Shown: one piece after another, positions 1 through 64,000 of the stretch | How positions within the stretch are numbered: the stretch's first letter is position 1 | How the letters are laid out: every line of letters starts with the position of its first letter | Made by a program: the position numbers and the translations under genes | The notes under the pieces: generated by a model | Told to the model about the DNA's origin: nothing | Database searches by the model: none | What the model saw: the letters and a program-made list of their open reading frames with translations, nothing else | Source of the DNA: Anthoceros angustus | Taxonomy: Eukaryota > Plantae > Anthocerotophyta | Direction: 5' to 3' | DNA length: 64,000 nt | Assembly (NCBI GenBank): GCA_010909165.1 | Contig: MU008171.1 | Span: 992,001-1,056,000 of the forward strand

Positions 1-506
1 GAGGTGAGTACTAAAGTTGGAAAACAAATATGTTTTATATATGAATTGACAATGGTTTAAATTGCGAAATATTCTCGCTTGGATGAAATATTCAAATGAT
101 TATACATTTATCCGGACCATACAATCAGCAGCTCAAAAGTACTATTCAAGAGAAGGCACGAACCATTTTACACTCCATCTACTCCAATAGAAGATGAGTA
201 GAATTTACCAAAACCATTTGAATTACCTTACGATGGCGAAGGTAATGCTTTTCTGTAAAAGGATTCAAAACGAAATGACAGAGCAGAGAAAATGATAAGA
301 GAGAGAGAAATGACATATAAGATGGGTGGTTTAGGCACCAAGTCTATATAGTTCATGGACCTCGGCCCCCTCACCAAAGAGCGCCCCTCGGCCCCACTTA
401 CCGCCCTCACGCCGGAACGGACGCCGCCGGGCACGGCCTAACGGTCTCGCCTCACGGCCTCGACTGCTCGCCGTGACGCCCGCCCGCTTCCTAACACATA
501 GGCACA

Positions 507-788
507 ATGATAAACGAGTATACCACATCTTTTGATGTGGTCATCCCCTGCTCTGCAGATTACATCAAGCAGAGAATCCACATCTATCTAGACACGCTAT
601 CTAGAAGAAACAACCTCTTCCGAAATCCTCCACAACCTGAAATCGAAGCATTAAAAGCTTCAGTAATTAACAAAATCAAACAACTGCAAAACCGTAGAGA
701 AACCAATGAAACTAAAACCGTGAGAATCCTACTTACCATGCACCTTGACACCACCTGTCTCCTTAGAAACTCCGTCTTCGAGACATAA
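507..788 (+). CDS. 93-aa extra ORF upstream of copia gag, function unknown
   Basis: Open ATG-to-TAA frame ending 62 nt before the gag ATG (851). Its C-terminus ILLTMHLDTTCLLRNSVFET* matches ILLTLQVETTCLLRHTVITL* upstream of gag in the second copy (47581-47885, minus). Confidence 0.7.
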   Translation: MINEYTTSFDVVIPCSADYIKQRIHIYLDTLSRRNNLFRNPPQPEIEALKASVINKIKQLQNRRETNETKTVRILLTMHLDTTCLLRNSVFET

Positions 789-850
789 ACTTACAACATA
801 CACACCACATTATCACCCCACATACACACATGAGAAAATTAAAAACACAA

Positions 851-2872
851 ATGGCTACCTCTAGCATCTCGCTGTCCAAGGAGGACAGATTTGATGGACA
901 ACAGCACAACTTCCCCATATGGAAGTTTAGAATTACAAACATTCTGAAAGAAAGAAAGCTTTGGGAATTCGTAGGTGGAGTCGGCACTCCACCGATGGTT
1001 ACAGCACGTCCTTCAGGCGCTAACGCCACAAATGCCCAGAAGGAAGAATGGGACGACAAGAATCAGCAAGCCAAGAATGTAATCATGCAAGGCATGAACC
1101 GAAACGCTGAATTGGAAGGGATCAACAATGGACAAGCTTGGCAACAACTCCACGATGTGTATGTCGGACATCATGCACATGGTCCACACGATTAAAAATT
1201 ACTTCTCTTTAAGGATGTCGAACACCAAGTGGACACACATACCATGTTGTTTAGAATGGAACGCCAAGTTCCAATCATGTGGCTTCACCATCTCGAAGAT
1301 TTGATGGAATATTGCTGTCTACTCTACCCGAGATCTACGTAGTTCGGTCCTACAAGGTGCCCACCTCCACGGTCAACAAGGTCATTAGTGCAATGTTGAC
1401 GTAAGAAGCAAGGAGAAAAGTATTTGCTACCTCCTTTGGCGGGGAATCGTCAAACGCAGCCTACTTCACAGGCAGAGGAAGAGCTCGAGGCCGTGGAAGG
1501 CCCAACTTTAGAGCCCAGCAGCAACACAGGGGCAGAGGCTCCTATTCAAGAGGACGTGGCAACTTCAACCCAAGTTGGAGAAAAATATGTGGCTACTGCA
1601 AAATTCTGGGCCACACATATGAGGAGTGCCGGAAACGCATGTCAGATAATAACCAAAGAAGAGACAGAGGAGAAGCATCAGGCCAGTTAGCTTTAACTAT
1701 GAAAAGACACTCAAAGGCATTCCTATGCCTACTAAATAGCAGGTCAGACTCACCACCATCAGCCCTAGTTGCTTCATGTCTGACTGCTCAAGGCCAGCAC
1801 TCCTGGTATATAGATTCAGGGGCGTCACAGCATATGACCCCACATCAAGAATATTTCAAAGACTTTACACCCTCTAAGCCTCCTCACTTCGTCAGCCTGG
1901 GTGATGACACAAGGCACACCATAGAAGGACACGGATCAAGAGAATTAAACTGCCGGGAAGCACACCAAATTTCGGATGTTCTACTTGTCCCGGGACTTAC
2001 CAAAACCTATTTTCAGCCCTTAAAATGTGAATCACCTATGTGTGCTTTGGACAAGGCCACGCATTGTGGAAACACCTCAAGGAGAGCTTATTGCCACTTT
2101 GGAGACCTCAAGAATGATGACACATCATCTCAACATGGACAGAAGTCATAACCCTGCTCTCTCATTATCTGCTGCAGCCAAGCACAACAATTCATACTTA
2201 TGGCATGCACGACTTGGTCACATGGGGTTCAGATGAAACGGATGCTTCACGAGTGCAAAAAGGAATTACACTTACCAGGGTGGAGGAGTTCGGCATCTGC
2301 GAAGCATGCTCACTTGAAAGAGCCACCGTACTCCTTTCCTAGATCCACCAGATCTACAAGGCGGCTTGGGTTAGTACACTCGAACATATGCGGACCCTTC
2401 AAGAGATCCATTTTGGATACTTATATTTCATGCTCGTCATAGATGACATGAGCAGGTTCACCGTTCTCTATCTGTTAAAGCATAAATCACAAGCCCTTAC
2501 CTGCTTCCAAGAATACACAGTTTGGGCTGAAAAGCAGACGGGAGAGAAACTCCTAACACTCCGTTCAGATGGAGGAGGAGAATATGGATCCAATGCCTTC
2601 CTGCAGTTCTGCAAGACACACGGCATTAGCAGACAAGTGACCACACCTCACACCTCTCAACAAAACGGGGTGTCAGAAAGGATGAATAGGACGATCCGAT
2701 TGAACCATCGCGATCCACGCCAACCTCCCAAGACATCGCGGCGAAGCAATGGCGCGGTTTACCTCATCAGCAGATCGATGCAGCCTTTGCCGCAACAAAC
2801 TCCTTACGAAGCTTGGACCGGACACAAGCCTGATTTATCCAATCTCAAAGTGTTCGGCTCCCCCGTGTATGC
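851..2872 (+). pseudogene. copia-A gag-protease-integrase, frameshifted, 5' half
   Basis: Starts MATSSISLSKEDRFDG. Motifs are spread over ORF fragments 830-1195, 1639-2151, 2027-2236 and 2388-2981. It breaks at KVFGSPVY(A). Confidence 0.9.
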
Positions 2873-2905
2873 GGGTGGTAGCATGGTTTGGTGGTACACT
2901 TTAGT
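2873..2905 (+). repeat. Left TIR of the Sola-like element
   Basis: gggtggtagcatggtttggtggtacactttagt matches the reverse complement of 17578-17609. Confidence 0.8.
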
Positions 2906-3459
2906 ACCATATGGCTTGGTACACTTGGTTACTTTGAAAAGGATAGAGAGATGTGAGAGGGTGACTTTAAGTTTTCATTAAAATAATATTTCAATATATG
3001 TTAGTTTCACCTTTATATACTTTTACGTTTGCTATTATTTACTTTAACTTACTTTTACTTTTACTTGGATCTGTTTTATCCGGTGGTAAGTCAACCGCCG
3101 CTTACTTTTCGGCCTTACGCGTGGGTGCACTCTCGCTATTGCCATCGCGAGCTCGATCTTGAGTTGATCCTTCGCATACGAGGCGGCTGGATGCAATCTC
3201 GCACTTGCTCGCCCACATCCGGCCGGCGATCGCACACACTCCGCGGGCTCAAAAGTTCGCGTGCTCGAGCTCGGTTGTTGTAATCAACCCTTGTCTGCAT
3301 TGTGAGCTATGTGGGGCTTCTTATGAGCCCTCCTTCCTTCTGCGAGCGGGCTCCCCACATGCAAGATCGAGGCGGCTGGAATCAGCAGTTTGTTTGTGCG
3401 ATTTTGAAGGTAATGTGCCTTGTGTGTGGCAATCGGTGTTTTGCCACGAGGCTTGCTTT

Positions 3460-4510
3460 ACGCTCTTGTGTGCACATGTGCAGTGCTAGGCTTGTGAGGT
3501 CTTTGGGCGTGAGGTCTTGGCCTTGGAGTGGGTGCGTGCGGCTTCTCATTGTCTGTGGTGTCCTTTGAAGAACTTGAGGCTTAACGGTCTTGTGTGGACA
3601 TGTGCATGCTCTAGTGTGAGGTCTTTGGGCGTGTGAGGGTGCTCCGATGGGTGCCGAGTGCGCTCCTTTGATCATTCCTTGTGTTCAATGTCACGTGAAG
3701 GACTTGAGCCTTGCTTTACTCTTGTGTGCACATGTGCGGTGCAGGGGCGTGAGATCTTTGTGCGTGAGGTCTTGGCCTTGGAGTGGGTGCGTGCGGCTTC
3801 TCATTATCTGTGGTGTCAAGAACTTGAGCCGGCTTAACGGTCTTGTGTGGACATGTGCATGCTCTAGGGGGCGTGAGGTCTTTGGGCGTGTGAGGTGCTC
3901 CGATGCATGCCGAGGTGCGGCTCCTTTGATCATTCCGTGTGTTCAATGTCACGGTGAAGGACTTGAGCACAGTAATGCTCTTGTGTGCACATGTGCAGGA
4001 TCTGGGGCTGTGAGATGTTGTGCGCGTGAGGGTGCTGGCCTTGGAGTGGGTGCCGACGTGCGGCTTCTCCTTGTCTATGGTGTCCCTGAAGAACTTGAGC
4101 CGGCTTAACGGTCTGTTGTGGACATGTGCAGGCTCTGGGTGAGGTGCTGGGCGTGTGAGGGTGCTCTAGTGGGTGCCGAGGTGCAGCTCCTTTGATCATT
4201 CCTTGTGTGCAATGTTGTGAAGGACTTGAGCACGAATAATGCTCTTGTGTGCACATGTGCGGGTGCTAGGCTTGTGAGGTGGTGGCATTGTGATTTTGTT
4301 GGAGTGGTGCGATGTGCTTCTCCTTGTGTCTTGATCTGGAGTGAAGAACTTGAGCCGCTGCGGTCTTGTGTGCACATGTGGGTTGGGGTTGTGTGGTCTT
4401 TGGGCGTGTGAGGGTGCTGGCCTTGGAGTGGGTGCCGAGGTGCGGCTTCTCCTTGTGTGTCTTGTCTGAAGAACTTGAGCTGCTTAATGCAAATGTGTGC
4501 ACATGTGCTG
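3460..4510. repeat. Subterminal tandem array (about 125-bp subunits, about 250-bp dimer)
   Basis: cttgtgtg(c/g)acatgtgc recurs near 3470, 3595, 3725, 3848, 3985, 4118, 4248, 4370 and 4497, with shared intervening blocks (ggccttggagtgggtgc, gaagaacttgagc, ctcctttgatcattcc). Confidence 0.85.
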
Positions 4511-4675
4511 TATGGAGTGGGTCTTGAGGTGCTCGGTGTTGGAGTGACATGGCTTCCTCGATGAGGAGGAGACATTAGGCATCTCAAGGAATCAAAAGCG
4601 TGCCCTCAAAAACATGTTGAGCCGCTCACGCGTGAGTCGAGCCTTGGAGGCGGTGCCAAAGTGGGCGTTCACTTT

Positions 4676-7285
4676 GGTCTTGGCATGAAGGAGACTACAA
4701 CTTGCGGGTGGAAGGAGTGGATGTTCGCCAAAGCAAGTTGCAGCAAGGTTTGAGGGAGGCAGTGGGCGGCGGGACGTGCTTACCCTCGGTTTGGGGTGAG
4801 GCAGCAATGATGCTTATGGGTGGAAGGGATCAGATAAGCTGTCAGACAAGGAGTGGAGAAACATCGACGACTTGGTTTTCAAGATATACGGCAAGCGAGT
4901 TAGTACTGGGGGGCAGAAGATCCCTAGGTTGATGGCCATTGGCATCCTTGTTGAGAAAAAGCTGCACAGGTCTGTCAGTTGGCTGGCCTATGCACAGAAA
5001 ACTAATGAGGTAAAGGCCTCCAAGCACAAGAAATGTGAGGACATGGAGAAGGATAAGAAAGTGCACAAGGAGAAGGAGACCCCTGGATCACATGGCCCTA
5101 TGGCGAGGTCACGAGCAAGGGAAGGGCAAGAAGGCATGTTGGGGCGGTGTCCTCGGACTCGAGGACACCGTGATGAGGAGACAGTGGCCGGTGGAGAGCA
5201 AGACCCAAAGGAGGACTTGCATGCAGGGCGTGAGCAAGAATGTATTCAAGAGGAGGTTGATGTCATAGCTGCGGTGAGGAGGAAACCATCTTTGTTCGGA
5301 GCGGAGGATGTAGAACCGGAGGCAGTGCAATGTCGTGGGTTTTCCTTATAGTTTTAGATTCCCTGCGGTTTAAGATTCACCGTGAGTGCTACCCTTAGGT
5401 CATGTGCTTTGCTTAGGACCTGCAGGACTGCCTTGAGCGCTCATTTGGAAGGGTTTGTTCCACGGTTTTCGCATCCATCACGTTTAAGGTTTGAGCTTGA
5501 TTTATGTGAGCTTGCTCTTATTGATTGCATGAGGAGCAACAAGCTTGACAAGTTCTTTGCTGGTCTTGGCATGAAGGAGACTACAACTTGCGGGTGGAAG
5601 GAGTGGATGTTAAGCAAGTTGCAGCAAGGTTTGAGGGAGGCGTGGGCGGCGGGACGTGCTTACCCTCGGTTTGGGAATAGAGGCAGGGCAATGATGCTTA
5701 TGGGTGGAAGGGATCGGATAAGTCGGACAAGTGGAGAAACATCGGACTTGGTTTTCAAGATATCTGACAAGCGAGTTAGTCTTGGGGCGGAAGATCCCTA
5801 GGTTGATGGCCATTGGCATCCTTGTTGAGAAAAAGTTGCGCAGTCATGGGTTGGGGTGGCCTATGCAGAAAACTAATGAGGTAAAGGCCTCCAAGCACAA
5901 GAAATGTGAGGACATGGAGAAGGATAAGAAAGTGCACAAGGAGAAGGAGACCTGGATCACATGGCCCTATGGCGAGGTCACGAGCAAGGGAAGGGCAAGA
6001 AGGCATGTTGGGGCGGTGTCCTCGGACTCGGACCGTGATGAGGAGACAGTGGCCGGTGGAGAGCAAGACCCAAAGGAGGACTTGCATGCAGGGCGTGAGC
6101 AAGAATGTATTCAAGAGGAGGTTGATGTCATAGCTGCGGTGAGGAGGAAACCATCTTTGTTCGGAGCGGAGGATGTAGAACCGGAGGCAGTGCAATGTCG
6201 TGGGTTTTCCTTATAGTTTTAGATTCCCTGCGGTTTAAGATTCACCGTGAGTGCTACCCTTAGGTCATGTGCTTTGCTTAGGACCTGCAGGACTGCCTTG
6301 AGCGCTCATTTGGAAGGGTTTGTTCCACGGTTTTCGCATCCATCACGTTTAAGGTTTGAGCTTGATTTATGTGAGCTTGCTCTTATTGATTGCATGAGGA
6401 GCAACAAGCTTGACAAGTTCTTTGCTGGTCTTGGCATGAAGGAGACTACAACTTGCGGGTGGAAGGAGTGGATGTTAAGCAAGTTGCAGCAAGGTTTGAG
6501 GGAGGCGTGGGCGGCGGGACGTGCTTACCCTCGGTTTGGGAATAGAGGCAGGGCAATGATGCTTATGGGTGGAAGGGATCGGATAAGTCGGACAAGTGGA
6601 GAAACATCGGACTTGGTTTTCAAGATATCTGACAAGCGAGTTAGTCTTGGGGCGGAAGATCCCTAGGTTGATGGCCATTGGCATCCTTGTTGAGAAAAAG
6701 TTGCGCAGTCATGGGTTGGGTGGCCTATGCAGAAAACTAATGAGGTAAAGGCCTCCAAGCACAAGAAATGTGAGGACATGGAGAAGGATAAGAAAGTGCA
6801 CAAGGAGAAGGAGACCCCACGGATCACATGGCCCTATGAGGTCACGAGCAAGGGAAGGGCAAGAAGGCATGTTGGGGCGGTGTCCTCGGACTCGAGGACA
6901 GTGATGAGGTTAGACAGTGGCCGGTGGAGAGCAAGACCCAAATGAGGACTTGCATGCAGGAGGCGTGAGCAAGAATGTATTCAAGAGGAGGTTGATGTCA
7001 TAGCAGGTGAGGAGGAAACCATCCCGAGGCGGAGGATGTAGAACCGGAGGCAGTGCAATGTCGTGGGTTTTCCTTATAGTTTTAGATTCCCTGCGGTTTA
7101 AGATTCATGAGTGCTACCCTTAGGTCATGTGCTTTGCTTAGGACCGGACCTTGAGCCTGCTCATTTGGAAGGGTTTGTTCCACGGTTTTCGCATCCATCA
7201 CGTTTAATGTGTTTGAGCTTGATTTATGTGAGCTTGCTCTTATAGATTGCATAGAGCAACAAGCTTGACAAGTTCTTTGCTGGTT
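4676..7285 (+). repeat. Three tandem copies of an 865-886-bp unit containing a degenerate Lys/Glu-rich ORF
   Basis: ctacaacttgcgggtggaag occurs at 4695, 5581 and 6446. The ORF-track translations at 5382/6247 and 5610/6475 are identical. Confidence 0.9.
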
Positions 7286-7639
7286 TTGACTTAGCCTCGA
7301 TCTTGTAAAGTTCACTTACGTTGCTAAGCTGTCTTTGTTTGTGTGAGCTTGGTGTTTTCGTGGATTCGAGATAGACTCTTGCGGTAGCTCAATTGTGAGG
7401 ATTCTTCACGGGAGGGGAGGGGAGGGAGAGGGGCCTCATGGGCATTCCGACATCTATCTGGTGCAGTTTGGCAGGGGGGCCACTAGGCACATCAACACCT
7501 AGTGGTGTCTTGTCATGTCGTCATGTCTGCATGTAGTGTATGCTTGTCATGTCGTCGTCCGTTGTGCAGTCCGTCATGCATGGCCGGGTGGTGATACGGT
7601 GACGTCTTGGAGTGTGGCGATTTCTTGATGTCGTGTATT

Positions 7640-8160
7640 CACGCGGTGGAAGTGACATTTGTTCATCTTGTCATCATGTCACGTTACTGTAAGCATTTGT
7701 TCATCATCATCGTGTCACGTTGTGCACACTGTAGGCATCTTCATCTTGTCATCGTATCACGTTGTGCACGCATCATTCATCGTCATCATGTCACGTTGTG
7801 CACAGAGCCTCTGTTCATCGTCATCATCTCACGTTGTGCACCGTGGGCAATTGTTCATCTCATCATGTCACTTTGTGCACTTGTGGGCATTTGTTCATCA
7901 TCATGTCACGTTGTGCACACTGGGCATTTGTTCATCTTGTCATCATGTCACGTTGTGCACATGGGCATTTCTCCGCCGTCATGTTGTCATGGACATCTTT
8001 ACAATTCGATGCCATTGTTATTATGTGACATTGTGGACACATGTGCAGCTATTCATCTGGCATTCTGTCACATTTTTGGACCTGTGGGCACTTTCTCATG
8101 TTGTCTTCTTGGGTGGCATGGTGGACATGTTAGCATTTCCTCAAGTTGTCGTGTGCACAC
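7640..8160. repeat. Degenerate short tandem repeat (catcatgtcacgttgtgcac core, about 40-bp period)
   Basis: Repeated catc(a/g)tgtcacgttgtgcac and ggcatttgttcatc motifs. Confidence 0.75.
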
Positions 8161-8261
8161 TTGTTTTCGTGTGTAGGGATACGCTAGAGTTGCACACAAA
8201 GATCAAAAGCATGGCGGTGGAAGACCTCATCTCCTTGTCGAGCAAGAGACCGGTTCGGTGA

Positions 8262-9045
8262 TTGCAAGCGAGGAGACAAGCAACCTTGCAGCAGCAAAAT
8301 TGCTCTAGGGGAGCTCACAGCGCCCTTGGCGCAATCTGCTATAACAAGGAGGTGCGGTTATGTGGAGCGGTCATCAACTTCATACTCACGAGCGACCTAA
8401 TTATATGCATCGCTGCGGTAGAAGATGCACATGTTGCTCGTGTCCAGGCACAATTGCGTGCAGTGCAGGAGGCGGCGGACAATCTGAGAGCCAACAACAA
8501 AAAGCGTGACGCCCTCCAACGAACTGTTAATCTGGCGGAGGATTTACATGATGCCTTTGGCCGCATACATAGCTTGACGCTCAAGAAAGAAAGGACTCCT
8601 CAATGGATTCCAGCCCCTTCTTACACTAGCCAGAATGTAGCCCTCCAGATCACGAAGTGCTGCGTGTGCACCAGGTACTTCTGCCGCCGTATGCATGCCT
8701 TGTTTCGTGTACTGAGATCTGTTCCATGCATCTAACTGCAATTGGTTTTGTGGTGCTATGTAGGGGATTCGGATGCTATGACTTTGTTTTCCTCCCTTGT
8801 GGGCACTGTTTTCACGATGTATGCCTCTACCAACACATGCTGGTCAGGGTGACTGCCCCAATCCTGCTTGTTCTCTTCAAGTCCCGGCACAGTGGCTGCA
8901 GGCCAAGGGTTGGCCATTCACTAGTGGAGTCCAACGGATGCACAGGAGCGTGACCGAGGAGAGTGGAGAGCATTATCATGGTACTGCAAGAATTCCACAT
9001 CATGGAGCACCGTTTGGAAGAATTGTTGGGGGTGCTGCAGGATAG
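8262..9045 (+). CDS. Spliced coiled-coil plus RING-H2-like zinc finger gene inside the transposon
   Basis: Splicing a GT-AG intron at 8675-8763 (branch tctaac about 8731) gives KCCVCTRGFGCYDFVFLPCGHCFHDVCLYQH. One frameshift later comes GDCPNPAC, giving C-x2-C...C-x-H-x2-H-x2-C...C-x4-C. It is preceded by a helical segment VARVQAQLRAVQEAADNLRANNKKRDALQRTV. The start is uncertain. Confidence 0.65.
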
Positions 9046-9379
9046 TGCCCCGGTGACTCACATAAGAAGGCGGTTCATGAGTCTCACAGTTAGTAGTGCT
9101 CTAAGGTTGTTGCTTTGCATGGAAAAGCTATATCTGACCTTGTGCTAATAGCAATTCGCTTGTCCCTAGGCACATATAGTAGTGCCTGTCCTCGCTTGGC
9201 GGTCTTGAGGCGTTGATCACACCACCACGTGGGCAGCGGCCACCTATCCCAAAGCGATTCGTGCCTCATACAATGCACAACTATGTCATGGAGTCGCCAG
9301 ATCTGGTGGTCCCTGTGTCTCAAACCATTGAGTCGGTGAGCCGCTACTACGGTGCGGTGGCAGCGTGTATTTGGCCCAC

Positions 9380-12300
9380 TCATGTGGCGATCCAGATGTC
9401 ATGTTTGGGGTTGGCTCCTTTGGTTGATGCATGCCTCTCACGTGGCGACTTCTTTGTTTGGTTTTGATTCCACTCAACGACATGGGTCGATTGGTGGTGG
9501 GCCACAAGGTGGGCACCCATGTGTACCCAACAAGGCCAGCCTACAACTCGGTGTGTTGAAGATCGCAATGCAGCGGTGGAAGAGGATACCAGTGGAAGAG
9601 GATACCCGAGCGGTCAGGGGAGGATACCAGTTTTCTACGAGACTCGGTCGTGCGGTGGACACCCACCTTGTGCATGATGATGAAACTCGGGTCAAGAATG
9701 ACACACGGCTTGTGCGAACCAGCAACTTAGAACTTGTGCCGTCTGTGGAAGTGACCACGGATGCGAGAAGATGAGGTGGAGGTGCCCGGCAAGGATGGGG
9801 AGGGCGTGACCACTATGGCGGTGGCTGCGGGTATGGATGTGGCCACTTGTCTTTGGTGTTCCAATGGCCGATTCTCGCTGGTGAAGCGGCCACTATGTGT
9901 CGAACCCAGGTAAGTGGCTATTGTCATTCATAAGGATGCGGAGAAATCGCCACTTCGGCAGCACGAAGTGGTGGAGGTATCGGTGGGCGTCGATCTTTGC
10001 GTAGAAAAGGCAAGCGGGCAGACTCCGGGAACTTTGAAAGCGGAAGGGTGCCTCAAGTCCGGAGACCAGGCGTCCCAAGAAAGCTTCACAAAGTGCCATG
10101 GTGGAACAACCGGCGGTTTGGAATTTAGTCTGTCCACATGCGGAGATAACTTCATGGTGCGTTCGAGGCACGGTAATAAAGAGAAAGTTCTGGTATGTAT
10201 TGCGTTGCCGAGCCCATGGTCACATTAAAGGCGAAGATCCAGTGGGGTGGTGAGATTTTTGCAGCGGTGAAAAGGTTGTGAAAAGGTTACTACTATGAGC
10301 GGTGCCTCGACAAAAGTGCCTACCATCGGATTCGAGCCACGTGGTGACCCAATAATGCTTGAAGGCGAGGAATCGACAAAAGTTTCCAATGGTAGCTATT
10401 CCGGGGCCAATGAGAAGAACAAGAACACTCCAGCCTTGGCTCTGCTGGATATAGAACATGGTTGGATCAAGTTGTGGCGACATAGCGTAAAGGGAGGGGT
10501 CCTGCAAAATATACATGGGCTTGCTTTGTTCTTAGTCCACAGTGGTCACTTTTTGTCAAGGCTTGGACGTGTGTAGGATCTTGTGGATGGGGTATTAATG
10601 TGCAAGCATCCATAATTGGCATAGATGTGAATCCTTGCACTTTTGACAATCATGTTACTTGTGGGAGAATGCACCTGGTTTTTGTGGGTCTGTGAAGCAA
10701 TTCTCCGTTTGTAGTTCTTAGCAAGCGTTGGGAGGAAGCTACCGGTTGTAATTGCTCAATTACGAGCAAACCCGCGCGAGAAAAGAGGGCCTCGGATGGT
10801 CTCTGACAATGCCTCAGGCGATCCAGATTCGAGCTCGTGCGGACACATATGCAATTCCAATGACACAGATTAGTTTCGACACACGCCATGTAGACATTTT
10901 GTGGGACAGAACACACAACAAAAGGAGCTCTGCGAACCAGCTTTAACATGAAACCAAAGATCCAAAATATGCCACACCACCGATTTCACCGCCACCCTCG
11001 TGGCCCAAAGTCGATGTAATGTACAATGCCACAAAATAAGCATCAAGGGATGCTCTCCGCCATCCACCCATTGTCACACAACCTATCTAGTGTCGTGGAT
11101 GTGCGAGCTAGCCAGACGGAAGGAACTTGTTGCCCGACCTCGGTGGCGCCCTCAATCTATCACATCGCTGTCCTCCTCGCTTGAGTCCCCACCGCAGGCA
11201 TGCGGATCGGTGCCTTCCGTCAACCCGACCACCTCCATGATGTGCGGCGTGCAGCGGCGGTGGAAGGCTTGGCATATGGGGCCACACACGATCTCGGACC
11301 TTCTTCCGATGGCGCTTGCGTGCCTTGGCCCGTTCCATTCGATGCAAGTAGTGTGCGCCAAGGTGACTAGTGACTTTCATCGTTGACAAATGGTGATACT
11401 CACCTCCGTGAAGAGGGTGCCTGGCCAGCTTGCCTAATCCGCTTGAAGATTCCATGTCCCTCCCCACACCAACCACTCCTCCCAAGTGCGCGCTTCCATT
11501 GCATACAAGAGCGAAGTCCGCCATCTCCACAAAGGACAAAGGCGGGCTAGCTTGCGTGGTCTACGAAGTGCTTGCCGGCTTTAAATTGCCAATGTTGGAG
11601 GCCACTCGTGTGCATAAGGCCCGAAGGTGGGTGACATGATTACTGAAACATGCCCAAGTGTAAGGAAAGCAAGGCCTGGATGGCCAATCAGCGATAGATT
11701 TTGAAAATTCGACCTCGATCCTTTCGACTTGTCGAACCCGGCATAGGGGACCAAAGATTTGAGGCCAACGTGACCAAGAGTCCGACATGACAAGAGTGCA
11801 TGGAGTCCTTTGTTTGCAATGATTGAAAATGGGAAAACTAGGGCCATTTACCCGGAGATAAAGAATTTCACAGTCAAGCCGGAGTGATGCAGGAAGCAAT
11901 GTAAACACATCCACAAAGTTCTTAACGCCGCTTCATGCTTGCTATAGCCCACTACAACTTCTCGACAGCGTGTTGCTGTCTTCAGACAACACATGAACTT
12001 GAAACCACCGGGGTGGTCTTGCTTACCACCACTGGCGTCCTCTTTCGGTTTTCAAACCTATTTGTTATTGCCGTTAGAACCTTCAACATGTGGACAATCA
12101 ACCTCTTGCTGGTCGGGGTTGCAAGTCACCAGCCTCCCGAGTCATAAAGCATTGTCTCAGTTTAAGCGGTCTGACACCTGTTTGAATTTTGTCCAGGAAC
12201 TCCTTTTGCACCTTGAACTGCTCCGAAGCTAGTAACCTTCGAATGTCATGCTCCAACTTGAATTTGCACATAGCTGCTTGGTGCAGCTTATGCGTCACGA

Positions 12301-12790
12301 CACCCACCAGCTCTGGCCTCGAAGCTTGCTCTGGATCCTGCAGCACCGCTGACCAGGCCTTCGCAGCAAATTCTAACGTGCCTTCATTAGCATTCCTACA
12401 GTCCAGCAGATACCCCAACTCCCAAGTCTGGATCGGCTGCTTTGAAAGATCCAAAGGATACAAGCTTGACATTCCAACCGGAAGCGGAATCACAACATGC
12501 ACACGCCCGTGCGGTCCTTACAGAACCGCGTTATCCTCATCAAGCGTGAGCGGCGAATCGAAAAGCATCCTCCTCACATTCAACGCGTCTTGATGCAGGC
12601 GGAAGGTGAGTAGACACCCATGGCGGGCGTCTCCCTCCGAACTCCCGAAGTTTGGTTTGCCATGGACCCTCCACGCCGCCCCGGTGTGAATGAAGAGTCT
12701 CTGCACCGCCGCTAACGCCGCACTCACGGACTGTCCGTCAAAATAAGCGGTAAGAAGGATTGTGAAAGCGGCACGTCTCGGGAGTAACCT
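9380..12790 (-). pseudogene. Long decayed ORF of unknown function inside the transposon
   Basis: ORF-track segments 12518-12859, 12098-12502, 11561-11914, 11108-11539, 10220-10516, 9893-10171 and 9380-9568 all lie in one minus frame, separated by stops. The 12.8-12.1 kb part reads as globular protein. No family was recognised. Confidence 0.45.
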
Positions 12791-12801
12791 AACAAGCGGG
12801 C

Positions 12802-13228
12802 GACCCACATCCCCATCCCACATCCCCGCACCCACATCCCACATCCCGCATCCCCACATCCCACATCCACATCATCCCCATCCCACATCCCCACATCACA
12901 TCCCCATCCCCATCCCCACATCCCCATCCCCATCCCACATCCCACATCCCCATCCCACATCCCCATCCCCATCCCCATCCCCACATCCCACATCCCCATC
13001 CCACATCCCACATCACATCCCCATCATCCCCACATCCCACATCCCCATCATCCCCATCACATCCCACATCCCACATCCCACATCCCCATCCCCACATACA
13101 TCCCCATCCCCATCCCCATCCCCATCCCACATCCCACATCCCACATCCCCATCCCACATCCCCATCCCACATCCCACATCCCCATCCCACATACCCACAT
13201 ACCCACATATACCCACATACCCACATAC
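12802..13228. repeat. (CCCCAT/CCCACAT)n microsatellite, G-rich on the minus strand
   Basis: Directly visible low-complexity tract. Confidence 0.95.
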
Positions 13229-13284
13229 CCTGATTTATCAAACTTGAGCTCCCACTCCCGACGCACATCTATTAGGGTACAATA

Positions 13285-13830
13285 TACAAAGCGGCGTTAT
13301 AGCACAATTTGGGTCACAAGTCTTTAGAGCCAAAACATTTTTGAAGCATGACCTTGCAAATCTATAGTGTGACAACATAGTCTAGTAAACTCGGCACCCG
13401 AAGCAGGTGACAACATAGCAGATAAACGCGGCCCCGGGCAATGTGAAAATAGAAACCTTGGGGCACGGCGACTTGCATTAATTGTTGTCCTCCTCGCGAT
13501 GAGTGTTCATCCAATCGGGTTGTGCTCATCTCAAGACGCAGAATGAACATGATCTATCGAACGAAACATATATCGAAAAAGGCGTTATAGCACGAATTTG
13601 GGTCACAAGTCTTGAGCCAAAACATTTTGTGAAAGCAGTACTGACCTTGCAAAGCCTGCATGTGACAACACGGTCTAGTAAACTCGGCACCCGAAGCAGG
13701 TGACAACATAGCGGTCGATAACGCGGCCCAAAACAATGTGAAAATAGCATCCGGGCGGCGGCTTGCATTAATTCGTTCTCGCACGCGATGCAGTGTTGAT
13801 CGAATCGGGTTGTGCTCATCTCAAGACCAC
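13285..13830. repeat. Two diverged direct repeats of about 290 bp
   Basis: ggcgttatagcac..aatttgggtcacaagtc and gtctagtaaactcggcacccgaagcaggtgacaacatagc each occur twice (about 13290/13580 and 13380/13672). Confidence 0.85.
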
Positions 13831-13899
13831 ATTGATCATGAACCACGAACTATCCACGGTAAGAGTACTCACCTTCCTCGGTTGCTTTCATAGACATAG

Positions 13900-16800
13900 G
13901 CGTGACTTGTTCGGCTTGGTGGTTAGCCTATATAGTGGACTTCTCCATCGTGCCCATGTGGTGCCATTGTGAACTTGCATGTATCGAACAATTTGAGCGG
14001 CAAAATGCATTCCTCCGGATCCCAAGGCAAGCTATACAGACTCGGGCAAAATGCTTTTCCAACATATAGTATTGTCCACAACCACCTCCTCCCACTGGAA
14101 TTCTCTTTTACTCCAAGGGCAATCGAGACTCCGATGCGTGTGCTTGGCCTTAGTGCAAGTCAACGGTAAAAATCCAGCCCTTCATCTGCGAGTGCAAGAC
14201 AAGGAAGTTATCTCCAACTTCCAAGATATACGCCATCTCGAGACATCATCAACATCATCATCCTCACCGCTTCAATTGTTGGAAGTGCACGATCGGCAAT
14301 CATCGGTCGAGGACTTGGTCAACCGCTTGTCGTGTTTATGCGGGGCCGGCTGTCCATGAGGTGTGATTCGACCGACCTCCAAAAGCGATGAGGCACCATT
14401 TCACACGAATGGTTGCTCTCCATACACTCGCGAAACATGCAAGGCTCCGCATTCGCAATTGCGTGGGGTCATGCATGTCACAACCATACTGTGTGCATTT
14501 GCTTGGATCGTGTGGGGTCACAACCAAATTTGTTTGTTGGTTTACCTCTGTCTTTCCAATGAGCCAAAAACTTGAACGCATGATCGGCACTTGCATAAGA
14601 TGCACAGCCGAGATGTTTCTTTGCGGTACTCCACCACATCTGCAGCATTTTCCATCCCGGCGATGGGGCGACTGCACTCGCGAGCACGCTTCAAGATGGC
14701 ACTGCACCATCGTGCTCCCCTTCCCGTGCCCACTTCCAAAATAAGACCAAAGCATGTTACACCCACCTGTGATGCTAGGATACCGAGCAATGAAGTAGCT
14801 AGGGCGACACGCTTTGAATTGGCTAGCCCCATCGGCCGGCGTGTTCTCGAGGTTGAGGGAATCCGCATCCGCATCCGCCACTTTAGCAAGCAGTGTTGCA
14901 CAAATAGAGTGTCATGGACCATGTCATCGCTAATATAAAAGTGATAGTACTTCTCAATTGATGCGCGGTCCTCTGCATCAACAGGCCATTGCGCTGTAAA
15001 AACCAACACCAAAATAGTAACACTGGTTACGCGATTGCATGGATTGAATCTCATTCGGACCCCAAATGCATAGTTCGAGCAAAATCGAGCACGAAACCAC
15101 AACATCCTGTGGGAACCATTCGAGACAATGTCGAACTCTATCCCCACACACTGGATGTAATCATGAAACAGAAACTCCTTCAGCCTTACCTTCAGATACT
15201 CCACAAACACGGAAGGATGTGTTTCCCTAAACACTAGTTTGATCCTTTTCTTGTCGTTGCCATCAGCATCCTTTCCGACTACCTGATATTGAAAACAGCG
15301 CCACTTAAGAACAGCATTTGCCTGAATATCCAAACATGTCTCTGAAGGGCAGAAGGGAAGTGTGTTGACACCACACCTGTCACATGTTCCTAGCAAGCAT
15401 GCCAGGGAATGCCAGGCAGCATCCTCACCCTTTGCACAAAGAACACGCTCACATAGTGTCCTGACTGAAGCCAAACAAGTGGAGGCAGCGTTACAATGAA
15501 GCTCTTCTGAGCCAAAAGGATGAGCACACACCAGACAGGAACAATGACACTGGCCACGGGGGTGAACCCTGGAGACTGTGCCCCGGAGGTTATTGAAGGC
15601 ATCTTTAAGGAATGCCATTTCCACATGGTAATGCAAGCGGTGATTGCGCTCTTGCAAGCTCTTAACAAAGAACGGCTTCAACTTCTCGAATGACCGTTGC
15701 CCAACTTGTATTTCCGGGTGTTCTTGACAGAAGCGAAGGTAGAACTCCGTCTGCACATGTCACAGAAGAACACACCAATCAGCCTAAGAAACCTTGCTGG
15801 TAAAAGCAACACCAAACCCACAATGGAGGCCACATGGAGTCGCAGATCATATGTGAGCATAGGACATTGGGGTCAAACATGCAAGCTTGGGTCCCAGCTG
15901 ACGTAACCAGCACAAACATGTAACACACTCGGCCCAAATTTGTCTGTTTGGCGATAGCAGTCACCACTTAGTTGCCCAATAGGAAGACACCCTACGGTTG
16001 TATGAGGAAGGAAACACAAGCGGGTTAGAAGGACCCCAAGACACCTTCGGATCGGCAACAACCTAGACACAAATCTGAAACCTAGCAAGTCGACAATTCC
16101 ACATACATGACATGTCCGAAAGTGCGTGATATGTTTGATGAACGTTTTGCTATTCGCAACCGCTTGGTATCTTTTGTGTTGGATGAAGGACGGAAGTCGA
16201 TTCCCAAAAGTGGACGATGGTGGCCTTAACATGTGGCGAAAGGATGTCGATCTTGATCTCCTTCCATCACCCAACCAGATCTCACGAGGCATGCCCTCCC
16301 CTTGTGCTTAGGGCTCGATGGATCGCCTCCTGCGACTCCAATGTGGTGGGAAAGCGTAGCAACAAGGTGATTGTCTTGGAGATCTTGAGATAAAATGACG
16401 TTGAGCAGGTGTTCCTTGCTCAAAATGGTCTCCAACTTGAACGCCTTCAAGTTTGTGCAAGCCTCACGCACATTCTTCAACAACAATGCTCCTAGTTGGA
16501 TCTCTTTTGCATCCTTTGTAGCCCCTGGCCTATACAACTTGAGAAGTGGTAGGTGACTAAACACCTCCAAGATGTCTCTCGACTTTCTGCGTGTATGCGG
16601 TAAGGCATAAAAGCGATTGGCTAGTGTACGAGCCACTTCTTGTTTGACGCAGCATTCCCTAATACAATTGGCTGCAAGAGCCACGCCGCTCTCTATGCTT
16701 CACGGGCTGTTGATGTTTTGACGCCTCTCCTTCAACTCTCCCGGAAGGAGCATCCTCCCTACTCTCCTTGGCTGGAGGCGTGACTCCTCGTAACATCGCC

Positions 16801-16950
16801 TCCTCCACCTCAGATGATGTATCCTACCTTCTTCTTCCCACACTGGACACCACTTCACGTGAAGCACCTTGGTATTAGTGCTTCCACGCCGTTCGGCGGC
16901 GTTTGGCTGCGCCCATCGACTCCGTTGTTGGGAAGGTGACCGAGCCATAG
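13900..16950 (-). pseudogene. DDD/E transposase with Sola-type motif layout, frameshifted
   Basis: Across frameshifts it reads QVGQRSFEKLKPFFV, a Cys-rich block (CHCSCLVC, CERVLC, CLLGTCDRCG), DFA(E)NYAF near 15075, ISDDMVHD, DGASQFK near 14820, WSYFGSGHGKG(E)HDGA near 14710, and a C-terminal LEVGDNFLV domain. Confidence 0.75.
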
Positions 16951-17577
16951 CACCGTCCCAAAACAGCCAAGGGTTTGCGACACCACCTCCAACGCCACGG
17001 CACTATCCACCGTGTTGAAGCGGCACACCGCCCCGCACTATCCACCAACCCGGTAGCCGCGGACCTGCAACTTAGCGCCGTCCGAACTGATCCGCTCCTT
17101 CCACCACGTCCTCCACATGTAGCCACGGAGCTTGTCACGATTACGGCATAGCCAGAGTTCAAGTTTGAGCTCCGGAGCTTGTCACGACACCTAGCCTAGA
17201 GTTCAAGATGAGCTCTCGGTACCTAGGTCATTTACCCGGCTAAAGCGGTATGCACGTACTCGATCCCTTTGCACCACAGCAAATGATATTCTATGTTGAT
17301 TATTAAACTCGGAGCATTTTGGTAGCGTTGGCGGGCCGTTCTGGGCCACGAGTTCGTGAAATGAAGCGGCAAAAGGCCGACTATGTGGGGACATTGTCCT
17401 TAAAACTGAATTTTTAAAGCATATTTTAATATACCATTCTTTATTAAATTTTAATCCTAGATAAAAATAGACATGACTATAACATGTAAAAAAATCAGAT
17501 AAATTGGAAAAGAAATGAATTTTTCATAATTGTAAACATTGCGTGAGGACAAATTAAGAGCGTTTCAACCGTTTCTA

Positions 17578-17609
17578 ACTAAAGTGAGCACCCAACCATG
17601 CTTATACCC
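17578..17609 (-). repeat. Right TIR of the Sola-like element
   Basis: Reverse complement reads gggtataagcatggttgggtgctcactttagt and is followed by the ATGC duplication. Confidence 0.8.
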
Positions 17610-17613
17610 ATGC

Positions 17614-20110
17614 ACATGTACCTAACGCTACTAGGACCAAGCTCGACGATCGGGCCAGCAAACACATCTTTATTGGCTTCACCAACGGCGTGAAGGGGTT
17701 CAAAATTATGCACCCGCAGACTCACAAGGTCACACATTCACGAGATGTCACCTTCCGAAGATATGCGGTCTCGGTGCAGTGGGAGCATCCAACTGAATGA
17801 AAGTCAATGTCGACGAGGACATCTCCATGGGCACGGCTCCCCCACACAGCCCACAACAGCCATCGAGCACAAAATGTTCCACAGCCTGACGCCCAGAGTT
17901 CCCAATCTTCCTCACCAACCTGTACCTGCAGAATCTTTCACCTTCGGCGATTTTGATGAGGAGGAGCTCGCCTCCTCACTCAGCGATGCAAAGGCGCCTG
18001 GGCCCAGCCGCCGCCCCACTGCAGGAGGAGACAGCAGCGAGGAGGACGACCCCCTCGGCATTGCAAGCAGCCCGGAGGACGCCAGCCACGCTGCAGACCT
18101 GGCTGCCCGACGCAGCACACACAACACACGAGGTGCGCGAGGGCGCCGCAGCCTCAAGCGCCCGACAGCAGAACATCAGCGCCTACTGCAGTTCGCAGGG
18201 CGGCCATCAAGATCTCGCCACACTCAAGACATCATCATCCGGGACGGCGCTTCCTCGCGCCTCTTGCAGAAGAATAAGACAACCAAGACCCGTCCACATC
18301 CTCACCGGCCATTTCCAGCACATACACCTCGGCCTTCATCCTCGCAGACGTGAGATGGATGATCTTCCCGCCTCAAGGCGAGGTATTCCGTGCTCGCAAC
18401 GGCGCCAATTTGCCACACAACTTACGGGATGAGGATATGGCTATACATGCGGATGAGGATGTGACTACACATGCGGATGGCAACATCACAGGGCCCGGCA
18501 GGCGATCACAGCGTACAAGTGCAGGTACCATACGAAGGTATTCTCCATCTAATTGGAGGGACCCTAAAATGAATTTAGCTTATTGCCTATCTACGGCTAT
18601 TGATCAATTTGTTCCTGCTAATTATCGTGAGGCTATTACATGTCCCGAAAGGGAAAATTGGAAAATTGCTATTAAATCAGAACTAGACTCACTCAAGACT
18701 AACAAAACTTGGACTCTTACCACATTACCCCCAGACAGAAAATTAGTGGGCTCAAAATGGACATTTAAAATCAAGCTAAATGCTGACGGCAGCATAGAGA
18801 GGTATAAGGCTAGCTTAGTTGCTAAGGGCTATTCTCAGCTTCATGGGTTTGATTATGATGAAACTTTCAGCCCGGTACTCAAGATTACCTCACTAAGGAC
18901 CCTCATAGCATTAGCCTCTCACCATGATTATGAGCTAATGCAACTTGATATTAAAACGGCTTTCTTGTACGGCGACCTACAACACACAATATATATGATA
19001 ATACCCGAGGGAATTAAGGTCAACCGACGATTATATAATGCATGCAAATTATTGAAAGCACTTTATGGACTTAAATAGAGTGCTATGGAATGGTACTCTA
19101 AGCTGGATGAAACCCTAGAGGCATTAGGGTTTACCAAACTAGACTCTGACAGCAACATCTATATAAGAAGATCAGATGGTTGCTTTATATTACTTTGGTC
19201 AGATATGTAGATGATATTGTTTTGATGTCTAACTCTAAGCCCATGCTAGAAGAAACCAGTTAATGCTTTCCAAGCGTTTTGCCATGACTACTTGCAGGAC
19301 TTATCTTATTGTTTAGGCATTGAGATAGTTAGACATAGAGAGTCTAGAAGTATATTCATACACCAATCAAGTATATTCAAGAAGTTTTAACTAAGTACAA
19401 GATGCAAGACTCTAAGCCCATATCGACACCTATGGAAGTTAATCTTAAGCTTATTAAGGCGGATCTAGACTCGGCTCGGATCCGGATATGAACGAGGTAC
19501 CCTACTCTTGAGCAGTCGGGAGCCTCATGTATTTAATGGTGCACGCACGGATCTTGCTTTTCGTGGGAGCACTCTCCCGCTTCTATCTTCTCCGGCAGTG
19601 AGCACCGGAAGGCCATCAAGAGGATTTTCCGGTATCTCGATCCACATCGACAGGACTCCTTTATCAATCACCCACTAAGCGAGGTGACCCTCTCCAGCTC
19701 GTGGGATATAGTGACCCGGGCCGGAGACAAGGCTGAAGAGTACAATGCCACGATACCGCTGAGGGATACCTAGATGAACAAAGTGTTATTGCCTTAAGCT
19801 CCATCAATCGAATATTGTTCCTTAACACATGCTTGCAAGGAGGGTTATGGCAACTCCTTGCATTCTAACTTAGGAGAAACCCAGATTTGCCAAGACCTCT
19901 CTATTGTGACAATCAAGGCGCTATATCGCACATACAGCTCCAAGTACACCAAGCACATCAAGTGCAATTTCATTTTATTCGAAAGGTGGTCAAGGATGGT
20001 AAATTTGAAGTTTTATATTGGCCGACGGAGCAGATGACGGCCGACATCCCGACCAAGGCACTCAGCTCAGCAAGCACCTGTGCATCTATGGGTTTGAGAA
20101 AATTATCAGA
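17614..20110 (+). pseudogene. copia-A 3' half: integrase tail, reverse transcriptase, RNase H
   Basis: HVPNATRTKLDDRASKHIFIGF..SRDVTF, then NWKIAIKSELDSL, KWTFKIKLNADGSIERYKASLVAKGYSQ, LLKALYGLK, YVDDI (about 19205) and YCDNQGAI. Confidence 0.9.
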
Positions 20111-20188
20111 TACTGTTAATAAGAGTTAAGAGTTAGCAAAGACTAGCATCATAGATTAAGCACCTAATGCTCGCACACTAAGTGGGAG

Positions 20189-20368
20189 TGTTAAAATAGA
20201 CATGTCTAGTATGCTTACATTAGGGCACGCTTCAGTTCGTGAAGCGAAACGCGTTCTTCAGGCTACGAGACCGTTACCACCTCGTACCGCTTCGTCTCAG
20301 ATAAGAACCGTCTGTACATTCCATGAGCGCAATGCAATTCTGAATGATCCATGAATTATCTCATATCA
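20189..20368 (+). repeat. copia-A 3' LTR (180 bp, TG...CA) preceded by PPT aagtgggag
   Basis: PPT at 20180-20188, start TGTTAA, end ...tatCA. The sequence after it is homologous to host flank at about 60210. It resembles the LTR at 48210-48407. Confidence 0.7.
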
Positions 20369-20831
20369 TGCTTCACGAAAGGATCATGACTTCACATGTC
20401 CGGAGGGAGGCATCTATCCTAAGCATTGCAGAACCGGACACAATGAGCGCCCAGCCGATCCTCGCTCAAGGGCCGGGCCTCCCAAGAGCCTTGTCATTAA
20501 TATTGTTGCTCTCCTAGATGGAGCAATGCGGAGCAAAGCGTCACAGGCAATGGATTGGGAAAGTGTGAATGGGAACTGGTGAAAATGGTCCTGATTGGGC
20601 CTTGTTTTCAAAATGTTGACCTCACTACATTCCGGCGGTCTCCAAGGCTGCTCATTCATAGCAACACTAAGCAATCGAATTGAATAGACACGCCTTGAGT
20701 GCCCACTCATAAAAGCAGAAAAAAATTGCACAAGCATGGTGCGTGTCTGCGCACACGCAAACACGATGGTTTGCATGCTCGCATATTCTGTGATTGAGTC
20801 GTGCTATCTGCTACCACTCGGCCGAGATGGC

Positions 20832-22484
20832 TCGGAAGTCGGTTGTGGTGTCTGGCGGGGATGCGGCCCAGAGCCGGATGTCTGCAGAACTGGGCGTGGT
20901 AGTCGTCTGGTCTTGCGGATTTTGCAAAGCCTTGGGTGGGTAGTTCGGGCCACACCTAGCAGGGAGGGCGGTGGAGCAGAGCTTGTGAATCCAATGCATA
21001 GTGCACGCACCAGCGGTTGTACGGATGAGCATGGCGGTGGAAGATGGGAACTCAATTCGCAAGCTTGCAAACCCTATCAAAAGAGTCTCAACTGCAAACT
21101 TGCTAGTCTCTGCGAGCGTACCAAGGAGCGAGGTTCTCGCTGTTGAGTGAGGAAATGAACTGCATCCTCGGTTCCCACATTCAACTCAAAATGCAGCAAT
21201 CCACGAGGGAAGACGATCACGTCACCGGTGTGAGGATGTAGATATGCGCAGCTCTCGCCACACACATTCATTCACCATCCTCATCGGGGAGCGGTGGAAT
21301 TCAATTTGGTGCGCGCACAAATTGGATTGCTCATCGACAAACTCAATGCCTAAATGCTCACAACAACGCCTACCATTGGTGTCAACAAAGCCAGCCTGGA
21401 GTGGCCCGCCCGAGCAACATGGTAAGGACCTCCGTTGCCCTCGGTGCGGCAAGTTCTCACCGCACGGGAACAACTTGAATCTCACAACCGTGATTCCTCG
21501 TGACCGATTCACCCAAATTCCGATCAAATTCAGTATGTGGTTTCGCAGTCTGCCACGCATCGCTTGCGCTGCGCATCGCCATCGCCATCACCGCCATCGC
21601 CATCGCCATCGCCATCGCTACCGCTATCGCCATCGCCATCGCCATCGCTACGCTGCGCCATCGCCATCGCCATCGCCATCGCCACTGCCATCGCCATCGC
21701 TGCCATCGCCATCGCCATCGCCATCGCCATCGCCATCGCCATCGCCATCGCCATCGCTACGCTTACCGCCATCGCCATCGCCATCGCTACCGCCATCGCC
21801 ATCGCTTATCGCCATCGCCATCGCCATCGCCATCGCCATCGCCATCGCCATCGCCATCGCCATCGCCATCGCCATCGCCATCGCCATCGCCATCGCTGCC
21901 ATCACGCCATCGCCATCGCTATCGCCATCGCCATCGCTATCGCCATCGCCATCGCCATCGCCATCGCCATCGCCATCGCTATCGCCATCGCCATCGCTAT
22001 CGCCATCGCCATCGCCATCGCCATCGCCATCGCCATCGCCATCGCCATCGCCATCGCTATCGCCATCGCCATCGCCATCGCCATCGCCATCGCCATCGCC
22101 ATCGCCATCGCCATCGCCATCGCCATCGCCATCGCCATCGCCATCGCCATCGCCATCGCCATCGCGCACGCTGCGCATCGCCATCGCCATCGCCATCGCC
22201 ATCGCCATCGCCATCGCCATCGCCATCGCCATCGCCATCGCCATCGCTATCGCCATCGCGCTGCGCTGCGCCATCGCTTCGCGCGCAAAGAACTCACTTG
22301 AGGGCGGGAACTTGGCGGGAGGTCACCGGATGCCGCCCGGTCCTGACGCCGTTGTTTTGAACACGTCGCGAGAAACAAACTCCTCCACGCCACGAAGTCG
22401 GTGAGAGGATCGGGATCGGGCGCCTGGCAGGCACGCGAGCGTAAAGCAACCAGCCCGGAGGAGCGGGCGGCACCGGGGCGCCAT
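20832..22484 (-). pseudogene. Germin-like protein copy A (four exons, many indels), intron 1 expanded by a microsatellite
   Basis: [51 protein letters not shown]. Colinear with the cleaner copy at 61894-62983. Confidence 0.8.
21575..22262. repeat. (CGCCAT)n hexanucleotide microsatellite in germin intron 1
   Basis: Directly visible. It lies between exon 1 (ends ...gccctcaa|gtgag on minus) and exon 2. Confidence 0.95.
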
Positions 22485-22579
22485 TCCTTCAATTGTCCGA
22501 TTGAAGCTTGAGGTGTGCAGTGGCTCTTCTCATCTCAAAGCGCACACTTGCAATGCGCAGCTGCCCTCGAATCGACGCC

Positions 22580-24129
22580 TCTTGCGGATTTTGCAAAGCC
22601 TTGGGTGGCAGTTCAGGCCACCAAATAAGGGAGGGCGGTGGAACAGAGCTTGAGCCGCAATGCATAGTGCACGCACTGCGGTTAGCGGATGAGCATGGCG
22701 GTGGAAGATGGGAACTCCAATTCGCAAGCTTGCAAACCCTATCAAAAGAGTCTCATGCAAACTTGCTAGTCTCGCGAACGTACCAAGGAGCCAGGTTCTC
22801 ATTGAGTGAGGAAATGAACTGCATCCTCGGTTCCACATTCAACTCAAAATGCAATCCACGAGGGAAGGATCACGTCACCGGTGTGAGGATGTAGATATGC
22901 GCACCGCCACACATTCATTCACCATCCTCATCAGAGCGGTGGGAATTCAATTTGGTGCGCGACAAATTGGATTGCTCATCGACAAACTCAATGCCTAAAT
23001 GCTCACAACAACGCCTACCATTGGTGTCAACAAAGCCAGCCTGGTGGCCCGCCCGACAACATGGTAAGGACCTCCGCTGTTGCCCTCGGTGCGGCAAGTT
23101 CTCACCGCACGGGAACAACTTGAATCTCACAACCGTGATTCCCGTGACTGCATTCACCCAAATTCCGATCAAATTGAGCATGGTTTCGCATCAGTCTGGC
23201 TATCGCTATCGCCATCGCTATCGCCATCGCCATTCTGCATCGCCATCGCCACGCTCGCCATCGCCATGCGCTTATCGCCATCGCCATCGCTTCGCGCATC
23301 GCGCTCGCCACGCCATCGCCATCGCGCATCGCCATCGCCATCGCTACGCTGCGCATACGCCATCGCTGCATCGCCATCGCCATCGCCGCGCATACGCTCG
23401 CCATCGCCATCGCCATCGCGCTCGCCATCGCCATACGCTGCCATGCGCTTCGCTACGCTCGCCATCGCCATCGCCATCGCCATCGCGCTCGCGCCATCGC
23501 CATCGCTACGCGCCATCGCCATCGCCATCGCCATCGCTATCGCTATCGCCATCGCCATCGCCATCGCCATCGCGCTGCGCTCGCTACGCCATCGCCACGC
23601 TCGCCATCGCCATCGCCATCGCTACGCCATCGCGCATCGCCATCGCCATCGCCATCGCTGCGCTATCGCCATCGCTATCGCCATCGCTCGCGCTGCGCTA
23701 CGCCATCGCGCATCGCTACGCTGCCATCGCTACGCGCTGCGCCATCGCGCTACATCGCCATCGCTGCGCATCGCCATCGCCATCGCGCTACGCCATCGCC
23801 ATCGCCACGCCATCGCCATCGCCATCGCCATCGCTTCGCGCATCGCCATCGCCATCGCCATCGCCATCGCTGCGCATCGCCATACGCTTCATCGCTATCG
23901 CCATCGCCATCGCGCCGGGCGCTGGCGGCAAACTCACTTGAGGGCGGGAACTTGGCGGGAGGTCACCGGATGCCGCCCGGTCCTGACGCCGTTGTTTTGA
24001 ACACGTCGCGAGAAACAAACTCCTCCACGCCTTCGAAGTCGGTGAGAGGATCGGGATCGAGCGCACGCCGGGAGCAATCGCGAGGCGTAAAGCAACCAGC
24101 CCGGAGGAGCAGGCGGCACCGGACGCCAT
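22580..24129 (-). pseudogene. Germin-like protein copy B, tandem duplicate of A with truncated last exon
   Basis: Same exons and intronic microsatellite. Unit 22575-24235 repeats 20925-22575, and exon 4 is cut at the junction. Confidence 0.75.
23200..23915. repeat. Degenerate (CGCCAT)n microsatellite in intron 1 of copy B
   Basis: Directly visible, and more interrupted than the tract in copy A. Confidence 0.9.
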
Positions 24130-24337
24130 TCCTTCAATTGTCCAGTTGAAGCTTGAGGTGTCGCAGCTCTTCTACTACTGTCTCTCAACCGCACACTTGC
24201 AATGCGCAGCTGCCCTCGAATCGACGCCTCTTGCAGATGAAACCGCCTCAAATTCCGAGTTGGGATGGGATGGCGGTCGCTCTATGGATGGGTCCAAGCT
24301 GCTTGGCTCAAGCTCCGCCAACAACAGGCTGAGCTCC

Positions 24338-24346
24338 ATTTATATA
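24338..24346 (-). promoter_or_regulatory. Putative TATA box of germin copy B
   Basis: TATATAAAT on the minus strand about 210 nt upstream of the ATG. Spacing is similar to TATAAAT at 61690 upstream of the plus-strand copy. Confidence 0.5.
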
Positions 24347-24789
24347 CGGCACCTCTCGATGGAGCTTGCCGATGGCGTGCTGGGCGCCTGCCAGCCACGT
24401 CGGATGGCCGTTGTGATGGACTCGGTAAGTTCCGTACGTGACTTAGCGATTGTTTTGACTTCAGACCCAAGTGGACATACCGGAAGCCGAGCCTACATCC
24501 GAGCGATTGTTTAGTACATATGTACATGGGGCGGAAATATCATCCAGCCACGTGGTAGGACCCGCCATAACCATAGCCGCATGTTTTACCATGTTGACCC
24601 CTTGTTCCGGCTCTCTCTAGGGCTGCACGGCTTTCTTTTGCCGGGCTATGTGGGATTTTTGCCAGGTATATGGGATGGTGGATGGTGTTTGAATATATTT
24701 GGGATTTTTTCTTCTTGAAGACTCATTCAGCGGCTTTATGCTACTCTTTCCTTTTCCCCTCATGGGATATCAAGGATGTTGGTGGTGTC

Positions 24790-25625
24790 TTGGGGAGGGG
24801 GAGCCTTATACCTTTTGTCCATTGCTTCTACGGGAAGTCTTCCACCCTCTACTATCAGTACATGAAGGTCTCTTCGGGATTTGCTATTTCCGTCTTGGAA
24901 TCGCCACAATTACTGTGTAATGTCGACCCCAGGCGGTGCTATCTTTGCCATCGCCCACCACAGGCCCTTTCGGCTGCTTCCTCTCCACATGGTGACCTTG
25001 GCCTGATGGTCCTTCGTCACTTTCGTTTCTCCCTCATATCCTTCTTCCACAATCCACAGTATACCGGGAAACAGCAAGTCCACGAAGGCAAAAGGCAGCA
25101 ATGCGTTGCGCCTTGGAGCAGTATTCTGATGAACATAGCGGCCAACCATGACCCATTCGGCAAGTGCTTCCGGGCTGGGCAAATGCCACCATACAATTCT
25201 AACACGGTGGTCTTGGGAGGAGCCTTATACCTTTGTCCATTGCTTCTACGGAAGTCTTCCACCCTCTACTATCGACATGAAGGTCTCTTGATTTGCTATT
25301 TCCGTCTTGGAATCACCCACAATTACTGTGTCGACCCCAGGCGGTGCTATCTTTGCCATCGCCTCGGGGCCCTTTCGGGCTGCTTCCTCTCCACATGGTG
25401 ACCTTGGCCACCAGTGGTCTCCGCACTCGTTTCTCCCTCATATCCTTCTTCCACAATCCACAGTATACAGGAAGCAACAGGGAAAGTCACGAAGGCAAAA
25501 GGCAGCAATGCGTTGCGCCTTGGAGCAGTATTCTGATGAACATAGCGGTAACCATGACCCATTCAGCAAGTGCTTCGAGCTGGGCAAATGCCACCATACA
25601 ATTCTAACACGGTGGTCTTGGGAGG
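24790..25625 (-). pseudogene. Two tandem copies (about 410 bp) of a degenerate fragment resembling the N-terminal motifs of a DNMT3-like C5 cytosine methyltransferase
   Basis: Joining frames gives KTTVLELYGGIC..LEAL.LNG.MV.RYVH.EYCSKAQRIAAFCLR. This resembles motif I onward of DNMT3-type enzymes (VLSLFDGI.TG). The catalytic PC motif is not clearly recoverable. Confidence 0.4.
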
Positions 25626-25642
25626 AGGAGCTATCCATGAAA

Positions 25643-28200
25643 TGATGCACGACTCACAATGTTGGTGGACTTCATAAAATAGCTTACTATTAGGGCACTC
25701 TTCACTAGGGCACCTAGGACTTAATAATTAATTTAGTCCTTAGGGCTCTAGGTAGTTTCTTCTAGTAGTTATTTAATTGGTTAGTTGTTACAACCACTTA
25801 GCAGTTACAACCTTGCCTACATAAAGGCATGTACTTTCTATTATGAATCAATGCAACACATATTGCTTGAACTAGTGTATAATTCTCATCATGGTATCGA
25901 GCACACTTGCTCTTTGTTTGCTGTGCATCCTCATGCATCTAAGTAGCTTATCTAGGAGACACTTTCTAATCTAGCATTTGCCTAGATGGATTGTGTTTAT
26001 CCTAGAATTGCTATCTTTGCATGCATTCTTTTTATGCTAACATTTCTCTTCTAACAATGCTTTTATGCACTAATTCTTTGTCCTTCCTCCATGGATTTGT
26101 GTTCCCTTAGAAGGAGGAGGCATAGAGTTAAGAAGAGAGTAGTCCTGCAAGACAACAAGAACAAATTAGGAGTCCAACACATAGAAGCAATAGAAGACAA
26201 CAAGCTATAGAGGGAGAGATAGAAGAAACCTCCTCTTGTATAGCAAACTTCATTGCATCTATCTTAATCTCTAAACCAGATCAAGGGAAGTTTATCAAGC
26301 TAGCTAGACGTGATTTGCTAGAAGTTTTAGCCCAATTCACGTCAAGGCATTAGAATTAGCTCTCCAACATATCCCAAATTTGAATCTGGTATTAGTACTC
26401 CTTTATCTTCTAGTCACAAGACAAAAATAGCATAGAAACTCTTAGATTTCAAGAAATTGATAGTCAATTAGCAACTCTTAGAATCCAATCCTTTGATCTT
26501 AAGGAGAATTATCTGAATTAAGGACAAAATTGTCTATTCTCTCTAAGGTTGATAATGCGCGAGATTTGAGAGCATGCTATCATCATCCGAATCGATTATG
26601 ATGCAAGAGAAGAGTTTCGCATGCAATAGAAGATGGAGGCTGCCGGGCGAGGCCTAGTCCTCTAAATCACCTACAATGGCTGGAGTGATCAATGATGAAG
26701 AACAAATTTCCTAATTCCCCATTGGGTAATGATAATGCTAACACTTCATTGCATTATCATTATGGTGACGATTTCAAAGAGAAAGATAGATTCAATGGAA
26801 GGATTATGACATCGGTCATTGAGAATGCGAGGAGCTTTGCGGCAAAGAGACCTTTGGGGCATCGTCGATGGATCAATTCCAAGGCCACACGCCCGATTTG
26901 AGCGTGAACTTCAACCTTCCGGACGCCAGGGGCGAAGGCACAAGATTTATTGGTCGTGGACTTTCTCAACATATGGTGAGACATGTCGCTGCAAAGACCT
27001 CCAAGGATATGTGGACTCACCTTGCTCAATTATATTCATCTCGAGATGTAATGAGTATTGTTGCGACTTCACGTAACTTCCGCAACCTCTCAATGAAGGA
27101 GTCCGACACCATCGAACATCATGTTAATGCATTTCGATTGGCACGATCCCATTTGGAATCTTCAATGGCGTACCTATCTCGAGAGATGGAGGCTTACGTC
27201 ATTCTCTTATCTTCATTGCCACCTTCTTATAGGGCTTTCATTACAACTCAAAATGCGTAATGTCGAAAAGCAGATGAAGATCCAAATGAAGAGCGGACAT
27301 CGGTGTTTCGAACTTATTGGAGCATTGCTACAGGAGGAGGCAAGCGTCATCATCACTCCAGAGCCAACAAGCGGCGGTGATGTATTCACAAAGGGTAGAG
27401 GAAGAGGCGAGGCCGAGGTTCTACTTTCCAATGACCCCATATCCACATACTTTCCAAGATGGAGGCATCTTCTTCAACACCGCAAGAGGTAACAAGAAGG
27501 CGGGATTATATGTAATTGGTGCGAATCCCAAATCACATGGAAAAGGATTGTCGTAAGAAGAATGGGAACCTCGGAGGCCCCACAGAGCTAACATTGCAAG
27601 AAACAATCTTCCTCAACTCCAGTGCTCACCGTGTGCTTGGCTTCTTCCAAGCCCTCCAATACCTCATGGTACTTAGGCAGTGGAGCTACTTCACATATTT
27701 GTTACAGAAACTCTTTTGAGTCTTACTCACGACCACAGGACATCGGTCATCACGGGAGATGATCACAACCTACCCATAGCGGGTGTCGGTTGATTGTATT
27801 CAAGTGTGATTCAGTTCTTCATCTTCATCAAGTCCTCCATGTTCCTTCAATGTGCAAGAATCTAGTATCATTTGTAAGTCTTTGTCAAGAACACACTCGG
27901 TGATCCTTTATGTAGAGAGTTGTCTTCTCTCTTTCATAAGTGATAGAAACTATACGCGAGGCACTTTAGATGATGGTCTCTATAGATTGTCGGTACAAGT
28001 GGGAGCCACCCATTACGCTAATGTTGCCATTCCAAACCCATGACACCTACCCAAACCATGCTTTGGCATTGTCGCCTTGGTCATCCTAATAGTCAAAAGT
28101 TAATCCAAATGTCTAAGGAGCTTTATATAGAACCCTTGCCTTGCAAAGGTTGAGCACCTACCTTGGTGCGAATCTTGTGTCCTCACTAAGCGACATCAAA
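25643..28200 (+). mobile_element. Ty1/copia 5' fragment (copia-B): LTR, PBS, long leader, gag, protease, pre-integrase
   Basis: LTR 25643-25891 with TGATG...CATCA ends and PBS tggtatcgagc at 25892-25902. Gag reads KEKDRFNG..LRMRGALRQRDLWGIVDG, with zinc knuckle C.WC...SHMEKDC, then WYL(D)SGATSHIC and LWHCRLGH. Confidence 0.85.
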
Positions 28201-28465
28201 AGCGATCACCTTAGATTCCGTTGCAGCGGTGAATAGGCACAGACGGAGAAGAGTCGCGTGCCACAAAGCACACCCACGAAATCCATTGTGATGCGGGTGG
28301 AAATAGGAGATGCCCACAACCTAAAGATGGCGGTGGCGTTGAATCTCGAGCAAAATGTTGGCGAGTTGATGCGAATCTTGGTGAAGCACTTCAGGAATCG
28401 GAAGAACTCTCTCCATCAGCAAGGTAAGCTTCTTTTGTTCAAATACGCTACTGATCAGGGCCCCA

Positions 28466-29245
28466 AGTTTTGAAGATCTCAAACTCTGGCCTCCAGGTTT
28501 TGAAGATCTCGAACTCTGGGCTCCAAGTTGTTTTGAAGATCTCGAACTCTGGCCTGTTGGTTTGAAGATCTCGAACTCTGGCCTGTAGGTTTTGAAGATC
28601 TCAAACTCTGGGCTCCAGGTTTTGAAGATCTCAAACTTTGGACTCAGTTTTGAAGATCTCGCATGGACTCGGTTTTGAAGATCTCGAACTCGGCCTCGGG
28701 TTTTGAAGATCTCGAACTCGGCCTCAGTTTTGAAGATCTCGAACTCGGCCTCCAGTTTTGAAGATCTCGAACTCGGCCTCGGGTTTTCAAGATCTTGAAC
28801 TCGGCCTCCGGGTTTTGAAGATCTCGAACTCCACGTTTGAAGATCTCGAACTGGCCTCCAGGTTTTGAAGATCTCGAACTCTGGGCTCCAAGTTGTTTTG
28901 AAGATCTCGAACTCAGGCTAAGTTGGTTTGAAGATCTCGAACTCGGTAGGTTTTGAAGATCTCAAACTCTGGGCTCCAGGTTTTGAAGATCTCAAACTTT
29001 GGACTCAGTTTTGAAGATCTCGCATGGACTCGGTTTTGAAGATCTCGAACTCGGCCTCGGGTTTTGAAGATCTCGAACTCGGCCTCAGTTTTGAAGATCT
29101 CGAACTCGCCTCCAGTTTTGAAGATCTCGAACTCGGCCTCAGTTTTCAAGATCTTGAACTGGCCTCCGGGTTTTGAAGATCTCGAACTCGCCTCCACGTT
29201 TGAAGATCTCGAACTCTGGCCTCCAGTTTTGAAGTTCTCAAACTC
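28466..29245. repeat. Tandem array of 26-31-bp units (TTTTGAAGATCTCGAACTC(T)GGCCTC..)
   Basis: More than 25 head-to-tail units, with a higher-order duplication of about 355 bp. Confidence 0.95.
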
Positions 29246-29652
29246 TCACAAGGCGATGATTGAACTCTAATTGGCTAAAATTGGAGGGACGGTAGAATTG
29301 CCTTCAAAATTGTTGTCACCTCCACGAGAGGAAAAGTGTTGGCGTTGTCGGGTTGCGAGCTTGGGTGCGGAGGAGGGACTCGTGAAGAGTCGAATGTCAT
29401 TTCTCCACGGTGACGAGTGAAAGTAGCGGTAGTTTTATACGCCCTGCTTCATGAGCAAGTTGGCTTCCTGCGGACATCTCGGCATTTTTAGATGTAGGCT
29501 TCTCGGTCTGAGAGGAGTTGTGTCATTATCGGTTGAGTAGCGGAAACATGACATCCGTGTACAAGCAAAAGAGCCCTAATGTGAAACCTCTCTAGGCCCT
29601 TATGGATGACATAAGGATGGAATTCAAGCATCGGGCATCCGGGCATCGTGAT

Positions 29653-29747
29653 GCTTTGATACCATGTAACGAGGCGCAAGGCACTAAGGCGCTTGGAAAG
29701 CACGGCGTTTGCGGCAAGCTTGTGTTTGGGGAAAGGTTAAGTGTACA
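29653..29747 (-). mobile_element. LTR 3' end plus PBS remnant of another LTR retroelement
   Basis: Minus strand reads ...GTTACA followed by TGGTATCAAAGC (tRNA-iMet-like PBS). Confidence 0.5.
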
Positions 29748-30308
29748 AGTTGGAGTCTTCTTGTTGCTCTCGTCGTGGGCCCTTTTGGAAATGGGGACCG
29801 ATGACTCTTGCCTAGTGAACAGGCCTCACAAATGCCAAAAATCTTCAATCACTGGTGAGTGGAATGCTTGCATTGCTGGGTTTTAACATGTCCTTCATCC
29901 AGAGTGTGCATATGGCCAAGGCGGGCATGCCACAAGTAAGACTCACTCGTGCTTGTGGTGGTAGATAGGGAGGAAGGTGGGCAGAGGAGAAGTTGTGACA
30001 TTCGGTGATAGAGGTCGTCGTCTTTCAAGTCCCTGGCTATTAGATCTCCTTGTAAAGTCTCAATGCAGTGACCTCCACCAAAGCACACATAACATAGGAT
30101 TGATCAACCTTCCGGATGAAAATAGGTTCTTCGTCAAGCCGGTGCCGTACGTCGATATTTGTAGGGTAGAATTAGGCTTGACATGCGGTCTCTGATTCGT
30201 GACGAAATGGTGTGTTGGTATCGTCCCCAAGGTGAAATGGGGAGGTGTGGTGGGGTTGACTTGGCTAAAATATTCACGATGTGGTGTCATGTCTTTGGGA
30301 TGCCCGGA
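29740..30308 (-). pseudogene. copia-A' continuation (protease and pre-integrase) downstream of the CACTA insertion
   Basis: (G)AS..MTPHREYFSQVNPTTPPHF.LG, YLWHARLGHM, GICEACSLGKSHR and LQLVH. Joins WYIDS at 46622. Confidence 0.85.
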
Positions 30309-30689
30309 CACTACTACATTTGAGGATCCAAAACAACGCTCCAAAACAACGGTTGGAAAAGGCGTTATTTCTTAGGTTCGGAGCCATACATCGTTTGGTG
30401 TGGATTTGGGTACGGCTAGGTCTGGGTAATTCTTAACGGGTAATTTGAATTCTTAACGAGTAATTTTATTTCTTAACAAATAATTTTAATTCTCAATGAT
30501 TAATTTTAAATTTAATAAATATAGTATATAATTAATCAGATATTAAGTAAATAATGGAGTACACTTAACGCGGCTTCATCTGGACCCAACGGGTCCCGTC
30601 CCGTTATAACTTGTTGAACTTAGCAACCGTCCGAATCCAACGGGCCCCGTCCCACCTAATGTGCACATCCCATCTCGTTAGAGTTGAGA

Positions 30690-31085
30690 AGCCCATCCGT
30701 CCCATTCGATCCTAAGGAGCCTTTCCCGTCCCAACGGCTCCGTCCGATCCTAACGGTTCCGTTCAGCCCTAACGGTAACAGCTCCGTCAAGTTCGGTCCT
30801 AAGGAGCCTGTCCTGTCCCAACGGCTCCGTCCGATCCTAACGGTTCTGTTCAGCCCTGACGGCTCCGTCCGATCCTAACGGTTCCATTCAGCCCTAGCGG
30901 GAACAGCTCCGTCCGATCCTAACGGTTCCGTTCAGCCCTGACGGCTCCGTACGATCCTAACGGTTCCGTTTAGCCCTAGCGGGAACAGCTCCGTCAAGTC
31001 GCATCCCCGTCCGGAACAGCTCCGTCAAGTCGCATCCCCGTCCGGAACAGCTCCGTCAAGTCGCATCCCCGTCCGGACCTGACGG
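30690..31085. repeat. CACTA subterminal repeats (ccgtccgatcctaacggttccgttcagccct; ccggaacagctccgtcaagtcgcatcccc)
   Basis: Multiple direct repeats within 400-800 bp of the left TIR, as is typical of CACTA ends. Confidence 0.8.
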
Positions 31086-31461
31086 GACTCGCATATCCGA
31101 GTGTGGTGAGGACCCTCAAAAGGGTGGATTGAAGATACTGGGTTTGAAACCGGGTCTCTCCAACCCGAAACTCAAAGACAAACCACTAGAACAATGCATC
31201 ATGCTTTACCTGTAGCGTTGTTTTTACATATACATCAGTTTGAAAACAACAAATTTAAGTGTCATCTTCGTTCGCATGCCGATCAGACACATATACCTCC
31301 CGCTAAACCTGCCAGGCCTATAGGCAACTCAAGGAAAAGGGACAATTCGCATCGTCTGGACTCTACACTATGATGGCTCGGCTTTCTACAGTGTCGTGTT
31401 GCTGCCCTAACAAACCACAGTATTTCCAGTCCTCTACATTGTGTACTCTACTCTTATTTGC

Positions 31462-34400
31462 TTAGGGGATTCTGGTATACCTGGATGGGCATTCCACAAC
31501 TAGACTCCAACCTTCCTGCGTTGAGAATGGCGAATCATGGAAAAACACCTGCGTGACATGTTCAGGGAATGCAAAGGGCCCTGACCCATCTTCTGTTCCA
31601 CAGTTGTAGAGCAACTTGCGGTTTACTAAAGAGAATCCACTCAAGTCCTCTTTGAGGGATGGAGTCCTCCCACTTGGCTTACACTCATACCAATTCACCC
31701 TAAATATGAAATGATCCTCCTCCCACATTTCATGCGATGATTTGTTGGATGTTACCATAAAATGGCCGTGCTTGCTCATCATCTCCGACAATCCAAACCC
31801 CGTAACACCACTATCCTGTGACTTTTCTATGCTTGTGCATGCGCCTATGCGATAGTGGTAGCCATAAGCCTTGAGTCCACGATACTCCTCGGTTTTCGAG
31901 GAGGGCTGCTATATCCTGGGTGTCATGTCGAGGCCATCGGCCTTCGTCGATGGTGGCGTAACCATTGTCTAAAATCCTTTTCACGAGTTAAACCATTTTC
32001 CACCTCGTCTACATGGATAGCCAAGTATGGAGCCATGGCTTTCATATTCATCAAGATGTACTTGTGCATGCGCCTATGTTCATCTTCCCGTAAGATTATA
32101 GGCTTCCCTTTCCCAATAGGAACTTGAACATGATGTGCATCTTCATCGCAATTGACCGCAAGTGATTAGCTCTAGGGTACATTTCCTCAAAAGGACTTGG
32201 CATATAACATGGCCTCCATAGCTAGGTATCCAGCAATGCTGCCCTCGTCCTTACACAAAGATCTTTAAGCACTTTCAAATAACGCTCTATAGGGAACATC
32301 CAACGATGCATGGGCCGTGTGTTTCCACCTCTCCAACAAGATGCACAATCATGTGCATTTGTATATCAAACAACTGGTTGGAAAAAGTCGTTCCATTTCC
32401 ACCATGACTTCTCGGCCTCTAATTTCATGTCTTGCACTTCACATACAAGAACCTCTTTTCGGGTCAACCACCGAATAAGCTCAACCGGGCAACAACCGAG
32501 AACACCTCCTCATCGATGAAGCCACGTAGGGCTATAGGTAGAAATAAAGCATAAGGACATACCAATCATGGGACTTGAATCACAAGCTTTCGACCAACTT
32601 CGCACATATTCGAGCGTAATCCGGTCGGAGGTCGAATATCAAGCATAAAACGAGTTCAAGATTCTCCTTTGTGAGAACCCATGCGACTTGGAAGCAAATA
32701 GTGGTCAGGTCTCCGGTGTATTGGTTGTGGCCACATGCTCGACTTCTTGTTTCCTTCTGAGATCCTCTCTTGTTGCCAAGTCGCTCTTTGCCCAACCAAA
32801 GTATACCATAAGTCTTCGCCACATTCTTGATGATATGCATCCGTCCTTCCCACCAAATGGGTTCTCCAAGTGCTCCGTAAGGTAAGATGTCATACCCAAC
32901 AAAACTACGTTTACCCCCATTTTCGATCCGTAGTTCAATCCCCGCTTCCAATTCGCTTCTCGTATGATGTCTTGGTGAGTTGCCTCTCCTCCCACTTCAC
33001 CCAACTCGCTGACCATGAAACGGCTCTACATCATGCGACCTATGCGGATGTGGCAATGGTAGCAACTTCCTGCGCCGATAGATACTCTTTGCAACGTTGA
33101 CTGCGATGATCAATGCGAGACCAACAAGTTGGACAAGCTCTATATCCCCACTGTAGTCCGAGAAGAAACTCCAGCCCCATAAAATGTGATAGTGTTCACA
33201 ATTGCGACGCGCTTGAAATTACGGCTTGGGTCGGATACATCCGGATGCATCCACAACAAATACTCTGTCCAAAGTTCTCAAGCTCTTCATACATAGGCTC
33301 CGAAGATATCCGCATTTGCAACTTTGTGAGGCCACAGTATCAACACCGCATCATGATATATTGTTTCTTGAATGCAATCCAAGGAGGAAAATTTTGGTTG
33401 ATGAGCAAAAGCGGCCAAGTTGATCGAGTAGAGGTCCGCATTCCAAAGCGGGATACGTCATTGCAAGTGTGAAGTGAATATTTCTTGGATCGTCACCAAA
33501 ACCATCGAGCATCAACAGAGTGATGCGGTGAGTCGCAAATATGGCCATTCTCCTGTTGTACTCTGTTGGTAACATGTGAAGACATCTCAAGCAAGATCAG
33601 CACACCTAAATAATCGTTGCAACCTAGGGATCACCGGAAGTACCACATACGCTTACGTGCCACGGTGTCGTGCACCACGTTCCTTTCTCATATCGGTACT
33701 CACCACACTTCCTGCAAGTTTTACGCTTCCGTCCATAGGTCCTCTAAAAGCGGGCAGTCTCCAATACACGTCAATTTTCTCATAGTCTTGGCCAACATGT
33801 AGCACTTCTGCATCCCTCGCGTTTTGGCATATTATTGGGCTTGGAAGGGCTCTAGTTGCCAAGAATCCAAATAAAGCATTCATAAAGACGTCGATACCTT
33901 GAATTGCATTTGCATATACAACAAGTGCAACGTTGTAGTCAAACAGTTCTCTTGAACCCTCACACAACTTAGTCTCTTTTCTCTTATTTTGTTGCGCCAA
34001 GGATCCTCATCATCCTCACCAACATTCATGGACTCTAGATAGGCTTCGTGGCGGCAATGCTATCGCTAGTTCTTGAAATGATCCTCGCCATCCTCCAGCT
34101 TGTCATCATCCGATGTGAGGAGGAGAAGTGAGGAACTCGTCTTCGATGTATTGTCACTTTCATCGAATTGGAGCCCCTTCATACCACTGGTGCATCGTCA
34201 AGCGGTGGTGAAAGCCACCTTCTACACTGCGATCACTCTTCCTCACCTTCTACACCAGCAATTACTCTTCCCCACCTTCTACACTGGACACAATTCCTCT
34301 TCCCTCACCATCACTTCCTGTTCCCTCACCATCACTTCATGTTCCCTTAAAAGCGCATGCAATGTCGGGCGGAATGATCACCTCTCGCCCACCCTTGGTT

Positions 34401-35487
34401 TTGACAGATGGGGCAAGGGCAAGGCATCTGGGATATCTCGATTCTGAGCAACGGCGAACTCGGGCTCGATTCTATCGCAGCTCCATGGCTGGTGCTTCAC
34501 GGCGAACATTCCTTGTCCAAGTAATGTCGTCATTGGGCATGGTCCTTGCCATTGCGCTCACCACCCCACCTCCTATATGTGGACCACGATATTCGGGCAA
34601 GCTTTTGGGGCAAGGCGGAGGTTTTTCTTTGCGCAAGCAAAAGCGAGCCTCTCAATACACGCCAATTTTCTCATAGTCTTGGCCAACATGTAGCAGTTTC
34701 CTGCATCCCTCGCGTTTTGGCATATTATTGGGCTTCGGAAGGGCTCTAGTTGCCAAGAATCCAAATAAAGCATTCATAAAGACGTCTGATACCTTGAATT
34801 TCATTTGCATATACAACAAGTGCAACGTTGTAGTCAAACAGTTCTCGTCGGAACCCTCACACAACTTAGTTTGTGCTGCTACTCTTATTTTGTTGCGCCA
34901 AGGATCCTCATCATCCTCACCAACATTCATGGACTCTAGATAGGCTTCGTGGCAGCAATGCTATCTGCTAGTTCTTCGAAATTATCCTCGCCATCCTCCA
35001 GCTTGTCATCGTCATCCGATGTGAGAGGAGAAGTGAGGAACTCGTCTTCTGATGTATTGTCACTTTCATCAGAATTGGAGCCCCCTTCATACCCTGGTGC
35101 ATCGTCAAGTAGGTGGTGAAAGCCACCTTCTACACTTGCAGTCACTCTTCCCTCACCTTCTACACCAGCAATTACTCTTCCCCCACCTTCTACACCTGGA
35201 CACAATTCCTCTTCCCTCACCATCACTTCCTGTTCCCTCACCATCACTTCATGTTCCCTTAAAAACTGCATGCAATGTCGGGCAGAATGATCACCTCTCG
35301 CCCACCCTTGGTTTTGACAGATGGGGCAAGGGCAAGGCATCTGCAGGATATCTCGATTACGAGCAACGACGAACTCGGGCTCAGATTCTATCGCAGGCTC
35401 CATGGCTGGTGCTTCACGGCGGCGACGAACATTCCTTGTCCAAGTAATGTCGTCATTGGGCATGGTCCTTGCCATTGCGCTCACCAC
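31462..35487 (-). pseudogene. CACTA TnpD-type transposase, frameshifted, 5' part tandemly duplicated
   Basis: CPCPICQN (transposase-associated; about 34400 and 35330), MHIIKNV, HRWMFPIERYLKVLKDL (about 32290), and FRVNWYEC...PFAFPEHVTQVFF (DUF4216-like). The 33700-34690 segment repeats at 34650-35580. Confidence 0.85.
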
Positions 35488-35579
35488 CCCACCTCCCTAT
35501 ATGTGGACCACGATATTCGGGCAAGCTTTTGGGGCAAGGCGAGGTTTTTCTTTGCGCAAGCAAGAAAAGCGGTGAGGCG

Positions 35580-37030
35580 AGCATATATAGCAAACTGCGG
35601 ACTCGAGCTCTCCTCTTTAGCGACTTGGTGGAAACTTGGATCGAAATGGTTAGCTCGATCGACCTTGCACAGATCGTGAATCGTGTAGACTTGATGTGGT
35701 GACATGTACATACATCCCGAGGGTATCGCCCATGGACAGCTAGCATTTGAGTGAGTGGTGAAAGCCGCATACATATCCAAGTGCCTTGCGGATGGACTAA
35801 ACTCCTTCCGAGCAGTGACTGCATACACCGCTCTTTGAATGCGCCATGTTTTGATCCGCATTGCGTTTTCAAGATGAAAATGCACGCAAATTAGTTAATT
35901 GGGTGCATTCGTGAGGAGCTGCGGTTGGGTTGTAGAGTTACCGCTTAGCAACGCGATGCTCGCAAGAGGGTACATTACGTAGACCTTGCTAATGTATACT
36001 GTAGAAGAAGCGAGATATCATAAGTAGTTGGTACTTAAAGTACAAGTGTGATCACGTCAGCGCGGCGGTGAATCGAGCCGATGGGCGGTCGCGATCGGAG
36101 ACTACGACCGCCTAGCCTAGGGCTGCGAGTGGCGCTCCGTGTAAGGTTGCGGCGTCTGCGAAACACATCGACTGAACAAAACACCACGAGCATCGACGCC
36201 GATCGACCGCTTATATCTTGTTCATCGAAGCGGGGGGGAGACACCAACCCGATTAATCTCGCGCAGCCAAGAAAAGCAAGAAAGGAGTAGCAGGGGCGAG
36301 CATATATAGCAAACCTGCGGACTCGAGCTCTCCTCTTTAGCGACTTGGTGGAAACTTGGATCGAAATGGTTAGCTCGATCGACCTTGCACAGATCGTGAA
36401 TCGTGTAGACTTGATGTGGTGACATGTACATACATCCCGAGGGTATCGCCCATGGACAGCTAGCATTTGAGTGAGTGGTGAAAGCCGCATACATATCCAA
36501 GTGCCTTGCGGATGGACTAAACTCCTTCAGACGCAGTACTGCGGTACCGCTCTTTGAATGCGCCATGTTTTGATCCACATTGCGTTTTCAAGATGAAAAT
36601 GCCGCCGAGCAAGCCTTAGTTGGTGGCATTCTTGGTGAGGAGCTGCGGTTGGGTTGTAGAGTTACCGCTTAGCAACGCGATGCTCGCAAGAGGGTACATT
36701 ACACCACAGACCTTGCTAATGTATACTGTAGAAGAAGCGAGATATCATAAGTAGTTGGTACTTAAAGTACAAGTGTGATCACGTCAGCGCTGGCGGCGGT
36801 GAATCCAGCCGATGGGCGGTCGCGATCGGAGACTACGACCGCCTAGCCTAGCTGCGAGTGGCGCTCCGTGTAAGGTTGCGGCGTCTGCGAAACACATCGA
36901 CTGAACAAAACACCACGAGCATCGACGCCGATCGGCCGCTTATATCTTGTTCATCGAAGCGGGGGATGAACCCGATTAATCTCGCGCAACCAAGAAAAGC
37001 AAGAAAGGAGTAGCGGTGAGCATAGCAAAC
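35580..37030. repeat. Tandem duplication of about 720 bp in the CACTA bidirectional spacer
   Basis: gcatatatagcaaa..cttggtggaaacttggatcgaaatgg occurs at about 35580 and 36300. aaagtacaagtgtgatcacgtcagcg occurs at about 36037 and 36764. Confidence 0.9.
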
Positions 37031-38031
37031 TTGCGATCACGCTATCACTTTCATCGACCTCTGCAAACTTGCATCGATTGCAAGCCTCACGATGTTTTAA
37101 ATGACGTGCTTGGGGTGGCGGGAACTTCAACCCACCGAGGAAGGCTAGAGGCTCGAGCCGGACCGTATCCTAGATACCACACCTCCGTGGCAGCGACGGA
37201 ACTTTAACCCACCCGGTAGGGAGGCTCGGGCCGGACCGTGCAAGCTTCATGCTATCCTGCCAAGTATGCCGGGTATACCCAAGCGAAGATTGCAAGGTAG
37301 CGATTTGGTTGTAGGAAGCATTGAGCACGTTGTTGGGCACTTGCTGGGCACTTGTTGGATCGCAACCATGTGAGATAGTGGTCGTGTCTATAGTGATCCT
37401 TCACGAAATCGCTAGCAGCAAAGCGACTTTTGATGTACTCCACTTTGTTCCCTCCAGAGAGAATCCTCCAGCTTCCTCTTCTGCGATGGCACTCCTTCTT
37501 CAGTGTTCAAAACCCGCTAGGGCCTCAAGTGAGTGCCTCTTGCGTGGTTATTGGAGAAATGGAGTATGTGGCATAGGTGTTTGATGTGATGGCCAAGACC
37601 TCACCATTTTGTGATTGATGATAACAAGCGCCAAGTCGCGTTGCCTTTGTCCCACGCGTCCACGTCTCATCTCACGTCGTTGTCAAGTGAAAATCGTCAT
37701 CATCATTTCCCATTGCTCTTGAATTTTCATGATTCGCACCAATTTGACCTCGCATGTTTTGTCACTCACTCGCTTGCTCGCTCTCCAAAGGCGATGGCGC
37801 GCCAACAAATTTGGCAATAGATGATGGATCGGGGTATTGGCTTGTGGATGATGTCGAATGTCAAGTAGCGGTAAGCTCTGAGCGACATGAGGAAGGCATG
37901 TTGGAGGAGCTCCATGCGAACAAGGTTTGGAGCGGCGAACAAGGACGATATGGAGGAGAGGTGGAAGCTAGTTTCAAGAAGCCGGAGGCAAGTTTCAGCA
38001 GTGTAGTCATCGACCGGGCGGTCATGCATCG

Positions 38032-39381
38032 TTGGGCGAGGTGCAAAACACATTAGCGGCAATCCATCCTAACACGATCTTAGACTATGTGGTAGATCGT
38101 ATGGGGCGGGCAGCTGTCCTTTCTGCAATGAGGGGATCGAGGAGGAATCCAGAACAAACCATCGAAGTGGAGGAGATGGAAGAATTAGAAAACAATGATC
38201 GCGATATTGCCTTTGGTGGCGCTGATTACGAAACTTGGAAAAAAGCATGTGCTCGGATACGAAGATTGGCGGCAGCAAGGTTGGATGTCCACAGGGCATG
38301 GAGTGCTCACAGTCTGGAGAGAAGATGCGAGTTAATACATATCATTACCTCAGAATTTCCCACCGTCACTAACACATCTTTGATCGTGCAAAGGTTCTCT
38401 CAATGTCTGTAAGAGCAGTGCCTTAAACAAGGCCGCAGAGCTTCGAGCTATAGCGATTGTAACCTTTGGGGCGTTCAAAGGATAAGAAAAGCTAAGATGC
38501 CTTCTTGGGCGAGCCGGTCTTTGACAAAAGTGTAGAGGCGTAAATTGCGATTCTAAAGAGGAAAAATGCCGGGGAAGCGATTGCGGTGAAACAACAAAAG
38601 CAGGCAGCTTCCTCTCGGAGTAAGGAAGCGCAATCCCTTGGCGGGGTGGCGAGAGGCGCTTGCGAGCTTCGAGCTATAGCGATTGTAACCACCGGGAGGC
38701 GTTCAAAGGATAAGAAAAGCTAAGATGCCTTCTTGGGCGAGCCAGCCTTTGACAAAAGTGTAGAGGCGTGCGATTCTAAAGAGGAAAAATGCCGGGGAAG
38801 CGATTGCGGTGAAACAACAAAAGCAGCTTCCTCTCGGAGTAAGGAAGCGCAATCCCTTGGGCGGGTGGCGAGAGGCGCTTGCGAGCTTCCTTCAAGAAGA
38901 AATGGGAAGGAATCCTACAGGCGGTGGCCTACGCAACAAAAGCAGGGTGAATAATATGGAAGAGTTCTTAGCTGCTCGTAGCAATCCTAATGATATCGTA
39001 CAAAATGGAGAAAGCGATTGGAAGCGGAGGTGAATCTGGAAGCCGTGGAATCAAGATGTGGGCGGAGGCGTGAATCTGGAACTTGTGGAAGATGTGGGCG
39101 GAGGCATGAATCTGGAAGCCGTGGAATCGGAAGATGTGGGCGGAGGCGTGAATTTGGAAGCTGCGAAAGTGGAAGCTATAGAATCGGAAGCCGTGGAATC
39201 GGAAGCGAAGCAGTTAAAAAATGTGGCAGGCCAATCTTCTACAAGACCACGCAGGGCATGTACGATGCAACAGCCTATGGTTGCTGCCTGCGATAGGAGG
39301 AAGAAGAAGGTGGTCCCAATAGCAAACAAGAAACAGAAGCTGAGGACTTCGTGCCCATTCCCCCTAGGTATCACTAAGTAG
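38032..39381 (+). pseudogene. Putative second CACTA ORF (TnpA-like), divergent from the transposase
   Basis: Protein-like frames 38032-38412 (YETWKKACARIRRLAAARLDVHRAWS..IITSEFP) and 39058-39381 (acidic repeats, basic RRKKK tail). The assignment is positional only. Confidence 0.4.
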
Positions 39382-40279
39382 CAGACACGGATACCTTGCG
39401 CCCTTTGTAGATGCCGACAGCAGCATCACCTCAACATGTAACAGAATGATCTCTGAAAATGTAACATGTAACGGACTTGGTGTCCTGCCGCGAGTATGAT
39501 TCGGAACTGTTGCCCCCGAGCTCTACTTTCGGCTAATATAACTGCCTTGGCTTGCGTCACCTTTCGGCGTTCGCTTTGCCATGGCGGATTGCAGCATCCA
39601 CAAATTGCATCTTGGGCCTACATTTGCCTCTCGCAAGATATCAGCAACATACTTCTGATCGGATCGGTGTTACACTTGGAACGCTCGAGACAAGGCCAGT
39701 TGTCAAAGCATCCAGATTTCGAGGATCCTTTCTTGCAGCTTGTCTACACGGGAGTTCGTGCTTGGGGCAAGGACGACCTAAGCTCGGATGCCGGTTTGGA
39801 GCGGATTCGGAGGCGGATTAGAATGTCTTTGGAGGATGTGCTTGGAATCGGAGTCGACTGTGGACCAAGAGAAGGAGAAGCGGCGGAGACTAGGTACCTT
39901 GTGCTCTAGAACCCTTGTGCTCTAGGATTGCCTTGTGGCTCATGGATGGAAGGCTGTATTCTGCTGCTGGTGTCGGTGCATTGATGCTGTATGTTGCGCA
40001 GTGTCTTGTGAGACGAATAATTGGCCACCAAGGAGCGGGGCCGCAAAGGTGCCGGTGAGAGTGCCTTGTTGGCGGTCCATCCATAGCGCAAGGAAGCCGA
40101 TTCGGAGACCAGGGATGATGATGAGGAAGCCGTCGTGCGATCGGAGGCCAGGTCAAGAAACACATGGGCATATTGAAGATGGCTTGTCACGCTGATTCTC
40201 CTGCTTGTCCCCAAGTTAGAGCAAGTTCCGATGTTGATGAGCTTTCATCGATTCCGAACTGTGCCCGTGGTTCCGCCAC

Positions 40280-43200
40280 TTCTGTTGAAGGTAACAAGGT
40301 TGGGCTAAATGCCAAGGTGGCATCCGCGGCACCTTCAGCACCCGCAGCCTCCGCGGCTTGGCAAGCTATCGAGAAGGTGGTGCTGGGAGAAGCTAGAGGT
40401 GGTGGATGAGGAGGAGCAGGTTGAGATTGCACCGGTGACATCGCTGATTTTCCTCTCGATCTTGATGGCCGCCTCCCTTTTACCTCATTGGCCCATGAAG
40501 AGGGTGGAGCCAATCCGTACCGTCTATCTCTTTGGGAAGGTGGATCATCTCCCAAGCGACTTGGAAATCTGCCGTCATGCGACTGGGACCGTGATGGTTG
40601 GAATGAAGTTGGAGTCGCCTGTGCTTCTGCAGTTCTGTTTGGTCGTAAATATGTCGTTGCTACGTTGTCGTGCGGAACATTCAGCGGTGCGTTTATGCCA
40701 TTCCTGCTCAGCGTCTTCCACAGAGCTAGCGCTGCTCAAGGTCTTTACAATCGGACGGAATGCGAGTGGCTTTGATTGCCAAGTTGCAGTTATCTTCTCT
40801 TCACTTTTTACTTCTTTACAGGAGTAGTTTGTTGTTTGGTCACTTGACTCTTGGAGCCCGTCCGATCTTGTAGGAGCTGGCAGGTGACGTGAAAGATGAG
40901 ATTGCTCAAAAGGCTGGATCTTAACGTGGCGAAGTTCACCATGGTTCCCGTGAAGGTAGAATGCACGCCTTTTGCTGTAACGTGTGTGACTTGTCATAGC
41001 AATTGCTGAACAAGGTGTTTTCTTCGCTTTTGCATTGCAGAGGTCATCAGCGTTTGAACGACCAGATGTGACAAGTGGGGAGCACTACTTCATAAAGCTA
41101 AGCTACCCTTTCAAGGTTTGTGAAACGTTGCTTTTACACAATGGTCGAGGTTACAAGAAGGGCATTTGACGTGTCGAGTCACTACATCGTGATTTAGGAT
41201 ACATTCCAGATTTGAAGTGCGACATTTTCGGCTTCTTTGGGACACAAACCGAGTTCAAGCTCTGAAACATAATGTGTGTTCACTTTTCTGCCACAAGTTG
41301 TTGTCCGTTGTTCGCGAAGTTCAGGTCTTCGCTTTTCCCGGTGGTTTCACATTTGTTATCGGCAGTGCCCTTGAACTCCTGTTAATTAAGAAAAAGATCA
41401 AAGGACCATGCTGGCTGTCAAGAGCAAATCCTGTGTTTCGTTCGAGCCCTTCTCAGGTGTCTGCTCTACAAATCTGTCTGGTTTATCCTGCTCGTAGTCA
41501 TGTTGAATTGCTGCCATACTCCGTCCTGTTTGAGATCTAATCCTTCTCTTTTCTTCTCTCTATCGTTTGGAAAGCAGGTTAGCTAGTGCAAGCTCAGTTG
41601 TTTACTGTCACCAAGTACAGGTTGGTCGTTGCCTCCGGCGTTTGCAGCTCCGTGCTTGGTAGAGCATTTGTGTGTCTCTCTCATTTTTCTCTGGCCTTTA
41701 GTGAGAATTCGTCACCTGACTAACTCAAGCCATCCCTGGACGCATTTGGACTTTGAAGGGGACGTGCAGATGTTATCAAGCCATTGGAACACCCACAATA
41801 TGCTTAATCCACTTCAGCGTGGTGCGAAAGCTTGATGGAGGCATTTTTGTGACTTCCACCAATGCCAAAGCCGGCTCAAATGTCTTAAGCTGCAAAGGAA
41901 GGTATAAAGCTATCGTTCCTGCTATGCTGCCAACGGAAGTGAATGAAAAATTCCTCTGCTACAGCAAAGCTTGGAAGTCCATCTAATTCTCATTTTGCTA
42001 TCAGTGAACGAGCTATATTAAACAACTTAATGATCAAGTTGCACCAGCTAAATGCGGATATCTTGGTGGGGCACAACATTTCTGGATTTGACCTTGATGT
42101 ACTCCTTCACCGGCGGTAGGAGTTTTTCTACTCGACTGGTTGGCCTGTATGGTTCAATATGGTTTCCCAGTCGTGATCACTCCATCCACAGTATCTCATG
42201 ATTTCTCATGGACTCTTTGTTTCGAGATCTAATAGGCTTGTAAAGTTCAAAGCGGTATGTGGTAAAAATTGGGGTGAAGCTTCCTCTTCTGCGATGAAAT
42301 GCTCTGTGATGCCCAAACTCAATGGAGGTGGGAATACCTTGGTCAGGAGCTGGTCCAGGAGCTATGGCTGCATTGTTGGTCGGTGTTATGTGACACTTAT
42401 CTCGTGACCTTGTTAAAGAGGTAGGAACTGGCTGTTTCTAACACTGCTTAGCGCCAGAACTTGTGAAGACAGTAGGGACTGAATTTTCTTCACCCTGTTT
42501 GATGTAGGTAAGCTATTCACTAAAGCAGCTCTCCAAGAGCCAGCTAGGTCGGAGAGGAAGGAACTTATACCTTGAAATTCCATCCATGTACAAGACATCG
42601 GCGTCCTTATGTGGTGGGCAAAAGCTGTGGTGGGGCAGCCATGTTGCTTCCAGCCATCAAGATCGCTTGTTGATCTCTGCTTGCCAAGGAGTTAAGCAAC
42701 ATGCCTTGATATCATTTTGGAACGGCTGGTACTAACGACGCTCTGGGTATTTCCTTTGCAGGTTGAATCAGGCGATGCAGCTTTCGTTGAGTTTGATGTC
42801 TCATTTGAATGTGCTGCCATTGACTAGGCAGCTAACCAACATCAGTGGAAATCTCTGGGGAAGACTCTGCGGTGAATACAGCTCATGTTTTATTTGCTCC
42901 TTTATGCAAAACGCCAACTCTTGCTGGTGATGGTGAGGGATGCTCTAGATCTTTGAGTGATTTCAACTAGAAATTACAGACTCACAATCCTCATGTGACA
43001 GGGAGCAAGGGCACAGAGTTGAGTATCTGCTGCTCCATGAGTTTCACAGCCGCAAGTTCATTGTCACGACAAACTTACTCTCCGAGAAAGAGCGAATTGC
43101 TGTCAAGTGGAAGAAGTTGTCAAGCCTCGAAGTCGATGATGGAGAAGAACTGGTCTTTGGAGATGAAAATGTCCAGGAAGAGACTCTTGCTGGGCCACTT

Positions 43201-44640
43201 GGAAAGCGGGAAAAAGGCCCTGCTTATTCAGGTGGACTGGTTCTGGAACCCAAAAGGGTCTGTATGACAAGTACATCCTCCTTCTCGATTTCAATAGCCT
43301 CTACCCATCCATCATACAAGTGAGCCCTCACTCACAAGCACTTCCCATTCATTTGTTCTTGATTCTTTTCTCCTTTCAGGCCCTAGAGCAACCTTGACCA
43401 TGTTTTGAGCCTGCAGGAATACAATATATGTTTTACAACCGTAGAACGATCTGAGGATACTATTCTGCATTACCAACATGCGACACTCCTGGAGTTTTAC
43501 CCAGGTACATGGCTTGCAACGTTTAGTTTTTCTGTTAATGGCAGTCCCAATTATTTCTGATCACATGAAGTATGATTTGTTGGGCTTAGGTTCTCAAAAG
43601 CCTGGTAGAGGAGGAAGCAAGTGAAGCGAAACGCACGTCGACAACTTGAAGTATCAGTTGGATATTCAACAGCAAGCACTGAAGCTTACTGCCAATAGGT
43701 CAGTGCTTCGAATTTGAGCCCACTGCTCGTCTAGTTACATTTCCTGTTCCAAGTCCCAGAATTGTTCTTGCTTAGTTGACGCTGATGTGTCTTCTCGTTT
43801 GTTGTTTAGTATGTGCTTGAGGTTCCCAAATTCGCGACTTTATGCAAAACCGATAGCTGAGCTCATAACTTCCCAGGGCAGGGAGATCCTGCAAAGTACA
43901 GTGGACCTCGTGCAGAACACACTTAACTTTGAGGTCTGTGTCTCCTGCAGTCTTTTACTCGGAAGAACTCATTTTGATGCACAGCGTGCACTTGGCGTGT
44001 ACTACGAAAATGGTCAGTTATCTATGGAATCTGAGACTCAATAATGACCCACGCAGTCGGTGAGAGAGTTCCACATTAGACCCTTTCGGCTCAAGAGGAC
44101 CCATGACGAAGGCCCACGAGGGAGAGACTCACCCTCCGAGCATCCATAACCAACCCGAAAGGTGACATCTTGATTATGCCACCTGCTTTCTTCTCAAAAT
44201 TCTAGATCCCGTGATATGCGTTGATGTTGTGATTCGTAATTCCTTTCTGACTTGCCCCATCACACGGATGGCATAAGTTTGTCTATACACCGCAAGCCAA
44301 GGATTCTAAACCACTAAGTGACAAGCTGTTTTGTAGCGCAAGAGGAAATGAGGGTGGTCGGGTAGAATTGGACAAGTACATCATTACGAAGACTCTAACT
44401 AAAAATCCAGAGGAATATCCGGACTCACGCAACCAGCCTCACGTTCAAGTACGAGACAATGCTTACGCCTTGCCGTTTAAGTGAGGTGCTACTTTCACAT
44501 GGCATTTCAGCTCATCCATATATTTGATATTCCCCATTGTCTTGTGGCGGTCGCTCGAGGCGAAGACTAAGTGGGCATAGGATTGGCTGTTCGTTGGGGA
44601 CACTGTACCATCGTTATTTGTGTTGAGCGGTATTGTTTAC
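40280..44640 (+). pseudogene. POLA1: DNA polymerase alpha catalytic subunit, multi-exon partial copy with indels and stops
   Basis: Exons in order: TVYLFGKV, FTMVPVK|..AFERPDV, ALELLLIKKKIKGPCWL, HFSVVRKLDGGIF, ILVGHNISGFDLDVLLHR, VLPLTRQLTNISGNLW, AYSGGLVLEPK..LLLDFNSLYPSIIQ|EYNICFTTV, DIQQQALKLTAN, ITSQGREILQSTVDLV, VIYG..DSIM, KYIITKTLTKNPEEYPDSRNQPHVQV, GDTVP.VICVE. Confidence 0.92.
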
Positions 44641-46214
44641 TGCTTGCATGGTTTGTGTCTCCTCATTTATCAGCTGCTGGTGGCACGATCACGCCACCTC
44701 CAATCGAATCCATACTATCGGCCGTTTTTGGCCACCACGGAAGATGATATTTGGTGGCGGAAAGCGATTGGGAAGGATGGTCGCATGTTCCCGATTAGCA
44801 GCACCACCACCATAGTGGATTGCCCGGAGGCTCAACGGCTTGGAGGTACTTGAGGCGATCTTCACATGTTGTGCTATTTCGACTCTCACTTTGCATGACA
44901 TGTCCTTGTGCTGCTGCGATGTACACTCGTCCTCTCCCGATATGCTTGCAAACAAGCACATCATCGACATAAGGACATGGAACTTGTAATCACGTGGTGG
45001 TCCACGATAATGCACTGGGGACTTAGTGGCCCAATTGTGCTCCGCCTCTCGGCTGGGCGCCCATCGACTTTGTCATCGACTATGAAGGTACTGACTTGGC
45101 TGCTGTTTGTATCCAAGTGTGAGGATCGGCTTGTCGGAGGTCTGACGACGTCCACTTGGCAGGTAGGTATCCTGTGGGTCGATTTCATGCCTCACCTAAA
45201 CTCTGAGAGTGCCTTGGACAGCTTCTTAAAGCGCAAAGAGTCATTCATGGTACGTCCACAACTGCCCCTCCTCACCTGCTGCAGATAGAAGATCGTTACC
45301 TCCACTTGGTAATCTTTTTGCTTCTGCAGGTTTTTGAGTAGAGTGTGGCTACCATCTTCATACACACCATGCCAGGTTATGTTCTTTACAGGAGGTATCT
45401 TAGTTCATTGCCAATCAGTACAGTTTGATTGAAGCGCAGCTGCCCTTTCACATCGCGTTGGATCATCACAATCGGTGCTTAGCCTTTGTATGAGACCTAT
45501 CATGGCGCCTACATAAACATCCAGTCGGGACCACAATGTGGATCTTTTGCAGAGTGGAAGTGTGATTTTAGCATTTGCTTACCAACAAATTTGCAACTCA
45601 AAGACACTCGGTTCGGTTCTTGTTCCAATGCATGATCACCCCGAAGTGCTAAGGGGATATCTTGAAGGCTCCTTCTGCAAGTCTGAGTTCATGGTAGGAG
45701 GGAGGCTCGGCTTGCACGATTGGTGTTTTCCTCCAAATGAGTTGCAACTCATCTGTTGACCGTCTAAAGCGTGGTAAAGAAGCACCAAGTCCCTACATAC
45801 CTCCATGAAATTTGAATTGAGTGACCTTTAAGCTCAAGTGGCGGCATTCGACAAGGAAGTCGAGTTCGATTGTTTCTTTTATTTAGCTTTGAGGTATTGA
45901 GGCGAGATTATTATACTATCACTTCTCGCCTGCATATGTTCATACTATTGAGAAGCGGTTTGATCACTTTGGATATGGCGAGGCGAGATTATTATACTAT
46001 CACTTCTAGCCCTCTGTATATGTTGATACTACGAGGCGGTTTGATCTCTTTGGATATGGCGGAGTCCTTGATGACTTGGCTGCGGATAAGCGGACTCAAT
46101 TGACCTGGAGCATCCCGTTATCATCCCACCATTTTTTAGTAAAGTATTTTTATCGAGTAATTATTGTTTTATTACCCAAATGGGGAATAATAGAAACGGG
46201 AGTGGGAGCAGTGC

Positions 46215-46350
46215 ATCTGAGCGGGCGGGAGCGATGAGCAGGAGCGGTGGGCGAGAATAGCGGGCGAGCAGCGGGCGAAGCAGCGGGCGAGCGGGCAGCG
46301 GGCGAAGCAGCGGGCAAGCAGCGGGCAAGCAGCGGGCGAAGCAGCGGGCA
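46215..46350. repeat. GC-rich CACTA subterminal repeats (gcgggcgaagca)
   Basis: Tandem agcgggc(g)a(a)gc units, followed by cgttgtttt sub-TIR repeats at 46490-46600. Confidence 0.75.
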
Positions 46351-46621
46351 GGAATGTTGGGCGACAATGATGAGCAGGGGCGGTGGGCAGGGGCGTCAAT
46401 AGTAGCAGTGAACGGAAAGAAAGAACAGGAACGGGGTTGGGGGTATGGGTTAAATATGAGTTAGGAAAAACAACGGTTCCTAAATAACACAAAACGAAAA
46501 CAACGGTGTTTCGTTGTTTTCAGCTAGGTTCGGGTGGCCGTTGTTTTTCCAACTTTTCCGTTGTTTTTTACAAACATGCGTTGTTTTCACACGTTGTTTT
46601 GGATCCTCAAATGTAGTAGTG

Positions 46622-48407
46622 AGAATCTATGTACCAGGTGTGTTGTCCGTGTGCTGAAAGACATGAAGCTACGAGGGCTGAAGGTGGAGGGCTGGTCAGA
46701 CTAGGTAATTGGCTCACTTGCGTGAGAAAGGCCTTTGAGTGTCGCTTCATAGTGAGGGCGAGTTGCCCTGGTTGCCTTGGGTTGGCTGCAGCTAATCGTT
46801 TCCTGCATTCTTCGTAGGTGTGACCGGGGATTTTACAGTATCCACATATTGGTTTCCATGAAGGATTATAAGCTCCATGTCCTCTATTGCTGGGGTAAGT
46901 GCCCACGCCTCGTGTCTTGCCTCTAAAGTTGTTGCGGCCTCACCTTTGGATGCAGCGTCTGTGAAAAATGCTCTTGATGAAGATTCCCACAGCAAATGAG
47001 TGGCTGTAGTTTCCTTCTAGCCTCTTGATCGACATTGTCTTGATAACCTTGTTAATGATGAGAGGTTGTACGCCTTGTAGGGATTGACGACACCCATGAC
47101 TCGGCAAGGTGGACAAGAGAAGAGAGATCTTCTTGGATGGCCAAACTGTGGCGTAAACTTTGTCATCCGGCTCCTAAAGTGCATGGTATGTTGATCCACA
47201 GTCGTCTCGGACATTGAAGTCAGAAGAAATTTTAATAGTGTGCAGTGTGCATAATGTATTGAGGCATATATGTCGTATTTGTTTTCAAGCTTCACGGTCT
47301 CTACCGCGATTTCTTTGGGCGTTCCACGACCTCATGGATTGCATGAGGATGTTTTTAACTGTTGGTTTTATCTTCCACTCCTCTTTCTCTGCTGCGGTGG
47401 ATGCTGGTTGTGCTTTGACGAGGAGGGTTTCCGCGCCACCAACGAGGCCCATAGCTTACGTTCTTTCAAAATTTCGTAAGCGAAATTTCCAAGCAGTAAT
47501 TGTCTTGTTGGTCGAGCGGTCCTCTTTTGACATGCTGATGGAGGATGTGGCCATTGTGGTAAGTGCTATAGATTGGCTGCTTAGAGGGTGATAACTGTGT
47601 GCCTAAGTAGACATGTGGTTTCTACTTGGAGGGTGAGTAGAATTTTGTAAAGTCTGCAAGTGGTATTGGGAGCTGTTGGCCTCTAAGTGCTGCGGTTTGA
47701 ATGATGTTGTTTTGAAATTCTCCAATTTCGGTGTTGGAGGCAAGATGTAGAGGTTGTCCGGGTGAGCACAGCACTTTGAGGAGGCGGTTTTGCAGAGGTT
47801 TTGTAATGCATATTATGGATTCCTTAACTTGTCTTTGGATCAATTGGGGTGTGCCGTCAATCGTAGTTGTAAACCGCCTGATCATTGTGTGTTGTTTGGT
47901 ACCTTTTATTGTGTGTAGAGAAAGAGAGGTGTACGTATGCCCAATCATAGTCACGTGGGTCAACAAAGCCTCTCAAGTATAGTTCTTCAGCAATTACAAG
48001 AAGCACGGAGCGGTCCGGATCGGGCATAGTGCCATAGGTTTCCTTCGCTTCCTTGGTGGCACTCTCTGGCTTCTTTGAATTTCAGGGTTTGAGCAATTCT
48101 ATTTGCTCTTGAACCTCTGTTGCCTCTGCGTAAGCCCGGCATGCTTATAGATATTTATGTCTCATTGTTATGTCTGTAGATATCGTGCGGTGGCGCCTGC
48201 TCGATACCATGTGAAGGTCGCATATGGACCGGGATCGATTGTTCAAGAATGGATTGAATAATAAGCATGGCGAGGCGGTGCTCAAATACACAAGGGCTGT
48301 GCCCAAGCGTCATGTGTTGTAACCGTCACGTGACGTTTCGTTATGTGCCTATTAAGTTACGCTTTATGTGAATCGTGCCTAAGGGCTAGGGTGCTACATC
48401 GTTAACA
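46622..48407 (-). mobile_element. copia-A' 5' part: LTR, PBS, extra ORF, gag, start of protease
   Basis: LTR 48210-48407 (TGTTAAC...TTCACA) and PBS at 48199-48209. Gag ATG at 47554 (MATSSISMSKEDR), zinc knuckle CGYCKIPGHTYEEC, and GQLALTMKRHSKAFL shared with copia-A. Ends at WYIDS. Confidence 0.9.
47581..47885 (-). CDS. Homologue of the copia upstream extra ORF (one frameshift)
   Basis: MIRRFTTTID... versus MINEYTTSFD...; the C-terminal 20 aa are 11/20 identical to 507-788 with the same stop position. Confidence 0.6.
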
Positions 48408-48844
48408 CGGCACCGAGACGCCATTTCTTTAATTGGCAAGTTGAATGTGTGTAGTTCTACGATCTTGTCTCTCTCAAATTGCACGTGCTATGGGCAGCTG
48501 CCCACTCCAATCCACGCTTGTAGGCCGGACTCTTGGTTTCGAGACAAGGAAGTGCTAGCTTTTGATGTGGAGTTTGTGGCGGCGTCTGAGGCGAGCTTCC
48601 AAGCATTTGAGCAAGGATGGGAAAGATGATGACACACTCGCAACTTTGCGAAGCACGGATTTCAAGGCGAGGAACGCAGGCGGTGAAGTGGCACCGCTGG
48701 AGCGACGGAGGTTCCGGCACGGATCCCACCACTCCCCGTGATGCATCACAGTGCGATGGATCCGCTGGCGGGATTGAGAGCAACGGCGGGGTCTCGTGCT
48801 CACGCAAATTCCGTGATCTACGATCTTGAGGCGGCGTGGAAGTG

Positions 48845-49870
48845 TATTGGGATTTACATTCGGTAATCATGCGGTTGAAGCATGTTACAAATGTAGTTCC
48901 GGTAGTTAGCATTTCCGATTAGAGCAGTTAGAACGATTACCACTCCTATGCTATTTAAGAACATGATGTTACCTTACTTGATAATCAATGACAACTGCTC
49001 TTCGTAGATTACATGCTCTCTCTTGCCATCTCCTGTGATCCACGGATAGCATAATGCACTATCGCTAATAGCATTATGGTATCGAGCCCGATCGATTTTT
49101 GGATGTTGATCGCGAGGAGCGCAAGTGAGTGGCATCATTCGCGAGGAAAATGGCGAAGAGAAAAGGCGTGGTCTCATCCTCGCCGCCTCTCTGTGCCCAG
49201 TTGTCAAGGCGAAGAGCGATTGGGCGCTCACATCACGACCTAACAAGATTGAGAGAGTCCACTCCTTGCTCAACGATATGACCTCGAGCTCCTGTGGAGT
49301 AATTGTTTGAGCAAGAAGATTTCTCAAGGATCGAAGGCTGCCGGCGTGACACAAGCAAACCCCAAGAAGACGACTCGCCTTCGTCTTCAACTCGTGAACT
49401 CCGGCCAGCGCGCAAATGCTCGATCGACTTGATCAAGAAAATGTCCGGAAGCCTCCAGTTCTTGACATCATCGCAACTTCATCCGTAAAGACTCTTCAAT
49501 CCACGGTGCTTCCGGCGGAAGCTCTTCTCATTAAGAGCGGACATTACTCAAGCTTATGCAAGATGTCTCGACTCGTATCTGTGAGGATGAAGTGTATGAT
49601 CTTTCCTTTCTGCTTGAGCCTCAGAGTACTGAGTGGGATTTTTCTCCGCAGCCCTCTTGTATAGAACTAGTGGTTTTCTTCAAGCTCCTGCGGCCATGGC
49701 AAATCCAAAGACCTTTAGCTCCTCTTAAAATAGAATTCGGAGATAAAGATAGGTTCAATGGTGTTGACTACAACATCGGGCATTAAGGCGACCCGGATCC
49801 TAGAAGAGCATGAGCTTATGCAGTTGCGGATGGGTTAGACCCAAGGTAAAAGCTCCAGCTAGAAGTCTTG
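48845..49870 (+). mobile_element. Duplicate 5' end of copia-C (LTR 48845-49076, PBS, leader, gag start)
   Basis: The unit of about 1.2 kb at 48670-49875 repeats at 49875-51080, including the host exon flank and AAGTG. Confidence 0.85.
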
Positions 49871-50051
49871 ATCAAGCGAGGAACGCAGGCGGTGAAGTGG
49901 CACCGCTGGAGCGACGGAGGTTCCGAAGCTGGATCCCACCACTCCCCGTGATGCATCCCACAGTGCGATGGATCCGTGGCGAGATTGAGAGCAACGGCCA
50001 CCGTGCTCACGCAAATTCCGTGATCTACGATCTTGAGGCGGCGTGGAAGTG

Positions 50052-53000
50052 TATTGGGATTTACATTCGGTAATCATGCGGTTGAAGCATGTTACAAATG
50101 TAGTTCGGTAGTTAGCATTTCCGCTAGAATGCTTAGAAGCTTACCACTCCTATGCTATTTAAGAACATGATGTTACCTTACTTGATAATCAATGACAACT
50201 GCTCTTCCGTAGATTACATGCTCTCTCTTGCCATCTCCTGTGATCCACGATAGCATAATGCACTATCGCTAATAGCATTATGGTATCGAGCCCGATCCGA
50301 TTTTTGGATGTTGATCGCGAGGAGCGCAAGCGCAAGTGAGTGGCATCATTCGCGAGGAAAATGGCGAAGAGAAAAGGCGTGGTCTCATCCTCGCCGCCCT
50401 CTCTTGTGCCCAGTTGTCAAGGCGAAGAGCGATTGGAGCGCTCCACATCACAGCCTAACAAGATTGAGAGAGTCCACTCCTTGCTCAACGATAACAGCCT
50501 CGAGCTCCCAGGAGTAATTGTTTGAGCGGCAAGAAGATTTCTCAAGGATCAGAAGGCTGCCAGCATTGACACAAGCAAACCCCAAGAAGACGACTCAGCA
50601 CAGCTTCGTCTTCAACTCGCTGAACTCCAGCAATGCGCAAATGCTCAGTCTGACTTGATCAAGAAAATGTCTGGAAGCCTCCACATTCTTGACATCATCT
50701 CGCAACTTCATCCGTAAAGACTCTTCAATCCACGGTGCTTCCGGAAGCTCTTCTCATTAAGAGACATTACTCAAGCTTATGCAAGATGTCTACTTATTCG
50801 AGAGGATGAAGTGTATGATCTTTCCTTTCTGCTTGAGCCTCAGAGTACTGAGTGGGATTTTTCTCCGCAGCCCTCTTGTATAGAACTAGCCGCTTTTTCT
50901 TCAACCGTACCATGGCAAATCCAAAGACCTTTAGCTCCTCTTAAAATAGAATTCGGAGATAAAGATAGGTTCAATGGTGTTGACTACAACATCTGGGCAT
51001 TAAGACTGACCCAGATCCTAGAAGAGCATGAGCTTATGCAGATTGCAGATGGGTTAGACCCAAAGGTAAAAGCTCCCGCTAGAAGTGCTGATCAACAGCT
51101 TGAGTGGGAACGCAAAGATAGACGCACTAGGTCTATTCTTATTTACGCCTGGATAGAAACATGATCCCTCACACCATAGGAGCTGTCAATCTGCTGATGT
51201 GTGGAAGGTGTTTAAGCGGATGCAGGGATAAGAGCTCGGCATCCCTAGTACAGCGTATAGGGATTTTTCAACGAGGATGAAGGACGAGGAGCTTGTCGAG
51301 CTTACATCAACAAGTTTTGGACTTGTAGAGCCAATTTGGCCTCTGTGGAAACACCCTCACCGAGGTACAACTGTCGAGCCTCGCTCGAGCTATCAAAATT
51401 TTGTTGGAAGCCGAATGCAACCATTCGTGCGGCGGTCAAGCGTGGTCAGGCGGATACGACATTACTCTCGAAGAAGTTTTGGGTGCACTCCTCTTAAGAG
51501 CGTGCACATGGTCTTCACAAGACACGTGGAGCCACTACAAGCAACACGAAGGTGTTATTTTCTTCAAGAGGCGAGGCGAGGAGGTCGAGGTTTTCATTCT
51601 CGGGACAAAGGTTCCCCAACACTCGGAAGAAGTCTCTTACATGGCGGTGTAATTGTAAGAATCTGGGCACTTTGAGAAAGACTGCAGGAAAAAGAGAGCT
51701 GGAGAGCCTCGTAGGGATTCTCCCCCAGCTAAAAGCAACCTATCTGTCAAAGCTAAGCAGCCCACCATTTTAGCAGTTTGTCTTTCATCTGTTCAAACCT
51801 CTTTTGATACCTGGTTCCTAGATTCAGGGGCAACCAGCCACATCTGCTTTGATAGAAAGTCTTTCAGTCACTTCACTCTAGCAGCAGATGACAAGCAATT
51901 TGTGCTTTTGGGAGACGACAGCGATCTTTCCATTAAGGGTTCAGGTACAGTTACTATAGAATTACCAACCCTTGTGAAATGGCTACTAAGCCATATAGGC
52001 AGGCTGTGGGGTCACTCATTTACTTGTCAAACTGGACCCGACGATATATGAGGAAATTGTAAAGTCATCGGCCGGTTTTCTAGAAAACCAGGCCTTGCTC
52101 ACTTTGGGCCAGAAGAGGATTTTCGATATTTGAAAGGTACTTCAAGGAAGGATTGCGGTTTTGTAGGCATAAGGATGGTCTTCAACTCACGACCCTCTGC
52201 GATCACAAGGGCGGTGACCAGACACGGGAAGAGTGTGGCATATTGCATGTTTCTTGGAGCATCTCCGATATCTTGGTCTTCTAAGAAGTTTTGGGTGCAC
52301 TCCTCTCTTAAGAGCGTGCACATGGTCTTCACAAGACACGTGGAGCCACTACAAGCAACACGAAGGTGTTATTTTCTTCAAGAGGCAGAGGCGGCTTTCG
52401 TGGACGAGGCAGAGGTCGAGGTTTTTCATTCTCAGGACAGCAGCAAAGGTTCCCCAACACTCAGAAGAAGTCTCTTACATGTCACTGGTGTAAGATACCG
52501 GGGCACTTTGAGAAAGACTGCAGGAAAAAGAGAGCTGGAGAGCCTCGTAGGGATTCTCCCCCAGCTGAAAGCAACCTATCTGTCAAAGCTAAGCAGCCCA
52601 CCATTTTAGCAGTTTGTCTTTCATCTGTTCAAGCCTCTTTTGATACAGTTTCCTAGATTCGAGGCAACCACCACATCCGCTTTGATAGAAAGTCTTCACC
52701 ACTTCACTCTAGCGGCGGATGACAAGCAATTTGTGCTTTTGGGAGGCAATGATCTTTCCATTAAGGGTTGGCTATTACTATAGAATTACCAACCTTGTGA
52801 AATGGCTACTAAGCCATATAGGCGGTCAGGGTCACTCATTTACTTGTCAAACCGGACCCGACTGATATAACGAGAAGTAGGTCTTGTCGGCCGGTTTTCT
52901 AGAAAACCAGGCCTTGCTCAACGGGCGGTGAAGAGGATTTTCGATATTTGAAAGGTACTTCAAGGAAGGGATTGCGGTTTAGTAGGCATAAGGATGGTCT

Positions 53001-54242
53001 TCAACTCACGACCCTCTGCGATGCGGTGTGACCCCAGACACGGGAAGAGTGTGGCAGCATATTGCATGTTTCTTGGAGCATCTCCGATATCTTGGTCTTC
53101 TAAGAAGCTGAACACCATCTGTCTATCATCTACGGAGGTAGAGTATGGGGCCATGACACAGGTTGCCAAGGAAGTCAGCTTATGGGTCAGAAGTTTCTTG
53201 ACAGGCCTACGACAACTCCAACCAGGCCCTACTCAATTGTGGTGCGACAACCAGTCAGCTATTGCCTTGTCCAAAAATCCTGTATTTCATGCGAGATCAA
53301 AACACATAGAGATCTCTCATCATTTTATAAGCGGGTTGTGGACAGCAAGGAGGTAAGTGTGTCTTATGTTCCTACTAGTGAAAATCTGCAGACTTGCTTA
53401 CGAAGGCCTTGACCAAGGCAGTTCATGAGAAACATGTCATTGCTATAGGTGTGTGTGATATTCCTTGAAAAGGAGGAAAAGCTCACTAGAATTTTCCTAC
53501 TCTTGTCACCCAATGGGAGCTAATCACTAGAATTTTCCTTCTCTTCTCCTTTGGTTGTTTTGAGTCCTTTTGTACCTTGCTTCACCTCGACCTTTAGAGT
53601 TTCCTGTAAGTACACATATTCTTGTACATCCGAGACAACAAAGGCCACTATGGAGCTTGAAGTCCAATCATGTAGAAGAGGATTGGGCGACAATGGCGAA
53701 CATCTGGAACTGAATCGAGGAGCGCAAGCGCAAGACCGTGAAGATGTTCTCTTTCTATTAATGTTTTCCTTGACGTAATCAGAGACTCATGTCACGTGCA
53801 CATGTGATTATGAACTCAAGCATGAGGAATCATTCCTTTTTAGCTTCAGGGCTTGAATGCCATTAGCTACAAGAGAGACTCATGTCCTGGTGCACATGTG
53901 ATTATGAACTCAAGCATGAGGAATCATTCCTTTTTAGCTTCAGGGCTTGAATGCCATTAGCTACAAGTTCTAGTATGTACAGTTCTATTCCAAATGCTCA
54001 CTAAGTGGGAGTATTGGGATTTACAGGTAATCATCTAGTTGAAGCATGTTACAAATGTAATTCCGGTAGTTAGCCTTTCCAGTTAGAACAGTTAGAACAG
54101 TTACCACTCCTGTGCTATTTAAGAACCTGATGTTACCTTACTTGATAATCAATGACAAATCTGTTCTTCTCTAGATTCTGTGCTCTCTTGCCATATCCTG
54201 TGATCCACAGATAGCATAATGCAGCTATCGCTAATAGCATTA
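50052..54242 (+). mobile_element. Internally deleted Ty1/copia (copia-C, 4191 bp) with TA...TA LTRs and AAGTG target duplication
   Basis: LTRs at 50052-50280 and 54012-54242, PBS at 50281, PPT at 54003-54011, and TSD at 50047-50051 and 54243-54247. It has gag, a zinc knuckle and WFLDSGATSHIC, then jumps straight to the RT end and RNase H (LWCDNQSAIALSKNPVFHARSKHIEI). No integrase. Confidence 0.9.
53778..53966. repeat. Two direct repeats of about 95 bp in the copia-C 3' UTR
   Basis: agagactcatgtc..gtgcacatgtgattatgaactcaagcatgaggaatc..gctacaag occurs twice. Confidence 0.9.
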
Positions 54243-54984
54243 AAGTGTGCCAGCTCCTTGAAATGGATCCTCTTCTGGGGCGACTCCAATCACCAAGGCA
54301 CCATCCGCAACCTGCTCATTTTCGTACTGGGCTTGCGAAAGCGAACGTTCGATGACACATTCCAGGACTCCGCCGACAAGTCCCAGACCCTGCGCATCAC
54401 GAGCATCTTCGGCGGGCACTCCAATGATACCAAGAACGACCTGGGCCTGAAATTCCCGTCCCACGGGCCTTACCGCGACTTCATCCGCTCCTACTTCAAT
54501 AACAGCCAAGTGCCCAGCTTCATGGTACCGGTAAGAAGTCGAGAAATCTGACAGAGTACGCCAAAGAGGCGGAATCCGCAGCCAGCTTCTGGGCTCAAGA
54601 ATTGGACACTGGTGGAGAAGACAAGGTGAGGCCAGGGTTGTGCTTCGCACCACTGTGGCTTCGGCCGGCCAGTCCAGGCACATGGCCGCCAACCCACACG
54701 AAATGGAAGCCTATGACGAACTTCTGGTTGATTGCTTCCGGCATCCCACTCCAAGTGGTGGACGCCTACGACCTGACATTCCCTTGACACTTCGACAACA
54801 ACTGCAGCGATGGAGGACACTAGGGCAGACCTCCTGCTCTCAAACCCTGGTTTGGACAAAGGGCCATCAGTAATTTGTCGATGTAATGCTTGCTCACATC
54901 CTGCTCAACGTTGCCTGCCCGCAGCAAAACACGATGGAAAGGGTTGTGTACCATGGAATTCAGTCGGGGTATTGGTCCTCCAAT

Positions 54985-55345
54985 TCGGACTGGTTGGGAT
55001 TGTGACGGCTGCTTTCCATTGCAGCAAGTTTGACCAGGGTCTAATTCCGGCTGGTTGGAGAGCAAAGGCCTGTCCATTGCTGACGAGATTTCAAGACTGG
55101 AGTAACTTCTCGAATTCCGACTGGTTGAAATTGTGACCTTTGCTCTCCATTGCTGCAAGTTTCACCGGGGTCTTCCAATCCGACAGTACTGGTTGGAATT
55201 GTGAACGTTGCTTTCCATTGCTGACGAGTTTCACTGGGGTCCTCCAAGATTGATTGGTGGAATCGTGACCCGCTGCTTTACATTGCGAATAAGTTTCATC
55301 CAAGCTCTTCAAGTCGGACGGGTTGGAACTGTGACCGGTGCTTTC
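54985..55345. repeat. Degenerate repeat of about 60 bp, 5-6 copies
   Basis: ggttggaattgtga..gctttccattgc recurs near 54990, 55125, 55190, 55255 and 55320. Confidence 0.6.
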
Positions 55346-55799
55346 CATTGTTGTGCCATCCGCCTTATTCGTAAAGCCCAAAGTGCTTATCCTTGAGCAG
55401 GACAGTGTCAGGCGATATGGATGCTGCTTGGGAGAAGCGATGGTTGGGGAATTGAACGGGTGGTTTGTGTTACGACATGGGAAAGCAGGCGTTCGCAGGC
55501 CTGGAGGAGATTATGAAGATTTCTGTTGCCCAGACTTCAAGCTTGAGCTCATTCCTGGTTTCCTGGTTACAAGTAGTAACCTCTTCCCAGCCCACATATG
55601 TGATAGTGCACAGCAGGAGACTCCAGGAACAAGCTCAGGCTGCTGGAATGGAAATCGTGGTTTTTTTTTTTTTGGGGGTTGGGGGTTTAAGAGAGCTTGT
55701 TGCAACAATTCTAGGCGGAGACGTAGAAGGCGAGGAAGCACTCTAACCGAACTTGGAAAGTTTGCAGTGGCCGGACATCAAAGTGAGAAGCACAAGATT

Positions 55800-55925
55800 C
55801 GATAGGCTTCACATGGAAAGAACTTGTAAGATTATTGGACAGGCTGAGAAACGTGTCAACATTCGACAGGCTTCTCATGGAAAGCACTTGTAAGATCATC
55901 GGACAGGCTGAGAAACACTTGATCC
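55800..55925. repeat. Two direct repeats of about 63 bp
   Basis: aggcttc(t)catggaaag(a/c)acttgtaagat..ggacaggctgagaaac occurs twice. Confidence 0.8.
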
Positions 55926-56032
55926 AGGCCTAGGATTTGAAGCACTGAATGAGGTTACGTAGTAGAATTCTCACTTGACAATGTAGGACGAAGGCAACAT
56001 GCACATGATGTATTGGCAGCACATCTCATCAT

Positions 56033-56941
56033 CTAATGCAACTTGTTGGTACGAACCCACTTGGTGCTGAACTTCCATTCGAACAGCCTGTAGGTTCCCT
56101 GGTCGGTGACAGGCACCCTCGACGAGAATCCAACATACGACTTGTCATTCACGTAATCGGAAAGCTTCAAGCCCGAGTACTGGAGGCAGAGCTTGGCCTG
56201 CTTCTTGTCGGGCTGGCCGTCCGCAGTGAGGTTCTGGAATCGCACAGCCAGGTACTCCTGTCTGGCGTCGTAGTCGATGAACACGGCGATCTTGGTGTCG
56301 ATGAAGGAGGCTTCGTCCCACAGGAACTGGTCGACCACGGAATCCACGCTGTTGATGTCTAGGCCCACATGCGGGATGGCGGGATCCCAGTCGTAGGCCC
56401 GGGACGTGTCGATCTCCACAGCCACGGTCTTGGTCTTATCTCCGCGGAGCGACTTGCCGGTCGCGGTGTCGATCTCGAACAGGCCCAGGCTCTCGGATCC
56501 GCTGGCGCCCACGTTCTGGTCGGGCGTGATGGCGAATGCCCAGCCCCGCCGAAGAGGCGCTTCACGCTCCGCTCGCTGTCGCGGTCGAAGTCGATGACGA
56601 ACTCCGAGGAGAAGGAGGCCGCGTACTGGCTCTTCTTCTGGTACAGCTGCACCTTCTTGTTGTAGGCGTATCGCACCGAGGCCACGTCGTTGTCGTAGGA
56701 GAAGACGATCTGGCCGGCCGGGTCGGACGGCGTGCAGATGGCTGTCGCGGGCGAGTCGATGGAGCCGCCGTAGCTGCAGTTGAGCGCTGAGGTGAATGGC
56801 GGGTAGGAGGCTCACTCCCTTGGGCAGGTGCGCATCCTGACCAGCTCCAAGCCTCGTGGCTGCCGCTGGTACTGGGAAGCTACTGCTCGCCAGAACAAGC
56901 AGCGCCAGCAGGAGCAGCTGCGTCGCCCGAGCTACTGCCAT
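56033..56941 (-). CDS. Secreted legume (L-type) lectin domain protein, single exon, no kinase
   Basis: Signal peptide MAVARATQLLLLALLVLASS. Lectin motifs SFSSEFVIDF, GWAFAITP, VAVEIDT, PHVGLDINS, FIDYDA, YVGFSS and LFEWKFST. Two compensating frameshifts (about 56790 and 56550) are probably sequence errors. Confidence 0.88.
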   Translation of the reverse strand: MAVARATQLLLLALLVLASSSFPVPAAATRLGAGQDAHLPKGVSLLPAIHLSAQLQLRRLHRLARDSHLHAVRPGRPDRLLLRQRRGLGAIRLQQEGAAVPEEEPVRGLLLLGVRHRLRPRQRAEREAPLRRGWAFAITPDQNVGASGSESLGLFEIDTATGKSLRGDKTKTVAVEIDTSRAYDWDPAIPHVGLDINSVDSVVDQFLWDEASFIDTKIAVFIDYDARQEYLAVRFQNLTADGQPDKKQAKLCLQYSGLKLSDYVNDKSYVGFSSRVPVTDQGTYRLFEWKFSTKWVRTNKLH

Positions 56942-58032
56942 GGTTCGTTCAATTCGGAACCCAGAATCGGAAATCGAAATCGGACGGCGGATGTGGTGGC
57001 ACTGCGTGGAGGCAGAGGAAGCAATGAGCAGAAGATGAGGTGAGGTTGTGCCCTGTTGTTGGCTCATATAAAGGGGTGGAATGCGGCGAGGGCAGGAGCC
57101 AGGAAGGTTCATTCTGCTTGGAACCACACCTGTCCGCGGGTCGTCGTCGTTTGCAGCTGTACAAGTAGCAACAACAGAGAAGGTTCATCCGCATACCTGC
57201 TCTCATCAGTCCTACAGGTGGATTTCCGACCACCTGCCACAGGACTTTCAAATGAGCAGGACTCTTTTGCATTTGGTGGTGACTGTTTGATTATTGGTGT
57301 GGGTAGTCTGAAATTTCTGCCAGACGTCCTGCCAGAGCACCTAGTGACTAGTTAGTTAGTTGGATATATATTGGTGGTATGTCACATTGGCAGGCCTGTC
57401 GCAATTCTTTCCGCAAATCCTTGCTTCACACTTGTCCACGACTACGTGCCAAGTTAATCGAATATAAAATCAAGTAAACCAGTTATATAATTTAGTGTGA
57501 ATAGTTTCAAGATCTCAACGATTCTTGAGGTTTTAAGTTAAATTAGCACTCTAAGATTAAGCTTACATTTGGCTTAAAAGTTTTTTCAAGTATTCACGAG
57601 TTATGTCATTATTGATGGTTGAGGGTCTTTTGAGGTATTTATGGGCTATAACTGGTTCTGGTTCTGCAACCTCTAGGTTGAGGTGAGACATGATCAAGAG
57701 TCTCATCATCTCAATTGACATTCATGCCATGCAGTTCATGGACCTTCGGGACAATGGGCTAGATACTAGTTTGCCAACGTGAAAAGAGCTAAACACAAGA
57801 ATATTGTGTTAGAGGGTTATATCATTTATTAGATATGGAAAATCCAAGTGCACAAAGCTCTTTATGCTTTTACTACCAAGTTATCTATTTCACCTCCACA
57901 TCCCACTCATATCTTAGTTCTAGATGTTGTTATTTGGCATGATTGTCATGCATGTCTTGTGTGGAGTATGCGAATGCCTATGTGTAGTGTATAGTAGCAT
58001 GACTTGGTTTTTAATGTCTTAAATTATATTAT

Positions 58033-58052
58033 ACTATATATATATATATATA
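58033..58052. repeat. (TA)n microsatellite in an AT-rich stretch
   Basis: Directly visible. Confidence 0.85.
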
Positions 58053-58569
58053 TTCATAAATATATTAATTTATCAATTATAATATATTCAAAAAATATAT
58101 CATAAATCTATTTAATGAATTTGAATAATTAATACATTTAATAAAACTAACTATAATTACCTGCATTTTGCGGAGTCTGGAGAAATGGAGAGGATGTGTC
58201 CTAATTCGGATTATGCTTGGCCCTGCTCTGAAAGTACTAAAAGTTTGGGAAGCTTTCCTAGGGCTGCTCATTCTGGGAATACTCCTTCTATGAGGCAGAC
58301 TACCACTCAGTTGAGCTAATTGTCCCTTGAGTGCCATTCTCAAAGACGTGACAAATAAACTGCGTCGGCATTTTGCCTGTCCATGCACATTTCACGATGG
58401 CTGCGTGCTTGCATATTCCCTCATTCAAAATCATGCTAGGCAGTAGCTGTTACTGTGGGATGCATCAGAGAAGACTCCTGAAAACAAGGGCGTGGTGAGC
58501 CTGAAAGGATGCAGCTTCTAGTATTCATCGTAGGTGCACTGTACAGTTGAAAAGGCCGGCAGAAGTTGC

Positions 58570-59593
58570 TCAGAAATCGATTGTGATGTCCTGGCCGGGA
58601 ACGCAGCCTGACTTTGTGGACGTCTGCAGAACTGGAGCATGGTAGTCGTACAGTGTCTTGCTGATTTTGCGCAGAGTCTTGCGTGGCTGGTTCAGGGCAA
58701 CAGCCAAACTGCGGGAAGGCAGCTGAAACAGAGCTTGAGCTGCAATCTGCACAAAACGGGTTGTAATGGATGAGCATGGCAGCGGTCAGACATGGTATTC
58801 ATCACAGCAAACTGTTTAGACTAACAGTACTAGAACGGCAGAGATATGAGCTGTGTGTCTCTCATCAGAGAGGCTTACCAAAGAGCCAGGGTTCTCGCTG
58901 TTGAGTGAAGAAATGAACTCAGCATCCTCGGCTCCACATTGAGCTCAAAATGCAGCAATCCACGAGGGAAGACGGTCACGTCGCCCGGTCTGAGGATGTT
59001 GATGTGCGCGGTTCCTGCCACACACATTCATCCACCATCATTATGACGAGCAGGTGGGAATTGGTGCGCACCAAAATTCATGAACAAACGCTGTCACCAA
59101 GGCTTGCAAGATTCAGGTGCCTACCATTGGTGTCGACAAATCCAACTTGGAGCGGCCCGCCCGACAACATGGTGAGAACCTCCGTTGCCCTCGGTGCGTG
59201 TGCGGCAAGTTCTCACCGCACGGGAACAGCTTGAATCTCACCACCGTGATTCCTGTGACCTGCACCGCCACACATTCAACAATGCAGTTTCAGTGCCAGG
59301 CTTGGCTGCTGCTGCAAATTTAAAGCTCAACACTTGCAAACAGACGCGGTTCATGAGTTGCAAGCGGCGCATTGCTGCAAACGTACTTGAGGGCAGGAAC
59401 TTGGCGACGGGAGGTCAGCGCGGATGCCACCCGGTCCCTGCACGCCGTTGTTTTGAACACGTCCCGGAAAACGAATTCCTCCACCCCAGCTTCGAAGTCG
59501 GTGAGAGGGTCGGGATCGCGCGCACGCCAGGAACAATGGCGAGGCTGTAGAGCAAACAACCCAGAAGGAAGAGCGCGGCACCCGGGACGCCAT
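58570..59593 (-). CDS. Germin-like protein (cupin) copy C, four exons, several indels
   Basis: [71 protein letters not shown]...SGCVPGQDITIDF*. Confidence 0.8.
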
Positions 59594-60705
59594 GCCCTCG
59601 CTTGTCTGTCTCGTCACTCTACACTCGTACTGTCTTCGGCCTTGTCTTCTGCTAGGACTGTCTTCCGCGATGGTGCTGTGTGCATCTGCCACTGGAGTCA
59701 CTGCTGTTGTGGATGAGATGGAGCGAATTGCAAGTCGGGAAGGACTGCCGATGGACGATGGATGACATGAAGCTCCTCGCCTTCCATTTTATGCGTAGCT
59801 GCAGCCGCAATCGCCGCTGCTGCTGCCTGCCACGGCCATTCCGTTGCCGTCGTTGACGACTGACTTGGGCTGCCCCGTACACGCGGTTTCGCTTTTCCTT
59901 GACTCCGGTTGCAGTTCGAACTCGGCGTTGTAGCGCATCCCAGTTTCAAAACGGAACGTGCTTCCAGCTTCCATCTTAATTTTTGAGTCCTCGGCCAGTG
60001 ATCGCTGCTGCTATGACCGCCTTGTTGCTTCGCGGAACCTCTCAACAGCAACACAGTAGTAGGACGCAGTGTGTCGATTGCAGGTTATGCCCATCATCAT
60101 GGGAAGCTTAAGAAAATAATGTCATTACTCATCACAGGCTCACAGCTGACGTCTGGATGAAGGATTCAGACATTCGTGAGAAGGACGCACCTTTGTAGGC
60201 ATATACTGTGCTTCACAGCAAAGGATCATGACTTCACATGTCTGGAGGGGAGGCATCTATCCCTAAGCATTGCAGCAAGGCTGGACACAGCTGAGCGTCC
60301 AGCCGTCCTCGCTCAAGGGCCGGGCCTCCCAAGAGCCTTGTCATTAATATTGTTGCTCTCCTAGATGGAGCAATACAAGTTATTGGCTTCGGGAGCATTC
60401 TCGCTTCATCCGGAGCAATGCGGCCAGGAGCAGCGGCAGCCCAGCAGGCCATGATTGGGAAAGTGTGAAGGGGAACTGGTGAAAATGGTCCCTGATTGGG
60501 CCTTGTTTTCAAAATGCTGACCTCACTACATTCTGGGCAGCTGGTCTCCAAGGCTGCTCATTCATAGCAACACTAAGCACTGAATTGAATAGACACGCCT
60601 TGAGTGCCCACTCATAAAACGAGTGCCAAAAAAATTGCACAAGCATGGTGGGTGTGTGCGAACACGCAAACACGATGCTATCGGCTACCACTCGGCCGAG
60701 ATGGC

Positions 60706-60845
60706 TCAGAAGTCGGTTGTGATGTCCTGGCCGGGGATGCAGCCCGACTTGCTGGATGTCTGCAGAACTGGAGCGTGTTAGTCCTACAGGGTCTTGCGGA
60801 TTTTACAGGGTCTTGCAAAGGCTTGGGTGGCTGGTTGAGGGCCAT
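60706..60845 (-). pseudogene. Germin-like last-exon remnant; its downstream flank (60205-60740) is homologous to 20369-20870
   Basis: ALNQPPK...HAPVLQTSSKSGCIPGQDITTDF*. The flank shares long blocks such as ggatcatgacttcacatgtc and gggcctcccaagagccttgtcattaatattg. Confidence 0.8.
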
Positions 60846-61689
60846 CGAGGCTTGCGTTCCCTTTTCAAGCAGGATAATGGCCGTGGGCTGTAACCGCCGT
60901 ACACTTCGGCGAGTGTTAGGCCTAAGAATGCGCCACTCAATCTATATAATAGTATCTTGTCCCACCCAGCCATCAGAATGGAACGTTTCAACAACCCACT
61001 GGGAAAGTAAAAGAAGAACATAAAACAGAAACAATTGGTACTTGCAAGGATTAGATGAACAAAAACCAGAAACAACAACAACCCACTTTTTACACTGATC
61101 GACTCCAGAAGCGGACTTCATTATACTCCAGCTGCTAGAACCAAAGTGGCAACGTCGACACCGGGGCCTGTGCACCTCATCTATCCAGGGGCTCGGGGAA
61201 CATGACCACATCTTGACGTATGCATCAATGACCCTGTAAGCCTGCAACGCCCAAGCCAAGCGCTAATTGTTTGCTTGGTTCAAACTCTAGCCTCTCTCCT
61301 CTCACCAAGTGTGTGCAAGGCTTGGTGCGGAAATCACGGCAATTATACAAAGACGGTGAATTCAGCGTTGGTCGCTTCGGACCAAACACCACGTGGGCGT
61401 GGCACCACACGGAGTGATGTGCTTTGTCACACGTCGACGAGTCTGGGCGTCGCGAGTGCCCATTGGCCAAGAGTGCGAGCCTCATCAGCTGCGAGCGCAG
61501 GTGTCGGCTCATTTCTGGGAACACAGCAGATTCTAGTCAGTGCCTGGAGCCTGGAGTCAAGCTAAGAAATGGCGCGTCCCACAAACCAATTCTTTGGACT
61601 CCGGTCACAGATGCAAGCAAGCGACTGCAAAATAGGTCATAGACGTGGGACCGACACCTTCGCCCACCCACTAGCTGCGCTCTTGGGCA

Positions 61690-61696
61690 TATAAAT
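61690..61696 (+). promoter_or_regulatory. Putative TATA box of germin copy D
   Basis: TATAAAT about 200 nt upstream of the ATG. Confidence 0.5.
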
Positions 61697-61893
61697 GCAG
61701 TTGTGAGGCCCGTTCATGGGCATCCACTGCTTGGGCTCCTCACCAAGTCGATCACACCACCTCATCTCCAACACCAGGAGCACAGCCTACACGGCTCCAA
61801 CTGCATCGCTCGGTCGCAGACCGTTCATTGTTCCCAGACTCTTTCTCAGAGACAAGTGCGTAGTTTCGTACTCAGCTACAGCTCTCGACAAGT

Positions 61894-62983
61894 ATGCCCA
61901 CCGCCATGGCACCCCGGTCTGCCGCGCTGCTCCTTGTGGGCTGTGTGCTTTACAGCGTCATGACTGCTCCCAGTGCGCGGGCGGATCCCGACCCTCTCAC
62001 CGACTTCCAGGCCGGAGTGGAGGAGTTCGTGTTTCGCGATTTGTACAAAAACACGGGTGTGAAGGGACCCGGCGGCATCCGCGCTGACCTCCCTGTCGCC
62101 AAGTTCCCTGCCCTCCAGTATGTTTGCCACAATTTCCTGCATTTCGTGTTTGATGGAATTACGGCATGTGGACGGATCGCGCGAGCTGGTGGCAGATCTG
62201 CTGGTACTCAGAACTAACATAATATTTGCTGTATTATGTGTGTTATGCAGGTCACAGGGAATCACCGTTGTCAGATTCAAGCTGGTCCCGTGCGGTGAGA
62301 ACTTGCCGCACACGCACCCTCGGGCAACAGAGCTTCTTTGTTGTCGGGTGGACCACTCCAAGTTGGCTTTGTCGACACCAATGGTGCGCACATTTGCATT
62401 GGCTTTCGTGTACATCTCTGTTGATCATGGATCAATCAATGGTAGTATGCATGCGCGCACGATTTCCAGTCTGCTCATATGGGTCATGCATGAATTCCCG
62501 TGGCAGGAACGGCTCACATCAGCATCCTGAATCCTGGCGACGTCGCCCTCTTCCCTCGGGGATTGCTGCATTTTGAGTTAAATGTGGGAACCGAGGAGGC
62601 AGAATTCATTTCGTCACTCAACAGCCAGAACCCTGGCTCTCTGGTAGGAAATCTTCCATAACCTTCAGGGCTGCGCCTCTCCTTTCTCACTTGCGCACAC
62701 TAGTTTGTACAGTTTGAGATGGGTGTGAGTTCAGATTTGGTACCAACGACGTCTAGCTCGTTCCTGACCGCTGCTTTTCCGTCCATTGAATCCTGTGTGT
62801 GTGCAGATCGCAGCTCAGGCTCTGTTCCAGTTGCCTTCTCGCAGCCTGGCCGTTGCCCTAAACCAGCCAGCCCACACTTTGAAGAAGATCAATAACACAC
62901 TGTACGACTACCATGCTCCAGCTGTGGAGACGTCCAGCAAGTCCGGCTGCGGTCCTGGCAAGGACATCACCACCTCCTTCTGA
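61894..62983 (+). CDS. Germin-like protein (cupin) copy D; exons 61894-62117, 62251-62383, 62507-62643, 62807-62983
   Basis: Signal peptide, DPDPLTDF, germin box [15 protein letters not shown], box 2 [13 protein letters not shown] and GT-AG introns. There is a single 1-nt frameshift near 62340. Confidence 0.9.
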
Positions 62984-62996
62984 GTGACGTGAGCAC

Positions 62997-64000
62997 TGTT
63001 AGAAAACAGTTAATTCCCAGGTTCAGTACATTAGAAATGGTGTGCTATGCATACATATATAGCCTTTGGCCTTGTCATACTCTCGATAGTATGAAACCCT
63101 ATCTCGCTCCTGGGATAATCCTATATACTTCTAGGACTTATACTCATAACTCTAATATGTGATGTGTTGCACCAATCCTATAGATTTCTAACACTCCCAC
63201 TCAACACATCGCTACTCTTTTAAGCCTAACATCTTGCTAAACTTAACGTGCTTCTCTAAAGTCAACCCTTTGGTCAAAACATCTGCAGCATGTCCAGTGG
63301 GACAATACGCTAGCTCTATCTCCTTGGATTGAACTTTCTCTCGATGAAGTGATGCTTTACTTCAATGTGTTTCGTCCTCGTGAAAAGTAGCATTCTTTGC
63401 TAAGTAAATGCAACCTTGATTGTCGTTGAAGATGGTTGTTGCACCCTTCCGCTTAAATCCCATTTCTTGAGCAATCGTAGCCATATTGCTTCCATTGTTG
63501 CGTGAGATATTGCCATGTACTCCGCTTCAGAGGACAAAGCCACGATGGTGGCGCCTACTACTCCATGAAATGGCTCCCCAAATAGCATAAATACATATCC
63601 TGGTAGACTTGCGCCATCGACATCTCCATTGTCAATCACAAAATCCAACCACAGGGCTTCTTCATGTCGATCCTTTTGGTATTTCAACTTCCAATGTTTT
63701 GTGCCGCGCAAGTATCCGAATATCCTCTTGATCGCTTGATAATCTTGTTGTCGAGGTTGGCCAAGAATCGACTCACAACTCCCACGCCTCGCAATGTCGG
63801 GCCTTGTCCCACATTGCCAAATATGTAAGACAACGCACGTTGATAGAGAGTCTTATCTATCTTCTCTTTCTCCTTTTCGGTTGTAGGGCTCATCTCCTGC
63901 GATAGCTTCTCATTGAAGATCATTGGCGTCTTCATGGGTTTGCAATCTTGCATGCCAAACGCTCCAATATGGTCTCCACATATGTTTGTTGGCTCAAAGA
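62997..64000 (-). mobile_element. Ty1/copia 3' end (RT C-terminus, RNase H, PPT, 3' LTR 62997-63193)
   Basis: MQDCKPMKTPM, GYVFML, ALSSEAEYMAISHATMEAIWLR, TKHIEVKHHFI, PPT gagtgggag. The 197-bp LTR has TGTTAGAA...TTCTAACA ends. Confidence 0.92.

Follow-up and report, generated by a model that had tools for sequence, protein, structure and literature searches.

We asked what kind of element interrupts a copia integrase gene in the window (the whole 64,000-nucleotide stretch of Anthoceros angustus DNA that was analysed), and how many genes that element carries. A sequence-only reading had described it as a giant Sola-like DNA transposon that holds, besides its transposase, a RING gene, a long unknown ORF, a triplicated ORF and four repeat arrays. 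The features that define its ends are as follows.

2388-2872, resuming at 17614-17797, plus strand: host copia integrase, outside the element (Pfam matches in both flanks)
2869-2872, no strand: left copy of the target site duplication (TSD), ATGC, with the identical four bases at 17610-17613
2873-2893, plus strand: left terminal inverted repeat (TIR), GGGTGGTAGCATGGTTTGGTG; the motif also occurs at element ends in related loci
17589-17609, minus strand: right TIR, which reads inward as GGGTATAAGCATGGTTGGGTG
17610-17613, no strand: right TSD copy, ATGC

Together these mark one insertion at 2873-17609 (14737 bp, about 14.7 kb), flanked by a 4-bp ATGC duplication and bounded by imperfect TIRs whose arms (2873-2893 and 17589-17609) are 21 nt each and 81% complementary. 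When all 64 kb were scanned with a degenerate TIR pattern, two sites were recovered, both of them these ends, against a chance expectation of 0.04. On the host side, the left flank (2388-2872) matches Pfam rve plus positions 1-18 of PF25597 SH3_retrovirus, and the right flank (17612-17797) matches positions 19-67 of PF25597 with an E value of 6.7e-17; the integrase is therefore interrupted precisely where position 18 of this SH3-like profile meets position 19. Because the rve/SH3 match is split in this way across the flanks, excision of the element with one ATGC restores the copia integrase frame exactly, and the boundaries given by the sequence-only reading are borne out. The element is a bounded DNA transposon inserted into a Ty1/copia integrase gene. 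Its 4-bp TSD, which is known from this one copy (none of the related loci spans both element ends), is a stated feature of Sola and Sola2 elements (PMC3627910, PMC10741241). The GGG...CCC ends, which had been counted as a further Sola trait, are not diagnostic, since Sola termini are very variable (PMC10741241).

The transposase was characterised through its relatives, its reading frames and its motifs.

13900-16700, minus strand: Sola2-type transposase gene, frameshifted, outer limits approximate (HMMER relatives, tblastn with relatives, reading frames, motif match to Sola2-1_HM)
15089-15078 and 15078-15064, minus strand: motif LDFA and SNYAF, in different frames
within 14946-14890, minus strand: motif ISDDMVHD
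14833-14813, minus strand: motif DGASQFK
14731-14717 and 14717-14706, minus strand: motif GHGKG and EHDG, in different frames
14595-14578, minus strand: motif CKCRSC

An HMMER search with the transposase returned 478 relatives at E<=1e-3 (best E 2.8e-48), among them a liverwort protein (Calypogeia fissa CAM6085314), a fern protein and a mussel protein. These relatives share the motifs DFSENY, EIQSxHW, ISDDxxHD, DGCxxQ[FY]K and SH[GA]KGxxD; the window transposase also encodes NEIQSMQ and YHFYISDDMVHD. Sola2 is a superfamily of eukaryotic DNA transposons that was reportedly described by Bao, Jurka and Kapitonov in 2009, and its reference element, Sola2-1_HM, is said to come from Hydra. The printed row for Sola2-1_HM reads GDFAENYTF, EIQSYHW, FISDDITHD, TDGCAGQYKN and ATSHG, while the core rows of Sola1-1_AP and Sola3-1_HM are without DFAENY, ISDDxxHD and DGCxxQYK (Majorek 2014, supplement file 5). 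Compared by eye, the family motifs agree with the Sola2-1_HM row and differ from the other two. The motifs YSDNCGGQNRN...ERGHTQS of Sola1 and KSDNASSYHG...EPCRGKD of Sola3, or near variants of them, were absent from the window transposase and its relatives. We also considered that the transposase might belong to another superfamily with 4-bp TSDs (Sola1, Sola3 or Kolobok) or form an unnamed sister group, as the lack of any Pfam model for it would allow; yet all the motifs missing from the Sola1 and Sola3 rows are present in that of Sola2, and we give this reading only the slimmest of chances. Kolobok transposons make TTAA duplications, whereas the TSD here is ATGC. As judged by motif comparison with one printed reference row, the transposase is very probably a member of Sola2, so that the Sola-type assignment of the sequence-only reading is narrowed to one superfamily. 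In a tree composed of the relatives found in this analysis, a clade with support of 96/93 unites the window transposase with every RING-bearing locus and with the liverwort protein.

The transposase motifs singled out by the sequence-only reading (LDFA|SNYAF, DGASQFK, GHGKG|EHDG) are present in the DNA, though in different frames. All three catalytic Asp motifs can be read, but they are spread over three reading frames, and between 15100 and 14600 the frame shifts several times; the stop-free core spans 14545-15759, and the uninterrupted transposase frame of an autonomous element is absent. This means either a dead copy or an assembly ridden with indels. One frameshift, at the join of HGKG and EHDG, falls at a G run, and some of the frameshifts may have been introduced by the assembly and not by decay.

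The remainder of the interior bears on the proposed cargo genes. Much of it is repetitive, and a long central part is spacer.

3448-4511, no strand: tandem array with a unit of about 128/255 bp
4675-7288, no strand: tandem array with three copies of a unit of about 870 bp, 91-95% alike (the former triplicated ORF)
7656-8099, no strand: tandem array, 38-bp unit
9050-12800, no strand: spacer between the convergent RING and transposase genes, with no recognised gene (Pfam, word search, tblastn, LTR/TIR search)
12804-13230, no strand: microsatellite-like array, 7/13-bp unit (CCCACAT)
13282-13850, no strand: two tandem 288-bp units, 82% alike
17126-17215, no strand: two tandem 47-bp units, subterminal

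Tandem arrays make up 5208 of the 14737 bp (35% of the element), which explains its giant size. The arrays of the sequence-only reading are real, but they number six rather than four. A larger claim was that the element is a multi-gene cargo transposon of an undescribed lineage, in which the RING gene, the long unknown gene and the triplicated gene are all genuine. Stop-free stretches longer than 100 aa are indeed numerous on both strands, and one of them (12101-12517, minus strand) scored as protein-like in a language-model recognition measure (2729). The two strands are, however, about equally open, as expected at 50% GC, and a Pfam scan of 30 interior stop-free pieces gave nothing beyond a weak RING match. 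For 12101-12517, a word search found no homologue and the protein atlas gave no usable match; an Rfam search over the element was likewise negative. When the interior pieces were compared by tblastn with 80 related loci at E<1e-3, none but the transposase matched, and conservation of the 9-12.8 kb interior in related loci was not found. The triplicated ORF proved to be the 870-bp tandem unit (the ORFs at 5382-5801 and 6247-6666, inside this array, are identical), for which there was no Pfam match. The long ORF could not be confirmed as a gene, nor the triplicated ORF as a separate one, and we regard the cargo reading as very improbable.

A different possibility is that the interior is a patchwork, in which a small Sola2 element received later insertions and the RING exon is a piece of a host gene captured by this copy only. 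Capture of gene fragments is common in plant DNA transposons, and plants have many RING-H2 genes. The searches spoke against a patchwork: no nested insertion was recognised, neither LTR pairs nor TIR pairs nor domains of TE proteins turned up between 8 and 14 kb, and no part of the element was found elsewhere in the window. The distribution of the RING exon, given below, also argues against capture by a single copy, and we hold the patchwork to be very improbable.

The RING gene is represented in the window by these features.

8412-8558, plus strand: putative coiled-coil stretch directly upstream of the RING core (read off translations)
8750-8913, plus strand: degenerate RING-H2 exon in two reading frames, first zinc ligand lost (related-loci RING profile)
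4920-5006, plus strand: weak match in repeat unit 1 to an exon that precedes the RING exon of related locus L015/L076 (tblastn, profile)

The exon, which is convergent with the minus-strand transposase, reads LC-RGF..LPCGHCFHDVC and then CPNPAC..QW..GW, with the RING-H2 core CGHCFHDVC at 8798-8824. Of the eight zinc ligands of the RING-H2 (C3H2C3) pattern, seven can be read over two frames; the missing one is the first Cys. Pfam zf-RING_2 matched it weakly (E 0.051), and a profile built from the RING exons of related loci ranked the window piece first of 2823 (E 0.0064); the tail is collinear with this profile and is not significant alone. The RING gene of the sequence-only reading can be retained as a degenerate exon, though what the window alone offers in its favour is modest. 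A word search with 8262-8732 (plus strand) found no relatives. Further upstream, the match at 4920-5006 had a tblastn E value of 0.002 among 244 queries and 5.5e-5 with a profile that included L015, whereas middle-block profiles of the RING gene from which L015 was left out did not match the 870-bp unit of the window; this piece may be a remnant of the gene's middle part, which is suggestive only.

Of the 80 related metagenome loci, 16 also contain a RING exon, placed 3-10 kb past the transposase match; they represent about 10 distinct elements. Co-occurrence of the accessory ORFs with related transposases, a check named in the sequence-only reading, was thus seen for the RING exon and, in tblastn at E<1e-3, not for the other interior pieces. 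The exon is mostly convergent with the transposase: it lies on the opposite strand in 7 of those that carry it, or 8 with the weak match of L078, and in L015 it matched positions 3-43 of the 44 in Pfam zf-RING_2 with an E value of 5.7e-5, below the gathering score. The TIR motif GGGTnnnnGCAnGnTnnGGTG adjoins the 5' end of the RING gene in L070, L073, L077 and L025 and lies on the transposase side in L003, so that TIR motif, RING gene and transposase are arranged as in the window; when the second end and the TSD were sought in the L070 and L077 elements, nothing convincing came up. The exon with its family-specific tail (C-x4-C...EW...G) recurs beside transposases 30-40% identical to that of the window, in the same place and orientation and with the adjoining TIR motif, which speaks against capture by this copy only. 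Among the accessory genes proposed, the RING-H2 gene alone is supported by comparison with elements outside this genome, and the multi-gene claim is reduced accordingly. By reading of translations, a coiled-coil-looking stretch precedes the RING exon in the related loci as well. With the conserved L007 middle block as query, a word search recovered only short unnamed metagenome proteins, the protein atlas gave no usable match to it, and an AlphaFold2 model of the RING gene middle block (alignment A4) had a pLDDT of 57, too low for a fold search.

Taken together, the locus is very probably an old DNA transposon copy of the Sola2 superfamily, no longer active, that inserted into a Ty1/copia integrase gene, duplicated ATGC and has since decayed, and that belongs to a two-gene (RING-H2 plus transposase) family. 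The family layout would run from one TIR through an inward-reading RING-H2 gene, a non-conserved spacer and a convergent DDD transposase to the other TIR. By analogy with the superfamily, the transposase would bind the GGGT...GGTG termini, excise the element and paste it with staggered 4-bp cuts. The RING-H2 protein, with a coiled coil and a zinc finger of the ubiquitin-ligase type, would be a second element-encoded factor; we can only guess that it helps by attaching ubiquitin to a host protein or to the transposition complex. Later decay would account for the many frameshifts in both genes, for TIRs reduced to 81% likeness and for arrays that now occupy 35% of the length. More tentatively, and with more doubt than confidence, we suggest that a bryophyte-centred land-plant clade of Sola2 kept the convergent coiled-coil RING-H2 gene through deep divergence (transposases 30-40% identical) and that its product is an active ubiquitin ligase that acts on behalf of the transposon, for instance by eliminating a host factor of silencing or repair, or through control of the transposase.

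As a single locus this is ordinary, another dead transposon nested in a retrotransposon. It does provide a motif-based Sola2 call for a family that lacks a Pfam model and is prone to mis-annotation, and it cautions that tandem-repeat inflation can mimic a giant multi-gene element. Only the conserved RING-H2 partner gene, which the related loci outside this genome independently support in this Sola2 clade, may be new. We found no paper describing a Sola2 family with a RING gene, and the clade may possibly be an undescribed two-gene variant of a known superfamily. Should the partner prove to work as an E3 ligase, it would represent a novel kind of transposon-encoded helper, with an accessory function not described so far, and a lead on how DNA transposons handle host control in non-seed plants.

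Two-gene DNA transposons are familiar in plants from PIF/Harbinger (ORF1 and transposase) and CACTA (TnpA and TnpD). As in those, a second element-encoded protein appears to be kept across diverged members; the PIF/Harbinger and CACTA partners, however, are DNA-binding proteins needed for transposition, and a RING-H2 partner is not among them. With known Sola2 elements the window element shares a DDD-type core with the same signature motifs, a 4-bp TSD, short imperfect TIRs and a size within the reported range, and it differs in its land-plant host, its convergent RING-H2 gene and the broken state of the copy. The description of the element as unusual in a plant and perhaps an undescribed lineage was overstated, because Sola elements are known in non-seed plants (Sola1 is named for Physcomitrella) and, while most measure 2-9 kb, some exceed 15 kb (PMC10741241). 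In the Sola2-Fanzor chimeras of Amoebozoa, too, the TIRs enclose a second gene besides that for the transposase, but this passenger is a TnpB-like Fanzor1 nuclease, in contrast to the coiled-coil RING-H2 protein here (Bao & Jurka 2013, PMC3627910). No TnpB or OrfB zinc-ribbon domain was seen in any scanned piece of the window element, and neither was a ParB or DNA-methyltransferase domain. The Sola2 elements known from Dictyostelium and Polysphondylium combine TIRs of 12-21 bp and 4-bp TSDs with a transposase of 888 aa (PMC3627910); the TSD in the window is ATGC, whereas those of the amoebozoan Sola2 families are AT-rich.

The element begins and ends exactly at its terminal inverted repeats. 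An inverted-repeat finder located 21-nt arms at 2873-2893 and 17589-17609 that are 81% complementary, and a degenerate terminus pattern found only two sites in the 64-kb window, the element's two ends, against a chance expectation of 0.04. In the window sequence the left junction reads GTGTATGC/GGGTGGTAGCATGG and the right junction CATGCTTATACCC/ATGCACATG, with ATGC adjoining the element at each end. The interrupted host has gag and Pol_BBD upstream and RVT_2 downstream of its split integrase:

830-2872 and 17614-19078: host Ty1/copia (gag, Pol_BBD, rve, SH3-like, RVT_2)

The left flank (2388-2872) matches Pfam rve and positions 1-18 of PF25597, the profile for the SH3-like domain found in retroviral and copia polymerases, and the right flank (17612-17797) matches positions 19-67 of the same profile (E 6.7e-17). 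Because the flanks match consecutive positions, taking out 2873-17613 restores the copia integrase to the codon. The boundaries proposed in the sequence-only reading, which invoked inverted repeats, a 4-bp ATGC duplication and restoration of the integrase frame, were thereby confirmed.

The longest stop-free stretch of the transposase, 14545-15759 on the minus strand, matched no Pfam family, and a Pfam scan of its long relatives found no domain either. Among 1.84 billion representatives, 478 proteins matched this stretch at E<=1e-3 (best 2.8e-48), the majority of them fragments; named relatives come from the liverwort Calypogeia fissa (747 aa), the fern Adiantum nelumboides and the mussel Mytilus galloprovincialis. 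The family alignment contains five motifs: DFSENY, EIQSxHW, FYISDDxxHDxxFVQHC, DGCxxQ[FY]K and SH[GA]KGxxD. These are the strings of the Repbase reference Sola2-1_HM (GDFAENYTF, EIQSYHW, FISDDITHD, TDGCAGQYKN and ATSHG; Majorek et al. 2014, supplement file 5), and the Sola1-1_AP and Sola3-1_HM rows of that paper are quite unlike them. A 4-bp target-site duplication is the rule for Sola and Sola2 (PMC3627910, PMC10741241). On the motif agreement and the duplication we file the element under Sola2, the comparison being at motif level and against one printed reference row; the earlier call of a Sola-type transposase with a 4-bp duplication is upheld and narrowed. An alignment of four transposase sequences, used to scan metagenome contigs, gave 80 related loci; these look eukaryotic, and many lie on contigs 20-167 kb long. 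In a maximum-likelihood tree of the relatives collected here, the window transposase sits on a long branch inside a clade with 96/93 support. Every RING-bearing locus and the protein from the liverwort belong to that clade, and animal-type sequences fall outside it.

Self-comparison revealed six tandem arrays (four had been claimed), which together make up 35% of the element (5208 bp):

3448-4511: unit of about 128/255 bp
4675-7288: three units of about 870 bp, 91-95% alike
7656-8099: 38-bp unit
12804-13230: 7/13-bp unit
13282-13850: two 288-bp units
17126-17215: two 47-bp units

What had been read as a triplicated ORF is the unit of about 870 bp, whose identical 139-aa ORFs result from unit duplication. 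The 'long unknown ORF' likewise found no support: between 9.05 and 12.8 kb, stop-free stretches are roughly equal on both strands, word searches returned no homologue, and tblastn found no match in the 80 related loci. One 139-aa stop-free piece, 12101-12517 on the minus strand, is protein-like by a language-model recognition measure (2729); no match to it came from Pfam, word searches or the related loci. Since no element segment recurs elsewhere in the 64-kb window, no internal LTR or TIR pairs occur between 8 and 14 kb, and Pfam scans of thirty interior pieces detected no transposon or other domain, no nested insertion was seen and the element stands as a single insertion.

The copy is decayed. 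A three-frame reading put each of the three catalytic motifs in a different frame:

15089-15078, then 15078-15064, minus strand: LDFA, then SNYAF
14833-14813, minus strand: DGASQFK
14731-14717, then 14717-14706, minus strand: GHGKG, then EHDG

More frame changes lie near NEIQSMQ and past EHDG. With its catalytic motifs spread over three frames, no transposase can be made from the copy as assembled. One break falls at a run of G, so that assembly errors could account for some of them. The copia host's own integrase appears frameshifted as well; host and guest are therefore both old, or the assembly is indel-prone.

Using a profile of related RING exons, we found that 8630-8950 on the plus strand ranked first of 2823 six-frame window pieces (E 0.0064), the aligned stretch being VVLCRGFGCYDFVFLPCGHCFHDVCLYQHM. 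A tail, CPNPAC...QWLQAKGW, is collinear in the next frame at 8854-8913 (CADPHC...EWFKSFGF in the related locus L015), and alone is without significance against the profile. The first zinc ligand is missing from this exon; CCVC at 8658 was ruled out as the first ligand pair by its too long spacing. The profile's second-best window match (58315-58443, plus strand, E 0.023) is remote from the element, with no transposase match close by.

A pattern scan of the related loci with the RING-H2 core C-x-H-x2-H-x2-C was extended by tblastn and a profile search. The exon is present in 16 of the 80, or about 10 distinct elements after re-assembled duplicates were merged, which, with the window ranking, bears out the RING gene originally noticed. 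It lies 3-10 kb past the transposase match, and 7 of the roughly 10 elements (8 with a weak match in L078, E 0.0079) have it on the strand opposite to the transposase. In the window, too, the plus-strand exon converges with the transposase, some 6.9 kb downstream of the transposase core. The exon carries a family-specific tail, C-x4-C......EW...G, and is mostly the last part of the protein; the L015 exon covers the whole Pfam zf-RING_2 profile at E 5.7e-5, under the gathering score. RING-bearing loci are scattered across several subclades of the transposase tree; rows lacking the exon are uninformative, because they are mostly short contigs. Tblastn of window pieces against the 80 loci gave matches at E<1e-3 from transposase pieces only. 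Upstream of the exon, relatives share a conserved block of ~100 aa, EEIHKYFGPIQNKNGY...LIAKVEGLWMVVHQKP...NWAMYVEWTN, which has no Pfam family and whose relatives are short unnamed metagenome proteins only:

L007:17996-18292, RING gene's strand: conserved upstream block
L045:18749-19255, RING gene's strand: the same
L070:19288-19545, RING gene's strand: the same
L025:4745-5026, RING gene's strand: the same

Structure prediction of the gene's conserved middle block gave a pLDDT of 57, too low for use. One weak match to L015/L076 faintly hints that the 870-bp unit may derive from the middle part of the RING gene; independent middle-block profiles did not match the unit.

The left inverted repeat lies on the upstream side of the window RING gene. 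Its motif, GGGTnnnnGCAnGnTnnGGTG, adjoins the RING gene's 5' end in four relatives (L070, L073, L077 and L025) and stands upstream of the transposase in L003. In L025:2063-6170, a family repeat at 4301-4321 separates the transposase match from a same-strand RING gene, which suggests two adjacent or nested family copies and so explains one 'tandem' layout. RING partner and repeat motif recur in relatives of the same clade with the same geometry, and we conclude that a RING-H2 gene belongs to the normal make-up of this Sola2 clade, as opposed to having been captured by the window copy alone.

Sola elements are counted among plant DNA transposons; they have been reported in Physcomitrella, a moss, and flowering plants are said to have few or none. 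Their sizes run from 2-9 kb up to over 15 kb, and their terminal sequences are described as very variable (PMC10741241). From Amoebozoa, Sola2 elements with Fanzor1 as a second gene have been described (PMC3627910); here the partner is RING-H2. Full-text search of a limited literature collection returned nothing relevant on Sola2 together with RING. The undescribed lineage suggested earlier is thus, by motifs and duplication, a member of a known superfamily, and what looks like an undescribed variant, so far as the literature searched shows, is Sola2 with a RING-H2 partner. By analogy with DDE/DDD transposons, movement would be cut-and-paste: the transposase would bind the ends of the element and cut the target with a 4-bp stagger; speculatively, the RING-H2 protein might serve the element as a ubiquitin ligase. 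As a minor observation, the window's duplicated bases, ATGC, also lie just outside the inverted repeat in L070:20138-20162 and L073:13149-13173, which could reflect chance or target preference; in other relatives these bases are AATG, TTTT and CAAG.

Follow-up and report, generated by a model that had tools for sequence, protein, structure and literature searches.

A CACTA transposon in Anthoceros angustus that very probably captured part of a DNA polymerase alpha gene

Organization of the element and its insertion site

We analysed a stretch of 64,000 nucleotides from Anthoceros angustus, referred to as the window, to which all positions relate. It contains a CACTA element of 16,313 bp (30309-46621) that is bounded by perfect 30-bp terminal inverted repeats (TIRs), as an earlier note on this DNA had reported. 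The sequence CACTACTACATTTGAGGATCCAAAACAACG at 30309-30338 recurs reverse-complemented at 46592-46621 with 30 of 30 nucleotides identical (chance matches expected: 0), and the similarity reaches out to 43 nt at 91%. Both repeats begin with CACTACTAC, and so have the 5'-CACTA start of the superfamily. The features of the locus are listed in Table 1.

Table 1. Features of the CACTA element, its cargo and its target site.
Feature	Position	Strand	Basis or remark
Left target-site duplication copy, GGA	30306-30308		flank ending GCCC-GGA; TGA in paralogous empty site
Left TIR, CACTA start	30309-30351	+	30 bp perfect, 43 nt at 91%
Left subterminal tandem repeats, 20-, 38/82- and 31-bp units	30427-31077		repeat analysis
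TNP2-type (CACTA) transposase gene remnant	31465-35500	-	Transposase_21 core, DUF4218-like part, many frameshifts
Abutting tandem duplication, ~893 bp unit	33746-35563		93.5% alike; repeats 5' part of transposase gene
Second internal tandem duplication, ~720 bp unit	35576-37077		repeat analysis
Captured genomic POLA1 fragment (DNA polymerase alpha catalytic subunit)	39830-44677	+	homology and public-contig breakpoints
Exonuclease-like domain exon SERAILNNLMIKLHQLNADILVGHNISGFDLDVLLHR	42003-42113	+	33/37 identical to relative's gene
Polymerase motif A, DFNSLYPS	43287-43310	+	translation
Polymerase motif B, QQALKLTAN	43670-43696	+	translation and tblastn
Damaged motif C, VIYGI*DSIM (expected VIYGDTDSIM)	44017-44046	+	translation
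Rearranged stretch after motif C, short inverted piece	44010-44156	+	146 nt vs 611 nt in public genomic POLA1 contig
Second host fragment with introns, probably HI0933-like flavoprotein gene	44766-45361 (end approximate)	+	RNA contig and weak Pfam match
Right subterminal cluster, 8-mer AAACAACG / CGTTGTTT	46468-46599		7 copies by motif count
Right TIR	46579-46621	-	pairs with left TIR
Right target-site duplication copy, AGA	46622-46624		flank next to right TIR

The flanks outside both TIRs belong to one retrotransposon, which is interrupted only once, and 3 bp are duplicated at the break. This duplication has the length expected for a CACTA element and is imperfect, with one of the three bases differing. 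A diverged paralogous copy of the retrotransposon, free of POLA1 or CACTA sequence at the insertion point, is found in the window itself at 1521-2126 (minus strand). In this paralogous empty site (...GCCCC TGA ATCTAT...) both flanks of the element are joined, with alignment scores of 154 and 190 compared to a shuffle maximum of 59. Because the flanks adjoin in the paralogue and 3 bp are duplicated, the 16.3 kb arrived as one insertion. The single insertion point and the element-free paralogue indicate that the cargo was mobilised together with the CACTA element.

The 8-mer AAACAACG (or CGTTGTTT) occurs 13 times in the window, compared to 1.9 expected. Nine of these copies are located at the two ends of the element, at most 45 bp from the left or at most 155 bp from the right end, and thus qualify as subterminal repeats. 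Two of them lie inside the left TIR. The motif is sparse on this side, so that the ends are asymmetric in motif content.

The transposase gene reads on the minus strand. A Pfam search detected Transposase_21 (tnp2) at 33343-33492 (34.5 bits with a cut-off of 28.6, E=1.6e-8), together with two faint matches to DUF4218 at 32225-32418 and a Cys-rich N-terminal part near 35300-35400. A word-indexed protein search with a piece of the transposase gave no match. The transposase of the earlier note can be assigned to the TNP2 type, but what is left is a badly broken remnant with no open gene, further disrupted by the 893-bp tandem duplication. The longest open reading frame anywhere in the element has at most 186 residues. 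A probable second open reading frame proposed in the same note was not recovered: no TnpA-like or other family was detected in 36900-39900, nor did any of 96 translated pieces of this region and of 44650-46400 match a family, which for the poorly conserved TnpA-like genes is weak evidence of absence.

The captured host sequences

The POLA1 segment was mapped by tblastn and by frameshift-aware spliced alignment against POLA1 of Papaver (P0019) and the complete gene of a relative (L001). Both placed residues ~160-1240 of approximately 1540 at about 39820-44636. The cargo as a whole (about 39830-44677) measures ~4.85 kb, within the range of more than 4 kb given earlier, and covers ~70% of the coding sequence with ~20 introns, whereas the 5' and 3' ends of the gene are missing. 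It is collinear with the relative's complete gene. Since intron positions and sizes are kept as in that gene, capture took place at the DNA level, as the earlier note had argued; three of the introns correspond exactly to GT..AG stretches that have been removed by splicing in a public mRNA contig.

The exonuclease-like domain and the polymerase motifs A, B and C were found where they had been described. The exonuclease-like exon differs from the public mRNA contig by two mismatches and no gaps. The three motifs are not intact in one frame: motif C reads YGI*DS and the segment contains ~25 frameshifts. We do not regard the damage to motif C as decisive in this assembly, because three small indels of zero net length could produce VIYGI*DSIM and their reversal restores the motif. 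Likewise, the stop in MW*KLG was rejected as a firm lesion, as one missing C restores MWSKIG. The deletion suspected after motif C amounts to ~465 bp, and the exons of the KKKKYA region (palm/thumb) have no homologue in the window. The C-terminal zinc-finger domain (PF08996), also reported missing earlier, gave no match anywhere in the window, and neither the N-terminal p180 domain (PF12254) nor the gene start was found there, with no homology upstream of about residue 160. POLA1 exons outside the TIRs are likewise absent from the window.

Two candidate extensions of the segment were discarded. POLA1 residues placed by the spliced aligner upstream of 39820 and beyond 44677 showed chance-level identity. 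The downstream extension belongs to the transcript of another gene, and the upstream one (39578-39818) matches different contigs that continue unlike the window on both sides.

Small lesions in POLA1 may be assembly errors. In each pair of paralogues from the window, indels are at least as numerous as mismatches, and this suggests that the assembly is noisy. Abutting tandem duplications also occur unusually often. The earlier caution that many lesions may be sequencing errors was therefore well founded. We treat the ~25 small frameshifts as unreliable; in an indel-prone assembly, artefacts might account for the small lesions and even for the internal tandem duplications.

Public DNA contigs contain a fuller POLA1 locus that is 93-97% alike over exons and introns. 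They stem from a related or identical organism, which may not be the assembled individual. These contigs part from the window near 39830 and near 44677, beyond which they continue into unlike sequence. Near the 5' breakpoint the similarity is only ~85%, close to the alignment floor of 80%, which leaves the 5' limit (about 39820-39830) more uncertain than the 3' limit. One spliced RNA contig agrees with the exons to ~97.7%, with 19 mismatches over 820 nt; it has GT..AG joints at 40953/41039, 41899/42003 and 42418/42506, and holds sequence before 44338 and after 44628 that is missing from the window. A fuller locus that diverges at both capture ends and gives a spliced mRNA implies a native gene elsewhere, and by these contigs the native POLA1 is expressed. 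The earlier note had considered that this might be the only POLA1 copy; the DNA and RNA contigs contradict this. No RNA contig matched the cargo at 99% or more, and the native transcript is the best reading of all RNA matches. When a POLA1 exon piece served as query in a word-indexed protein search, only relatives with at most 56% identity were returned, and so neither a second copy nor the native gene of this species. An exact look-up of one open reading frame of the window found it not on record, and sequence searches of the PDB with single pieces yielded no meaningful match.

A second, unrelated host fragment follows the POLA1 segment and is an addition to the earlier account of the element. 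Four pieces of an RNA contig (depth 84) match 44766-45361 with the frame checked, and the contig continues unlike the window on both sides. Pfam family PF22780 matched with E=4e-5, below its cut-off. The fragment derives from an unrelated, expressed host gene, which is probably HI0933-like. An identity as Ysc84, suggested by an Atlas search, was dismissed as noise (sub-threshold look-alikes only, score 0.80).

Origin and fate of the cargo

We propose that a defective CACTA (En/Spm-type) transposon took up two pieces of host DNA and moved them as a unit, with POLA1 as a passenger, and we consider this very probable. At an earlier locus, the element would have acquired by transduplication a ~4.85-kb piece from the middle of the gene for the catalytic subunit of DNA polymerase alpha and an unrelated piece of at least 0.5 kb, probably from the HI0933-like gene. 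Capture may have occurred by repair synthesis with a template switch, or according to the model of Catoni through two adjacent insertions that carry complementary terminal deletions. The composite element was then cut and pasted as a unit into a copia-like retrotransposon, within its gag region, creating the 3-bp target duplication. Such a move would be the work of a TNP2-type transposase that acts on the CACTA ends and on their AAACAACG subterminal motifs. At present the element would have to rely on transposase supplied in trans.

The POLA1 piece is non-functional as a polymerase, because promoter and start, N-terminal domain, the stretch after motif C and the zinc-finger domain are all lacking. 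Of the three fates offered by the earlier note, dead cargo is clearly favoured over a source of siRNAs and over a retained function; we found no evidence of cargo function.

An active role of the cargo, in which antisense or small RNAs from the ~97% identical copy act in trans on the native POLA1, is unlikely in our view. The cargo resembles the native mRNA closely enough to allow cross-targeting by small RNAs. It is also antisense to the transposase gene and is located between this gene and the element's far end, the presumed promoter site, as CACTA promoters are usually found there. Against this stand the RNA matches, all of which are best assigned to the native transcript, and random gene pieces seem to be captured routinely in this genome, so that no selection need be invoked. 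Polymerase alpha mutants weaken silencing in Arabidopsis, and an effect on native POLA1 might for this reason even benefit the transposon. In a more elaborate and still less probable version, a CACTA lineage would spread near-identical antisense POLA1 as a decoy, whose small RNAs would lower native POLA1 and loosen the transposon's own silencing, since polymerase alpha helps to maintain silent chromatin.

The noise of the long-read assembly raises the question whether a chimeric join or collapsed repeats placed POLA1 between unlinked transposon ends. Apart from the indel excess and the frequent duplications described above, this could be argued from the low share of 31-mers of this stretch, only 15%, that recur in the best-matching public DNA run. 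We give it little credence, as a chimera would not generate a perfectly complementary TIR pair exactly where the empty site predicts one insertion, a 3-bp duplication and POLA1 breakpoints that are clean against independent contigs. Two separate CACTA insertions flanking a resident POLA1 pseudogene or duplicate, i.e. a precursor in the model of Catoni rather than a single mobile unit, would be consistent with the differing subterminal motif content of the ends and with the imperfect target duplication. This is highly improbable: one retrotransposon broken at a single point lies outside both TIRs, as the empty-site alignment demonstrates, its paralogous copy is free of POLA1 and CACTA sequence there, and no POLA1 occurs beyond the TIRs. 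The probability that the locus is the native POLA1, broken in appearance only through sequencing errors, is close to nil. Both in-frame stops and nearly all small lesions are indeed explicable by indels of 1-2 nt, but the first ~160 and the last ~300 codons are missing from the whole window, ~465 nt are gone after motif C in comparison with the public contig, and the public DNA and mRNA contigs continue into sequence that the window does not contain.

Relation to known elements

Gene-fragment capture by plant CACTA elements is already well known, and we regard the passenger POLA1 described here as a case of Pack-CACTA-like transduplication. To call the capture striking, as in the earlier note, is therefore an overstatement. 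The Pack-CACTA elements of Arabidopsis (Catoni et al. 2019, PMC6379663; survey PMC8903248) share the CACTA-type ends, the 3-bp target duplication and the intron-bearing genic DNA between the ends; they can join pieces taken from different loci, and their cargo travels with them. Pack-TYPE elements are non-autonomous, short and without transposase sequence (PMC6379663; PMC8903248). The present element does carry host gene fragments between its ends (39830-44677 and 44766 to about 45361), but it is 16.3 kb long and its broken TNP2 transposase gene is still recognisable by the Transposase_21 match. Under the packFinder rule (PMC8903248), it would count as 'autonomous or derived from autonomous'. 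Judged from its sequence, the element is Pack-like in its working and falls outside the strict Pack-TYPE definition.

Tgm-Express1 of soybean (Zabala and Vodkin, PMC1947982), a CACTA element of 5.7 kb with five gene fragments (PMC2613891), likewise combines several host gene fragments including introns. It is much shorter and has no transposase remnant, and its cargo transcripts have been shown, whereas no transcript of the present cargo was seen. En/Spm and other autonomous CACTA elements, such as Tgmt* with 20.5 kb (PMC2613891), resemble the present element in CACTA termini, short subterminal repeats, a transposase of the TNP2/TnpD type and a size in the range of 8-20 kb. Here, however, the transposase gene is broken and in part duplicated, a second gene of the TnpA-like kind was not found and about one third is host DNA. 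The Pack-MULEs of rice and maize are also products of transduplication by a TIR transposon, usually with pseudogene-like cargo that is sometimes a source of small RNAs. They belong to another superfamily with Mutator ends, a 9-10-bp target duplication and a MURA transposase.

The locus is a clean, well-bounded transduplication in which a CACTA element has moved a large fragment, rich in introns, of a single-copy essential gene, and it adds a case outside flowering plants, where most such elements have been described. Its strengths are the empty-site control and a cargo that is told from the native gene by independent reads. More significance would attach to it only if the cargo feeds small RNAs against POLA1. 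The capture appears to be young (2-3% or less from the native gene), and with the native locus in hand its junctions could reveal the capture mechanism. For annotation, the POLA1-like exons at this locus should not be taken for the POLA1 gene.

Ends and insertion site of the CACTA element

A search of the window located the 30-mer CACTACTACATTTGAGGATCCAAAACAACG at the left end of the element and its reverse complement at the right end, with no further copy elsewhere in the window (none expected by chance). The inverted repeat reaches 43 nt at 91%. Within it lies the 8-mer AAACAACG, which has 13 copies window-wide where 1.9 would be expected; 9 of the 13 are no more than 45 bp from the left or 155 bp from the right end. 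Tandem subterminal repeats are also present at the left end.

Both flanks derive from one copia-like retrotransposon, because they align to adjoining parts of a copy at the window start (1521–2126, minus strand): the left flank (30011–30305) with 2126–1820 and the right flank (46623–46920) with 1817–1521. The alignment scores were 154 and 190, respectively, against a shuffle maximum of 59. A gag zinc knuckle is found in the right flank, and the insertion lies in the gag region. The copy at the window start, 71–77% similar to the flanks (30011–30308 and 46622–46920), provides the empty site, GCCCC-TGA-ATCTAT, versus GCCC-GGA-(element)-AGA-ATCTAT at the filled site. GGA and AGA are a 3-bp target duplication with one base changed, as made by CACTA elements. 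All 16,313 bp therefore came in as one insertion: a single CACTA-ended unit in which two host fragments accompany a transposase remnant. The 30-mer pair and the empty site thus bear out the single element with perfect 30-bp terminal inverted repeats (TIRs) described in the earlier note.

Features of the element and its surroundings
Feature	Position	Strand	Remark
Left TIR	30309–30338		30-mer
Right TIR	46592–46621		reverse complement
DUF4218	32225–32418		two faint matches
Transposase_21	33343–33492	−	34.5 bits, cut-off 28.6
893-bp tandem duplication	33746–34640 / 34639–35563		abutting
Exonuclease-like exon	42003–42113		33/37 identical
Polymerase motif A	43287–43310		spliced alignment
Polymerase motif B	43670–43696		spliced alignment
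Polymerase motif C	44017–44046		reads VIYGI*DSIM; spliced alignment
Second captured host fragment	44766–45361	+	own introns; starts 88 bp past POLA1 breakpoint
Abutting tandem duplications, examples	4675/5561, 20911/22580, 24797/25216, 28469/28836, 48662/49872, 51468/52280		

The captured POLA1 segment and its native counterpart

Translated pieces from 42961–44481 matched Pfam DNA_pol_B, and full-length polymerase alpha proteins were retrieved when a 120-aa piece of the cargo served as query in an exhaustive profile search. The best match on the window was a Papaver protein (1541 aa, all four POLA1 domains), whose residues ~348–1213 were placed at 40458–44451 by tblastn. The best available template, reached via the closest short match, is L001, a 10-kb Logan contig from SRR33208241. 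A related plant's POLA1 gene lies complete within it (1242–9376), with ~35 short introns (80–160 nt); the spliced aligner read this gene from end to end without any stop. The offsets between L001 and the window are nearly constant from L001 1819 (39820) through L001 7729 (44623); the cargo has therefore preserved the exon-intron organization and the sizes of the introns, in agreement with the retained introns reported previously. On the window, the aligner recovered ~20 introns as well as the exonuclease-like domain and motifs A and B already recognized in the earlier note. Exons downstream of motif C had no counterpart in the window by spliced alignment. A native POLA1 gene interrupted by insertions was ruled out, because the window contains no POLA1 similarity outside the TIRs.

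Two public runs from a single organism share words with the window, 15% of the window's words being present in the DNA run and 7% in the RNA run; their contigs were compared with 39500–45400 at a likeness floor of 80%. The genomic contigs are 93–97% alike to the cargo in exons and introns alike (record 5, 44 mismatches in 1403 nt; record 4, 5 in 273). In record 1 (2579 nt), the match extends from 41092 leftwards to 39830, beyond which come 1230 letters unlike the window; record 5 matches up to 44677, followed by 348 such letters. A 1651-nt RNA contig shows 19 mismatches in 820 nt of cargo exons and omits 40953–41039, 41899–42003 and 42418–42506 at GT..AG. Its letters ahead of 44338 encode ESIHNQLRK, from an exon mostly lost in the cargo, and those past 44628 encode GSGGGSSSG, from the next POLA1 exon. 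Since the genomic contigs run on past both breakpoints and the spliced RNA has extra exons, a fuller, expressed POLA1 exists apart from the cargo, which is thus not the only copy. The cargo itself is a genomic copy of the middle of POLA1, with one breakpoint within the long first exon (~39830) and the other within an intron (44677); the 5' limit is less certain than the 3' limit, as likeness drops to ~85% there, near the floor. No contig of the RNA run was at least 99% like the cargo, so there is no sign of its transcription; the evidence is weak, because Logan contigs drop rare variants.

Small and structural lesions

The spliced aligner reported ~25 frameshifts in ~2.6 kb of cargo exons, nearly all 1–2-nt deletions; a control on L001 gave 3–4 spurious ones in 4.5 kb. 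In every paralogue pair in the window, gap openings about equal mismatches, including internal duplicates of the element (11 mismatches versus 20 indel events; 47 versus 59) and ten abutting tandem duplications; the same holds for the cargo versus the public contigs. This ratio, far from normal sequence evolution, suggests an indel-noisy assembly and supports the earlier suspicion that many lesions are sequencing errors. Accordingly, MW*KLG becomes MWSKIG with one C added, and motif C is restorable by three small indels of net length zero. We set aside the two apparent stop codons as firm lesions, as both dissolve if the assembly is indel-noisy.

Because the small lesions may be of this origin, we base the conclusion that the cargo is dead as a polymerase on structural lesions only. 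The first ~160 codons with the promoter, ~465 nt after motif C and the last ~300 codons with the zinc-finger domain are missing. The second of these (44010–44156, 146 nt versus 611 nt in record 5, one short piece being inverted) corresponds to the ~100-aa deletion noticed previously, and the third to the absent C-terminal domain.

At least ten abutting tandem duplications (230–1750 bp, 80–95% identity) occur window-wide, through either indel-noisy assembly here or an unusual local-duplication habit of this genome.

Transposase remnant, further fragments and possible route of capture

The longest ORF within the element is at most 186 aa. Minus-strand translations from ~35500 to 31465 resemble plant TNP2/TnpD protein, and a Pfam scan of 35 translated pieces together matched Transposase_21 (E = 1.6e-8). 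The 893-bp duplication doubles the 5' part of the transposase gene and lies next to a 720-bp duplication. As assembled, the element is not autonomous. The transposase proposed earlier thus stands as a remnant; the proposed second ORF gained no support, as 96 translated pieces from the remaining parts matched no transposon family.

An RNA contig of depth 84 (versus ~8) matches the second host fragment at 44766–44851, 44941–44962, 45006–45050 and 45165–45249 and continues unlike the window on both sides. Joined to 30 loose letters of this contig, the frame reads WFAEHGVPLK, then IGKDGRMFPISSTTTIVDCPEAQRLG, then GT at 44852; the next piece matches Pfam HI0933_like_1st (E = 4e-5, under the cut-off). 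GRxFPxS is typical of the HI0933-like flavoprotein family. The fragment probably stems from such a gene, more highly expressed. Neighbouring unrelated fragments are typical of Pack-type cargo (PMC8903248), and here two adjoin, 88 bp apart.

How the host fragments were acquired we infer. According to the Pack-CACTA model (PMC6379663; reviewed in PMC13317346), two close insertions are followed by complementary terminal deletions; capture of an essential gene in this way would need a spare copy. Alternatively, the fragments could have entered by post-excision repair synthesis with template switching. The element works like Pack-CACTA or Tgm-Express1 (PMC1947982, PMC2613891) and differs from strictly defined Pack-type elements (PMC8903248) because it keeps transposase sequence. 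The POLA1-carrying element, confirmed as an observation and supported in its interpretation, is a further case of a known kind of gene-fragment capture; its importance is moderate to low and would rise if small RNAs proved to affect native POLA1.

The interval separating the cargo from the transposase remnant contains a tandem pair of 228 bp and a minisatellite of 42 bp (38438–38889 and 39030–39210), neither with a family match; in several frames the minisatellite reads as a peptide rich in Glu, Ser and Gly. Immediately to the left of the POLA1 breakpoint, 240 bp (39578–39818) are ~85–90% alike to two variants of DNA contigs and to an RNA contig of depth 29.5, all running on unlike the window at both sides. 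Either a third capture or a small repeat may account for this segment.
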